Positions 1 to 64,000 of a stretch of 64,000 bases of DNA are shown here, one piece after another. A program made the translations under genes and the position numbers. The stretch covers positions 55,676,001-55,740,000 of the forward strand of contig OZ076415.1 of assembly GCA_964187785.1 (NCBI GenBank). The letters are read 5' to 3'. The first letter of the stretch is position 1. Every line of letters begins with the position of its first letter. The DNA is from Amphiscolops sp. MND2022. Taxonomy: Eukaryota. The notes beneath the pieces are model-generated. The model saw nothing but the letters and a program-made list of their open reading frames with translations. It was not told where the DNA came from and ran no database searches.

Positions 1-112
1 TATATAAAAGAAACAACTGTGAGAAAGAAAATACGTGTACAAAATAAAATCGCACGTGTAAAAATATGTAGTAGAGAAATGGGCAGAAAAAGTTATGAAT
101 GAAAATGGTCAG

Positions 113-2763
113 TCAAGTTTTCGAAGAGCAAATTTTTAGAATTCTTTGTGGTAGAGTTGAGCCACTGAAGTTTTCCGCAGAGCATCTGGAGAGGTGATCG
201 TTGAATCTAATAGCGACGAGACAGAATTTGCAGATGCAAGAGGAGTTGTATAAGAGCGAGTAGCAGTCTTGGTTTCTGCAGAGTAGGTTGTGGAGGCCAT
301 TACAATAATAAAGTGCAAGCGCTCTTCTTTTTTGGGGGGGGGACAAATTTGAAGCCCAAGGAAATCATCGACAAAGAGGTGGTATATTAGGGTACTTGAA
401 GACCATCGGTGGGAGATATTACACCATTTCTTCCAAAATAAACCAAAAAGGCTCAATTGGTGATCTTTCATTCTTTCATGGTCAATTTGAAAAATTTGAG
501 TTCCATAGTTGCCAGCCGGTAAGACTACAGATAGCAGGAGCCGGAGGGCAGAAGCAAATGATATTATCGATAAATTCACTTTTTTGAGGAGGCTGAGAGT
601 TGTGTTTCGGGCTTTTATTCGTACGTGCTCTAAATGCATTTCCGATGAGAGCTTGGTTGAGAAAATAATACCAAGGTAGAGAAACTGTGAGACGAATTCT
701 ATGGGCTGATCATAATAAAACAGTTTGTCAGCTTGGGAAAAGGCCCCGCCATTTCGGAATTTGACAATTTTTGTTTTGGAAACGTTGACTTCAAGGCTGT
801 TTTCATCACAATATTGCGATAGCTGATTCATGGCATTCTGAACATTGTCGATTACTGTCGAACCTATTGCTAAATCATCAGCATAAAAGAAGACACTGCA
901 CTTCGTGTTTTGTAAGATGGGGGAAAGATCAGCAAGGAATAGGATAAAGAGGAGAGGTGATAATCTATCGCCTTGTGGCACTCCAGTGGCTGTTGGGATA
1001 GGGTCAGAGAGTAAACCTGAATCCAATACACTGAAGAGATTGTGACTAATGCAGCAATTAATTAATTGGAGCGTATAACCACCAACACCAAAATCACATA
1101 GCTTTTGGAGTAATTTTGTTCTGTCAACGGTGTCGAAAGCTTTCGTAAAGTCAACGAAGCAAACATAGTATCTTCCAATACTCTGTATACCTTTTTCAAT
1201 AGTTAATTTTAAATTAGTTGCAGCATCAGTGGTAGAGAATCCTCGTCTGAAGCCAAATTGCGTTTCGGGTAGAAGTTCATTCACTTCAGCCCACCAGTAT
1301 AGTCTTTGGTAAATCAGCCCAGTAAGTATTTTCATCACACAGGAGGTCAATGCAATACCTCTGTAATTATTGGGATCAGCTTTGGGTCCTTTACCCTTAT
1401 AAACTGGGATCAAATAGCTCAATTTCCATTGAGTGGGTATAGTTCCTGTAACCCAGCACGCATTGAACAGTTGAGTTAGTAGTGGTATGAGATCATTCGC
1501 ATATTGTTTCAGAATATCATACGAGATACCATCGGGACCAGTTGCCTTACCAGAGGGTTGGGTTCGTATTAAACAGTGAACTTCAGGTTCTGTAAAAAGG
1601 CAATCAAAATAATCTGCATCATAATTGTGATTTAAAATAACAGCGTCATGTTTATTTGGATTAGAGAAGAGTTTACAAAAATGATCAAACCAGGTTGATA
1701 GAGGAACGCAGCAAGCTTGAGCTTTTTGGGTACGGCTACGAAGTATTTTCCAGAAGTTGGCTTTGTCAGATTGGGCTTGTTCTACAAGCTGCAATTCACG
1801 ATTTTTGTAGTATTGTCTCTTAGATGACTGCAATACCGACTTGTAGGCTCTTTTTTGGTAGAAATAGTCAGGGTCAACGTTGGATCGCAGTTTTCGCAAA
1901 TTTTGGTGTTTGAGGTAGAGTTGTTTATTGAACCATGGTTTGGATTTTCGTTGATAAGGGACACATTGGGCTTCATTCAGGTGACTTGATAATATATGCA
2001 TGATGTAGTTTGGTTCACAACAGGTGCTGCTGATGGATGTTTCGTATATTAATTTCCTTAAAACAGCTGAATCACATTTTCTTATTGCTCGCTTTCGGTC
2101 TTCGGCTACTTTACAGGAACATTGCAAGGAGATTCTGAGTGGACAGTGCTTTGTGATATCGTAATTGAGGATTTCCAGCTTAGTTTTCTGCAGAGTTCTC
2201 GCAGAGCAGAATACTAGGTCTATAGTGCTTTTACCATTAGTGCATATATATGTAGGTTCATCGAGATCGTTGAGGCATTCAAATTCTAGGGAGCTTAAAG
2301 CTTCAACCAGTTCTTCACCACGGGGGTTTCTTCTGTCGGTTCTGCAGTTGAAATCTCCACATATCACAGTTTCACAGTCAGTTTGTTGTAGTAACTCGGA
2401 GAGTGGGTTCACAATTTCTTCTAGTTCAGTATTCGGCCAGAAATACGCTCCATAGACACAATAGTTCAGAGGTTTCAGATGAATGCCTAGGAATTGATGG
2501 TCAGCTGCGATGATGCGGGGTAGTACCTTGAGGCGTTTATTGATACCAATAGTTATTCCTCCCATAGGCCGACCCATAGGGGGTTTGGTAGCATTCTGAT
2601 TAAGGGTAATAAAATGTTCAATTTCGAGGTCGTCTACGGCGAAGGTTTCCACTAAAATTAAAATGTCGAAAGAGTTCAGTCTACTATCGGGGATCATATC
2701 AAGTTTGGTTTTTGCTCCTTCAATATTCCAGAATAGAATATTCATTGTGGTTAGTTGATCCAA
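113..2763 (-). mobile_element. Non-LTR retrotransposon (LINE, CR1/L2-like group) ORF2: APE endonuclease + reverse transcriptase, one frameshift near the C-terminus
   Basis: 875-aa ORF 136-2763 has APE motifs (WNIEG, LVETF, GDFNCR, IDLVF, DITKHCP) and RT motifs (NYRGIAL, QFGFR, VDFTKAFD, GVPQGDRLSPLLF, YADD, YLG). The natural Cys-rich C-terminus (CICKFC..HLSRC) continues in ORF 113-346 after a T/G homopolymer run near 327-341. It lies antisense in a STAM intron. Confidence 0.95.
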
Positions 2764-2769
2764 GTTTAG

Positions 2770-3030
2770 TCAGGTGGGCGTTGCATTCTCAACAACTTTG
2801 TTTTTGAAGATTTTCCATTTTTTCTCTGGTTGCGATACTCGTTTCTCACGGAGTTCCAATCGAAGATTATATTGTTGCTGTTGCTCTAGTTTTGTGTAGT
2901 CAGGGTTGATATATGTTTTGGACCATTTTGCTAGATCTTTGAGAGAGATGCTCCCAAGCAGCATTTTCTTCCGCTTGGTATGATCTGTGAAGGTGACGAT
3001 TCACTCAAGTTCAAGTTTGGTATTTTCAGA
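2770..3030 (-). pseudogene. 5'-truncated LINE ORF1 C-terminal remnant
   Basis: IVTFTDHTKRKKMLL..YINPDYTKLEQQQQYNLRLELREKR..KWKIFKNKVV directly upstream of ORF2 resembles the typical ORF1 C-terminus of CR1/L2-type elements. Confidence 0.65.
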
Positions 3031-3148
3031 GATTGAATGCCGATTTTTGGCCAGCCCTCTCCGCTTGAAGCTGATATTGGTTGGGATTTGTCTTGAGGTT
3101 TAACCGAGGTGTTTATATAGAAACAAACCAATGACAATCTGATTTCAG

Positions 3149-6100
3149 AAAAAGCTACAGCGGAAACTCTGGTTTCTGAAAACTGGCCTTTGATATTTGA
3201 AATATGTGACAAAGTTAAAACATCTGAAGAAAAAGGGTTTGTATCTTCACCTGTGTATCATTTTAAACTACTTTTATTTGGTGACGTGCTTCTTTCTTAG
3301 ATGTAAGGATTGTGTACGAATTGTCCTGAAAAGATTACAAAATAAGAATCAACGGGTTGTATACTATACTCTTATAGTAAGTTCAGACTCTATTATAATC
3401 ATTCTTTGTGATTAGCTCTAGTTGAAATAATATGTATCTCTTTTGCAGTTGCTAGAAACGTTGGGGAAAAACTGTGGCGAGCAGTTCATCTTGCAAATTT
3501 CAACTCGAGAATTCTGTCAGGAAATTCAAAGCCTTCTTCAAAATAAAGTAAGATTGTGGCAAAATCAAAGGAAGAATTGTTAAAATCCAGCTGATTAATG
3601 ACCATTTTCTAAGTCATGTTAGTTGTTCATATGTGGAAACAATGTGATTTTTTGTACATTTTTAACTTATTTTCTTAACCTTACAATAAAAATCCATGTC
3701 TGTTGATGACACTCACCTGTGCTGAATTCCTACAAAACGACCAGCAATGTCTCACATTGTGATATAGTGGCAGTAGTGGAGCCGATCAGACAGGGAGGTA
3801 GAGGTCCCCCATGTATTGAGATAGGGCATAGATCCAGATCTGGGCGAAGTTGGGTCCTCCGAGTAGTTCGGTTATATAAAAATGGGTCCCCAAGCCAGGG
3901 GTGTATCCAAAAAAATTTTTCGGCCCAACGGAAATTCCGAGGAAATAAATGAGTCACACACTTAATCCCGAAAATTTTTGAAGATCCGGGTAAAAAATCT
4001 CCAAAAAAAGTGTGTACACACCACCCCTAATCTCCACATGCAAAATTTCCAAAAATTCGAAAAACGACTTATAAATGGTTTGAAACATTCGAAAAATAGA
4101 TGAAACATCACGAATATTCGAAAAAGTGAATGGAAAAGTTCCATTGAACATGAAAAATTGGAAAACCATGAGAAAATAATTCCAAGGTCAACACTTTTTA
4201 TTTACACTTGCGATAAACAAGTGTTATGGGAAAGTGCGGATGCTTATTTTTTCCGCACGACCACTCTCTTTTCACGCGGCAAGTCGCACATTTCACGCCT
4301 TCGTGGTCTAGTGGTAAGATGCTTGCTTTTCAACCCAGAGGTTTCGTGTTCGAACCCGTGGGTATGCGCTAATTTTCTACAAGTATTCCGAAGCAGAAGG
4401 TTCTCACTTTCGGCATTCTGAGACTTTTCAGCTTTGTGGTTTTTTTGAAATTTTTATAATGTCCTCAAAGAACGAATGCATATTTTGCAACAGAACGAAT
4501 GTTAAAAAATCCCAAAGGGTCTTTTTTTTCAGCTTTTTCAGGACTATGAGACTGTCATTAAATTTTTTTAAAGACTCCAAAGAGTCCCCTTCATTTTTTT
4601 GGAATTTTGCAACATAATGGATGTAAAAAAATCTCGAAAAGTCCCCTTTTTCAAATTTTCCGGCATTGTGAAATTTTTCAAAAGGAATAATTTTCGTGTT
4701 AAAATTAGGTTTTCTCAGGCCCAGCATGCTATACCCGATTTTTGTCAAAAAAGACCGGTGTTTTTTCTATGCGACTTTTTTAAAAAAATGTTTCACCGAA
4801 GCCCCTCCTCAGTTTTTGCCAGAAACGAAACGTTTTGCGAGAGTTAAGGACTCCTCAAGGTTTTCGGCACTATGTGACTTACCGGAGACCATCAAAAATA
4901 TTTTCGAAAAAATTCGAAATTTTTTCCCCTCAATTTTCTGTTTTAAAGGTTTTTCGTTAAGAAAGATGGGTGTTTTTGCTGTTTTCAGTTGATTAGAATG
5001 GTTTTCGACTTATGCCTATTGCTTCGGGTATTTTTGGCGCTGTAAAATTGATGAAATTTCAATGTCCTTTTACCCTTGGTTCTCCGTATGATATTGCTTA
5101 TTCGGTCTTCAAAAGTTCGCAAGTGTTTGCGAAGCACGGCTTCGCCTGTGTAGTAACTTGGAGATTTCTCCACACATTTGGGAAAAGCCTAATATAACTA
5201 TTGAAGAAAAAATCCAAAAAAAACTTACACCAGGAAAGACCATGACAAAAGACTGCAAAAATTCAAGAGTGTCATTACATTGAAAACTAATAACAACTAT
5301 TGAGTCACTGGACGAAGTGATGCTGTGTTGCATTATGCGGAATAATATATGAAAGGAAACAGCTCTATACAGGAAACACAAAAAGCAGATGGCGTTCAAA
5401 CAGTTATCTTTACAAAGCTGACTTAGCTAAGGTGGAGAAATGTTGCTAATAGTGGAAAGCTCCTCGATTTTGGATATGCATTTCAATTTACAGATGAGCA
5501 AATATCAGACATACGGGAGCCTTCGTCTACAGCATTGGATGTTTTCCATAGGACTAAATAAAAGTCTAAAGATAGAACCAAATGTGTCCTGTTAATTTCT
5601 ACATGAAACAATGAAAACGGCTATTCTAGGGACGTTCGTTATACCAATGCAACGATTTACAAGTTATCATTAGCTCGGTTCTAATATATCCAAAGGATCT
5701 GTGTGGATTCCCTCTGAATTCAGTTTACGCTTCGGATAAAAGTTTGATAACATTTGGATTGTTCGTAAGTATAAACGGCATGGTTTCGCACCCTGAAACA
5801 TCGATTGATCGATCCAATATCTGAAACGTCATTCAAAACTTTTCTGTATTCCTGAAGAAGACTGATGACTCATTCAGAAAGTGTTGTTTAAACCCTTACT
5901 GCTGAACTTCGTTTTCTTCGTTTGTGAATCATAGCAACGATGTTTTGCTACACTAGCAAATGTTTTCTGTTGCACGGAACTCTTCGTTGAATAATCCAGG
6001 CTCTCGTTTGTCGAGCTGAGAGTGGGTAGAGCAACATGTTCGAGGGAAGAAGTTTCTCAAACTGTCTGCCTCAAAGTTATTACGGCAGTCTTCTTCTCTG

Positions 6101-9100
6101 ATGGCTGACCACTCTCCGAGTTTATCTCGTCTAATGTCGTTCTCTGCTTAGGCTAAATAGAGAGAGTCTGTATCCATTTCCAATTCCTCGAACTTGCTCT
6201 CGTCACAGTACTGCTTGAAAAAGTTATAATAAAGCTCCAGCATTCTGAGCTTAGCGTATTCAAGAATGAAGAAGCCTACAATTATTGGTTATCAATGTTC
6301 TATTTCAGCTTTGACAAGCTCCACTTCATACACTGAATCGTTGATGTACTGAAGTTGTTTGAAGAAGGTACTATTTATAGCTCGGTTAGTCTTTTTCTCA
6401 TCCAAGTGTTTTGTCTCCGTATGCTTGCTTCGATCCATGATTTGATATCCATATGAACTGTTACTCGGCAACTTCATCGTCTCAGCAACCACGGTGGAGT
6501 TCTTGTTTTGATCACCATATCGTTGGGCCTCAACAACTGACTTGAAACGATCCCTTGAAACATTTTTCAGGAGTGTACTCAACGAATCTGTGAATCCTTG
6601 TACACTCTAGCCCCAGCACCCTGTAGAAATTGGAAAGCGGGGTAATAACACTCCCATTTTCCAGGTGTCAACTAGAAATCTTCATTCTGCCCGGTTGTCG
6701 GAGCAGTCCTCGTTGGTCAGCATAGGATTTCATGTATTCACTGATATCAGTTTTGCTCACAAAACAATTCTTGATAATTGGAGGAAAATGTTGAAAGTAG
6801 CTTTGAAGATGCTTGTGGACTGATAGATCACATTGAACATATCCAAATAATGAACCGTTGTCGATCTTTTGCAGTAGCTGCTGCTCAGACAAAGGTTTGC
6901 GAAATGGGAATTTTTTCTTCAAATGTTCCTTCAAGACCTTGTCATCTCTCACTTGCTTCCACCAAAGACATTCCCAAACTTCTCTCGTATCCTTTTCCGA
7001 TGATAAAATGTTTCCGTTCTGCGTCAAGTTTCCTGCGTTCGTGCCATCGTTTCACAATAAGAGCATTCGTTTCTTTCTTTACCATTTGACAATCACAACC
7101 ATGATAGAAACATATCATGGCTTCAAACACGGTGTTACCGTGTCCAGAAAAGCCATCCACACTGAAATTATCAATTTTGTGCTGATTTCCGGTAGTTTGA
7201 ATGCTCTGAATTTTGCAACCAGGTTGCGTATTTCGCAAATGCTCCATCACCATGTTCTCACAGCGTCGTCGCCAATTCTGAACGGGAATAATTTTTTAGT
7301 CGGCGCTTTTCTTGAGAAAAGAGCCCGACTATTACAGTCACTCGTTTTTTTCCTTTTTTTATTTAAGACAGACTCGAAGCGACGAACGTTAACGTTCAGT
7401 ATCTTTAACTAAACGAATACCCCGGAAACGCATCTAAGTTATTCCAAAGGGTCCCCTCTTTGTTTTTTTACTTTTTTACTTTTTCAAGGAAACCCACAAA
7501 ACGTGCCTAAAGGGTCCCCCCTTTGGATTTTTTTCGGCACTGTGCGATTTTTTTCGAAAATGTCCACAAAGGGTCCCCCCTTCGAGGTTTTTGATATTTT
7601 GCAACGGAATGTATGTTAATAAATCCAGAAGGGTCCCCCTTTTACGTTTTTCGGCACTATGCGACTTTTTTTGAAAGAAAATTTTTTTTCAAAAATTTCA
7701 AGTTTTTTTCCAAAAAATGCTTTGCGCTTTTTGAGCCTTAGATTTGGCGCCGACTTTAGACGTTCTCGTGTTGCTTCTTTTTAGCATCAATTTTTTCTTT
7801 TTAGCATCAGTTTCAGATCTGGTGTATAACCCAGTCGCCATTTCCTGACACATGGAGAAAGGATATAATTGACTAGCATCGATTCCAAGAATAGCCCTAC
7901 ACAAGTTTCCAGTGTAACGAAATTTGGTTTCCCCAGCAATTGCTTTCCGTGTGAAAACAATGGAAGGTCCTGTGACCATATCTTCTCTGATTTTGTTCAA
8001 GAGATCTCGACCATGTTCAGTGAATGGGTAAATTTTCGCATTTGTCGAAGAGTGTAGACATGTTGGCTAAATTCGGAAGAGTAAAGCTAAGTTTCAGCAT
8101 GTCGATTCCACAGTCATGATGAACTTTCATCATTTTTTGGACAGCTTCCGGTGTTCGAACACTGGAACATCCTTGTTATTGTACCACTTTAAAAAGTCTT
8201 TGAACGTTCTCATGTTTTGGGATTCCCAAACAGCCTGCAAATAAGTAGTTTTCCTGTCATGTAGGAGGAACAGAGCAAATTTTCATTTCTCGCTAGGCAT
8301 CTTTTTTGATATAGCCATTAAGAAGTAAATTTTTGATCTTTTCATAATCGGCTTCCAGAGGATGTTTATTTCGAAGCTTGCTGAAAAAATCTGTATATTA
8401 TGGAAGTTGTTCATTGTCCAGTTTTGATGGACAGTCGAACCATTCATAGGGGAAGAATCTCTTAGTCTCAGAAGGTTCGTAAGCTTTTAGAATTGAATCT
8501 AGAGTTCTGGCTCCACCAATGAAATTCATGATATCCAACATATGCACTTTACCAAAATTGGATGAGATGAATTTTTTTATTGGTTTTTAATGACACGGGG
8601 TGGCAACCCGTTTTCCATGATCAGAATTGGAATTATTTATGATTTTATGAGGTTCAGATCATATTTAGCACTGTTGAAGACAGAAACTGGAAACGTTCAT
8701 GAGTAATTATCTAGGGATTCCTGTAGGTTGAGTAAATCAGTTTTCTTTGGTGTAAAATCTTTCTTGGTGTAAAACTCGATTCCTTCAAGATTATCTGGTC
8801 AGAGAGTTTCTCTTCCTTCTTACAAACAGCTGAGGTTACGTCTGCAAGTTGCGACCGCAATTGTCTCTGCTTTCATTTGCAAGATTTTCCAAGGCATCCA
8901 CGACTTGGGTTACCACTTGATCGCTTGTGGATCACATAAAAAGATAGGAGTTTTGAGATTAGAAAATATTGATACCGAAATGGGTTCATGTTTACGCACC
9001 CATGTAGTTGAATTGTTTGACTCGGAATTGTTTTCAGTCACGCGAATTGATTCGAAATCAAAAATTGCAAGATTTTTGAAAATTCTTTGTTGCAGGAACT

Positions 9101-12100
9101 GTAATTCCAAACTTCGAAAGTGTTTCGAATTCAATTGGTATGCAGAGTTTGGGATTTTTTCCTTGATCTTTTCACTACAAACTGGCAAATGACGTCGCAA
9201 AATGGCATAGTTGCGGAAAAATTTGTTACAACTTTCACAGCGGAAGCAATTGTAACCAGCATTGAGGTTTTGCGTGTAACAGATGTGATTCTGATAACTC
9301 CGAAGTGTAACTTCTGATAACTCTGGAATGTTTATTGATAATGCGTCGTGATTAAACCCCAACTGGCTGATCGTTTTCAACTTCGATCTCGTAGATGCTG
9401 ATTTTCAGCTGTTAGATCTTCTCTGGCATTGATTGTTTCTAAGGTTACCCCCTTGAAATCGTTAACATCAACTTCACAGAGTTCCAGATATCGCTGGAAA
9501 AGATTCGCTGTTTGATCCTCCAAATTGTGTCTACCTGTGAGGTGAAATGCAACAGCTCTCTTTTCGTTGTATGGTTTGTACGAGGAATTTGTTGATAGAC
9601 AGAATATCTTCTTGTATTTGAGGATACGTGAGGGAATTTCCAGGTTTTGATCACGTAATGGGATTTCTTTCAGAACTGCTGCAAAAAGTCAGATTTGTTG
9701 CAAAAGCAAATTTCCATTTTGTGTTAGGTCGCTCACGTGTGGCTATTTAAACGAAATCTTCCAGAGAAAGTTTTGCTATGAATTTGTAAAGATCTTTCTC
9801 GTTATTCAACAGTTGTGAAGTATTGAGAAGAATGTTCTCGTGAGGATAATGATAGCGGTAATAGTCGCTTTCAATATTACGGAGGACAAAACCCATGCTG
9901 ACATTTATTTTGGCGAACACTAGTCGAAGCTTTTCAGTCATCACTGCTGGGCTCAATTGCGTCAAAGCGAAGTTGAAAAGATGCTGTTTTCCTCTAATTG
10001 ATTCCGAATCAAGAAGAAAATGTTCAACATTGCGAAGCTCTTCCCGAAGTTGTTGACTCCCGTGATCCCCCACGATAATGTGTCGAGGTCAACTTTTCCT
10101 GAAATTGTGACATTCGACTGTGACTGACTGTTATGGCGAGTTTGCTTATGTTTGCGGAGAGCGTAAAAACTGTGGAATGTTAGCATACAATCAGTGCATG
10201 TGAATTTTTTGTCAAGCCTTCTTTGCGATGTTTTCTTTGTGTGTGGTAATCCAGTTCTTCCTTGGTGTTCGCTGTGAATTTCGGACATTTGGGACAAAAT
10301 AAATTTCCTCTCATGCACGATTTGTGACGAGAGATATTCTTTTTGAAATTTTTTTTCCACATAGCACATTTAATACGTTTGTTTCTATCCAGAGCTGGCA
10401 TTTTATGGTCTGAAAGTAGTAATCTTCAGCATGAAAAGAAAGAAATGTTCAAATTCGAAATTGACATTTCCCTGTAGTAAAATGGAAGTTGTCCAAACAG
10501 ATCCCAATTGATTATGCCGCGTTGGAGTATGACTTCTGATTTAACGTCTAATCAAAAGAGGTTTCATCGCAGTAGCATGAAACTTTTCCGAATGTTTTAC
10601 GATCGAGGAGGCGACAGAAACCCAAACATTTGTGTGTACTCGAAAATGATTTTAGGAAAAATAATTTTGTTTGTGATCCGTTGCTAAGACAAAAAGTCCC
10701 TTCCTACAACACAAATCTTTAATGTCTTGAATTTGTAGAAACTTGTCCCACTATTTGGGGTGGACAATGAAAGGAAAAACGAAATTATATTTTGTTATAC
10801 ATTGATATCGAGAAGTGATTTGTAATGACTAGACGCTAAATCGAACAGTTGGAGTCTCGTTGTCAGTGATCGAAATCTGTTGATTAATGGTCTGAACAAG
10901 ATATAAGTTGTTTTTGATTATTCTATTTTAAAGGTTCTCTCGGAACGAGTTTTGTGAGTGTACTACACTCGCTTTGGCACTAAAGGTTCTCAAGTTGAAT
11001 CACTGTGAGATTGATCCTGAATCAATTGTTTTTGCCACAAGTTCTAATTTGAAAGCGAAAGCGGGGCAACGTAATTGTCATCCTTAACTTATTACATAAC
11101 CTAACCAAACATTTCCAGATATACATAATCCAAAAATTATCAACTTCGTGTTGATTTGTATTGCCTACTGAATACCGAGACAATTAGTTCCGTCTTACAT
11201 ATGTCTAGCGACAAGTTTCCGTATAAAATTTTTGCAGAACTGACATTCCCGTTATCTGGTTGTAATCGACATGGATTTTTCTTTTTCGGAAGATCCACCT
11301 ATTGCTTTTCTTTTTACAAGGCATTGAGTTTCAAACATGAAATTGACATTTTTACACTAGTCATGAACTCGAAATACACATGATTCAATAAGAAAAACGC
11401 AAAACTTGAAAGATTGAAAGGCTTCATGAAAGTAAACCGGATCAGCAAAAATAAGTTGTCGGTATCCCTTTCACGTCTATACAGCGTGACTCTCTTTTCG
11501 ATCAGTGTATATAACAATTACCAAATATGTCCATGTGATTCAAATACAAAATCTTTGACAACACTCAAAGAAAACTTCAAAGACTACAGCTGCATAAGAT
11601 ATTTGAATGCCGCTTCAATGTTTACTCAGCGTCACTCCATGTCATCCATTTTGATACAGCAATCATGAATTATTGTGGGTGACTCAAAATAAAAACTTGA
11701 AAGGCTGCATTGACTAAACACACGCATAGTTAATCGCGAACTGTTGCGGTGTGATCAAGGATGACAATTACGTTGCCCCGCTTTCGCTTTCAAATTTGAA
11801 CTCGTGGCAAAAACAATTGATTCAGGATTAGTCTCACAGTCATTCAACTTAAGAACATTTAGTACCACAGTGAGTGTAGTACACCCACAAAACTTGTTCC
11901 GAGATATCCTCTGAAATACAATAAACAATTGTATCGATCACCGACAACGAGACTCCAAGTGTTCGATTTAGCGTCCAGTCATTACAAAGCACTTCTCGAT
12001 ATCAATGTATAAAATATATTTTGGTTTTTCCTTTCATTGTCCACCCCAAATAGTGATACAAGTTTCTACAAATTCAAGACATTAAAGATTTATGTTGAAG

Positions 12101-15100
12101 GAAGGGACTTTTTGTCTTAGAAACCGATCACAAACAAAATTATTTTTCCTAAAATCATTTTCGAGTACTCACACAAATGTTTGGGTTTCTGTCGCCTCCT
12201 CGATCGTAAAACAATTGGAAAAGTTTCATGCTACTGCGATGAAACCTCTTTTGATTAGACAGTAATTCAGAAGTCATACTCCAACGCGGCATTGTCAATT
12301 GGGATCTGTTTGGACAACTTCCATTTTACTACAGGGAAATGTCAATTTCGAATTTGAACATTTCTTTCTTTTCATGCTGAAGATTACTACTTTCAGACCA
12401 TAAAATGCCAGCTCTGGATAGAAACAAACGCAATAAATGTGATATGTGGAAAAAAATTTCAAAAAGAATATCTCTCGTCACAAATCGTGCAAGAGAGGAA
12501 ATCTATTTTGTCCCAAATGTCCGAAATTCACAGCGAACACCAAGGAAGAACTGGATTACCACACACAAAAAAAACATCGCAAAGAAGGCTTGACAAAAAA
12601 TTCACATGCACTGATTGTATGCTAACATTCCACAGTTTTTACGCTCTCCGCAAACATAAGCAAACTCGCCATAACAGTCAGTCACAGTCGAATGTCACAA
12701 TTTCAGGAAAAGTTGACCTCGACACATTATCGTGGGGGATCACGGGAGTCAACAACTTCGGGAAGAGCTTCGCAATGTTGAACATTTTCTTCTTGATTCG
12801 GAATCAATTAAAGGAAAACAGCATTTTTCAACTTCGCTTTGACGCAATTGAGCCCAGCAGTGATGGCTGAAAAGCTTCGACTAGTGTTCGCCAAAATAAA
12901 TGTCAGCATGGGTTTTGTCCTCCGTAATATTGAAAGCGACTATTACCTTTATTATTATCCCCACGAGAACATTCATTTTCAATACTTCACAACTGTTGAA
13001 TAACGAGAAAGATCTTTACAAATTCATAGCAAAACTTTCTCTGGAAGATTTCGTTTAAATAGCCACACAAGAGCGACCTAACACAAAATGGAAATTTGCT
13101 TTTGCAACGAATATGTGTTTTTGCTGTAATTCGAAAAGAAATCCCATTAGGTAGTCAAAACCTGGAAATTCCCCCACGTATCCTCAAAAACAAGAAGATA
13201 TTCTGTCTATCAACCAATTCCTCGTACAAACCTTACGACAACTTGTGCTCATTAAGAGCTGTTGCGTTTCACCTCTTCAATTTCACGGGACGCTGGGGCT
13301 GGAGTGTACAAGGGTTCACAGATTCGTTGAGTACACTCCTGAAAAATGTTTCAAGGGATTCGTGAAGTCAGGTGTTGAGGCCGGACGATTAAGTGATCAA
13401 AACAAGAACTCCACCGTGGTTGCTGAGACGATGAAGTTGCTGAGTAACAGTTCATTTGAATATCAAACCATGGATCATAGCAAGCATACGGAGACCAAAT
13501 ACTTGGATGAGAAGAAGACTAACCGAGCTATAAATAGTGGCTTCTTCAAACAACTTCAGTACATCAACGATTCAGCGTGTATGAAGTGGAGCTTGTCAGA
13601 GCTGAAATAGAACATCGGGAACCATAATTGTAGACTTCTTCATTCTTCAATACGCTAAGCTCAGAATGCTGGAGCTTCATTATAACTTCAAGCAGTACTG
13701 TGAGGAGAGCAAGTTCGAGAAAATGGAATTGGATACAGACTCTCTGTTTAGCCTTAGCAGAGAACGACGTTACTGATTGCATCAGACAAGATAAACTCGG
13801 AGAGTGGTGAGCCATCAGAAAAGAAGACTGCCGTAATAACTTTGAGGCAGACAGTTTGAAGCACTTCTTCCCTCGAACATGTTGTTCTACCCACTCTCAG
13901 CTCGACACACGAGAGCCTGGATTGTTCAAGGAAAAGTTCCGTGCAACAGAAATCATTTGCTTGTGTAGCAAAACATAGAAACTTGTGTTGCTTGTTGCTA
14001 TGATTCACAAACGAAGGAAACTAAGTTCAGCAGCAAGGGTTTAAACCAACACTTTTGAATGAGTCATCAGACAGTCCTCTCCAGTAACAGAAAAGTTTTG
14101 AATGACGTTTCCGATATTGGATCGATCAATCGATGGTTCAGGGTGCGAAATCATGCCGTTTATACTTACGAACAATCCAAGAAGGTTTATCATACTTTTA
14201 TCCGAAACGTAAACTTCATTCAGACGGAATCCACTCAGATCCTTTGGATATATGAGAACCGAGCTAATAACTTGTACAGCATTGCATCGAATTTACATGA
14301 TGTTAAGACAATCAGTCGACTTGAATTCAACAATATGCCCTTAACGTTGTCTTCTGTGATTGTTAAATGTATTACTTCATTTTCTGTTTCAGTGAGCGGT
14401 TGTTTCTAAAGGTTACTTCGTTCAAACCTAAAGTCTCAAGTTTACTGTCATGTCATTGCTATCATTTGTATTTCGTGTGCTTTTTTAGAATATAGCGCTA
14501 GTAAAAGTAACTCCGTGTTTACAGGAATACATTAGATTATGATCTGAATGAAAATGCTTGTCAGTGGAGGTCCTTCAAAGTATTATGAAACATTGTTTTT
14601 CCACCATATACCAAGTTTAATCCTAATCAACTTTCTAACTATGTCTTATGGTGTAATGTATGTGTTTGGTTCTTATATTGTCTGCAATTTATTGCCTCCT
14701 TCGTATGTTTAAGCCTCGATGTTGTTTATATTCATTGTTTTCTCATGATTTTGGAGCTTGAGACCTGGATTATATCGGATTTGCATGCTGTATATAATAA
14801 AACATGCTCATAGTTTTCGCTGAAGTTCATGTTTTTTGATGTGTCGTTCCAATTTGGTTTATTGGTAGGTAATGTATCTAAAATCAAGTTCTTTCATGTT
14901 TGTTTATAACGTCTCAATATTCGTGTCAAAGCAACTGAATTTCATGGGTTCAAGTTGATAAACCTCGATTAGTATCCACTTACAGTCATCGCTGTTCGAT
15001 TGTTCAAAAACATTTCCCCCCGGTTGAATAAATGTATTGAAATAAGTGCTGGCTGGAAATCTCGTGTTGTCGATAGGAAAGTTTTCAATTGGAACAAGTT

Positions 15101-18100
15101 CATCACTATGACTGGTGCAGTGCCTTCTGTGCGTATCTTACCTCTTCGAAATTGAACACATCTTTGATTCAATTAATTTTCAATGATAATCTTTTCCCTT
15201 GAAGTTGATGACTTAACAGGACAACACATGAATTTTATGATTACTCAAGTCATAAGCGTGTTCCCGTTTTCGAGCAAAGTAGTAAAACTGGTTGTGTAGT
15301 CGAACTGAATGTGATTGTGATTCGTTGTTCCACCAGCATTTTTGTAACATTAACAGGAAGTCCCCCCGAAATGAAAGTGTCTTGGAAGTATCTTTGAAAC
15401 ACTACATGGAGCTCCATTCGTCATATAATTGATAGAGAAACGGAGTTGAATATAGATTTGATACTTTTCGATAGAGTAAAAAATCTTCCTCCTGAAGACG
15501 CAAAATTTTAACCTGATTTTGTATGAAAGATAGGCTACAGTTATAAAAATGACCAAAGTATACTAAAAATAGAATTATCTACTGAACATTATGCAACATA
15601 CGTAAATCCTTGTAATGCTTCATACTCAACAAATGATAACTTGTAAATCGTTGCATTGGTAACGAACGTTTCTAGAATAGCCGTTTGTTTTTGTTTCATG
15701 TAGAAATTAAACTGGATACATTTGGTGCTATCTTTAGACTTTAATTTCGGCCTATGGAAAACACCCAATGCTGTAGACGAAAATCGGAAGGCTCCCGTCT
15801 GTCTGATATTTGCTTATCCGTAGATTGAAATGCATATCCAAAATCGAGGAGTTTTCTATTGAAAACCTTTCTCCATGTTAGTTAAGTCAGCTTTGTAAAG
15901 ATAATTGCTTGAACGCTATCTGCTTTTTGTGTTTCCTGTATAGGGCTGTTTCCCTTCATATAATAATCCGCATAATGCAACACAGCATCACTTCGTCCAG
16001 TGACTCAATAGTTGTTATTAGTTTTCAATGTAATGACACTCGAATTTTTGCGGTCTTTTGTCATAGTCTTTCCTGGTGTACCAGTTTTTTTTTGGATTTT
16101 TTCTTGAATAGTTAATTTAAGCTTTTCCCAACTGTGCGGAGAAATCTCCAAGTTACTAAAAGTGTTGACCTTGGAAGTATTTTCTCATGGTTTTCCATTT
16201 TTTTCATGTCGCGACAAAATGTTCAATTGAACTTTTCCATTCATTTTTTAAAATATTCGTGATGCTTGAATCACGTTTCATCCATTTTTCGAACGTTTCA
16301 ATCCATTCATAAGCCTTTTTTCAAATTTTTCGATTTTTCGAAATTTTGCATGTGGAGATTAGGGGTGTACGCACTTTTTTGGAGGTTTTTTCTCCGGATT
16401 TTCTAAAATTTTCGGGATTAAGTGTGTGACTCATTTATTTCCTCGGAATTTCCGTTGGGCCGAAACAATTTTTTTTGGATACACCCCTGGCGTGGGGACC
16501 CACCTCTATATAACCAAACTACTCGAAGGACCCAACTTCGCCTGGATCTGGATCTATGCCCTATCTCAATACATGGGGGACCTCTACCTCGCTGTCTGAT
16601 CGGCTCCACTACTACTAGTGGTATAGTTTATAAATTTGCTCCACTTGCTCAGGTTTTCTATAATCATTTTTATGGGACCGTTATTGACACTGTGAAGAGG
16701 CTCGGCGGCTCAAAGTGTATGGCACCCTTATTTTCCCAGACATGGGCTTCCCAGGTGGTTTCCTTTTCAACATGATCTAGGTTTCAATACGCACGCTTTG
16801 TATTTATTTTAAAGAAAAAAAAACATTTGAAAGTTCAGTATGTACGAAAAGTGTTGTAAAAACAGCTCAACTGCCGTCATAGTCTGATCGAACAGTTTTC
16901 AATAGGCGTTGATCTGCTATGTAGATAGATCGTTTGTACTCATCAAATGTATCAACCTTTCAGAAAAGTTCTTTACCCGTAAGTTTACAGACAGAATTTC
17001 AAGCTAATACAACCTTTAAATGCCTACATCTCCGGCATTTTCATTCCTGTTTTCTAAGGTTTGAGAACATTCTTTCATCGGGACTGGATTTGTCATGCTT
17101 TCATCATGGGCTTTCAGCGACAGTGAATTAGATTTTTGAATTTGATTGTGTTTAGATCTGTTGAAGAGATCATTGTAAATCTAGAGATATATTTTAGCGC
17201 TATATTTTCAACAATGGAAACACAATTGCTGCACTTCAGATCATCTTATGACTTCAGCAGCTTGACACTTTCATGCATTTGAACTATCGAAAATCCCGAT
17301 CAGTTTCAAGACGCAAATAATCGTTATAGCACAGCGATAATTTTGTAGAGATGAGGCTAAGTTCTCTTTGAAAGACATTTTTGGAACAAGTGTGTATTTC
17401 AGGCCCAACAGCCAAGAGTACGAAACAAGCTTCTAAATCTAATTGATACCTGGAATAAACAGTACGGAGGCAATTCGGATTACTCGTTAGTTTCCACCTA
17501 TTTTGTAATGCACTCAAAGTAAAACTCCTTTTTTCACTGATTGACTGTAAGTGATTGAAGTTCCGTTCCAATAATTGACACTCGTTCGTCTGCCTAATGC
17601 CTCAACACTGAGGGTAAAGACAACCGTGAGTAAAACACACTTGTTGAATTGATTTGAAATCGTATCATTCGATTAATCCAAATTTTCATCTGAGTTAAAC
17701 TGGAGTAAGTATATATCTACTATATTTACCACTTAAGCGCAGAATCTGTCTTTCAATAAAAATTTCTTTAGCTAAATGATGACAATTTCCATTGAATTAG
17801 TAGGGCAAAATTTGTCTTCTACATCTCATGAAAATGCAGCGATTTTTTCGTACTCCGCAGAAACTTGTGTACTCTTCTCCTCTCCTGAGTAATGTTATGT
17901 TTTCAGAAGGCTCAACGAATTGTACACGAAATTAAAGAATGACTCTGCAGTTGTTTTCCCAGACGCGGTAAGATGGCTTCCCATAAGTAGTTTATTTCTT
18001 CGATTTTGTCACTAAATTATTTCTTCGATTAAGTCTTACACAAAGTATAATTCCCAACTGAAACCTCTTCCGACAATGAGGACAATCTGGTTCTGATACT

Positions 18101-21100
18101 TGGTCCGTTCCTGGCTCAGTTTGACTATCACAGCATGTAAACTGCTGGTACCCTCTACTGCTTCAGGAATTGAATCGAGAATATCGCAACGAGTACTTCA
18201 GCTCTTAGAGTCAAGACTGTGCTTGAAGTTTACTTTGAATTTCAGTATTCATCTAGTTCTCGAATACTCTGAGCAGCACTATCAGTGCGATGTCTATTTG
18301 TGTATTAGTTTGGTATTTGGGAGAAATGTCGAAGCGGGTATAATCTGTTCATCTCTCTTAGTTCTGAATCATTCATACATGGCTTCAAATCTTACGAGTC
18401 AAGCCGAAAGTTTCTGAAACACTGCGTTTTATGCTATTTTTCTTTGCGTATCTAAACTAAATTGTACGTTTCTCATGCATTTACTGTCAGTTTGATAATC
18501 CCGTTTGTGAAAAAATGAATTTGTTGTGTAAGAATGCGTTTACTAAGTACTGTGTTCAAGCTCGTCATTAGTCTTCCAGTTTCATGCTGCATATAATAGA
18601 CAATTTTGAATGTCACTCTTTAGCAAGTTCATTGCGTCATTCTATTTTAAGCTGTGATTATACTGTTCAATTTTGTTTTGTTCTGTGATACTTTTATTAA
18701 TGCTGTTATTTCATATAGTTTTTAAAGACAAATTTTCGTGTCTTTCATTGAAAATTCGATAACGGTTAGTGATTTTATTCTAGCACAGGTGCTGATTCTG
18801 AGAATGACGGAATACCAGAGAAATTAGGTGACACTTTTATCGAAAATGGCATAAAAGTGTTTGTTTCACATGTTATCTACGAGTTGTGCTATCTGGTTTC
18901 AGTCTTTAATATTATATTTTTAAAACCAAATAGTTTGTTCTAACTGAATGAGGGATAATTCACGCCGGATACCTAAGGCGAGTTTGAATAAAACATGAAG
19001 TGTTTTTAGTGACAATAGGAGCATTGCCACTCGCTTTTTATTACTTGCAAAAAAGGTTGATGTTGAAGGGTATTTGTAGGCAACAATAGCAGCTGACAAC
19101 GCAGTGTCTCCTGCTTCGATAATGGCCTCATCTTCAGTTGGAGCTGGGGGCAACGTTTCTTCCTCGTCTGGTTACTCCTGGACTCCCAACTCTGACTCTG
19201 CCTCCAATACCACCCGTTCCTCTAGACGAGAAGACGATGACCTCGCCAAAGGTTAGCCTAAATAAGTTGAGATCTCGTGTCATGTAACGAGTTCGTAGAA
19301 TATTTATTTTTGAACACATTACAAGCCATGTCTTATTTTACGGTCCGGTGTTGATTGCTGGGTCTTGAGTATGGCTCTTGGAGTTTACCGATTGCGACCA
19401 TCCCTGATGTTTGCAAGATATTGCACATTTCCTGCTCTTTCCTCGTGTTGCATTTTTTTGGGAATAAAAACTCTTGCAGTTTGTGGAACTCACCGATTGC
19501 TAAAGTCTTCAACTTCAGCAAGTATGTTCCAAAAAGAATCGTGGAAGCTCTACCACTCGGTGACACTTGTTCACCGGACGAATGTTTCTCACATTACAGA
19601 TTCAAAGTTCTGGTGTTGCTCCATCTGAAAGTCCGGTCTTCACTGTAGTGTCCACAATATGACTTTTCCTCGGAGTTTCTCAAGTTTCATGCCTTTTCCT
19701 TGTTTTGCACCTCCTATTAAACCCAGTTCAGGATTCAATTACTCCCTGCTGCTTCTGGAACTCACCGATTGCGAAAGTCCTTGACTTCAGCAAGTATGTT
19801 CCGAAAAAAATCGTGGAAGCTCTACCAACCGGCGACACATGGTCGCCGGACGAATGTTTCTCGCATTACAGATTCAAAGTTCTGGTGTTGCTCCATCTGA
19901 AAGTCCGGTCTTCACTGTAGTGTCCACGATGTGACATTTCCTCGGAGTTTCTAAAGTTTCATGCCTTTTCCTTGTTTTGCGCCTCCTTTAAACCCAGTTC
20001 AGGATTCAATTACTCCCTGCTGCTTCTGGAACTCACCGATTGCTAAAGTCTTCAACTTCAGCAAGTATGTTCCAAAAAGAATCGTGGAAGCTCTACCAAC
20101 CGGCGACACATGGTCGCCGGACGAATGTTTCTCGCATTACAGATTCAAAGTTCTGGTGTTGCTCCATCTGAAAGTCCAGTCTTCACTGTAGTGTCCACGA
20201 TGTGACTTTTCCTCGGAGTTTCTCAAGTTTCATGCCTTTTCCTTGTTTTGCACCTCCTTTAAACCCAGTTCAGGATCCAATTACTCCCTGCTGCTTTTGG
20301 AACTCACCGATTGCGAAAGTCCTTGACTTCAGCAAGTATGTTCCAAAAAAAATCGTGGAAGCTCTACCAACCGGCGACACATGGTCGCCGGACGAATGTT
20401 TCTCGCATTACAGATTCAAAGTTCTGGTGTTGCTCCATCTGAAAGTCCGGTCTTCACTGTAGTGTCCACGATGTGACATTTCCTCGGGGTTTCTAAAGTT
20501 TCATGACTTTTCCTTGTTTTGCACCTTCTATTAAACCCAGTTCAGGATCCAATTACTCCCTGCTGCTTCTGGAACTCACCGATTGCGAAAGTCCTTGACT
20601 TCAGCAAGTATGTTCCAAAAAGAATCGTGGAAGCTCTACCAACCGGCGACACTTGGTCGCCGGACGAATGTTTCTCACGTTACTGATTCAAAGTTCTGGT
20701 GTTGCTCCATCTGAAAGTCCGGTCTTCACTGTAGTGTCCACGATGTGACATTTCCTCGGAGTTTCTCAAGTTTCATGCTTTTTCCTTGTTTTGCACCTCC
20801 TATTAAACCCAGTTCAGGATTCAATTACTCCCTGCTGCTTCTGGAACTCACCGATTGCGAAAGTCCTTGACTTCAGCAAGTATGTTCCAAAAAGAATCGT
20901 GGAAGCTCTACCAACCGGCGACACTTGGTTGCCGGACGAATGTTTCTCACATAACAGATTCAAAGTTCTGGTGTTGCTCCATCTGAAAGTCCGGTCTTCA
21001 CTGTAGTGTCCACATTATGACTTTTCCTCGGAGTTTCTCAAGTTTCAGGCCTTTTCCTTGTTTTGCACCTCCTTTAAACCCAGTTCAGGATTCAATTACT

Positions 21101-24100
21101 CCCTGCTGCTTCTGGAACTCACCGATTGCGAAAGTCCTTGACTTCAGCAAGTATGTTCCAAAAAGAATCGTGGAAGCTCTACCAACCGGCGACACTTGGT
21201 CGCCGGACGAAGGTTTCTCACATTACAGGTTCAAAGTTCTTGTGTTGCTCCATCTGAAAGTCCGGTCTTCACTGTAGTGTCCACGATGTGACATTTCCTC
21301 GGAGTTTCTCAAGTTTCATGCCTTTTCCTTGTTTTGCACCTCCTATTAAACCCAGTTCAGGATCCAATTACTCCCTGCTGCTTCTGGAACTCACCGATTG
21401 CGAAAGTCCTTGACTTCAGCAAGTATGTTCCAAAAAGAATCGTGGAAGCTCTACCAACCGGCGACACTTGGTTGCCGGACGAATGTTTCTCACATAACAG
21501 ATTCAAAGTTCTGGTGTTGCTCCATCTGAAAGTCCGGTCTTCACTGTAGTGTCCACATTATGACTTTTCCTCGGAGTTTCTCAAGTTTCAGGCCTTTTCC
21601 TTGTTTTGCACCTCCTTTAAACCCAGTTCAGGATTCAATTACTCCCTGCTGCTTCTGGAACTCACCGATTGCGAAAGTCCTTGACTTCAGCAAGTATGTT
21701 CCAAAAAGAATCGTGGAAGCTCTACCAACCGGCGACACTTGGTCGCCGGACGAAGGTTTCTCACATTACAGGTTCAAAGTTCTTGTGTTGCTCCATCTGA
21801 AAGTCCGGTCTTCACTGTAGTGTCCACGATGTGACATTTCCTCGGAGTTTCTCAAGTTTCATGCCTTTTCCTTGTTTTGCACCTCCTATTAAACCCAGTT
21901 CAGGATCCAATTACTCCCTGCTGCTTCTGGAACTCACCGATTGCGAAAGTCCTTGACTTCAGCAAGTATGTTCCAAAAAGAATCGTGGAAGCTCTACCAA
22001 CCGGCGACACTTGGTTGCCGGACGAATGTTTCTCACATAACAGATTCAAAGTTCTGGTGTTGCTCCATCTGAAAGTCCGGTCTTCACTGTAGTGTCCACG
22101 ATGTGACATTTCCTCGGAGTTTCTCAAGTTTCATGCCTTTTCCTTGTTTTGCACCTCCTATTAAACCCAGTTCAGGATCCAATTACTCCCTGCTGCTTCT
22201 GGAACTCACCGATTGCGAAAGTCCTTGACTTCAGCAAGTATGTTCCAAAAAAAATTGTGGAAGCTCTACCAACCGGCGACACTTGGTCGCCGGACGAATG
22301 TTTCTCGCATTACAGATTCAAAGTTCTGGTGTTGCTCCATCTGAAAGTCCGGTCTTCACTGTAGTGTCCACGATGTGACATTTCCTCGGAGTTTCTAAAG
22401 TTTCATGCCTTTTCCTTGTTTTGCACCTTCTATTAAACCCAGTTCAGGATCCAATTACTCCCTGCTGCTTCTGGAACTCACCGATTGCGAAAGTCCTTGA
22501 CTTCAGCAAGTATGTTCCAAAAAAAATTGTGGAAGCTCTACCAACCGGCGACACTTGGTCGCCGGACGAATGTTTCTCGCATTACAGATTCAAAGTTCTG
22601 GTGTTGCTCCATCTGAAAGTCCGGTCTTCACTGTAGTGTCCACGATGTGACATTTCCTCGGAGTTTCTAAAGTTTCATGCCTTTTCCTTGTTTTGCACCT
22701 TCTATTAAACCCAGTTCAGGATCCAATTACTCCCTGCTGCTTCTGGAACTCACCGATTGCGAAAGTCCTTGACTTCAGCAAGTATGTTCCAAAAAGAATC
22801 GTGGAAGCTCTACCAACCGGCGACACTTGGTCGCCGGACGAATGTTTCTCACGTTACAGATTCAAAGTTCTGGTGTTGCTCCATCTGAAAGTCCGGTCTT
22901 CACTGTAGTGTCCACGATGTGACATTTCCTCGGAGTTTCTCAAGTTTCATGCTTTTTCCTTGTTTTGCACCTCCTATTAAACCCAGTTCAGGATTCAATT
23001 ACTCCCTGCTGCTTCTGGAACTCACCGATTGCGAAAGTCCTTGACTTCAGCAAGTATGTTCCAAAAAGAATCGTGGAAGCTCTACCAACCGGCGACACTT
23101 GGTCGCCGGACGAATGTTTCTCACGTTACAGATTCAAAGTTCTGGTGTTGCTCCATCTGAAAGTCCGGTCTTCACTGTAGTGTCCACGATGTGACATTTC
23201 CTCGGAGTTTCTCAAGTTTCATGCTTTTTCCTTGTTTTGCACCTCCTATTAAACCCAGTTCAGGATTCAATTACTCCCTGCTGCTTCTGGAACTCACCGA
23301 TTGCGAAAGTCCTTGACTTCAGCAAGTATGTTCCAAAAAGAATCGTGGAAGCTCTACCACTCGGTGACACTTGTTCACCGGACGAATGTTTCTCACATTA
23401 CAGATTCAAAGTTCTGGTGTTGCTCCATCTGAAAGTCCGGTCTTCACTGTAGTGTCCACAATATGACTTTTCCTCGGAGTTTCTCAAGTTTCATGCCTTT
23501 TCCTTGTTTTGCACCTCCTTTAAACCCAGTTCAGGATTCAATTACTCCCTGCTCCTTCTGGAACTCACCGATTGCGAAAGTCCTTGACTTCAGCAAGTAT
23601 GTTCCAAAAAGAATCGTGGAAGCTCTACCAACCGGCGACACTTGGTCGCCGGACGAATGTTTCTCACATAACAGATTCAAAGTTCTGGTGTTGCTCCATC
23701 TGAAAGTCCTGTCTTCACTGTAGTGTCCACATTATGACTTTTCCTCGGAGTTTCTCAAGTTTCATGCCTTTTCCTTGTTTTGCACCTCCTTTAAACCCAG
23801 TTCAGGATTCAATTACTCCCTGCTGCTTCTGGAAATCACCGATTGCGAAAGTCCTTGACTTCAGCAAGTATGTTCCAAAAAGAATCGTGGAAGCTCTACC
23901 AACCGGCGACACTTGTTCACCGGACGAATGTTTCTCACATTACAGATTCAAAGTTCTGGTGTTGCTCCATCTGAAAGTCCGGTCTTCACTGTAGTGTCCA
24001 CAATATGACTTTTCCTCGGAGTTTCTCAAGTTTCATGCCTTTTCCTTGTTTTGCACCTCCTTTAAACCCAGTTCAGGATTCAATTACTCCCTGCTGCTTC

Positions 24101-27100
24101 TGGAACTCACCGATTGCGAAAGTCCTTGACTTCAGCAAGTATGTTCCAAAAAGAATCGTGGAAGCTCTACCAACCGGCGACACTTGGTCGCCGGACGAAT
24201 GTTTCTCACATAACAGATTCAAAGTTCTGGTGTTGCTCCATCTGAAAGTCCGGTCTTCACTGTAGTGTCCACATTATGACTTTTCCTCGGAGTTTCTCAA
24301 GTTTCATGCCTTTTCCTTGTTTTGCACCTCCTTTAAACCCAGTTCAGGATTCAATTACTCACTGCTGCTTCTGGAACTCACCGATTGCGAAAGTCCTTGA
24401 CTTCAGCAAGTATGTTCCAAAAAGAATCGTGGAAGCTCTACCAACCGGCGACACTTGGTCGCCGGACGAAGGTTTCTCACATTACAGGTTCAAAGTTCTT
24501 GTGTTGCTCCATCTGAAAGTCCGGTCTTCACTGTAGTGTCCACGATGTGACATTTGCTCGGAGTTTCTCAAGTTTCATGCCTTTTCCTTGTTTTGCACCT
24601 CCTATTAAACCCAGTTCAGGATCCAATTACTCCCTGCTGCTTCTGGAACTCACCGATTGCGAAAGTCCTTGACTTCAGCAAGTATGTTCCAAAAAGAATC
24701 GTGGAAGCTCTACCAACCGGCGACACTTGTTCACCGGACGAATGTTTCTCACATTACAGATTCAAAGTTCTGGTGTTGCTCCATCTGAAAGTCCGGTCTT
24801 CACTGTAGTGTCCACAATATGACTTTTCCTCGGAGTTTCTCAAGTTTCATGCCTTTTCCTTGTTTTGCACCTCCTTTAAACCCAGTTCAGGATTCAATTA
24901 CTCCCTGCTGCTTCTGGAACTCACCGATTGCGAAAGTCCTTGACTTCTGCAAGTATGTTCCAAAAAGAATCGTGGAAGCTCTACCAACCGGCGACACTTG
25001 GTCGCCGGGCGAATGTTTCTCACATAACAGATTCAAAGTTCTGGTGTTGCTCCATCTGAAAGTCCGGTCTTCACTGTAGTGTCCACATTATGACTTTTCC
25101 TCGGAGTTTCTCAAGTTTCATGCCTTTTCCTTGTTTTGCACCTCCTTTAAACCCAGTTCAGGATTCAATTACTCACTGCTGCTTCTGGAACTCACCGATT
25201 GCGAAAGTCCTTGACTTCAGCAAGTATGTTCCAAAAAGAATCGTGGAAGCTCTACCAACCGGCGACACTTGGTCGCCGGACGAAGGTTTCTCACATTACA
25301 GGTTCAAAGTTCTTGTGTTGCTCCATCTGAAAGTCCGGTCTTCACTGTAGTGTCCACGATGTGACATTTCCTCGGAGTTTCTCAAGTTTCATGCCTTTTC
25401 CTTGTTTTGCACCTCCTATTAAACCCAGTTCAGGATCCAATTACTCCCTGCTGCTTCTGGAACTCACCGATTGCGAAAGTCCTTGACTTCAGCAAGTATG
25501 TTCCAAAAAGAATCGTGGAAGCTCTACCAACCGGCGACACTTGGTCGCCGGACGAATGTTTCTCACATTACAGATTCAAAGTTCTGGTGTTGCTCCATCT
25601 GAAAGTCCGGTCTTCACTGTAGTGTCCACGATGTGACATTTCCTCGGAGTTTCTCAAGTTTCATGCCTTTTCCTTGTTTTGCACCTTCTATTAAACCCAG
25701 TTCAGGATCCAATTACTCCCTGCTGCTTCTGGAACTCACCGATTGCGAAAGTCCTTGACTTCAGCAAGTATGTTCCAAAAAGAATCGTGGAAGCTCTACC
25801 AACCGGCGACACTTGGTCGCCGGACGAATGTTTCTCACGTTACAGATTCAAAGTTCTGGTGTTGCTCCATCTGAAAGTCCGGTCTTCACTGTAGTGTCCA
25901 CGATGTGACATTTCCTCGGAGTTTCTCAAGTTTCATGCCTTTTCCTTGTTTTGCACCTCCTATTAAACCCAGTTCAGGATTCAATTACTCCCTGCTGCTT
26001 CTGGAACTCACCGATTGCGAAAGTCCTTGACTTCAGCAAGTATGTTCCAAAAAGAATCGTGGAAGCTCTACCACTCGGTGACACTTGTTCACCGGACGAA
26101 TGTTTCTCACATTACAGATTCAAAGTTCTGGTGTTGCTCCATCTGAAGGTCCGGTCTTCACTGTAGTGTCCACAATATGACTTTTCCTCGGAGTTTCTCA
26201 AGTTTCATGCCTTTTCCTTGTTTTGCACCTCCTTTAAACCCAGTTCAGTATTCAATTACTCCCTGCTGCTTCTGGAACTCACCGATTGCGAAAGTCCTTG
26301 ACTTCAGCAAGTATGTTCCAAAAAGAATCGTGGAAGCTCTACCAACCGGCGACACTTGGTCGCGGGACGAAGGTTTCTCACATTACAGGTTCAAAGTTCT
26401 TGTGTTGCTCCATCTGAAAGTCCGGTCTTCACTGTAGTGTCCACGATGTGACGTTTCCTCGGAGTTTCTCAAGTTTCATGCCTTTTCCTTGTTTTGCACC
26501 TCCTATTAAACCCAGTTCAGGATCCAATTACTCCCTGCTGCTTCTGGAACTCACCGATTGCGAAAGTCCTTGACTTCAGCAAGTATGTTCCAAAAAGAAT
26601 CGTGGAAGCTCTACCAACCGGCGACACTTGGTCGCCGGACGAATGTTTCTCACGTTACAGATTCAAAGTTCTGGTGTTGCTCCATCTGAAAGTCCGGTCT
26701 TCACTGTAGTGTCCACGATGTGACATTTCCTCGGAGTTTCTCAAGTTTCATGCCTTTTCCTTGTTTTGCACCACCTATTAAACCCAGTTCAGGATTCAAT
26801 TACTCCCTGTTGCTTCTGGAACTCACCGATTGCGAAAGTCCTTGACTTCAGCAAGTATGTTCCAAAAAGAATCGTGGAAGCTCTACCAACCGGCGACACT
26901 TGGTCGCCGGACGAATGTTTCTCACATAACAGATTCAAAGTTCTGGTGTTGCTCCATCTGAAAGTCCGGTCTTCACTGTAGTGTCCACATTATGACTTTT
27001 CCTCGGAGTTTCTCAAGTTTCATGCCTTTTCCTTGTTTTGCACCTCCTTTAAACCCAGTTCAGGATTCAATTACTCCCTGCTGCTTCTGGAACTCACCGA

Positions 27101-30100
27101 TTGCGAAAGTCCTTGACTTCAGCAAGTATGTTCCAAAAAGAATCGTGGAAGCTCTACCAACCGGCGTTACTTGTTCACCGGACGAAAGTTTCCCACATTA
27201 CAGATTCAAAGTTTTGGTGTTGCCCCATCTGGAAGTCCGGTCTTCACTGTAGTGTCCTCTATGACTTTTCATTGGAGTTAACCGATAGCAAGCATCATTG
27301 GTGCTTGCTTTTTGCAAGATATTGCTCCTAGAACAATAGCGACACTCACAAACCGAGCTAGTTAGCTTTGGACTCAAGTTTCGTACATTTCATGCTTTTT
27401 CCTCGTTTTGCATCATCCAATATACTGAATTTTGGGAATGAAAACTCTTGCTGTTTGTGGAACTCACAGATTACTAAAGTCTTTAACTTCAACAAGTATG
27501 TTCCATTTTTTCATCGGACGAAAGTTTCTTACATTACAGATTCCAACTTTTGGTGTTGCCCAGCTGAAAGTCCGGTCTTTCACTGTAGTGTCCTCAATAT
27601 AACTTTTCCCTGGAGTTTCTCCCAAGTTTCATGCCTTTTCCTAGTTTTGCACCTCCTTTAAACCCAGTTCAGGATCCAATAACTTCCTGCTGTTTGTGGA
27701 ACTCACCGATTGCTAAAGTCCCTAACTTTAGCAAGTATGTTCCAAAAAGAATCCTGGAGCTGTACCACTCGGTGGCACTTGTTCACCGGACGAAAGTTTC
27801 TCACAATACAGATTCCAACTTTTGGTCTTGCCCCATCTGAAAGTCCGGTCTTTCACTGTAGTGTCCTCAATATAACTTTTCCCTGGAGTTTCTCCCAAGT
27901 TTCATGCCTTTTCCTAGTTTTGCACCTCCTTTAAACCCAGTTCAGGATCCATTAACTTCCTGCTGCTTCTGGAACTCACTGATTGCGAAAGTCCTTGACT
28001 TCAGCAAGTATGTTCCAAAAAGAATCGTGGAAGCTCTACCAACCGGCGACACTTGGTCGCGGGACGAAGGTTTCTCACATTACAGGTTCAAAGTTCTTGT
28101 GTTGCTCCATCTGAAAGTCCGGTCTTCACTGTAGTGTCCACGATGTGACATTTCCTCGGAGTTTCTCAAGTTTCATGCCTTTTCCTTGTTTTGCACCTCC
28201 TATTAAACCCAGTTCAGGATCCAATTACTCCCTGCTGCTTCTGGAACTCACCGATTGCGAAAGTCCTTGACTTCAGCAAGTATGTTCCAAAAAGAATCGT
28301 GGAAGCTCTACCAACCGGCGACACTTGGTCGCCGGACGAATGTTTCTCACGTTACAGATTCAAAGTTCTGGTGTTGCTCCATCTGAAAGTCCGGTCTTCA
28401 CTGTAGTGTCCACGATGTGACATTTCCTCGGAGTTTCTCAAGTTTCATGCCTTTTCCTTGTTTTGCACCTCCTATTAAACCCAGTTCAGGATTCAATTAC
28501 TCCCTGTTGCTTCTGGAACTCACCGATTGCGAAAGTCCTTGACTTCAGCAAGTATGTTCCAAAAAGAATCGTGGAAGCTCTACCAACCGGCGACACTTGG
28601 TCGCCGGACGAATGTTTCTCACATAACAGATTCAAAGTTCTGGTGTTGCTCCATCTGAAAGTCCGGTCTTCACTGTAGTGTCCACATTATGACTTTTCCT
28701 CGGAGTTTCTCAAGTTTCATGCCTTTTCCTTGTTTTGCACCTCCTTTAAACCCAGTTCAGGATTCAATTACTCCCTGCTGCTTCTGGAACTCACCGATTG
28801 CGAAAGTCCTTGACTTCAGCAAGTATGTTCCAAAAAGAATCGTGGAAGCTCTACCAACCGGCGACACTTGGTCGCCGGACGAATGTTTCTCACGTTACAG
28901 ATTCAAAGTTCTGGTGTTGCTCCATCTGAAAGTCCGGTCTTCACTGTAGTGTCCACGATGTGACATTTCCTCGGAGTTTCTCAAGTTTCATGCCTTTTCC
29001 TTGTTTTGCACCTCCTATTAAACCCAGTTCAGGATTCAATTACTCCCTGTTGCTTCTGGAACTCACCGATTGCGAAAGTCCTTGACTTCAGCAAGTATGT
29101 TCCAAAAAGAATCGTGGAAGCTCTACCAACCGGCGACACTTGGTCGCCGGACGAATGTTTCTCACATAACAGATTCAAAGTTCTGGTGTTGCTCCATCTG
29201 AAAGTCCGGTCTTCACTGTAGTGTCCACATTATGACTTTTCCTCGGAGTTTCTCAAGTTTCATGCCTTTTCCTTGTTTTGCACCTCCTTTAAACCCAGTT
29301 CAGGATTCAATTACTCCCTGCTGCTTCTGGAACTCACCGATTGCGAAAGTCCTTGACTTCAGCAAGTATGTTCCAAAAAGAATCGTGGAAGCTCTACCAA
29401 CCGGCGTTACTTGTTCACCGGACGAAAGTTTCCCACATTACAGATTCAAAGTTTTGGTGTTGCCCCATCTGGAAGTCCGGTCTTCACTGTAGTGTCCTCT
29501 ATGACTTTTCATTGGAGTTAACCGATAGCAAGCATCATTGGTGCTTGCTTTTTGCAAGATATTGCTCCTAGAACAATAGCGACACTCACAAACCGAGCTA
29601 GTTAGCTTTGGACTCAAGTTTCGTACATTTCATGCTTTTTCCTCGTTTTGCATCATCCAATATACTGAATTTTGGGAATGAAAACTCTTGCTGTTTGTGG
29701 AACTCACAGATTACTAAAGTCTTTAACTTCAACAAGTATGTTCCATTTTTTCATCGGACGAAAGTTTCTTACATTACAGATTCCAACTTTTGGTGTTGCC
29801 CAGCTGAAAGTCCGGTCTTTCACTGTAGTGTCCTCAATATAACTTTTCCCTGGAGTTTCTCCCAAGTTTCATGCCTTTTCCTAGTTTTGCACCTCCTTTA
29901 AACCCAGTTCAGGATCCAATAACTTCCTGCTGTTTGTGGAACTCACCGATTGCTAAAGTCCCTAACTTTAGCAAGTATGTTCCAAAAAGAATCCTGGAGC
30001 TGTACCACTCGGTGGCACTTGTTCACCGGACGAAAGTTTCTCACAATACAGATTCCAACTTTTGGTCTTGCCCCATCTGAAAGTCCGGTCTTTCACTGTA

Positions 30101-33100
30101 GTGTCCTCAATATAACTTTTCCCTGGAGTTTCTCCCAAGTTTCATGCCTTTTCCTAGTTTTGCACCTCCTTTAAACCCAGTTCAGGATCCATTAACTTCC
30201 TGCTGCTTCTGGAACTCACTGATTGCGAAAGTCCTTGACTTCAGCAAGTATGTTCCAAAAAGAATCGTGGAAGCTCTACCAACCGGCGACACTTGGTCGC
30301 CGGACGAATGTTTCTCACATTACAGATTCAAAGTTCTGGTGTTGCTCCATCTGAAAGTCCGGTCTTCACTGTAGTGTCCACAATATGACTTTTTATTGGA
30401 GTTAATCGATTGCGAGCATCATTGGTGTTTGCTGTTTGCAAGATATTGCTCCTAGAAGAACAGCGACATCCACAAACAGAGCTAGTTAGCGGTGGACTCA
30501 AGTTTCCTACATTTCATGCTCTTTCCTCGTTTTGCATCTTCGAATATACTAAATTTTGGGAATAAAAACTCTTGCAGTTTGTGGAACTCACCGATTGCTA
30601 AAGTCTTTAACTTCAGCAAGTATGTTCCAAAAGAATCCTGGATCTCTACCACTCGGTGACACTTGTTCACCGGACGAAAGTTTCTTACAATACAGATTCC
30701 AAGTTTTGGTGTTGCCCAGCTGGAAGTCCGGTCTTCACTGTAGTGTCCACGATGTGACATTTCCTCGGAGTTTCTCAAGTTTCATGCCTTTTCCTTGTTT
30801 TGCACCTCCTATTAAACCCAGTTCAGGATCCAATTACTCCCTGCTGCTTCTGGAACTCACTGATTGCGAAAGTCCTTGACTTCAGCAAGTATGTTCCAAA
30901 AAGAATCGTGGAAGCTCTACCAACCGGCGACACTTGGTCGCCGGACGAATGTTTCTCACATTACAGATTCAAAGTTCTGGTGTTGCTCCATCTGAAAGTC
31001 CGGTCTTCACTGTAGTGTCCACAATATGACTTTTTATTGGAGTTAATCGATTGCGAGCATCATTGGTGTTTGCTGTTTGCAAGATATTGCTCCTAGAAGA
31101 ACAGCGACATCCACAAACAGAGCTAGTTAGCGGTGGACTCAAGTTTCGTACATTTCATGCTTTTTCCTCGTTTTGCATCATCCAATATACTGAATTTTGG
31201 GAATGAAAACTCTTGCTGTTTGTGGAACTCACAGATTACTAAAGTCTTTAACTTCAACAAGTATGTTCCATTTTTTCATCGGACGAAAGTTTCTTACATT
31301 ACTGATTCCAACTTTTGGTGTTGCCCAGCTGAAAGTCCGGTCTTTCACTGTAGTGTCCTCAATATAACTTTTCCCTGGAGTTTCTCCCAAGTTTCATGCC
31401 TTTTCCTAGTTTTGCACCTCCTTTAAACCCAGTTCAGGATCCAATAACTTCCTGCTGTTTGTGGAACTCACCGATTGCTAAAGTCCCTAACTTTAGCAAG
31501 TATGTTCCAAAAAGAATCCTGGAGCTGTACCACTCGGTGGCACTTGTTCACCGGACGAAAGTTTCTCACAATACAGATTCCAACTTTTGGTCTTGCCCCA
31601 TCTGAAAGTCCGGTCTTTCACTGTAGTGTCCTCAATATAACTTTTCCCTGGAGTTTCTCCCAAGTTTCATGCCTTTTCCTAGTTTTGCACCTCCTTTAAA
31701 CCCAGTTCAGGATCCATTAACTTCCTGCTGCTTCTGGAACTCACTGATTGCGAAAGTCCTTGACTTCAGCAAGTATGTTCCAAAAAGAATCGTGGAAGCT
31801 CTACCAACCGGCGACACTTGGTTGCCGGACGAAAGTTTCTTACAATACAGATTCCAAGTTTTGGTGTTGCCCAGCTGGAAGTCCGGTCTTCACTGTAGTG
31901 TCCATATAATGACTTTTTATTGAAGTGAAAGCTATTCGCCCTGCTGTGGTTAGTTATACCGTTCCTTGTTATAACGTGCTCGATCGTAACACTTTCGCTT
32001 GAAACGTTTGATTTTCGAAGTTACCTTTTTCCTTTTTTATATGCTGGCAACCTCGAACAATGAATGGTACAATTTTGAGGTAGTTTTTGATTTGAAGTGA
32101 TTTACGCCTTTTGAGGTTTGGGCGGGCGCCGATTTGCCGTTCCAGGCTTCTTTGTAACTTTTTTGACTGAGCAAAATGTTTCGCCAAGAAGTATTAGAAA
32201 TGTTACGAATTTTATGTTCAGCGTCAAGATCTCGAAAGTTTTCATTTTTCTGCCTTTCAACCAATATTTGTCTGGAAGATGATCATGTTTTCAATCATTA
32301 AAGTGCAACCCTTTATGTTTTGTTTTTGTCGATGAATGATCGTGCAGAAGTGACAAATGCATATATGTCTACTTTTCATGATTTTCCTTATATTTGAGAT
32401 CGTAATTCAGCTTCTTTGGGTTTGTCTCATTCGAAAGGTAATCAACTTTGAATCTTTTCGAAATGGATCCTTTGTTGTCGAGGTCTAAATTCGCCGATTC
32501 AGACAGTTTTCTGATACTTGAAGCAAAATATCCATTTTTCAATATCCATTTGGGAATAAAATCTTAATGATATCAATATCTCTTAATCCCTTCTTTGCCT
32601 TTATACACTGCTTGACTTGTTTTCGGTTGGATTTTGTTGAATGAGATGTTCCCTAGTATGAATCGAGTTTTGCCGTTGTTAACTGTCTCATCCTCGGTTA
32701 TTCAGATCTTTCATTTCTGGTGTTAAATGAGATCTCGAATTTTCAGTTATTGAAGCATGTGTCTCAACATCAACCTTTTGTGGAACCTTCCTCTTTGTAA
32801 TCAACTGTCTCTCAGAAGCCCTTCCAAATTGTCAGTTGATGTTGAAACTTTTAGGATTTTTTTCTTCTCGTTTTCATTGGTTTACATAGGCTGTGGGATA
32901 ATGTTTTCGTGAATTCTTTGGTTTCGTATGGAGTTGTAAAATTTTGATCGTGAACGTAGTTAAGATCGTCGCCAACTCAAAGCAACTATATTAATTTGTA
33001 AGACTTCTTCATTCAGAGTTCAGCGTCGCCCCTTATTCGAGGATTCGAGGCGTCAAACTTTTCGTCCGAAGCTGAACCTAAAGTTTTTCGTCTCAATTTT

Positions 33101-36100
33101 CAACTCCGACATACTAGATTACAAGCTGCATTGCTTCTTGACTAATGAACGAAGTGTATAAGCGTCAACCATTAACTCTTGAACTTTTCTCTGCTAGATC
33201 AGCTTCCGCACCAAGAATGCTTTGAAATGTACGTGCTAACATTTTTCAACACAAAGTCATCAGATGTTTGGAGTTCGGAGCGTTCTCCAATCGTTACAGA
33301 CGAATGATACCGGAAAGGTCTAGAAATCCAGTGTCGAATAAATGAACGGAATAAATGAACTTAAAAATGCAATTTCTAAAAAACGACAAAAAAGTTTTTT
33401 GAACCCTCTTTATGAAGAAATATATATGTCTATGAAGTTTTCAAGGAATATGCGGCTGTTGCTTGTGAATTAAGATGAATCGTGTTTCAGCAATTGCTTT
33501 GTCGCTGAAGGAGTCTTCAGACGTGCGTCCCTCTTCCGCGACCGCCTCTTCGACTGCACCCTCTGCGCCCTTCAATGTGGGTAGTAGCCTTCTTTCGGAC
33601 AACAGACCTGTGCTCTCTGCTGCCGCGTCTCTGAGTGGGGGCGCCGAAACAAAGAAAGTTAGAGCCATGTACGATTTCGAGGCTGCGGAAAGCAATGAAC
33701 TCACCTTCAAAGCTGGAGAAATCATCATCCTTCAAGACGACAGGTGTTATATTACAATCTAGACAACGTTTTAAACCACCCTCGTGGTCAAAAATGGAGA
33801 AAAATCGTTGGTTAATTTGCGTTGAAAAACCGAGTTGAAATGACTGCCTTTGTTTCCTTTTCTAGTGTATTACTTATCGCGGGAGCAAGGAAGTGTCTCG
33901 AAACAAAAAATGCTGTCAGTATTGATATTGGTGCATTGAAAATATCTCAATTATCCAAACAACGGTCAAAATTCACCTCTGCGTCCACGTTTTATGGGTA
34001 TCATGAAGCATCATTGCCTTTAAAAATGAATTGTTTCATTGATCAAATATGTTTAGTTAAATTTTCCGGTTCCCTGATAATTCATTGGCAATGTTTTTCC
34101 GTTTCTGAGGTCTGCGCTGAGCCTATGCTAATTAGTTATTGGTGTGCTGTAGTGACGAGAACTGGTGGAAGGGAGAGAACCACAGAGGCTCCGGTCTGTT
34201 TCCCGCCCACTTTGTCACCCGAGACCTGGACGCTCCTGTGCCAGATGTCGTAGACGAGGAGGAAGAAGAGCAAAGCAACAAGTCTAAGAAAAGCTCTTCC
34301 GTTGGGTTCAAGGTATGTTTTGCAAAAATGGCTAAAAGTTTTGCTTTCATATAATTTTGATCGTGTATGGTTTAAAATGAGACTTTATTGTAAAATCCTT
34401 TCTTGATAGGTGCTCTTTTTCGCACCAATTCCTGGACGAATGGATTTGTTCTTCAAACAGCAACTTTTTGCAAGAATCATTTATCGAAGTGCTCTTTTTG
34501 CAACCTCGTCTCACTTTTTTGCCGTTGAAAGGCAAAAAAAAACATTTAAATGATTCATAACTTCGAAAGTTTCTAAATAGTTTACTTGATTTTTTTCTCA
34601 AAAAAAACATGAAGATAAATTAACGCATTGGTTTGGAGAATGTAATATGGCGATGTCTGTTTCAGGACGAAGTGAAGGTGATAGAGTATTCGAAGAGTGC
34701 TGAAGAGACTTCCTCCCCCCAGTCAACTACTGCAGGTGCTCCTCAGAGTAGTGGCCCGGTGGAGATAGATGCAGACAAGATAGCGCAAGTGCTCAGGTAT
34801 CTTGAGACTGCAGACCCCACAGGCATGAGTCAAGATCCCCCGGAGATGGTGGCACTCGAAGGTAAAAGTGCACCCATGTAGCTACCAACTTGAAAGCAAA
34901 ATAGCTCTTTTCAGGTTTCATCGAAGCCAGGGTTCGCTTGTTTAAAACATACCGTGTTTTAAACGCGTTTTAAACCTGACAAAAACCTTAATTTTGTTCA
35001 ATAGTTTTTATTCAGTTATAAATATTTTCAAGTTCCTAAAATTGCAAGTAATCTTGGGCAATTTGGCGGCAGACATCAAGAAAATAGTCGATTCGCTTCT
35101 GGTTATTCTCCAAGTTTTTTCTCCGAATTTTCAACAGCCTGGGTTTCGTCCACGACGAAACACGAAATCGACGCTCAATTGAAAAAGCTAACGAACTTGC
35201 TTTTTGTCTTCGCGTACCGCAATAAACTCAGTGCTTAGGTAGTTTAGTGTTAAAAGCATTTGTGATAGATTTAGAGTTTTGAACATGTTTTAAACAAAAA
35301 TTTCAATGTTTTAAACGTATTTAAACGTTTTAAACACATTTTCTTTCAAAATCTTGTTTTTTTCCGAACCCTGCTCTAAGCACTGAATCTAATTTTTACA
35401 TTGAAGTTGATCTTTGGTATCAGCTTTGGCTGTTGATATTGGAAAACTTCAACTAATGCGTTGGAAACTTTTTTAAATACTCTTCAATTCAATTTTCATT
35501 CAGTATTTCTATTCATCACAAATATATCTGTTTCACATGTTTCGCTTCGAAGATTTTTTAAATGTAAGGAGATTGGGTTTGGAAAAAAATAAGGTGAGCC
35601 AATTTCCTCGTTTTACTTTTATTTTCAAGAAATTTTGGCCTCAAGCCTCAATTAACAACCCATGTTTTTTCAAAAAATTTTGCTAATAATTTTTCTTTCT
35701 TATTTTTATTGATCTGATTCGATAATTACAATCTTATTGATTTCGAATGTGTTGTCGAATGTTCACAGTTTATATTCCGGTAATTTCTAGTCAGAAAGTT
35801 GCAAAATATGTTGATTACGGCAACTTGTGTTTTATTGCATGTACGTCCTTGTACAAAGCTTCATTTATTTGACTCCAATGGAGCTGCTTTTCATTTTTGC
35901 TAGATAAGTTACGGGTGGTTTCCCAATTTAGCCTAATCGTGTTTTGCTCATCTTCAGTCAGCAATAAATTGACTTGAGTAAGATTCAAGTTTCGGCAATG
36001 AATCGACTGTGAGAAATGATTCCCTTAGTCGTACCCAAAAAAGTTTGTGGTATTTCTGTGTTAATAGTTTTTCATGTCCTTCAGTTTTCCGGTGAATGAT

Positions 36101-38679
36101 TCTACTGGTTTCTCTAATTGTTCGTTGGTTGCAGCTCAGTGTTATGGAATGGGGCCTTTGATAGACGAGCAGCTGAACCAGCTAGACCAGGAGCATGTGA
36201 AGCTGTCTGAACTGAACAAGAAGGTAATCGACGCTCTCAACATGTATCACAAACTCATGGAACAGAGTCCCGCTCAGCAGTCCTTGGGCCCCTCCATGAC
36301 GTCATACGGTGGCACTGTTCCCCCTCCTGCAATGAACATTCACCAGCACCCTACATATCCAGTAAGATTCATTTCAGCCTGCCAATTTTGTATCGCATTA
36401 TTTACATTCCAATTGACTTGTCTTTCAGTTGAATGAAATTGGCTACTAATTCCCTATTCGAAACTATGATGAAAGAATTAATTTGTGAAACTTGTGAATC
36501 GTGCTTTTTGTGGTGCTGAGCAACTTCGGATTTATCATTACACATTTGTGTGTCCAAAACATAACTCTTGATGTCTTTGAAGATCACAATAGAACAGTCA
36601 AAATTTTGACTGATTTTTTTTCAAAACTTGAATCAAGTATATTCACAGCAAAATCGAGTCTAAGCACAATTTCTGATTTAATTACATCATATCAACATCT
36701 TTAATTGGATGAAATTTTTCAAAAGCTCTCTCTTGAAAAGCTCTCTCAGAGTGCATCCTCTCTGAGTGTGGAGAAAATTGTGGGACCTAAGTCGTTATTC
36801 TTTTTTTATCAATAATCGTTGCTCACGTGCAGGGACAGCAAAGTGTGCATGCCATGGCGCCGTCTCATCAGCCGGTGGGTGCTGGAATTTCCAGCTACGG
36901 CAGCTACCCTGGAGGCGCTTCCTCCGAGAACCCAGCAGCCAATCAAGAAACACTCTCTGTAGACGGCCTCAAACAAATGAATGCACTCAATCATCACCAA
37001 CAAGGGTATGTAGCATGTACCATGCTCTTGCTCTGGGAGGAAGCCTTTCACGGTCATGGTAAAAGTATTTGCAAACTAGTAGCAGGTGGTATTTATCGGC
37101 CTTACACATTTCACAGCAAAAAGAACATTTACTATTTTCATTTCCTATAATTGTCTTTCACCGTGGGTAAAGGTATTGGTGCACACCTGAAATGAGTCAG
37201 CCTTATTCTTTCCATCAGGTTCATTTTAACAATATACTTTTCAAGTTCTAACTTTTGTTTGTGCATACAATAGCATTCATTTATAGGCGTTGTGTGCGCC
37301 ATTGTTTGCCAAGACTGGTTAGCAAAATCTTCACCGAGTCTCTTCATAGATTTATTGAACTCAAACCATTTATGTAATTGGCAAAGGTTTCAACCATCGA
37401 TCTGTCGCAATTTTTCAGGATGTTTCTGATACCTAGCAACCAATTATTTTCATAGTTGATTAGGTTTAACCGGTAGAACATTAAATTAGTCTTCGATTGT
37501 TCATGGTGACTTCTTTCCAGTAAGATGCCATCCTTTGCCATAGGGATGTGCCGGAATTATTATCCGGCCGGAAATTCCGGCCGGAACAGGAAATTTTCTG
37601 GTTCCGGTATCCGGCCGGAACAAGAATAATTCCGGCCGGATTTTCTAAGCAATATTTGTCTCTGTAAAAACAGTTTTTGTTTCAGAAAACTCAATTTCAG
37701 GATTTATTTTTCCTTCAGGTTATGATGAAGAAACAGAAGTTTCTCGCTCTTTTTTGGAAGTAATCGACTCCGCTTTTCCTCGTACACGTTCCCAAATTCG
37801 GAGAAGAGTCGTTCAGAATAAACAGATGAAGGCGGTGCCGAAAAATACTTTTTGAAAAGATTCTTCAAATGGGGGTATGATTCGATATTTTTCCAGCCGA
37901 TATACTTTTCGCCTTGCCGTATTCGCTGGGATGGTGTTTTTCTGCATGCTTGTGAAGTGGTGTGGTAGAAAAACTCAGATTTGTAACATTTGCTGATCCC
38001 CGATGCACAGATTTCTTGCACAGATTACAAACTGCAATATGTGCCTCGTTTTCTTTTTTCGTAAATAGAACCCACACAAAAGATGACATAGTGGACACTG
38101 AAATACATTCACAGGTACATACACATTTCTGAGAAAAACTACGAAGTGACTGCGAATGTTTTCTTTTATTAAAACTGTGTAAATAAAAACAATTTCTCAG
38201 AAATATGTAATTCAGTTTCGTATATAATGAGCAAAGTTCCGGCCGGAACCGTTTCTCAGAATTCCGGCATAATTCCGGCCGGATCGTTTTCAAAATTCCG
38301 GTCCGGTTCCGGTTCCGGCCGGAACGACAAATCATGTTCCGGCACATCTCTACTTTGCCAGATGAAAAACTTCAGCTCAGTTCGTCCTCGTTCACAGTAT
38401 ACCATAGCTTTGGTGAAAACTGCAACTCTTGGGTTTTGTTCTAGAGACTACTCAGCGACGGCGGCAATGCAAGGTGGTTACGGGTCACTGGGTGGCCAAG
38501 GCGTGGCACCTTCTCAATATGGCTCTTCTGCTGGGGTGGGTGCCCCTCAGCCCCAGTTCATCGGCCAGCATGCGATGGCCACACCCCACAACATGCAACA
38601 AGCCCCCCAAATGTTCATGTCACACCAGCAGGACCCCATGCAGACGCCCCATCCTGGAATGCAGGCACCCATCCAATGA
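3149..38679 (+). CDS. STAM: Signal transducing adapter molecule (ESCRT-0 subunit; VHS-UIM-SH3-GAT), multi-exon; first exon not located
   Basis: Phase-consistent GT-AG exons: 3149-3236, 3301-3376, 3449-3547, 17403-17485, 17907-17967 (VHS: [65 protein letters not shown]); 19080-19251 and 33491-33743 (UIM EDDDLAK|AIALSLKES, then SH3 [23 protein letters not shown]); 34153-34312 ([21 protein letters not shown]); 34666-34861; 36135-36361 (GAT: [17 protein letters not shown]); 36833-37005; 38445-38679 (Q/P/G-rich tail, stop). Confidence 0.93.
4198..5151 (+). mobile_element. Helentron-type non-autonomous element (HINE/DINE-1-like) inserted in the left arm
   Basis: Absent from the mirror arm, where TTCCAAGGTCAACACTTTTAGTAAC is contiguous at ~16150-16177. 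It has subterminal inverted repeats ACACTTGCGA (4204-4213) / TCGCAAGTGT (5117-5126), a 3' hairpin GCGAAGC-ACG-GCTTCGC (5129-5145), a CTGTG end and a T-rich insertion site. Confidence 0.7.
4297..4368 (+). ncRNA. tRNA-like (Glu-like) pseudo-tRNA / Pol III promoter cassette inside the HINE-like element
   Basis: A box TGGTCTAGTGG (4304-4314) and B box GTTCGAACC (4348-4356) at tRNA spacing. Acceptor and anticodon stems do not pair, so it is not a functional tRNA. Confidence 0.6.
5850..10401 (-). pseudogene. Fragmented protein-primed family B DNA polymerase (pPolB) with N-terminal zinc fingers and a Vsr-like nuclease insert
   Basis: Pieces in order: C2H2 fingers (CPKCPK..YHTQRKH; CTDC..HKQTRH), exonuclease I (IFDFES), motif A (GIDASQLYP), Vsr-like [20 protein letters not shown] and WEC, motif B ([10 protein letters not shown]), motif C (EMDTDSLYL, ~6166-6180). 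Many stops and frameshifts. Confidence 0.88.
7292..7775 (+). mobile_element. HINE-like element (family 2) interrupting the left-arm pPolB relic
   Basis: Subterminal inverted repeats AGTCGGCGC / GCGCCGACT and internal GGGTCCCC / CGGCACT(G/A)TGCGA repeats. Inverted homolog of ~60767-61294. Confidence 0.65.
12405..14130 (+). pseudogene. Second (mirror) copy of the pPolB relic, with a ~2.9-kb internal deletion
   Basis: Inverted copy of 9535-10401 joined at ~13272 to an inverted copy of 5830-6635. It has the same N-terminal [19 protein letters not shown] and MELDTDSL segments. Confidence 0.85.
19375..31920. repeat. Tandem satellite array: ~45 units, mostly 271/272 bp, with longer 340-370 bp variant units and higher-order repeats
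   Basis: TCACTGTAG landmarks recur every 271-272 bp (19648, 19920, 20191 ... 27252). A 2240-bp block is duplicated (27252/29492, 28134/30374) and a 641-bp segment is duplicated (30374/31015). It lies within STAM intron 19252-33490. Confidence 0.97.
34928..35373. mobile_element. Small hAT-type MITE in a STAM intron
   Basis: TIR CAGGGTTCG / CGAACCCTG, subterminal TTTAAAC repeats, and flanks ATCGAAGC / CTCTAAGC (6/8 match, decayed 8-bp TSD). Confidence 0.5.
37138..37540 (-). pseudogene. Degenerate LINE ORF2 C-terminal fragment
   Basis: [13 protein letters not shown] and RIRLTHFRC resemble the NW..I..IL and R..LT.FR motifs of LINE C-termini; split over two frames. Confidence 0.4.
37541..38352 (-). 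mobile_element. Internally deleted hAT transposon (812 bp)
   Basis: TIRs TAGGGATGTGCCGGAA / TTCCGGCACATCTCTA and a perfect 8-bp TSD CTTTGCCA (37533-37540, 38353-38360). It retains the BED finger ([20 protein letters not shown]) and hATC dimerisation motif ([19 protein letters not shown]), plus many subterminal CCGGCCGG/TTCCGG repeats. Confidence 0.93.
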
Positions 38680-39376
38680 AGCACATGAAGTGGAATGACT
38701 TGACATGACCCCTACTCGACCATGTTCATGTTCCTTTTCAATTATTGTGAAGAAAATGATGCTAATCTTAATTTGTCCGTAGCTGAAGTTTCATGTAGTC
38801 ATGAATCGAATGAACGAACGAGACAGCCAACAAGTTGTAATAATGAGGAAACTTGTTGGTAGTAGTTGTTAGCAAGTATTGATTAAAGTGATAACTAGAT
38901 GACCTACGGGGTGTGAAACCATGTAAAATAAATCGAGGCTCCCGTGAGATAACTCGAATGTTCATACAACTGTGACCTACCCCCGCCCCCGCATGAAAGA
39001 TGTTATTTTAATAGAAAAGAGTTGCGCTTTAGTGTTCAATGATTTGAGATAATTTCAATTTAATTATTTATACTGCTCATTATTCATCACTTCTCCAATA
39101 AATTTTAAGAATATTATTTTTTTTCGTTTCCTCAGCGTAATGAACAACCTCAACTTTTCCCAGGATCGTATTTGTGATGTGACCATTAAACGGCACGAAT
39201 TCATGAACGAAGCAAAAATATTGACATTCTTCCGTTTGGCCTTTCAATAATCTTAAAGCTAAGTGTTTCTTCATTTTTGCACATGACGAAGTCAATGTGG
39301 ATTGCAGTCCAGCTAAGAAAGTTTTTTTTCCACAATAGTCAACTTCATAATGAGTGCCTTTAGACAAAAGCCAAAA

Positions 39377-39444
39377 CCCCAGAGAGATTCGAACCTACAG
39401 CCTCCCGATTGCACGGCATAAGTGTTGACCACTGTGCCATAGGG
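39377..39444 (-). ncRNA. tRNA-like Pol III cassette (pseudo-tRNA) in HINE-like family 3
   Basis: Minus strand reads TGGCACAGTGG (A box) ... GGTTCGAATC (B box); a second copy lies at ~63465-63530. Stems are only partly paired. Confidence 0.55.
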
Positions 39445-39505
39445 ACGTTATTGAACAAAGTTGAAGTGTTGAATATATACGCATGCGATTAAAATAATAT
39501 ATATA

Positions 39506-39808
39506 AGTAGTTAAGATTTCCGCCGGCCTTTCAACGGGGGGGTCCTCGGTTTTCACGGGGTGGGTCCTTGCTCTGAAATTTTAGGACCTATCCCTAAAAG
39601 GAAGGGGTCCTTCCAAATTGGTGTTCGGAAATACTTCGGCTTTTGACTACGAAAGTAAATTATTGGTCGGATTCTTTTTGTATTCGTTTTTTGGATTCTT
39701 TCTGTATTCGTTTTTGGAATCGGATTTTTGCGAAAGTACGTGTAAAAGCGTAGACACTCTTGTTTATTCTTTGAATGCCTGAAAGTTTGGAAAGTACTAA
39801 CCTTGAAA
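39506..39808 (+). repeat. Left TIR of the Maverick
   Basis: Reverse complement of ~54949-55235. It differs by at least 3 substitutions, a G7 versus C15 run and a ~23-bp tandem duplication (ATTCTTT(T/C)TGTATTCGTTTTTGG). Confidence 0.95.
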
Positions 39809-40050
39809 ATCGGTGGTAATAAAAGTCAAGTCGGGTTGTAGTATTGTTGTGCCAAGCGATCAATCGGCCAATAAAAAGTAATCTAGTTTGTCGTATAATT
39901 CACACCAAAGTTTAATAGGGTACGAGAGGGTGTGAAACTTATGTACAGTTTTGTTCGAATGCATTATTCGTCTGATGTTACGAACGTGTTTTGATAAAAA
40001 TTCATTATAAAGGAAATATCAGCAGCAGGAAGGAATGCTGAGAATCAAAA

Positions 40051-40467
40051 TTGGAAATGGACCCCCAAAAAATAGACGTTGTAAAAGTGCAGCAAACTTT
40101 TCATAGACTTTCATTAGACAATTCGGACAAATTCGAAACTTATCAAAAGTATGTGCTAAGTTTTTGTTTGGTATATCTAAAAAATTGCAACTTCAACAAC
40201 ATTACTTTGGACCATTTGAAATATTTGCTGAAAGAAGAACCAGAAATCAAATGTGAAATTTTCTACAAGTATTGCAAAGTGTACAGATTATTTGTGATTG
40301 TTCGCGACTCGCAAGAGCTTATGGGGGCGTTTAGTGACGTGTGTGACTGCTTGGATAGAAGAACCAGATTGCAAAAGTTTTGGTCATGCTCAGTTCGCCC
40401 TCTCTGGAGCATTTTGAAACTCAAATATTCAGCACAAGCCCACTGGTTCCGTGAATTGGAATGTTGA
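40051..40467 (+). CDS. Maverick orphan ORF, 138 aa
   Basis: Open ORF inside the element, co-oriented with and overlapping the next start; no recognised motif. Confidence 0.55.
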   Translation: MEMDPQKIDVVKVQQTFHRLSLDNSDKFETYQKYVLSFCLVYLKNCNFNNITLDHLKYLLKEEPEIKCEIFYKYCKVYRLFVIVRDSQELMGAFSDVCDCLDRRTRLQKFWSCSVRPLWSILKLKYSAQAHWFRELEC

Positions 40468-41030
40468 ATGAGAACGAAATTCTTGTTATTGACTTTGAAG
40501 GGTTTGACTACAACGGTCTTATCGTTAAAGAGCTGAGCGTTCACAGTAAAAATTATCAAGAAACCCTACTTTTCAAACCTCCTCAAGCCTTTTCTACAAT
40601 TTCAACTATTAACCGCGACTCGATAATATTCTTAACAAAAAGAATACACGGTATTGACTGGGACAGTGGCGTTTACCCTTACACTTCTATCCGTAATTAT
40701 TTGGCCAGTTTACGACTTCGTTTTCCCAACGCAATTGTTTTTGTCGACGGACATGTGAAGAGAGCATTTATCTCCAACTATTTTAAAAAAGTTTACATTT
40801 TGCAAAGGCTTGGTTGTCCCCCAATTAAACATTTATGTGTTAATGCTGTGGTTTCTTGTGGGAACCACGCAAACTTTCTCCCATGGAATAGTCAACAACA
40901 ACATTTCTGGCATTGCAGCAAATTGAAAACTGCTGTTGCTTATCAGTGGTTAGAGAGTAGGCGCAATGCAAACCAATCAAAAGTTGACTCCAAACTTGAG
41001 CGTCTGTGTGTAGGCTGTTCCAAACAATAG
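40461..41030 (+). CDS. Maverick accessory protein, putative DEDD/DnaQ-like exonuclease fold with C-terminal Cys/His motif
   Basis: VIDFEGF..IVKELSV..LFKPP..HGIDWDSGVYPY pattern (DxE ExoI-like) and C-x2-H...H-C at the C-terminus. Confidence 0.6.
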   Translation: MLNENEILVIDFEGFDYNGLIVKELSVHSKNYQETLLFKPPQAFSTISTINRDSIIFLTKRIHGIDWDSGVYPYTSIRNYLASLRLRFPNAIVFVDGHVKRAFISNYFKKVYILQRLGCPPIKHLCVNAVVSCGNHANFLPWNSQQQHFWHCSKLKTAVAYQWLESRRNANQSKVDSKLERLCVGCSKQ

Positions 41031-41034
41031 TGGT

Positions 41035-41379
41035 GTGGTGGAAGCAAGCAGGACTTTTGGAAAGAATATGTCAGTAGCTTCTAGTGCACGAGACTCAAAA
41101 CTGTCCAGGATGAAAAAGAAACTACCTCCTCTAAACATGCACATTTCCAGGCCACCTCCTCCTGTCGAAATTGACAAAAATTGCCCGAATCTACCACAAG
41201 AAGTGAGGGACGTAGTCAAATCCAAAAGTGTCCTCAGAATTTGGTTCTATTACGGATCCGGGAAAACTGGCTCAAAATTCAAAATCGATTTGGAAACAAA
41301 AGATAAAGAATGGAATTCATTTATAATTCTGGAAACCCAAAGAATATTCGTCTTACCAAGGAGAAAAATTTTGAACTGA
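41035..41379 (+). CDS. Maverick orphan ORF, 114 aa
   Basis: Co-oriented ORF starting 4 nt after the previous stop; no recognised motif. Confidence 0.4.
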   Translation: MVEASRTFGKNMSVASSARDSKLSRMKKKLPPLNMHISRPPPPVEIDKNCPNLPQEVRDVVKSKSVLRIWFYYGSGKTGSKFKIDLETKDKEWNSFIILETQRIFVLPRRKILN

Positions 41380-41713
41380 CTTTTTGTGTGATTTGATATA
41401 ATGCTTTTTTGTTTTGAAACTAACTCTCTCTGTAGTGTAGTCCTTCGGTGCCTCAATGGCAAGAAAAATCTTGTCTCTGCACCTTAACCTACCTCAACAT
41501 TGACAGCCAACAAAAAACTTGTGTAAACGACACACAAGGTCCGGCACGTACTAAGGAAACAATGCATGATGTTCCGCAGTACAATTTTTTTGTATCTTTT
41601 GTACTAACATTTTATTTAACAATTTTGAACCATTTCTGATATACAACGTGTGTGTAATAATGTACAATTAATTGGAATTGAATTTAATAATTTCGTAGTA
41701 CACTTTTTGAAAA

Positions 41714-41992
41714 ATGGGTTCAGAAACAGTTGATTTACCAGATGTATTATCATGTCAAGAAATTGTGTTCGATAAAGAGAATAACGAGAGACCAGCCTGG
41801 AAATTTTGTTTTGCTACAAACATACCACGATCGCAAGTTATATTTTTTGTTCATGTATTCTCAGCTTTCTTTGTGATAACAATTTGTCTGGTGAAACTAA
41901 TCTTTTTTGAAGTATCATGTGAAGACATGCCATTTTGGACATCACTTTTGGCTGGATCAGTTGGATATCTTTTACCTAGCCCAAAATTATGA
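41714..41992 (+). CDS. Small two-transmembrane protein of the Maverick
   Basis: Two hydrophobic segments (RSQVIFFVHVFSAFFVITICLVKLIFF; FWTSLLAGSVGYLLPSP); the stop overlaps the ATPase start (ATGA). Confidence 0.7.
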   Translation: MGSETVDLPDVLSCQEIVFDKENNERPAWKFCFATNIPRSQVIFFVHVFSAFFVITICLVKLIFFEVSCEDMPFWTSLLAGSVGYLLPSPKL

Positions 41993-42714
41993 ACAAAATC
42001 ATTTTTACTACAGAAAGAGTTTTCATGTCAGTTGTTGGACCATCTGGATCTGGAAAAACCCGACTGATTTTTTCTATGCTCACATCCAAGACCTTTTATC
42101 CGCGCTTTCAAAAAATTTACTACTTTTATCGGGAGTTCCAACAAATTTTCAAAGAAGTGGAAAAACGGATGAACATCGAGTTTATCAGTTGTCTAGATTT
42201 TGATTTGATAAAGACGCTTCAGGAGTGTTTGCTGATATTTGACGACTCTTGCGAAGAAATTTACCAAGATAAAAACTTTGCAAAAATTGCAGTCTCTGGC
42301 CGACACAGAGGAATCAACTGTATTTTTGTCAAACATAATTTGTATCATCAAAGTAAGTGGTCACGTACAATTGACCTCAACACAACCCACATTATTCTTT
42401 TTAATTCTCCTCGTGACACACAGCAAATTGAATATCTTGGAAGACAATTAAACAAAGCTGTATTTCTAAAAGAGTGCTACACAGACGCTGTTGCAGAACC
42501 ACATGGTCATTTACTCATTGATTTGGATCCAAAGACAAGTGAATGTCTACGCTTTTGTTCAAACATTGTAGGACCAGGACCAACAATATTTTATTTGCCT
42601 TCGTCACAAGCAAAAATTACAGAAATTAACAATGAGCGAGAAAAATTTGCATACACTCAGTCTCTTGGAAAAACTCACTTCAGTACAGCAACAAAAACTT
42701 CTACGACATTGTGA
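41989..42714 (+). CDS. A32/FtsK-like DNA packaging ATPase
   Basis: Walker A GPSGSGKT, Walker B LLIFDD, and GRHRGINCIFVKHN (arginine finger/sensor). Confidence 0.93.
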   Translation: MNKIIFTTERVFMSVVGPSGSGKTRLIFSMLTSKTFYPRFQKIYYFYREFQQIFKEVEKRMNIEFISCLDFDLIKTLQECLLIFDDSCEEIYQDKNFAKIAVSGRHRGINCIFVKHNLYHQSKWSRTIDLNTTHIILFNSPRDTQQIEYLGRQLNKAVFLKECYTDAVAEPHGHLLIDLDPKTSECLRFCSNIVGPGPTIFYLPSSQAKITEINNEREKFAYTQSLGKTHFSTATKTSTTL

Positions 42715-42934
42715 CAAGGAATTTTTGAAATTTTGTTGCGAGTGTGCAATCAATGTTGTGAATGGAACGGTTGGTATCAACGTGGACGAATTAAAACAGT
42801 ACGAAATCCAACTCAGATTACTTTGTAAAAGGTCTACCTCCAATAAGGAACGCAGAAAAATTTTAATGTCACCAAAAGGTCTCAAATTGTTAAACTTTAT
42901 TATTCGGCCTTGTTTCTGTTACCTGACAGATTGA
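42632..42934 (+). CDS. Small conserved Polinton protein (100 aa), function unknown
   Basis: The LL..CDKEFLKFCCECAINVVNG..LRLL..RRKIL..G pattern is typical of the small ORF that follows the ATPase in animal Polintons (recognised by eye). Confidence 0.65.
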   Translation: MSEKNLHTLSLLEKLTSVQQQKLLRHCDKEFLKFCCECAINVVNGTVGINVDELKQYEIQLRLLCKRSTSNKERRKILMSPKGLKLLNFIIRPCFCYLTD

Positions 42935-42942
42935 ATTCCGTT

Positions 42943-43579
42943 ATGAACACCCAAGAATTTGTACTTATCCCAAAAAGTTTTTATACTCAACAGAAACACT
43001 CCACACTGCAAGTTTTGAGAGACCCAGAAGTTGAACAAAAGGCAAAGTCTCTCACTCTACTGCAAAGAAACAATACTTTTCCGGACCCCTCAACAGTAGA
43101 AAAGAAAGAAAAAACCAGTAAAGAAAATATTTTTGGTAAAGAAATAAAGTAAAGAAACCAGTAAAGAAAAAAAAACCAAAGAAAAAAAGTCTTTGGATAT
43201 GCTCACAGCGGCACAAAAACAAAGAACGAGAGAAATTTTGAACAAAATTGAATCTTCCGAAACAATTGATTTTGATGAAACAGGCGATATTACAGTAAAC
43301 AAAATTTCCACAAAAATTTCGCTCTCAACATTTCTTTATAATCTGCAGCAACCCAACAAAAACCTAACTGATCCTTCATACTCTATCATTCTTAAAGAAT
43401 TGATGGTAAATCCTAATTTAGTGCCTAACCGGAACGCCAAAAACATTTTGAACCCTAGTACAACAAGAAAGAGAGCAGAACCCACTCGAGACGAATCAGA
43501 TGCCAGCAACGAAGAATCTGAAGAAATTGCTAAAAGCAAAGCGTCTGGATCGAAAATATGGACATCTCTCGGAATCTGA
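42943..43579 (+). CDS. Polinton protein between ATPase and integrase, split by a frameshift
   Basis: The N-part MNTQEFVLIPK (ORF 42910-43152) and C-part (ORF 43193-43579, ..LKELMVNPNLVPN) are in different frames across an A-rich repeat at ~43100-43190. Confidence 0.55.
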
Positions 43580-44498
43580 AAGAAAAACCCTCGAGAAACT
43601 TTACACACAAGGTCCAGCTGCTTATGGTAGCGTTGAAAACTTGAAAAAAGCTAGTAAGCTTCCAAAAAGGAAAGTGGAAACATTTTTGGCTCAAACAGAC
43701 GCTCATACAAAATATCACGCTCCCAGAAAAAAATTTCCACGATTGAAGGTTCAAGCTTACAGAATCAATGAGATTTGGTCGATAGATGTTGCTTATATGG
43801 ACAAATTAGCAAAATACAACAACGGTGTGAAATACTTGCTAGTTGCAGTTGATGTACTATCGAGATTCCTACGGGTTGAACCAATGAAAACAAAAAGTGC
43901 AGCAGATTCAACAAGAGCATTCAAAAGAATGATAACAAAGTCCATTCCCGAAAAAATCTGGTCAGACAAGGGATCAGAGTTTAAAGGGGAATTTAAGCAG
44001 TTCTGCGATTCCAAAAACATTGACATTTACAGCACTCATAGTGAGACAAAATCTGCTTTTGCAGAACGTAATATTCGTTCTCTAAAAAACATTATATATA
44101 AACATTTGGAAAAGAGATGGTCTTATCAATACATCAAAAAACTCCATGACTTTGTTGACATCATAAATTCACGAGTAAACCGAGTGACAGGATTGGCTCC
44201 AAAGAAGGTTTCAGATAAAGATGTACCTCATTTGATTTCTCTGGTTTCTTACAAGTCCACTAAACAGCTACGAGTGCCGAAATTCAGAGTCGGTGACTTT
44301 GTGAGAGTGTCAAAAGAAAACTTACCCTTCAAAAAAGGTTACAAACAGAATTTTACCGACGAAATTTTTCAAATTGAAAAAATCGCAACTCTCAATCCCC
44401 CAACTTACAACTTACTGGACTCTGAGAAGGAAAAACTCTTGGGCAAGTTTTATCAGCCTGAATTGATTTTGGTGAAAAAGAAAAATGGACGAATTTGA
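43500..44498 (+). CDS. Retroviral-like (rve, c-) integrase
   Basis: DDE triad in WSIDVAYM, WSDKGSEF and AERNIRSLK; C-terminal FRVGDFVRV..FKKGYKQNFTDEIF..PPTY..FYQPEL. Confidence 0.96.
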   Translation: MPATKNLKKLLKAKRLDRKYGHLSESERKTLEKLYTQGPAAYGSVENLKKASKLPKRKVETFLAQTDAHTKYHAPRKKFPRLKVQAYRINEIWSIDVAYMDKLAKYNNGVKYLLVAVDVLSRFLRVEPMKTKSAADSTRAFKRMITKSIPEKIWSDKGSEFKGEFKQFCDSKNIDIYSTHSETKSAFAERNIRSLKNIIYKHLEKRWSYQYIKKLHDFVDIINSRVNRVTGLAPKKVSDKDVPHLISLVSYKSTKQLRVPKFRVGDFVRVSKENLPFKKGYKQNFTDEIFQIEKIATLNPPTYNLLDSEKEKLLGKFYQPELILVKKKNGRI

Positions 44499-45351
44499 AG
44501 TTCATTTATTATCCACAGCGTCATTAGAAATTTTTGGTGACAATACATTGGCAGCATTCAAAAATCAACTCCCACAAAATATTTCCCTGGAAGGCGACTG
44601 GCGTGTGGCTCTATCAGAAATTATTTTTCCCTCGGAAATTAATAACGTTTACACAGACTTTTTTTATTACGTTCACACTACCAAAAAGAAGGAAGATGAA
44701 GAAAACCTTGACGAAATTGATGAAGAAAAAACAGAGGAAATTGAAATTGACTCTGAACCAGTTGTTCCATATTATCAAAAACTAAAGATAAGACCTTCGA
44801 TGTACAGTCATATCAACAACATACTTTTTGAAATGCGTTCAAAAGTAAATTTACTCACGGAAGACGGTAAACATAGATCCACCGAAAATGGCCTAGAAAT
44901 TAAATTTGATGCATATGCTGGCTACACTTTTCCTAACAGAAACATTCCCAACCTACTTGGATTCAAGGGAAAAGAGACTGCTTTTGGTATTCATATAGGA
45001 AACGAAGACATCCTGAACAGTAGATGGGTTGTGAATGACTTTCCGGTGGATTTGATTTCTGGCATTAGTCTAATTCTTGTTTACACTGATTTGATTGAAT
45101 ATCAAAACACGGGCGACGTAAAAGCACCCGTTTTGAGAATCATTGATAGTGGGAAACGTGTTGAAAGTGGCAAGGTCGTGACAACCCAGAATTTGGAAAC
45201 AAGATCATTTTTTGATTTACAATACAAGAAACTGTTGGTTCAAAATATTCAAACAATAAGCATTCAACTCAGAACAGAGACTGGGATCCTGGTACCCTTT
45301 TGTGGTAAAGGTCAAGTTGTTTTGACCCTAAAATTTAAAAAATTCGCCTAA
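44485..45351 (+). CDS. Minor capsid protein (penton-like, single jelly roll)
   Basis: N-terminal FEVHLLS..NTLAAFKNQLP..LEGDWRVALSEI and C-terminal LVYTDLIEYQ..GDVKAPVLR..ISIQLRTETG..PF match the Polinton minor capsid pattern. Confidence 0.85.
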   Translation: MDEFEVHLLSTASLEIFGDNTLAAFKNQLPQNISLEGDWRVALSEIIFPSEINNVYTDFFYYVHTTKKKEDEENLDEIDEEKTEEIEIDSEPVVPYYQKLKIRPSMYSHINNILFEMRSKVNLLTEDGKHRSTENGLEIKFDAYAGYTFPNRNIPNLLGFKGKETAFGIHIGNEDILNSRWVVNDFPVDLISGISLILVYTDLIEYQNTGDVKAPVLRIIDSGKRVESGKVVTTQNLETRSFFDLQYKKLLVQNIQTISIQLRTETGILVPFCGKGQVVLTLKFKKFA

Positions 45352-45725
45352 TGGAAGACTATTACTCAAAGCAAGTGCATTTACCCCATTTCGCCAGTTA
45401 CAACAGACAACGAGGTAGTGGAATTGGTGCACTGGCAGCCGGTATTGGCCGAGTGGCTTTACCCTTTGCAAAAAATTTTATTTTACCTGCCGCAAAAAAA
45501 ATTGGCAAAGAATTGCTCGTTCAAAGTGTCCCTGAGGTCTTTGATGTTATTGCAAAGCGAAAATCGCCACGTGAGGCTGCTAAAACAGCTATGAAAAAGA
45601 CGATAAAGAAGCAGATTGGTGGAAAAAGCAAACGTTCTTCAAAGAAACGAAAAACCATTACAAAATCAAAACGCAAACAGAGAAGTCGGTCCGATTTCTT
45701 TTCAAAAGTCAAAAATGTTGCCTAA
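45351..45725 (+). CDS. Basic core/DNA-condensing protein (Polinton QxGxG family)
   Basis: YYSKQ..QRGSGIG motif, K/R-rich tail, and GG sites resembling adenain cleavage sites. Confidence 0.75.
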   Translation: MEDYYSKQVHLPHFASYNRQRGSGIGALAAGIGRVALPFAKNFILPAAKKIGKELLVQSVPEVFDVIAKRKSPREAAKTAMKKTIKKQIGGKSKRSSKKRKTITKSKRKQRSRSDFFSKVKNVA

Positions 45726-47022
45726 TATTTTACCACTCGAAGCTTCACATAGTTCCCTCGACATTTTTGAGCGATCACCTGTTTTGATTACATTTGACTC
45801 TTCCTTTGAACAAAAGATTGGCCCGATTTACTCCCCCAATGGACCAACATTGGAATTTGAAGTTGTAGGAGACCGAAATAATTTTTTGGACCTACAAAAA
45901 ATTTTTCTCGAGATAAAATGCGAAATTAAACAAAGCGATGGAAATGACTTACGATATGATGCAACGGATGCAACACAAACAGACACTCCTATTTTTGTGA
46001 ATAATACATTACACTCTCTATTCTCCGAATGCACTGTTACTGCTAATGGAATAAAAATTTCCAATGCAAACGGTGTTTACGCACACAAGGCCTTTATTGA
46101 AACCGAATATTCGAATGGCAAGGAAGCCAAAGAAACATGGTTACGTTGCCAAGGATATACATATGAGCAGCATCCTGGGAACAGTACAACAACTCCATTT
46201 ACAAACAGAGAATTGGAGTCGAGACAGTCTGGAGAATTAACATTTTTTGGAAAAGTTGCAGCTGATGTATTTTCTTGTGATAAACATTTACTGAGTGGAG
46301 TGACTTTGCGAATTTCTTTTGTCCGTTCGAAACCAGAGTTTGTTTTGATTCATGATGACGTTGCAAAAAATTACAAAATTACCATTACCCAAGCCAATCT
46401 TTACGTCCGGAAAATGACAGTTTCTGAGCAGGTTTTTATAGCCATAGAGAAAACTCTGACAAAAACTCCAGCTCTGTATCGGTACACAGAGGTTCTACCC
46501 AAAACTTTTCTCATTCCGACAGGTAGTCGCAGTTGGAGTAAGGAAGACGTTTTCAGTCGAGAACCAATTCGACGATTCGCTTTGGCGCTCGTCAGTAATG
46601 CGTCTTTTCTTGGTTCAAAAGACACAAATCCATTTCATTACCAAAAACATAACCTAAACGAAGTTACTGTTTACCGGAATGGATACCCTGTTGCAGGAAC
46701 TCCTTTGGCAACAGATGATCTAAAACGAGTTTACATGTCAACAATGGATGCTCTCGCCTTTGGTCATCATGGACATGGAATTCCTTTCGCCGACTATGCT
46801 AATCATTTTGTAATGGTGTTTGACCTGACTAGCACCCAACAAGCATCTCATGATTTTCTTTATCCTGAGCTCACTAACGCAGCCATTTCGCTCGAGTTGA
46901 AGTTTTCAGCAGCGCTGGCAGTGAACACTGAGGTGTTTCTGTTGGGCGAAAAAGCATCAACAATTTACATTGACTCTCATAGAAAAGTCTCCAAAAACGT
47001 CATGTTAAACCCTACCACTTGA
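45715..47022 (+). CDS. Major capsid protein (double jelly roll, hexon-like)
   Basis: Likely start MLPNILP at 45715 (in frame with ORF 45616). It has an SSLDIF N-terminal motif, LEFEV, NNTLHSLFS, NPFHYQ and FDLT motifs, and is ~435 aa long. Confidence 0.9.
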   Translation: MLPNILPLEASHSSLDIFERSPVLITFDSSFEQKIGPIYSPNGPTLEFEVVGDRNNFLDLQKIFLEIKCEIKQSDGNDLRYDATDATQTDTPIFVNNTLHSLFSECTVTANGIKISNANGVYAHKAFIETEYSNGKEAKETWLRCQGYTYEQHPGNSTTTPFTNRELESRQSGELTFFGKVAADVFSCDKHLLSGVTLRISFVRSKPEFVLIHDDVAKNYKITITQANLYVRKMTVSEQVFIAIEKTLTKTPALYRYTEVLPKTFLIPTGSRSWSKEDVFSREPIRRFALALVSNASFLGSKDTNPFHYQKHNLNEVTVYRNGYPVAGTPLATDDLKRVYMSTMDALAFGHHGHGIPFADYANHFVMVFDLTSTQQASHDFLYPELTNAAISLELKFSAALAVNTEVFLLGEKASTIYIDSHRKVSKNVMLNPTT

Positions 47023-47025
47023 AAA

Positions 47026-47466
47026 ATGGATGAAGATTACATTGCCCACCTAATAAAAAACAGCCCAAGATTGAAATACAAGTTTGGAGGAATTTATCCC
47101 GCAGACAAGTTTCCTATCCTATTACCCAACAACACTTTTGTAATTGTCAATTCAGAAAACTCAAACAGCGCTGGGAAACATTGGATTGTTTGGAGCAACG
47201 TGAAAGGTACTTTCAACTTTGCAGATCCCCTTGGACTAGACCTATTTTTACATTATCCTAATATTGCTAAAAGAATCTCCGCGATACCAATCCAAGTTCA
47301 GCAGACATTAAAAGATGCCACAAAGACGCCATTACAAAATCAAAATTCAAACTTGTGTGGTTTGTATTGTATTTATATTGCTCATTTTTTGTTAAGTTCG
47401 TATTATCCATTGATTTCTTACATTTCTGAAACTGATTTGCTTCGCTTTGTAAAAACTCTCATGTAA
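47026..47466 (+). CDS. Adenain-like cysteine (maturation) protease
   Basis: Catalytic His (GKHWIV), Asp (FADPLG), and Gln/Cys (QNQNSNLCGLYC). Confidence 0.92.
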   Translation: MDEDYIAHLIKNSPRLKYKFGGIYPADKFPILLPNNTFVIVNSENSNSAGKHWIVWSNVKGTFNFADPLGLDLFLHYPNIAKRISAIPIQVQQTLKDATKTPLQNQNSNLCGLYCIYIAHFLLSSYYPLISYISETDLLRFVKTLM

Positions 47467-47496
47467 TTTAATGTTTAATTTCAAACATTTTTATTC

Positions 47497-48102
47497 TCAA
47501 ACAATTTCATTCAGAGAAAAGGTTAGTACAGGCACAAAATTAAGCGATCCGTGACCAGTTTGAAAAATATCAGCAATGAGTAGGAAATGACCACCATACG
47601 GTCCAAGCATAACATTTTCCAAGCGTTGTATTGTTCCTTGACTCAACCCAGAGCTGACTTGCACAGCCTTGTCACATTTTTGAACAGAAAAACAGATTGA
47701 TGGCAAGAGTTTCTTTGGGTTTCGATTAGGAGGGTCACAATTGTATTGAACGGCTTGATCCAATTTTTCAAAAATTTCACCACATATTTCCTTTTCATCA
47801 CTGTTTGCAATTAGTAAGGCGTAGGTTGAATATAAACATGGTAATAAATAACTTTTGGGTTGCCCTTTATAATTTTCACCAAAACACTGGGCCAAAACAT
47901 GATAGTGATTGTCTGGCAAAGCGTTACAAAGCCCATCATGCACAGGTGAGTGTAAGCCAATGGAAATAACAACATCTAATGGGAAGTCCACGCCAGCTTT
48001 GGGTTTTTCCTTGAATAAAAAGAAGCGAAAGTTTTTTCTAAATTGCTTAAAGTAATCGGGAGAACGCTCAAACATTGCTTCCACCATACTTTCTAGGATC
48101 AA
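47497..48102 (-). CDS. Maverick orphan ORF, 201 aa
   Basis: Long open ORF on the - strand, overlapping the end of ORF 48068-48637; no recognised family. Confidence 0.55.
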   Translation of the reverse strand: MILESMVEAMFERSPDYFKQFRKNFRFFLFKEKPKAGVDFPLDVVISIGLHSPVHDGLCNALPDNHYHVLAQCFGENYKGQPKSYLLPCLYSTYALLIANSDEKEICGEIFEKLDQAVQYNCDPPNRNPKKLLPSICFSVQKCDKAVQVSSGLSQGTIQRLENVMLGPYGGHFLLIADIFQTGHGSLNFVPVLTFSLNEIV

Positions 48103-48637
48103 TATTCTCCTTGTTTTCTCCGTCTACGTTGTCCCCGTCATCCTCCTCCGCCACAGAATCAACAAATGAGGGTTTCTTAATTTTTTTGCACTTTTTTGTA
48201 ACTTTTTTGATATTCGACGGTTGTAGAACTGATTTTCCTTTCCACAGTAGAATTTCAAACTCTTCTTTTGTCAACGTGATTTTTTGAACCAGAGCAAATT
48301 CAGCGTCTGGCTTCTTTTTGAAGAGTTTTAGAAACACGTAGGTTCCTGTATGCTCGTATGTTTTCACCGTTGCTCGCAATATTCTGTTGGATTTTTCTGA
48401 TAAGTCACAGTAATAGTCTCCAAAATCCTCGTCCTTAGCAAGAGTAAAATCACCAGAGAACATTCTGAATGTTGGAAACAAAATCAAAAGTATGAAGAAC
48501 CTGGTAAATATTGCAAGGTCAATGTCTGAGGTGGGCGGGCTTTTATGGTTCAAGGTTTGGCCACCCTGCTTTAATCTTTCATGTAAACAACAAACGCTTG
48601 CACCGCCGACTGATAAATCAAGATCATTACCACCCAC
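48068..48637 (-). CDS. Maverick ORF, possible PC4-like ssDNA-binding protein with acidic tail (start probably at MFSGD)
   Basis: RILRATVKTYEHTGTYVFLKLFKK..QKITLTKEEFEIL resembles a PC4 beta-sheet/helix pattern; the tail is basic then acidic. Confidence 0.45.
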   Translation of the reverse strand: MGGNDLDLSVGGASVCCLHERLKQGGQTLNHKSPPTSDIDLAIFTRFFILLILFPTFRMFSGDFTLAKDEDFGDYYCDLSEKSNRILRATVKTYEHTGTYVFLKLFKKKPDAEFALVQKITLTKEEFEILLWKGKSVLQPSNIKKVTKKCKKIKKPSFVDSVAEEDDGDNVDGENKENIDPRKYGGSNV

Positions 48638-48879
48638 GTTGATCTTTCAAGTAGACAGCAAACGCCCAGGCCATGACACTGGTGTTAAAATTCAAAACAT
48701 CTGAAAAATCAAAATAGACTCGATGTAATAATTCAAAACACATTGTTACCATGTGGAAATCGGACCACCGTGAGAAACAAAAAAAACTGTAGATTCACTA
48801 GCGTTCAAAACTCAAGCCGTTATTCGATAAATTCGCTACCGCTCAAACAGTTGGTCTTGTCCAAGTCGACGATTCAACT

Positions 48880-49479
48880 ATGGCTACTGTCTTTACACAT
48901 TTTACAAGCAAACGCTTCATCATTTATGAAACACAATTTCAAAAAGCGCTCTCAATAATTGAACAGATGAGGTCTGACGAAAATGACCGGTGGGAAACAA
49001 AGCAACATATTCTGTTACCAAACATGGTCTATCACAAGTTGAGCAAACAACCGACTGAAGAGACGATTCTGGAAAGAAAGAGAAAGATTGACTCTGTGGA
49101 CTGTGAAGCAGCGTCTAACTGGGATATAGAAAGTCTTCATCGTTGTGACCTACCAATGGTACCTATACAAATCAAACGCATCCTGTGTAGAGACGACTGC
49201 GCAATGGTTCCATTAACGGAGAATCAAATGGGTTTCTTCAGGGAGGTTGATTCACTTGAAGATTTTTGGGGAGTTGAACATGATCCTGCATCTCCATCAC
49301 CACAAGTCTCCCCAGAAGTTCTGGTCTGCACAACAGAAGACGAAGAGACGAAAGATGGTGATGATCTAACAGTGAGTCCTCAAATTGTGACGCCTGATAG
49401 CACTCGAACTGCAGCGTTGGAGCCACCACCAGTGAAGAAGGCAAAACAGCAGGAAAAGAAACTTTTGAAGCGATTCTAA
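48880..49479 (+). CDS. Maverick orphan ORF, 199 aa
   Basis: Open ORF divergent from the - strand pair; ends in the NLS-like PPVKKAKQQEKK. Confidence 0.55.
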   Translation: MATVFTHFTSKRFIIYETQFQKALSIIEQMRSDENDRWETKQHILLPNMVYHKLSKQPTEETILERKRKIDSVDCEAASNWDIESLHRCDLPMVPIQIKRILCRDDCAMVPLTENQMGFFREVDSLEDFWGVEHDPASPSPQVSPEVLVCTTEDEETKDGDDLTVSPQIVTPDSTRTAALEPPPVKKAKQQEKKLLKRF

Positions 49480-50346
49480 CCAATCTAACAAATACTGTCA
49501 AAAGCTTACTAACCAATCTAACCAAATACTGTCAAAAGCTTACTAACCACGTCGAAATTTGAAGACATTTTATGCAGAGTTCTGTTTAAAGTAGCCTAGG
49601 AAATCGTTTTTGAGAGTTGAGTTTGCGAAAAATTTACAAGACTTTTCCACAGGAGTAAATTTCAAAAGTCGCGTAGTTTACGAGATTTTGAACATTTTTT
49701 AAACTCAATTTTTGATCATTTTCGGTCAAAAAAACAAACATTTCTCAACATTGAAAAAAGTTTCGGAGCCAAAATTTGGCACACAACTAGAAAAGAGGAC
49801 GCTGAAAACGCTGGTGAAAACCGCAGGGCGCTAGCTTTACCGAGTGTTGAGATTTTGACCAAAAAATGGATTTTTTTAAAATGCCATTTTTTGACAAAAA
49901 ATGTCAATTTTCTCAAAAACTGTTGGTCGGATCGGTCTGAAAATTTGCAGGTAGGTGCGCAAGACGATTTTGAAAAAATGAAATTCGAAAAAGGGGGGTG
50001 CATGGAAAATTTGACCTTTTTGAAAAAATGAAAAAAATTCCTGTTCCTCCCCCCCCCCCCTATAATGCCCAGCAGTCACTATACGGAAACAAAAAGTTAG
50101 TCGAACATGCATACAATTTTCCTGGAAAAAACATGGCGCCTGGAATACCGTAAAAGGTGGTCGAATCAAAATTTAAAGAAATCCAGTCTCTCGGGATACC
50201 ATAATTGGTTATCGCCTTGTTAAAAGTCGAACATGCAAACAATTTTCCTGGTAAAAATGGCACCTGGGATACCATAAATAGTGATCGAATCAGAATTCAA
50301 AGAATTCAGTCGCTCGGGATACCATAAATGGTAATCACCTCCTTAA

Positions 50347-53300
50347 TTGATCGGAGCGAAGTGCAAAAACATTTTCTCAATCTCAACATTGAGGAACACT
50401 CGACTTTCCAAAATGGGTGTGGAGTGTGATCTTTGTCTAAAAACATATAGTTCTTTGAGAAATTTGCGTCGGCACAAGCAAAATATACACAACACACAAC
50501 CCAAAGTTCAACCTTTTGCTTGCTCCGATTGTGATTTTCAAAACACTTCTCTGGTTACGATGAAACAACATTTTTTACAAAAACATGGACATATAATAGT
50601 AAATCATTGCCTTTATTGCAACATAGTTTACGGTGAAGCTACGAAATACTCGTATCATCTTGAGCATGATCATGGTTTACCAACAATATTTACACCCCGC
50701 GAAAATGACAACATCGAAAGAATGACCGGTTATCAACAGGTGGAAAAAGCCTTTTGGGGATCATTGGAAACGTATCAACTCAAGCGAAGGATCACATCAA
50801 TTGATTTATTCGAACTACTTTGTAAGGAAAAAAATCAAATACAAAACCTTATTAGAGAAAAATGTCGCAATGGACCCAAGAAATTTCAATTAACAACTGA
50901 ATTGAAGTTAGTTAAACCGAAAGTTGATGATGACTCTCAAGAGACAATCACAATTTATACCAACACAAAGTTGCAACCAGTTTACTTTTATGGGATCACA
51001 GACAACGACTATTATCAATTGATAGAACAACTTACTTCAGCTTTATTTACTTTTGCATCCCAAGGAAGTGGGTGGATTTTGTCCGAAATTAAAAACCTTT
51101 TTGTTAAATTTACATCCTATTCTCCCATTCGGGGTAGCTCTTACATCGCACTTCCAAATAAACTTCAAGGTTGTAGGTCACTACTCAATATTCGGAACAT
51201 TGAAGATGAGAATTGCTTTATATATTGTTATACGGCCGCTTACCACTTGCACACAGACATACCATTGGTTGAAACAAGTTCGTGGCGCTGCAAAACAAAC
51301 CCAGGCACTTATAATCCTACATATAATCCTCTGGCAAAAAAGCATGCAGGCAACTTTCGGATGCCAATGCCGTTTCATGAACTTGAACGATTCGAAAAAC
51401 TCAACAAAGTCCAAGTCAATGTGTTTATATTGGAGAAGAAAGATTTGTTACCTCTCAGAGTCTCTAAATTCCCTAGTGACTTTATCATGGATCTTTTATT
51501 GTTGTCAGAAGGAGGTTCTCATCACTACGTACTGATTACTGATTTGAAACATTTTGTAAACTTTTTGAAAAATAAACAAAGTAGATCGAGGGATGAAATT
51601 TGCAGAAACTGTTTTCATATTTGTAGTTCAACCGGGAGTTTCGAAATACACAAGCTCAACTGTTACGAAAACGAGGCCGCGGCGATCATTTTACCCGATG
51701 AGCATAAAAACATACATCAATTCAAAAATACAAGAGCAGTTTGGTTTGTTCCACTGGTTATTTACCTTGATACTGAAGCGCTCCTAGTGCCTTTATCTAC
51801 ATGCGCTCCTTCACCCAGTATTAGCAGTCAAGTAAAGTTGGAAAAACATGTGCCTTGTGGTTATGCTTTTGTAATTGTAGAACATGGAAATGATAAAGTT
51901 TTGTCTTACAGAATCATGCGAGGTCCCGATTGCTTGGACGATTTAATAAAAGAATTGGAAAAATTGGCAACAGACATTTATCAAAGAAAACAAAGTCACC
52001 GAATTTACAAGGGCAAGCCTTCGACGCACAAAGACACTGTAAATGATTGTTGGATTTGTAAAAAACCTTTCACGAATGACGAGCAGAAAGTGTTGGACCA
52101 TTGTCATTACAGTGGTACATTCCTAGGGTGGGCACATTCAGAATGTAATCTACAAAGGAAGTCAATAAACTTCACCCCCGTGATAGCACACAACATGGCT
52201 GGATATGATATACACCACATTTGTTCGGCAATCAACAATTGTAATCCAAAGAACAAGTTTTCAGTTATTCCTACAACTGACGAAAAGTACATTTCCTTCA
52301 CATTTTCTGTGTGGGTAAACTCATATACTGACAAGAATGGAATGACAAAAAATGTATATGAAGACATGCGATTCTTGGACTCTTTCAAGTTCATGCCCCA
52401 GTCACTAGATAAACTGGCGGGTTTCTTACCACAGGATAAATTCATTTATCTGGAGAATCAATTCAATACATACAAAACACCGTCGCAAATTGACTTGCTG
52501 AAAAGGAAAGGTGTTTATCCCTATTCATACATGGACAGTTTCGATAAATTTGCCGAGGAAAAGCTTCCCCCAAAAGAGTTTTGGAAAAACACTCTCGCAG
52601 GGGGTGAAGTCACAATTAGTGATCAGGATTTACAACATGCTAGTCTTGTATACCAAGAGTTTGATTGCAAAACACTAGGTCACTATCACGATTTATATTT
52701 ACACACCGATGTTTTGATTTTGGCCTCGGTATTCGAAGAGTTTAGAAAAGTGTGTTATGCAACTTACGGACTGGATTGTGCTCATTTTTATACTGCGTCA
52801 AATTTGTCCGGTGAAGCCTTCCTTAAAGTGTGCAACGCAGATATCGAATTACTAACTAATCGAGAACACCTTGAAGTTGCTGAAAACCTAATCCGCGGAG
52901 GAATTTCTTCCGTGTTTGCAAAACGCAAATTTGAAGCAAATAACAAATATCTACCAACATACAACTCTTCACAGAAGCAAACATTTGGGTTGTTTATTGA
53001 TGCAAACAACTTGTATGGAGGAATCATGGAAAAGTTCCCCTTGCCTTTAAAAAACTTTGTATTGAAAAGAGAAGGCGAAGTTGACCTACAAGAAATACTA
53101 AATACTCCAAATGACTCACCAGTTGGATATGTATTGGAAGTTGACTTGCATTATCCTGATCATTTGCACGATTTACACACTGATTTCCCTTTGGCTCCTA
53201 CGAAGGAAACAATTAATTTTTTTTGGCTCGGTGAATATCAAACACGATTGCTGGAAATGAGTGGAACAAAGACCTTTTCAACAAAAAACAAAAAGTTGAT

Positions 53301-54579
53301 CCAAACACTCTACGACAAAACCAATTATACTATACATTACATGACATTGAAATTATACTGTGAACTGGGGTTACAAGTTACCAAAGTACATAGAGTGTTG
53401 CAATTTGAACAGTCAAAATGGCTTCAGCCATATATACAGTTAAACACAATGAAACGAAAAGCGTCTACAAACAAGTTTGAAGAAAACTTTTTCAAACTAA
53501 TGAGCAACTCTGCTTTTGGTAAAATCATGGAAAGTAAAAGAAAACGATTGTCCATTGAGATTGTCCGCACGCAAGATGAGTTGCAAAAGCAAACAAGCAA
53601 AATGTGGATGAAAACGTTCAAGATTTTCAACAACCAGTTGGCTGCCATAACGTTTGCACAGCGCAAAATTTACTGGGACAAGCCAACGATAGTCGGCGCC
53701 ACCATCTTGGATTTATCTAAACGACATATGTACTGGTTTCATTACATGTACATGAAACCAAACTTCCGAACATTAGTGCTCTACTCCGATACAGATTCCC
53801 TAATTTATGAAATCGAATCGGAAGACATATACGCTGACCTCAAAGAAAACGAACAAGTGCACCCAGAGTTTGACTTTTCAAACTATAAAGAAGATAATCA
53901 ACTATATTCCAAACATCAAAAGTTGGAAACTTTGAAATTCAAAGACGAAGTTGGTGGTAAAATCATACACAGCATTGTTGCACTAAAATCAAAATTGTAT
54001 TCAATCGCGATGGGTGGTCAACAAAAAATTTCTGCAAAAGGAACCACCAAACATGCACAAAAGAACCTACAACACTCTGTATTTTATCGAATTCTCGAAA
54101 AAGAAACACTACTTAGAACATTAAACTACACAATAAATAGTGAAAGACATAATCTGTTTACCTTGCAGACGACAAAAATTTCTCTAAGCTGTTTTGACGA
54201 TAAAAGATATATAATGCCAAACGGCGTTGATACCTTACCTTTTGGACATTATTCTTTGCGAGACGACGTAATATTCAGAGAAATTGGGGCGGATTGCGAT
54301 TGGGGGGACGAGGAGGAGGACTTTATTCAGTCACCGATACAGTCAAACTCCAACCAACCAGCTTTATTTTCCCCACCCGACCCTGGACTTAATCAAGATG
54401 CAATAGAAGAAAGTGAAATACCAGACGTTATTGACCTAACAGAGTTGTCTGATTTCGAAGAAGACTTACCCAATACCCAACCAAATGTATTTTTAGACTG
54501 TGAAGCAGTGGAAGTTCCCACCCGTGGTCCCCCTCCTCAGAAAAAAGTCAAATTTTATATTGATAATGAATTACCGTAA
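50347..54579 (+). CDS. Protein-primed family B DNA polymerase (pPolB) with N-terminal C2H2 fingers, OTU-like region and Endonuclease VII-like insert
   Basis: ExoI YLDTEA, ExoII HNMAGYD, EndoVII-like CWIC..DHCHYSG..AHSECN, motif A DANNLYG, motif B KLMSNSAFGK, motif C YSDTDS and KLY/AKG motifs. The ORF is uninterrupted; likely start 50413. Confidence 0.97.
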   Translation: MIGAKCKNIFSISTLRNTRLSKMGVECDLCLKTYSSLRNLRRHKQNIHNTQPKVQPFACSDCDFQNTSLVTMKQHFLQKHGHIIVNHCLYCNIVYGEATKYSYHLEHDHGLPTIFTPRENDNIERMTGYQQVEKAFWGSLETYQLKRRITSIDLFELLCKEKNQIQNLIREKCRNGPKKFQLTTELKLVKPKVDDDSQETITIYTNTKLQPVYFYGITDNDYYQLIEQLTSALFTFASQGSGWILSEIKNLFVKFTSYSPIRGSSYIALPNKLQGCRSLLNIRNIEDENCFIYCYTAAYHLHTDIPLVETSSWRCKTNPGTYNPTYNPLAKKHAGNFRMPMPFHELERFEKLNKVQVNVFILEKKDLLPLRVSKFPSDFIMDLLLLSEGGSHHYVLITDLKHFVNFLKNKQSRSRDEICRNCFHICSSTGSFEIHKLNCYENEAAAIILPDEHKNIHQFKNTRAVWFVPLVIYLDTEALLVPLSTCAPSPSISSQVKLEKHVPCGYAFVIVEHGNDKVLSYRIMRGPDCLDDLIKELEKLATDIYQRKQSHRIYKGKPSTHKDTVNDCWICKKPFTNDEQKVLDHCHYSGTFLGWAHSECNLQRKSINFTPVIAHNMAGYDIHHICSAINNCNPKNKFSVIPTTDEKYISFTFSVWVNSYTDKNGMTKNVYEDMRFLDSFKFMPQSLDKLAGFLPQDKFIYLENQFNTYKTPSQIDLLKRKGVYPYSYMDSFDKFAEEKLPPKEFWKNTLAGGEVTISDQDLQHASLVYQEFDCKTLGHYHDLYLHTDVLILASVFEEFRKVCYATYGLDCAHFYTASNLSGEAFLKVCNADIELLTNREHLEVAENLIRGGISSVFAKRKFEANNKYLPTYNSSQKQTFGLFIDANNLYGGIMEKFPLPLKNFVLKREGEVDLQEILNTPNDSPVGYVLEVDLHYPDHLHDLHTDFPLAPTKETINFFWLGEYQTRLLEMSGTKTFSTKNKKLIQTLYDKTNYTIHYMTLKLYCELGLQVTKVHRVLQFEQSKWLQPYIQLNTMKRKASTNKFEENFFKLMSNSAFGKIMESKRKRLSIEIVRTQDELQKQTSKMWMKTFKIFNNQLAAITFAQRKIYWDKPTIVGATILDLSKRHMYWFHYMYMKPNFRTLVLYSDTDSLIYEIESEDIYADLKENEQVHPEFDFSNYKEDNQLYSKHQKLETLKFKDEVGGKIIHSIVALKSKLYSIAMGGQQKISAKGTTKHAQKNLQHSVFYRILEKETLLRTLNYTINSERHNLFTLQTTKISLSCFDDKRYIMPNGVDTLPFGHYSLRDDVIFREIGADCDWGDEEEDFIQSPIQSNSNQPALFSPPDPGLNQDAIEESEIPDVIDLTELSDFEEDLPNTQPNVFLDCEAVEVPTRGPPPQKKVKFYIDNELP

Positions 54580-54948
54580 TATCATTCACTAATTTTTCTT
54601 TGTATAACGTTAACAGCATAATAAAGCTTGAATTTGTGAAATTCATTTTGTTTTCAAACAAGAGTTGAAACGAAGAATGGTGGTTTACAGTTATATTAAC
54701 TTTAACTTGGGTAGGTCAGGGGTTAGCAACAACATGTAGATTCAAAACGAATTTGTTGGGAAGTTAAGATATTTTACAGGTAGAAATAAGAACACCGCTA
54801 CCACTACATTTGGAGGAACGCATATTACTATTCCTAATAATATTAAGTGTTCATACAGATAAGAAAGTTGGAAATACCACTCCCTTTATTTACAAGAAAG
54901 TTGTACCAGTATTAGTCAATCCAGCTTTACAATTCAATTACAACAAAA

Positions 54949-55235
54949 TTTCAAGGTTAGTACTTTCCAAACTTTCAGGCATTCAAAGAATAAACAAGAA
55001 TGTCTACGCTTTTACATGTACTTTCGCAAAAATCCGATTCCAAAAACGAATACAAAAAGAATCCGACCAATAATTTACTTTCGTAGTCAAAAGCCGAAGT
55101 ATTTCCGAACACCAATTTGGAAGGACACCTTCCTTTTAGGGATAGGTCCTAAAATTTCAGAGCAAGGACCCACCCCGTGAAAACCGAGGACCCCCCCCCC
55201 CCCCCGTTGAAAGGCCGGCGGAAATCTTAACTACT
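54949..55235 (-). repeat. Right TIR of the Maverick
   Basis: Reverse complement of 39506-39808, ending ACTACT. Confidence 0.95.
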
Positions 55236-55360
55236 TATATACGCATATTAAAATAATGTCTTCGTCATGTGTTGCGAAGCACCGCTTCGCCTCTGTGTTC
55301 TTACATTGGATCTTGTCAAAAATCACACGTTTGCTCCCAACATCACCTTACAGCTGTATT

Positions 55361-55779
55361 GCATGCTACGGATGCGGGACAAAACAGCCGATTTTAAAAC
55401 GGGACGAAACAGCCGATTTTCAAAACGGAACAAGAGTGCTGTTACAGCCAATATGCATGGAACGTGATTTATTTGAAGAGGTTCATATTTGTTGTTTGGC
55501 TCGGTCGTTTCACTCCCTTCGCCAAGAAGCAACATTGAGGCATGGCAATATGGCGCGTCGCTTCGCTCTTGCATTTAGGGCACTAGGGGTATGTGAACAT
55601 AGCTAACTACGTTATAATAAGTTTATTGACTGCTGATCTTACGCATTGACAAAATCGGCGATTTTTATTTTTACCAATCGGCGATTTTGTACTGTTTTAA
55701 AGTCGACTGTTTTGCCCTATTTTGAAAATCGGCTGTTTTGACCCGTTTAAAATCGGCTGTTTTGTCCCGCTCCCCATGC
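55361..55779. mobile_element. MITE-like element with ~75-bp TIRs built from AAAACAGCCGATTTT repeats
   Basis: GCATG..GCGGGACAAAACAGCCGATTTT (55361-55435) is inverted at ~55710-55779. Confidence 0.55.
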
Positions 55780-56129
55780 TGCCTACATGGTATCATTTTT
55801 CAAAATTTGGAACATTTTAATACTTCGCCATAGCTTTGAGCCTTGGTTTAACGGGAGCGGCTCACTATGGAGACGGTTCACTAAGCCGACCAAATAAATT
55901 CATTCTCAGCGCGTGATTAAATTCATTCTAAACGCGCGATTAAATTCATTCAAATTTGATTGGACAAAAATATATGCGGATGATAGTACATGTAAACAAA
56001 ATAGCGTCATCAATCGAATATTACGATAACGTAGTCAGATATGGTCACATACCGTATTTCTTCGAATAGAAGTCGCCCCCGATTGGAAGCCGCATTAAGC
56101 GTGAAAATTGTATCTTGAAAGCCATAGCT

Positions 56130-56214
56130 TACCATATTTCTTCGAATATAGCCCGCGAAATCGCAACGGAAAAAAAACTTACAAGCCGCGGCCTATATTC
56201 GAAGAGATATGGTA
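56130..56214. mobile_element. Tiny Tc1/mariner-type MITE with TA flanks
   Basis: TACCATATTTCTTCGAATATA versus inverted TATATTCGAAGAGATATGGTA (20/21 match); a partial related copy lies at ~56050. Confidence 0.45.
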
Positions 56215-56479
56215 TCTCTAGTGCCCTAAGTAGAGGAGCTAAGCGAAGTGGAGCGACGTGCCATATGGCCATGCCTCAATGTTGCTACTTGGCGAAGGGA
56301 GCGAAGCGACCGATAAATACAACAATCATTCCAACCTCTTCAAAGAAATGAATTTATTCAATGAATTAATTTCGTCGGCTTTGTGAACCGTTGGCACTGT
56401 GCACCGCCCCCGGTTTAAGTACTGCTAGTGATTGAAGAAGAAATGAATATGGTTAGAATGCAGTACTGTGAAACTTGTT

Positions 56480-58105
56480 AGTTCCCCAAGAGCTGTTTTC
56501 TGTCTCAACTAAGAAGTAAGACCGACGCCATTCGTCATTCAAGTAACATGCTAGTAACGTTATTCCGTTCAAGTTTCCGTGCTTCCAGTTAAATTCACCA
56601 ATCAAATTTGCAATTCTTTCGTTTATTCAATAAGCCGGAAACGTTATAAGTAGAGCAACCACAAATATTCTTTCATTTTGGCAAAAATATTCTCAAACGT
56701 TATGACTTTTTCAAGATATTCCCTATTTTATGCCATTAAAATCTCCCTAGTTTTGATGAGAAATGCCCATAAAAGTTTAAATTAGTGTTGGAAAAAGCAC
56801 AAATGAATTTATCAACATTATGTGCATCAAAATTATGGTCTTTAAGGAGAATTTTGTTGAGTTTGGAAAATGATCTCTCAGCAGCTGCGTTCTAGCAGAC
56901 TGCGTTTTGCAATTTGGCTACTCGTTCCAGAGAGACAGTTGACTCCCCAGCTATAATCCGATTCATGTCTATCATAGATGCTAGCCTTCGGTCAATATAC
57001 AGTCTCAGGTATCTTCAGCATCCAGTTCTTTGATGAAATCATTGACCACGTTGTAACCTTGCAACAACCCAACTTTATTGCCTTCAAGGTCGAAATTGCC
57101 ATGCCAATTGTCTTGTCTGATACCGAGTAACTTGCTCGAGCTCCAGAAAAACACTCTGCGCCATAATCGTCTCCTTTACTTGTTATGCTAGTGTTAATGT
57201 GCCGTCTCGAGTATTCTCATGTATGAATAATTGATTGAACCTCCTCGAAATAGCGCGAATAGTAAGTAGCAGCGTTAACCCAAGAACCCCATATAGTTAA
57301 AACGGGCTGAGGCGGATAGGGTATACCAGAATCCTTGAATTGTTGGTGTGTGTCTTATTTTTACAGTTGCAGCTTTGGTTTTAGCTATCAATCGGTCCAC
57401 ATTAGGTAGAATTAATTGAATTTTCTCGGCTGCGTTGTGCAGTAAATTGGCCAAATTGTATGGCGAATATCTGGATAGAAAACCTTCAACAGTTCACCTG
57501 CTGTGATCATGTAGCATCCGAAGAAAAATGAAGCCCGTGTTTGCGATCTATGCCCATCATTTTAACGGCATCGTCTACCACTTGGCATATCTTATTTGCG
57601 TTCACAGTATTATATAATATTCGATATTTTCCCCAGAAGGACATGTATATACTTTGTATCCTTCACAACTGCTTCATCGCACATGACTGTAATGTCTAAT
57701 ACAGAGAGTTCCATTCGTATCTCATTCAGTTTTGTTCATGTAGATCAATAACAACTTTGCGACATGCACTTTCGGATGGTATTTTCACTCCAAGTTTCTC
57801 AAACATTTTGATGGAAGGGTTTCGTAATTTATGAAGCGCAATATTTGCCTGTAGAAAACCAACAAATATTAACGTTTTGGTGTTGTACATTGTTGTGGTA
57901 CTAGTTGAAATTGGTATATTTAAGTTTGACATACGAGACCGATGCATTTCACCATCTCTGTGTTGTTCGATTCGTGTCTTCTCGCAGTTGACATCTTCGA
58001 ACATAAACAACAAAATAATTTCCCATCATTAAGTTGAAATTCGCGAGGATATTTTGTAACAGCAAACGAAATTTTTTCCGAGTTTGGGGCTCTGATTTTC
58101 CCCAT
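56480..58105 (-). pseudogene. Degenerate hAT-family transposase of the CGGBP1-like type
   Basis: Fragments in order: zinc finger (DGKLFCCLC), ANIALHKLRNP..IPSESACR, first DDE aspartate (ITVMCDEA), YPDIRH..LHNAAEKI, and PPQPVLTIWGSWVNAATYY. Many stops and frameshifts. Confidence 0.7.
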
Positions 58106-59256
58106 TTGTAATTTGCAACTCTAATTTTAAGTACGAATAGTAGATCTGAAAGACAACGTATTGAAATTGTGTTCAAAATTGTGTCAAAATTGCATTGCAT
58201 CCGTCGCTAGCAGAATTCTGTAGGATGTGTATAATGTGTATAATGCTATTTTGGATGTTGAATTTACAAAAAGAAGTTAAACAAATACAAATTTAATTTG
58301 AAAGCAGTTGGCCAGTAAACAAATTGCAAAACAGTCTGCTCGAGCGCATTACATCTACAAATAGCGGCAATATACAGTTAAGATTGATTTTTGCTATTTG
58401 TTCATAAAATTCTCTTTCACTTATTTAGCCCTTTTTGCCCTTTATTCCTTTATGGCTGCTCTAGTTATAAGTCATGAAAAATCATTAGTACACTGGCCGG
58501 TACTTTCAGACTAGATCAATATAGTGACAAATGTTCAGTCTTACTCAAAGACAGCGACTAGAACTGTTATCTGTCTGCGTTAACTTTCTCTAATTGACGA
58601 AAAGTCTTTTTTGAAACTGTTTCCTTAAAGTGCATAATAATTTCGTCCTGGGTCCCGCTCATCAAGCTTTCGTTACATTTTATTGACTTGGTTTCGATGG
58701 TTGTCCAGATCCAACGCCAGAAATTCAAGATATGGTTTCATACGATCATTTCATGCCGTTTCCATTGAATCATGACATAATTTATGTAATTTAATCATTT
58801 TTCTATTTGTAAATGCAGTATAAGCTAGCAATTCAATACGACGATCACAACGAAACGCCTTGCTTATGACAAGTCCCCGATGTTTAGATTAAACTTTGGT
58901 TGTTCAGAAAGTTAATTACCAAGATGCTAGTAGACAGAAAATTTTGAAGCGACCTTCATTTCGTTTAATATTGACGTAATGGAGACTGCTAAATAGATGG
59001 AGGTGATGTAATGAGCAGACCGACCAAAAAGCGGACGAGAAATTGATCAGACTGATTAGACCAGATAGTGATTGAAACATTATTTTTTGCGTTGCTGATC
59101 GGTATTGGAACTGGCTCCTTTGGCACCTCTACATCGTTTGTTCCTCTTTGCACTGCGCTCGGGGATTCTTACTGTCACCGGCAATCACATTTGAAACTTA
59201 TACTCACTACTTCATCTTATTTTTATTTGTGCTTTAATTCCAATGCATTGAAATTT

Positions 59257-59889
59257 TCAGTGAGCACAAATTCGACCTATCATAATTCGTGTTTGCCTAA
59301 TGATACGAATTTTATTTTTCTGCTTTTTGGCTGGTCTGCTGAATTTACTCACTCCTAAATAGATACGGAGTCTTACTTTTGGAACTGCCAAGAATCCGAA
59401 AAGTCTGGGATAAATAATACCTCTAAAAATTATTCTTTGTATACGTGATTTGACATTTGAAACAGCTCCGATGTTCAGTGAAAAACAAATAACCCACTCA
59501 TAATATGTACATGAAGACTTGGAAATTGAGCAGTACGAACCTAAATTGATCATACCCGTACGTTGTTTTAGAAAATAGCCCGATAAAAGCGAGAAAAATA
59601 ATTTGACATTGTGTAGCTCATATTCGTTTTCTTGAGATTGCATTAAGTTCATATGATCACACACCAAACTCCATATGGTTCCATACGTTTTTATGCATGT
59701 AACCACGTGAATCCAGGCATTGAAATCTTGGAAGTCATGATTGTTTTTCGATCTTCCTAACACCGTAATGAATATGTCTGAGAAGTTCGTGTGTTGCTCT
59801 AGATCACCTTTTTCTATAGGTGTCGACAGTTGAAGTGTTCCATTTCTGCAAAATGGAAATTCGTGTACTTGTAATTGGTTATTTTTCAC
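59257..59889 (-). pseudogene. Open 210-aa ORF, possibly a diverged Penelope-like reverse transcriptase fragment
   Basis: HDF and LKQRTGMINLGSYCS..TYYE loosely match the PLE RT YDF and YRQ..GIPMGTNCAP..YYE motifs; no YxDD remains. Confidence 0.35.
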
Positions 59890-59949
59890 GGTTGTTGGTG
59901 AAAAGAAAAGAAAAAGATGATAGGGCGTTTCGTCACTTTCAGTTTTTTT

Positions 59950-62900
59950 TGGAATATGGAATCGGGAAGAAAGAACCTCGGACAGAACATGGAGCTGATG
60001 GAAGAAAGCAGACTTTGGTCCTTAGCTCCAGTCGAATGCACGATTAATTATGCCACACCTCCTAAAACATCCACGTTTCAAGCTGCAGACTCTTCCAATC
60101 AGCATTGTCTATCTTCCCTCGCAGTACCGCCCTACTATAACTCTGGTCACACGTCTAACCACCCCGACACTTCAGCTGCTGCTGCTGATCAAACTTTGGT
60201 ACAGGCCAGTTGTGTACATCCATAGCCATAGCGAACTTTGAGTATTTTTATAAATTCCCATCTATCTTGTTAGCTGCGATTTTTTGAGTGCGAAATACTT
60301 CTTCGTCAAGAATGAACAACTCAAGTCTTCGTCTCATGGTTTTTTATAAGAAGTGCCGAGGAAATTTTTGCATAATTATTTCATTTCCGATGACACCTTT
60401 TTTCGGTATTATCAGTTTTTAAAGACATGAATATACACAATTAGTACAGACTGCCGATTGCAGTAGTTCTATTAACGTTAATCAAGTTTGGAAACTCTGG
60501 GAAGGAAAATTTGCTGCTGAGAGGAATATATGGAAAGAGAAGTTTGCTGCTTTGGAAATGCGAATGAACAACAACATGGAGAGAGAAAGCAGTGGATATG
60601 CTACCAGTCTTAGCTTCGGACCTGGTGGTTGCTACGCGTGTGCTGAAAAAGAAACGAGAGTTCAAAAGCTCTCAGCGTCTCTCGGCAAAGTTAGTTGATA
60701 ACTGCACGGAGTTGAATTCGCAGAAGTCTCCAGATTTTACAATACATTATAGCCTCCACGAAATCGAACAAGCCGAGAACGGCCAAAGTCGGCGCCATAT
60801 CTAAGGCTCAAAATTTAAAAGGGGGACCCTTCGGGCTTTGTGAAACTCCAGCTGGTTGCAAAAAATAAAAAAAATGAAGGGGGGCCCTTTGGGGACATGA
60901 AAAAATTTCCCAAAAAATTTTTAAACAGATTTTTGAACAGGATCACAGTGCCGAAAAATGTAAAAGGGGGAACCCTTTGCGATTTTTTGACATCCATTGT
61001 TTTGCAAAATATCGAAACAAATGAAGGGGGACCCTTTGGTGCAATCCAAAAAGTCTCATAGTGCCGAAAAAAAACGGGGCTATGGTGGGATCTTTAGTGT
61101 GTTTTCGAGGGTTGTGGACGTCTGTTTTTTTTCTTTTCGTTTTGGACGCGCTTCTGAGGTTGGAGTTGTTGAGGGTTGAAGTTGAGGTTTGAGGTTGTTG
61201 AACAAATGAACAAAAAAGTGGTCCTTTCGTGCCTAAAAAAACTACCCACTGTAATAGTCGGGCACATTTTTTACTAAAATGCGCCGACTAAAAACGCACC
61301 CCACGCCTATTGATATTGGAACAAATGAAAAATAAAGATAAATAAATGGCTGATTCTGCCAATTTGTGACTTCTTCACAATGAGGAAATATATGTTCTAG
61401 GGAATGTTTGCTCTTAATGGTTTTTGAGTGTAATTCATTTTATTAAAATTTAGTTTAAAACGTGTGATGAGAATGACAACACACCTGAAAAAATGAACCC
61501 CCCCGCCCACGAATGCTATCGCTACTGATGACTTCAATTGGTAGTTTAAAAGATACCACTGAAAAGTAGAGCTCGATAACGAAGTGAAATATTAATGACA
61601 AATCAACGTTAAATGCCTACATGTACTTGTTACTGTGTATGATGATCCCACTTTCCTGCTTCTCTTCCCTAAAAATTTTCCTCGTTGTCTCAGGTTCTGT
61701 GCTGCAACAAACCCCTAAATTCTAAAAGACTAAGTATGCTTGGGATTTCAAATGTACTGCCTAAATCATTTCATTCAGCTCTCCTAGACTCTGCTAAACC
61801 TAGAATAGCATTTGAATAAGTACTATCATTTTTTACTTTGTTTATTAAATAGTTTCTTCGACATGGTATGTTTCAGGCGGAATCAGAGGCAGAAGAAATG
61901 CATCGATTCATTTGTGAAATGCAAAAGGAGAACGATATGAAAAGACAATCGTTACAATCTGAAGTTGACTCGCTCAGGTCCGAATTAGTGTCAAACCAGT
62001 CAAGATTGCAACAGTTTCAAGACAAAAATCGCAGTTTGAGCCGCCAAAACGAACAGTTCCTTCAGTACAAAGCTACTCTGCCCACGAAGAATGAATTCGC
62101 TTCCTTGAAGCACGAATTGGAAAGTGTCACAGATAAAAAAGACCGTTTGAAAGAAAAGTTGATTTCAGTTAACAAGCAAGTTGAAAATCTACGTAGCGTG
62201 GAAAAGGCTAACCAAGCTCTGATTGCCGAGCGCAACAGTGAGATTGAACAGTTGAAGTCAGAAGTGGAGAAGAGCAGAGAAAACGTGAGGATTTTGGAGC
62301 TGTTTCATCTGAAACATTCAGGTGACAATAGTGACGGGGTTGAACTGCCTCACGATATCATTACAAGACTGACCGCCCAAGTTGCCGAATTGTCCACAGG
62401 TATGCCGCCCGGAGGAGCACATTACACTGTCGAAAGATTAATTTCAATTGATAAAATTATATGACATTCTTTCAGTGTTTTGAGCTGACGGTAAGCTTTG
62501 AAAAAAGAACGGCACAAATATTTATCTACTTCAAGCTTGTAATTTGTGGTACCCTAGAATATGTTTGCTTTTTCCTATTTTGTCCTGGCTTGATAAAATT
62601 GATTAAAATTAGCATCTTTTAATCATATCTGTGTAAGATTGTATATTCAATCATGTAACTACTTTTTTCAAGTGCTTTCTGAATATTTTGTCAGTGGTTA
62701 GGGTAACTGAAGCCTTCATTTGCTAACTTGTAATAATAATAATGGTTTGTTGACTCTAAATGTTTTGGAATAAGTATTGTGTACAAGAAGTAATCAATTA
62801 ATTAATTAATTTGGGGGCATCTCTGATGGAGTTCAGAGGTAACTAAGCATAAGAAGCTGGTGAAGAAGCAAAGGGGTGCTTTGGAGAAAGAGAATGCCCA

Positions 62901-63274
62901 ACACAAGCAGCAAGTGGCTGAGATGAAATTAGAGAGCGAAGCCACAACATTGCAACTGGAACATGTGAAGGAGGAACTGCAAAAACTGCAACTCGAACAT
63001 CGTTTGTTGAAAACCACTTTCGACGAAGTAGCTCTAGAAAACAACTTCCGCAGACAAGAAAACGAGTCACTTGCGACCGAAAACCAACAGCTGAAAAATG
63101 TGCAATTGTCAGAGAAGTTCAAAACTAATCGAATTGTAGCCAAGCAGCTCTCCAGTTGTCATCGCGAGATGCGAGAGCTGTTTGTCATGATGCAGAAGTT
63201 CAAGTCAGAGGAAGATGTTGATCTGTCGCATTTCATTGGGTGTGACAATGACCAAACGCTGTCAGATAACAAGG
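59950..63274 (+). CDS. Multi-exon coiled-coil protein, possibly CEP85/CEP85L-like (partial)
   Basis: Phase-consistent exons ~59950-60198, 60450-60689, 61877-62399 and 62837-~63274 with long heptad-rich stretches. AKQLSSCHREMRELFVMMQKFKSEEDVDLSHFIG resembles the CEP85 C-terminal motif by eye only. Confidence 0.55.
60767..61294 (-). mobile_element. HINE-like element (family 2) in an intron of the coiled-coil gene
   Basis: On the - strand: T-run, subTIR AGTCGGCGC ... GCGCCGACT, hairpin GCCG-TTCT-CGGC and a TTGTT end; homologous to 7292-7775. Confidence 0.7.
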
Positions 63275-63359
63275 GTGCGAATAAGTACATAAATGCTGCA
63301 GTCATTTTTAAGTTCGTTGTAACTCAAGGTGACGGTAGGCATTTTCACAAGAGATTACT

Positions 63360-63657
63360 TTTTTGCACATGACGAAGTCAATGTGCATTGCAGTCCAGCT
63401 AAGTAAGTTTTTTTTCCACTATAGTCAACTTCATAATGAGCGCCTTTTAGAAAAAAGCCAAAACCCCAGAGAGATTCGAACCTGCAGTCTCCCGATTGCA
63501 TTGCATAAGTGTTGACCTCTGTGCCATAGGGACGTTATTGAACAAAGTTGAACTGTTGAATATGTACGCACGCGATTAAAATAATATATACACGCATAAT
63601 AAAATTGTAATCGATGTCTTCGTCATGTGTTGCGAAGCACCGCTTCGCCTCTGTGTT
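63360..63657 (+). mobile_element. Uninterrupted HINE-like element (family 3)
   Basis: subTIRs at 63366-63377 / 63618-63629, hairpin at 63632-63648, CTCTGTGTT end and a tRNA-like cassette. Confidence 0.75.
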
Positions 63658-63810
63658 CTATAAATAATTCTGATCGTGCATTTCATTTTTGGGAAGCTGG
63701 CGTTAATTGTTTTTGATCTAAGTGCCTAATGTTTATTACTGCGAGAAAGATTTCATTACAATGTCCATTTTGAGTTGAATTCAAAACACTTTCAAATAGT
63801 TGAATGCGGG

Positions 63811-63960
63811 GGCACGACAATTCGTACACACGACATTTCGTACACACGACATCTCGTACAAAAACCAAAACCAGACATTTCGTACAAAAGTGAAACCAGA
63901 CATTTCGTACAAAAACGAAACAAGACATTTCGTATAAAAATGAAACCCGACATTTCGTGC
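63811..63960 (+). repeat. Minisatellite, ~7 copies of GACATTTCGTACA-core units (15-23 bp)
   Basis: Directly visible tandem copies. Confidence 0.85.
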
Positions 63961-64000
63961 AATTTATATTATACAACTTATTATTTTAACAGTCAGCTAT

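Follow-up and report, generated by a model that had tools for sequence, protein, structure and literature searches.

The window, that is the whole 64,000-nucleotide stretch of Amphiscolops sp. MND2022 DNA that was analysed, contains a decayed Maverick built as a palindrome, in which remnants of two genes for pPolB, a protein-primed family B polymerase, point away from the centre. Its features are as follows:

3766..3771, + strand: left copy of the target site duplication (TSD), AGTGGC, a 5/6 match to 16617-16622
3772..16616, no strand: whole element, a decayed copy of a palindromic, pPolB-only Maverick family, group A
3772..4198, + strand: left terminus, with (AGT)2 end motif and Maverick-type terminal sequence
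4199..5150, no strand: unrelated high-copy repeat, inserted secondarily (952 bp) and missing in the right arm and in relatives
5151..5673, + strand: remnant of the outer left arm, with ~1.3-1.4 kb lost at 5673/5674 relative to intact copies
5685..10401, - strand: left pPolB pseudogene, its 12 pieces covering 1,409 of 1,444 reference residues
7298..7785, no strand: ~490-bp secondary insertion within the left pPolB, an alignment gap where intact copies are continuous
10402..11087, - strand: left region upstream of pPolB, shortened by the central deletion
11086..11756, + strand: so-called spacer, in fact inner right arm whose left partner was deleted together with the true spacer (junction ~11087/11092)
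12405..14252, + strand: right pPolB pseudogene, 648 reference residues, with ~2.44 kb deleted at ~13275
14253..16616, + strand: almost complete outer right arm with the right terminus, 84-86% to intact copies
16617..16622, + strand: right TSD copy, AGTGGT

An initial annotation of this DNA described an identical terminus on both sides, an imperfect TSD and two divergent pPolB copies, and these observations hold: both ends read AGTAGT...GAGCCGATCAG, the right one being longer by one trinucleotide unit, the flanks are AGTGGC and AGTGGT, and both pPolB remnants are broken. The left terminus pairs with 16613-16158 at 84%, has 45 matches in its own genome and carries an end motif also present at canonical Maverick ends. 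The repeat at 4199..5150 has 6,596 first-look candidates in the same genome, of which the best 40 were scored, and the insertion at 7298..7785 resembles 4480-4553. Polymerase motifs are recognisable in the left pPolB, in which 11 of the 1,253 mapped codons are in-frame stops and which also carries frameshifts and the ~490-bp insertion. Inverted homology does extend from the ends to 11085/11757 as annotated, but the 7.3 and 4.9 kb claimed for the arms measure spans that arm-specific indels interrupt; ~3.4 kb is alignable, and the four blocks concerned hold 3,413 aligned bases, 215 of them mismatched (6.3%). The ~670-bp central spacer proposed for 11086-11756 had to be abandoned, as in intact relatives this sequence sits inside both arms; it is found in both orientations at many other loci, and the true family spacer is missing from the window element. 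The central deletion comprises ~1.55 kb (~0.9 kb of left inner arm, the ~0.42-kb true spacer and ~0.23 kb of right inner arm), and restoring the deletions and taking out the insertions gives, by arithmetic, ~16.7 kb, which is the family length. Following insertion, this copy would have decayed neutrally, acquiring two repeat insertions, three large deletions and its 6.3% arm divergence, and the junction, judged against intact relatives, is a private post-insertion deletion and not a copy-back point.

Inverted arms were found at 26 of 32 further loci fetched from the same genome; the six loci with no second arm comprise three that end at an N run and three that are old. When TSDs were read by eye from the printed flanks of the 19 loci with both AGTAGT ends, 18 had one of 6 bp (14 perfect, all different; four at 5/6) and one had none. 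Other copies with different TSDs are thus present in the genome, but the junction of the window element recurs at none of the loci examined. Intact copies, gap-free examples of which exist, are 16.3-16.9 kb long and consist of two ~8-kb arms (7.6-8.3 kb; 97% of the element), each with one outward-facing pPolB gene, around a 0.4-0.5-kb spacer; in several young copies a run of 200 Ns lies close to the centre, which was therefore not directly read. Within each of two groups the spacers are homologous, at 72-97% in group A and 73-100% in group B. Spacers and inner arms give no alignment between the two groups, and tblastx of A against B outside pPolB matched the terminal ~290 bp alone among the matches listed, with no conserved second ORF. 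As spacers and inner arms are unalignable, the palindrome may have originated twice, in A and B separately. Within group B, five left/right differences lie at most 134 bp from the spacer and distinguish 3/3 left-type from 3/3 right-type arms on different chromosomes. The shared spacer, the inherited inner-arm asymmetry and the different TSDs show that the palindrome itself is the spreading unit, and the window element belongs to a long-lived, self-propagating palindromic lineage. The family has the Maverick ends with a TSD, the absence of an integrase of its own and the multiple independent insertions that characterize a non-autonomous derivative, and it also has the same terminus at both ends, the inverted arms and the short unique centre that characterize a copy-back genome. 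The initial reading as a non-autonomous, copy-back-shaped Maverick derivative is thus retained, but not that of a freshly made defective genome, the lineage being long-lived and its polymerase under purifying selection. Of 81 pPolB loci on viral and metagenome contigs, just 20 of them at least 9 kb long, none had kb-long arms, and no such element appeared in the literature searched, Repbase/Dfam and the founding papers lying outside that search.

The absence of integrase, ATPase and capsid genes from the window element was borne out by tblastn with 53 non-pPolB ORFs, integrase included, from canonical elements and ATPase loci: 0/53 matched the window element and 0 matched 27 palindromic stretches, and in both cases controls matched. 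Pfam scored no family in six frames of the window element, but it likewise left intact pPolB unscored and is therefore too insensitive to count as absence, for which tblastn with Maverick proteins of the same genome was used instead. A PDB sequence search gave weak zinc-finger matches only. Besides pPolB, three young copies have no sense ORF of at least 120 aa. In three young copies of group B the pPolB frame is open in each arm (1,359-1,445 aa), and in the one young copy inspected a 1,444-aa frame has all six catalytic motifs (Exo I-III and Pol A-C). Homologues of this pPolB carry PF03175, with named matches in amphioxus, echinoderms and bivalves at 36-40%, and one PF03175 homologue is 47% identical to the palindromic pPolB over its full length. 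We did not adopt the view that dsRNA necessarily arises from the arms, as two outward genes would give same-sense RNA and only read-through over the centre would fold back.

Canonical Mavericks are abundant in the same genome (17.1-17.5 kb), encode an rve integrase, an A32-like ATPase and a DJR-capsid-like ORF, and have in common with the palindrome termini the end motif AGTAGT...GAGC.GA. The palindromic pPolBs form a single clade (SH-aLRT 100), sister to these canonical Mavericks, with no canonical element inside it. The close autonomous parent that had been sought was not found among the best 63-66 of 1,918-2,810 candidates scored, the best canonical pPolB among the best-scored candidates being 62-64% identical over the C-terminal half and 48-51% over the N-terminal half. 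With no close parent found, a copy-back origin of the palindromic lineage is supported indirectly, by analogy with an independent canonical-derived case whose junction is traceable to its parent. This separate, young copy-back of the canonical family has 4.15-kb arms, a perfect TSD and 3-bp microhomology at the switch point, and it shows that the copy-back route recurs. Alternatively, an autonomous Maverick lineage that has died out or is absent from the assembly could have given rise to palindromes by copy-back again and again, each of them a dead end, with selection on pPolB acting in that parent. We consider this improbable: one canonical-family case does look like a dead end, the non-coding parts of A and B are unalignable and the parent search scored best candidates only, yet independent switches would not give one junction and spacer, and A (dS up to 0.26) and the B clade (dS about 0.57-0.58) each have one, in a clade that holds no canonical element. 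What remains of this explanation applies only to A versus B, as two origins.

In a DNA tree from which one arm with a short overlap was omitted, the two arms of one copy were sisters at 15/15 loci, which argues that they are made alike at each insertion. In the youngest copies arm mismatches are denser near the centre, a gradient that is absent in old copies, where divergence is patchy. Changes in pPolB common to both arms have an N:S of 243:270, compared with 576:181 for one-arm changes (Fisher p 1.5e-25). Similarly, young copies of group A differ from one another with a dN/dS of 0.18-0.21 (dS 0.14-0.26); the value is 0.16-0.17 inside the B clade (dS ~0.58) and 0.09 for group A vs B, compared with 1.0 between both arms of a single copy. 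These substitution patterns show that purifying selection acted on pPolB as the family spread. At five codons, one of them in the window, a copy has a stop in each of its arms, against 45 codons with a stop in a single arm, and over 295 codons of the window element the changes common to both arms number 6 N : 2 S. Some gene conversion after insertion may have occurred, as may parallel mutation or the spread of copies that were no longer functional. Gene conversion alone could also give arm sisterhood, and palindromes could be made by the host through chromosomal fold-back repair and arm-to-arm conversion, with no need for replication as a palindrome. The five shared stops in old copies and their patchy arm divergence would fit such an origin, but a TSD flanks both ends, which must therefore have been there at insertion, copies on different chromosomes have inherited the spacer and the inner-arm asymmetry, and conversion of a dead gene would not produce both-arm changes so strongly biased toward synonymous ones; as the main process, this quite improbable route is largely refuted. 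Palindromes also trouble assemblers, and the N runs in young copies are a reminder of this; nonetheless, a fold-back chimera made in assembly, or two separate insertions placed head to head, are very improbable, given that the window element contains no N, that its arms differ by 6.3% and by private indels, and that many gap-free copies have distinct TSDs. Both a unique junction produced by misassembly and a pair of insertions had been named as ways to overturn the initial annotation, and both fail because the window arms are sisters (100/100) inside one TSD. A single defective genome, made by a template switch at 11085/11757 and integrated once, is hardly credible, for this supposed switch point is unique among the loci examined because a deletion removed the family's centre, and the corrected length is that of the family.

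Overall, the element is probably a fossil copy from a palindromic satellite lineage of Mavericks/Polintons that depends on a helper but has kept a polymerase of its own. Replication from a Maverick pPolB end would have switched template and returned to the same end, giving a ~16.5-kb palindrome that reads terminus, leftward pPolB, spacer, rightward pPolB, terminus. The protein-primed polymerase of the element itself most likely primes and copies its ends by strand displacement. The displaced strand would fold to an 8-kb stem, and panhandle copying, suggested by arm sisterhood and the arm-identity gradient, would equalise the arms from the ends inward at every round. Insertion with a 6-bp TSD would be carried out by the integrase of the canonical Mavericks in the same genome, a likely source in view of the common end motif and the abundance of these elements. 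We infer helper use, episomal replication and packaging; the palindromes are 93-99% of the canonical size. The family appears to have parasitised the complete, virus-like Mavericks of the same genome for a long time. It is possible, though rather doubtful, that it is a true satellite of an animal polintovirus, with a self-complementary, polymerase-only genome doubled to capsid length, packaged and integrated by the helper, of single origin and with near-saturating synonymous divergence.

Template switching in vitro gives palindromic amplicons of phi29, the F1 and F2 derivatives of the yeast killer plasmid pGKL1 are palindromic, and there are adenovirus genomes with a duplicated end. In these cases an origin-bearing end is inverted-duplicated by a protein-primed, strand-displacing polymerase; the palindromic derivatives are laboratory or cytoplasmic forms and, to our knowledge, none is an integrating, long-lived chromosomal family. 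Copy-back/snap-back DI genomes are described as carrying an inverted duplicate of one end, separated from the original by a short unique loop, and as lacking helper functions (PMC6140465). The palindromes differ in that they are DNA, integrated with a TSD and heritable, with a polymerase of their own under selection, and have diversified into subfamilies; DI genomes interfere with and are packaged by the helper, whereas the palindromes offer a size match alone (16.3-16.9 vs 17.1-17.5 kb). Mavericks/Polintons are described with (AGT)2//(ACT)2 ends, a 6-bp TSD, a length of ~17 kb and terminal inverted repeats (TIRs) of 46-1,447 bp (PMC8097293) or 100-1,500 bp (10.1101/2023.08.22.554363), and a retrovirus-like integrase is presented as their defining gene (PMC5499653). 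The palindromes resemble them in the Polinton-type pPolB, ends, 6-bp TSD and total size, but have two pPolB genes, no integrase, ATPase, protease or capsid gene, and inverted repeats of ~8 kb, outside the 0.05-1.5 kb TIR range; the polymerase, termini and TSD thus place the family with Mavericks, and integrase, ATPase/capsid and TIR length do not. Transpovirons and Tlr1, the latter at times termed non-autonomous polintons, are likewise linear dsDNA with terminal inverted repeats, reduced genes and dependence on a larger virus, but carry a helicase fused to an inactivated polymerase where the palindromes carry an intact pPolB, and whole-length palindromy is not part of the description in PMC5499653 (PMC5499653).

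The life cycle of animal Mavericks has so far been inferred nearly entirely from gene content. A palindromic, polymerase-only lineage of near-helper length, with arms reset at each insertion, allows three open points to be tested on sequence: whether replication proceeds outside the chromosome by strand displacement, whether integration occurs in trans and whether packaging sets a limit on size. It also adds a second level of parasitism, in which Mavericks are themselves parasitised. Assemblers tend to break palindromic elements, and published searches would discard them, as a Polinton search demanded at least five Polinton genes (10.1101/2023.08.22.554363). Should the satellite reading prove correct, the family would stand as natural evidence of Maverick extrachromosomal strand displacement via a panhandle and of passage through virions, and such elements may be widespread, having been missed because assemblies break on them and gene-content filters exclude them.

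The feature at 3772-16616 is real and larger than the initial annotation reported, and it is a decayed copy of an apparently undescribed, long-lived, polymerase-only palindromic derivative of Mavericks. Self-comparison of window positions 1-19,400 yielded four inverted blocks between ends that share an AGTAGT terminus and are flanked by AGTGGC on the left and AGTGGT on the right. Remnants of pPolB were traced by tblastn with an intact relative, the left one with 11 in-frame stops, and indels were called by comparison with intact copies.

Features of the window element
3772-4198/16613-16158: inverted block 1, 84%
5151-5671/16158-15632: inverted block 2, 89%
5647-6632/14287-13278: inverted block 3, 88%
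9539-11085/13275-11757: inverted block 4, 92%
5685-10401, minus strand: left pPolB remnant, 1,409 of 1,444 residues in 12 pieces
12405-14252, plus strand: right pPolB remnant, 648 residues
4199-5150: insertion of a high-copy repeat, 952 bp
5673/5674: deletion, ~1.3-1.4 kb
7298-7785: insertion, ~490 bp
~11087/11092: central deletion with loss of the true spacer, ~1.55 kb
~13275: deletion in the right pPolB, ~2.44 kb

With the indel sizes added back, the copy measures ~16.7 kb. The palindrome first described is right in outline, with arms that now align over only ~3.4 kb at 6.3% divergence (215 mismatches in 3,413 aligned bases). Its centre has to be reread. Compared with intact copies, the central deletion took the true spacer, which has no match anywhere in the window, and the proposed copy-back junction at 11085/11757 is therefore a later scar; the ~670 bp taken for a central spacer (11086-11756) is carried in both arms by relatives in the same genome. 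Read-level fold-back as the source of the window copy is excluded by the arm divergence and the private indels, and the window contains no N. The 4199-5150 repeat is non-coding and sits in a T-rich site; a hairpin with a 7-bp stem lies close inside its right end, and by eye it looks Helitron-like. Beside the palindrome is a LINE-type element, whose open 877-aa frame at 136-2769 (minus strand) has an endonuclease (PF14529) and a reverse transcriptase (PF00078) domain. A satellite array of 272-273-bp units occupies 19484-31903, with ~37 copies in its main block and further copies in smaller ones.

The element belongs to a family, with further copies at different target sites. Used as a query against the organism's own assembly (1.07 Gb), the centre of the element gave at least 96 matches, many of them opposite-strand pairs ~1-2 kb apart; family counts are lower bounds, as only the best candidates were scored. 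Inverted arms were present in 26 of the 32 candidate loci fetched besides the window (by batch 10/10, 3/5, 7/10, 2/3 and 4/4, one of the seven being only 0.5 kb). At the 19 loci with both ends legible, window included, 14 TSDs were perfect 6-bp repeats, four matched at 5/6 and one locus had none, and the hexamers, read by eye, all differed among loci. Three intact copies without gaps serve as examples.

Examples of gap-free intact copies
C3:80510091-80526741: 16.65 kb, arms 8.1 kb, 1.3% substitutions
C3:40640399-40657293: 16.9 kb, 0.95%
C12:57642871-57659157: 16.3 kb, arms 99.8% identical

In several young copies a run of 200 N interrupts the sequence near the centre, in two cases between repeats of the spacer; these runs look like scaffold gaps at palindromes but may instead be withheld sequence. 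The family falls into groups A, which includes the window copy, and B, with spacers of 381-423 bp (conserved at 72-97%) and 471 bp (73-86% in older relatives), respectively. The groups are alignable only in the terminal ~270 bp and pPolB (74% DNA), and their layout is nearly identical, pPolB starting ~1.55 kb from the spacer and ending ~2.2 kb from the terminus. Some copies repeat the centre or inner right arm two to three times within one end pair (C4:35564563-35589956, 25 kb with TSD GACCTG; C12:53910602-53931864; C2:27235413-27249900). At least five palindromic copies lie within a ~1.7-Mb stretch of C4 (35.5-37.3 Mb), two of them ~600 bp apart. Also on C4, a group B right end at C4:21603273 and a group B left end at C4:21721991, ~119 kb apart, are both flanked by the hexamer ATACTG, in swapped order, with both arms running into N (L060, L112, L108); a tandem unit may have collapsed here, the contig may be circularly permuted, or the match may be a coincidence. 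Short MITE-like elements with the family termini were also seen at C10:22932892-22933768 (877 bp, perfect TSD GATTCA) and C8:15782459-15782712 (~250 bp).

As in the initial reading, no integrase, ATPase or capsid genes were recognised in the family. In three young group B copies, frames of at least 120 aa from Met comprised one pPolB per arm (1,359-1,445 aa), a 149-aa antisense frame inside it and nothing else. The pPolB inspected has exonuclease and polymerase motifs and N-terminal C2H2-like fingers below the Pfam cut-off. Its relatives in the database number 770; many of them carry PF03175, and those with names come from marine invertebrates. Two canonical elements and seven ATPase loci supplied 53 ORFs other than pPolB, none of which matched any of 27 palindromic stretches, the window's among them; 37 of the 53 matched a canonical element used as a control. 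The palindromes thus have neither the integrase nor the capsid of an autonomous Polinton, and that classification was rejected. Canonical Mavericks are abundant in this genome (137 Pox_A32 matches) and encode an rve integrase and an A32-like ATPase; five copies measured at 17.1-17.5 kb have TIRs of 0.29-0.62 kb, AGTAGT ends and 6-bp TSDs. Canonical ends share the motif AGTAGT...GAGC.GA with the palindromes. Their 447-aa ORF is a candidate DJR-like capsid, a lead from its nearest Atlas cluster, in which 30% of members have a DJR-like family (score 0.98; recognition value under the mark). Among the ORFs of canonical loci L063-L070 and L091-L096, Pfam recognized no adenain-like protease, and several ORFs of 121-250 aa are unassigned. 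Several ATPase size classes occur in the genome, and therefore several Maverick families.

The palindrome is copied as a unit. A DNA tree was built from a 1.5-kb block of the arms, with one arm of a 16th locus left out. The two arms of a locus grouped as sisters at 15 of 15 loci (14 starred; 100/100 for the window), so arms were alike at insertion even though divergence between copies reaches ~20%. Five left/right differences lie within 134 bp of the group B spacer and separate three of three left-type from three of three right-type arms on different chromosomes; in group A, comparison of two copies showed three such sites, none more than 10 bp from the spacer. Arm mismatches in the youngest copies concentrate near the centre (e.g., 5, 2, 1, then 0-1 per 500 bp), a gradient not seen in old copies. 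This is consistent with replication that resets the arms from their ends towards the centre, as a panhandle or nascent-strand fold-back would.

Nei-Gojobori dN/dS was 0.18-0.21 for pairs of young group A copies (dS 0.14-0.26) and 0.16-0.17 when group B was compared with two older relatives (dS ~0.58). A against B gave 0.09 at a nearly saturated dS of 1.6, and the two arms of one copy gave 1.0; pairs that include an old decayed copy, such as the window's, gave 0.30-0.63. Over 11 loci, N:S was 243:270 for changes in both arms and 576:181 for changes in one arm (Fisher p 1.5e-25; unweighted neutral ratio 3.7), with five stop codons in both arms vs. 45 in one. The shared stops and the window copy's own both-arm changes, 6 N : 2 S over just 295 codons, point the other way and may partly reflect conversion, parallel mutation or the spread of dead copies. 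The dN/dS values and the synonymous bias of both-arm changes show purifying selection and indicate a polymerase useful while the family spread.

A quick-search protein tree (745 C-terminal columns, LG+G4), with SH-aLRT as its only support measure, placed all 17 palindromic rows in one clade (100), sister to the five canonical-family rows (97), and grouped the window copy with two group A copies (99). Among the best candidates scored, the nearest canonical pPolBs reached 62-64% identity in the C-terminal part and 48-51% in the N-terminal part. A and B may share one origin, as clade and layout are the same, or may have arisen separately, as the centres are unalignable. Nested inside the canonical family is a separate element, C3:15126077-15138651 (L061/L062), of 12.6 kb, with 4.15-kb arms at 99.5%, TSD AAGGTA and 3-bp microhomology at the switch; it has one whole and one partial pPolB with adjoining small ORFs, and lacks integrase, ATPase and capsid genes. 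This young, independent case demonstrates that, in this genome, products of copy-back from the pPolB end arise and integrate. Metagenome contig L200 has a 1.5-kb imperfect (66%) self-inverted region beside pPolB (2135-3657), which is not a pPolB arm duplication.

A full-text literature search, with most subscription papers, the two founding Polinton papers and Repbase/Dfam outside its scope, turned up neither a palindromic nor a pPolB-only Maverick. The string "palindrom" does not occur in the three papers queried for it among those consulted (10.1101/2023.08.22.554363, PMC11414722, PMC5499653, PMC6431247, PMC8097293, 10.1101/2022.07.12.499685, PMC11071308).

The lineage may have arisen by a template switch, would replicate episomally by strand displacement and would be inserted by the integrase of a canonical helper. 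Analogues are phi29, pGKL1 and adenovirus. Polinton pPolB is described as carrying its terminal-protein primer within the same polypeptide (PMC11071308), and AGT repeats as suited to jumping-back initiation (PMC8097293). Packaging of the palindromes is conceivable; intact ones reach 93-99% of the helper's length, and it has been argued that the capsid constrains Maverick size (PMC8097293). Full length is, however, not required for every insertion, or the short ones shrank later, because the 12.6-kb copy-back and the 877-bp element have perfect TSDs. A palindromic unit with its own TSD in each copy, pPolB as its only content, arms that are reset and a polymerase under purifying selection works like a copy-back satellite of Mavericks.
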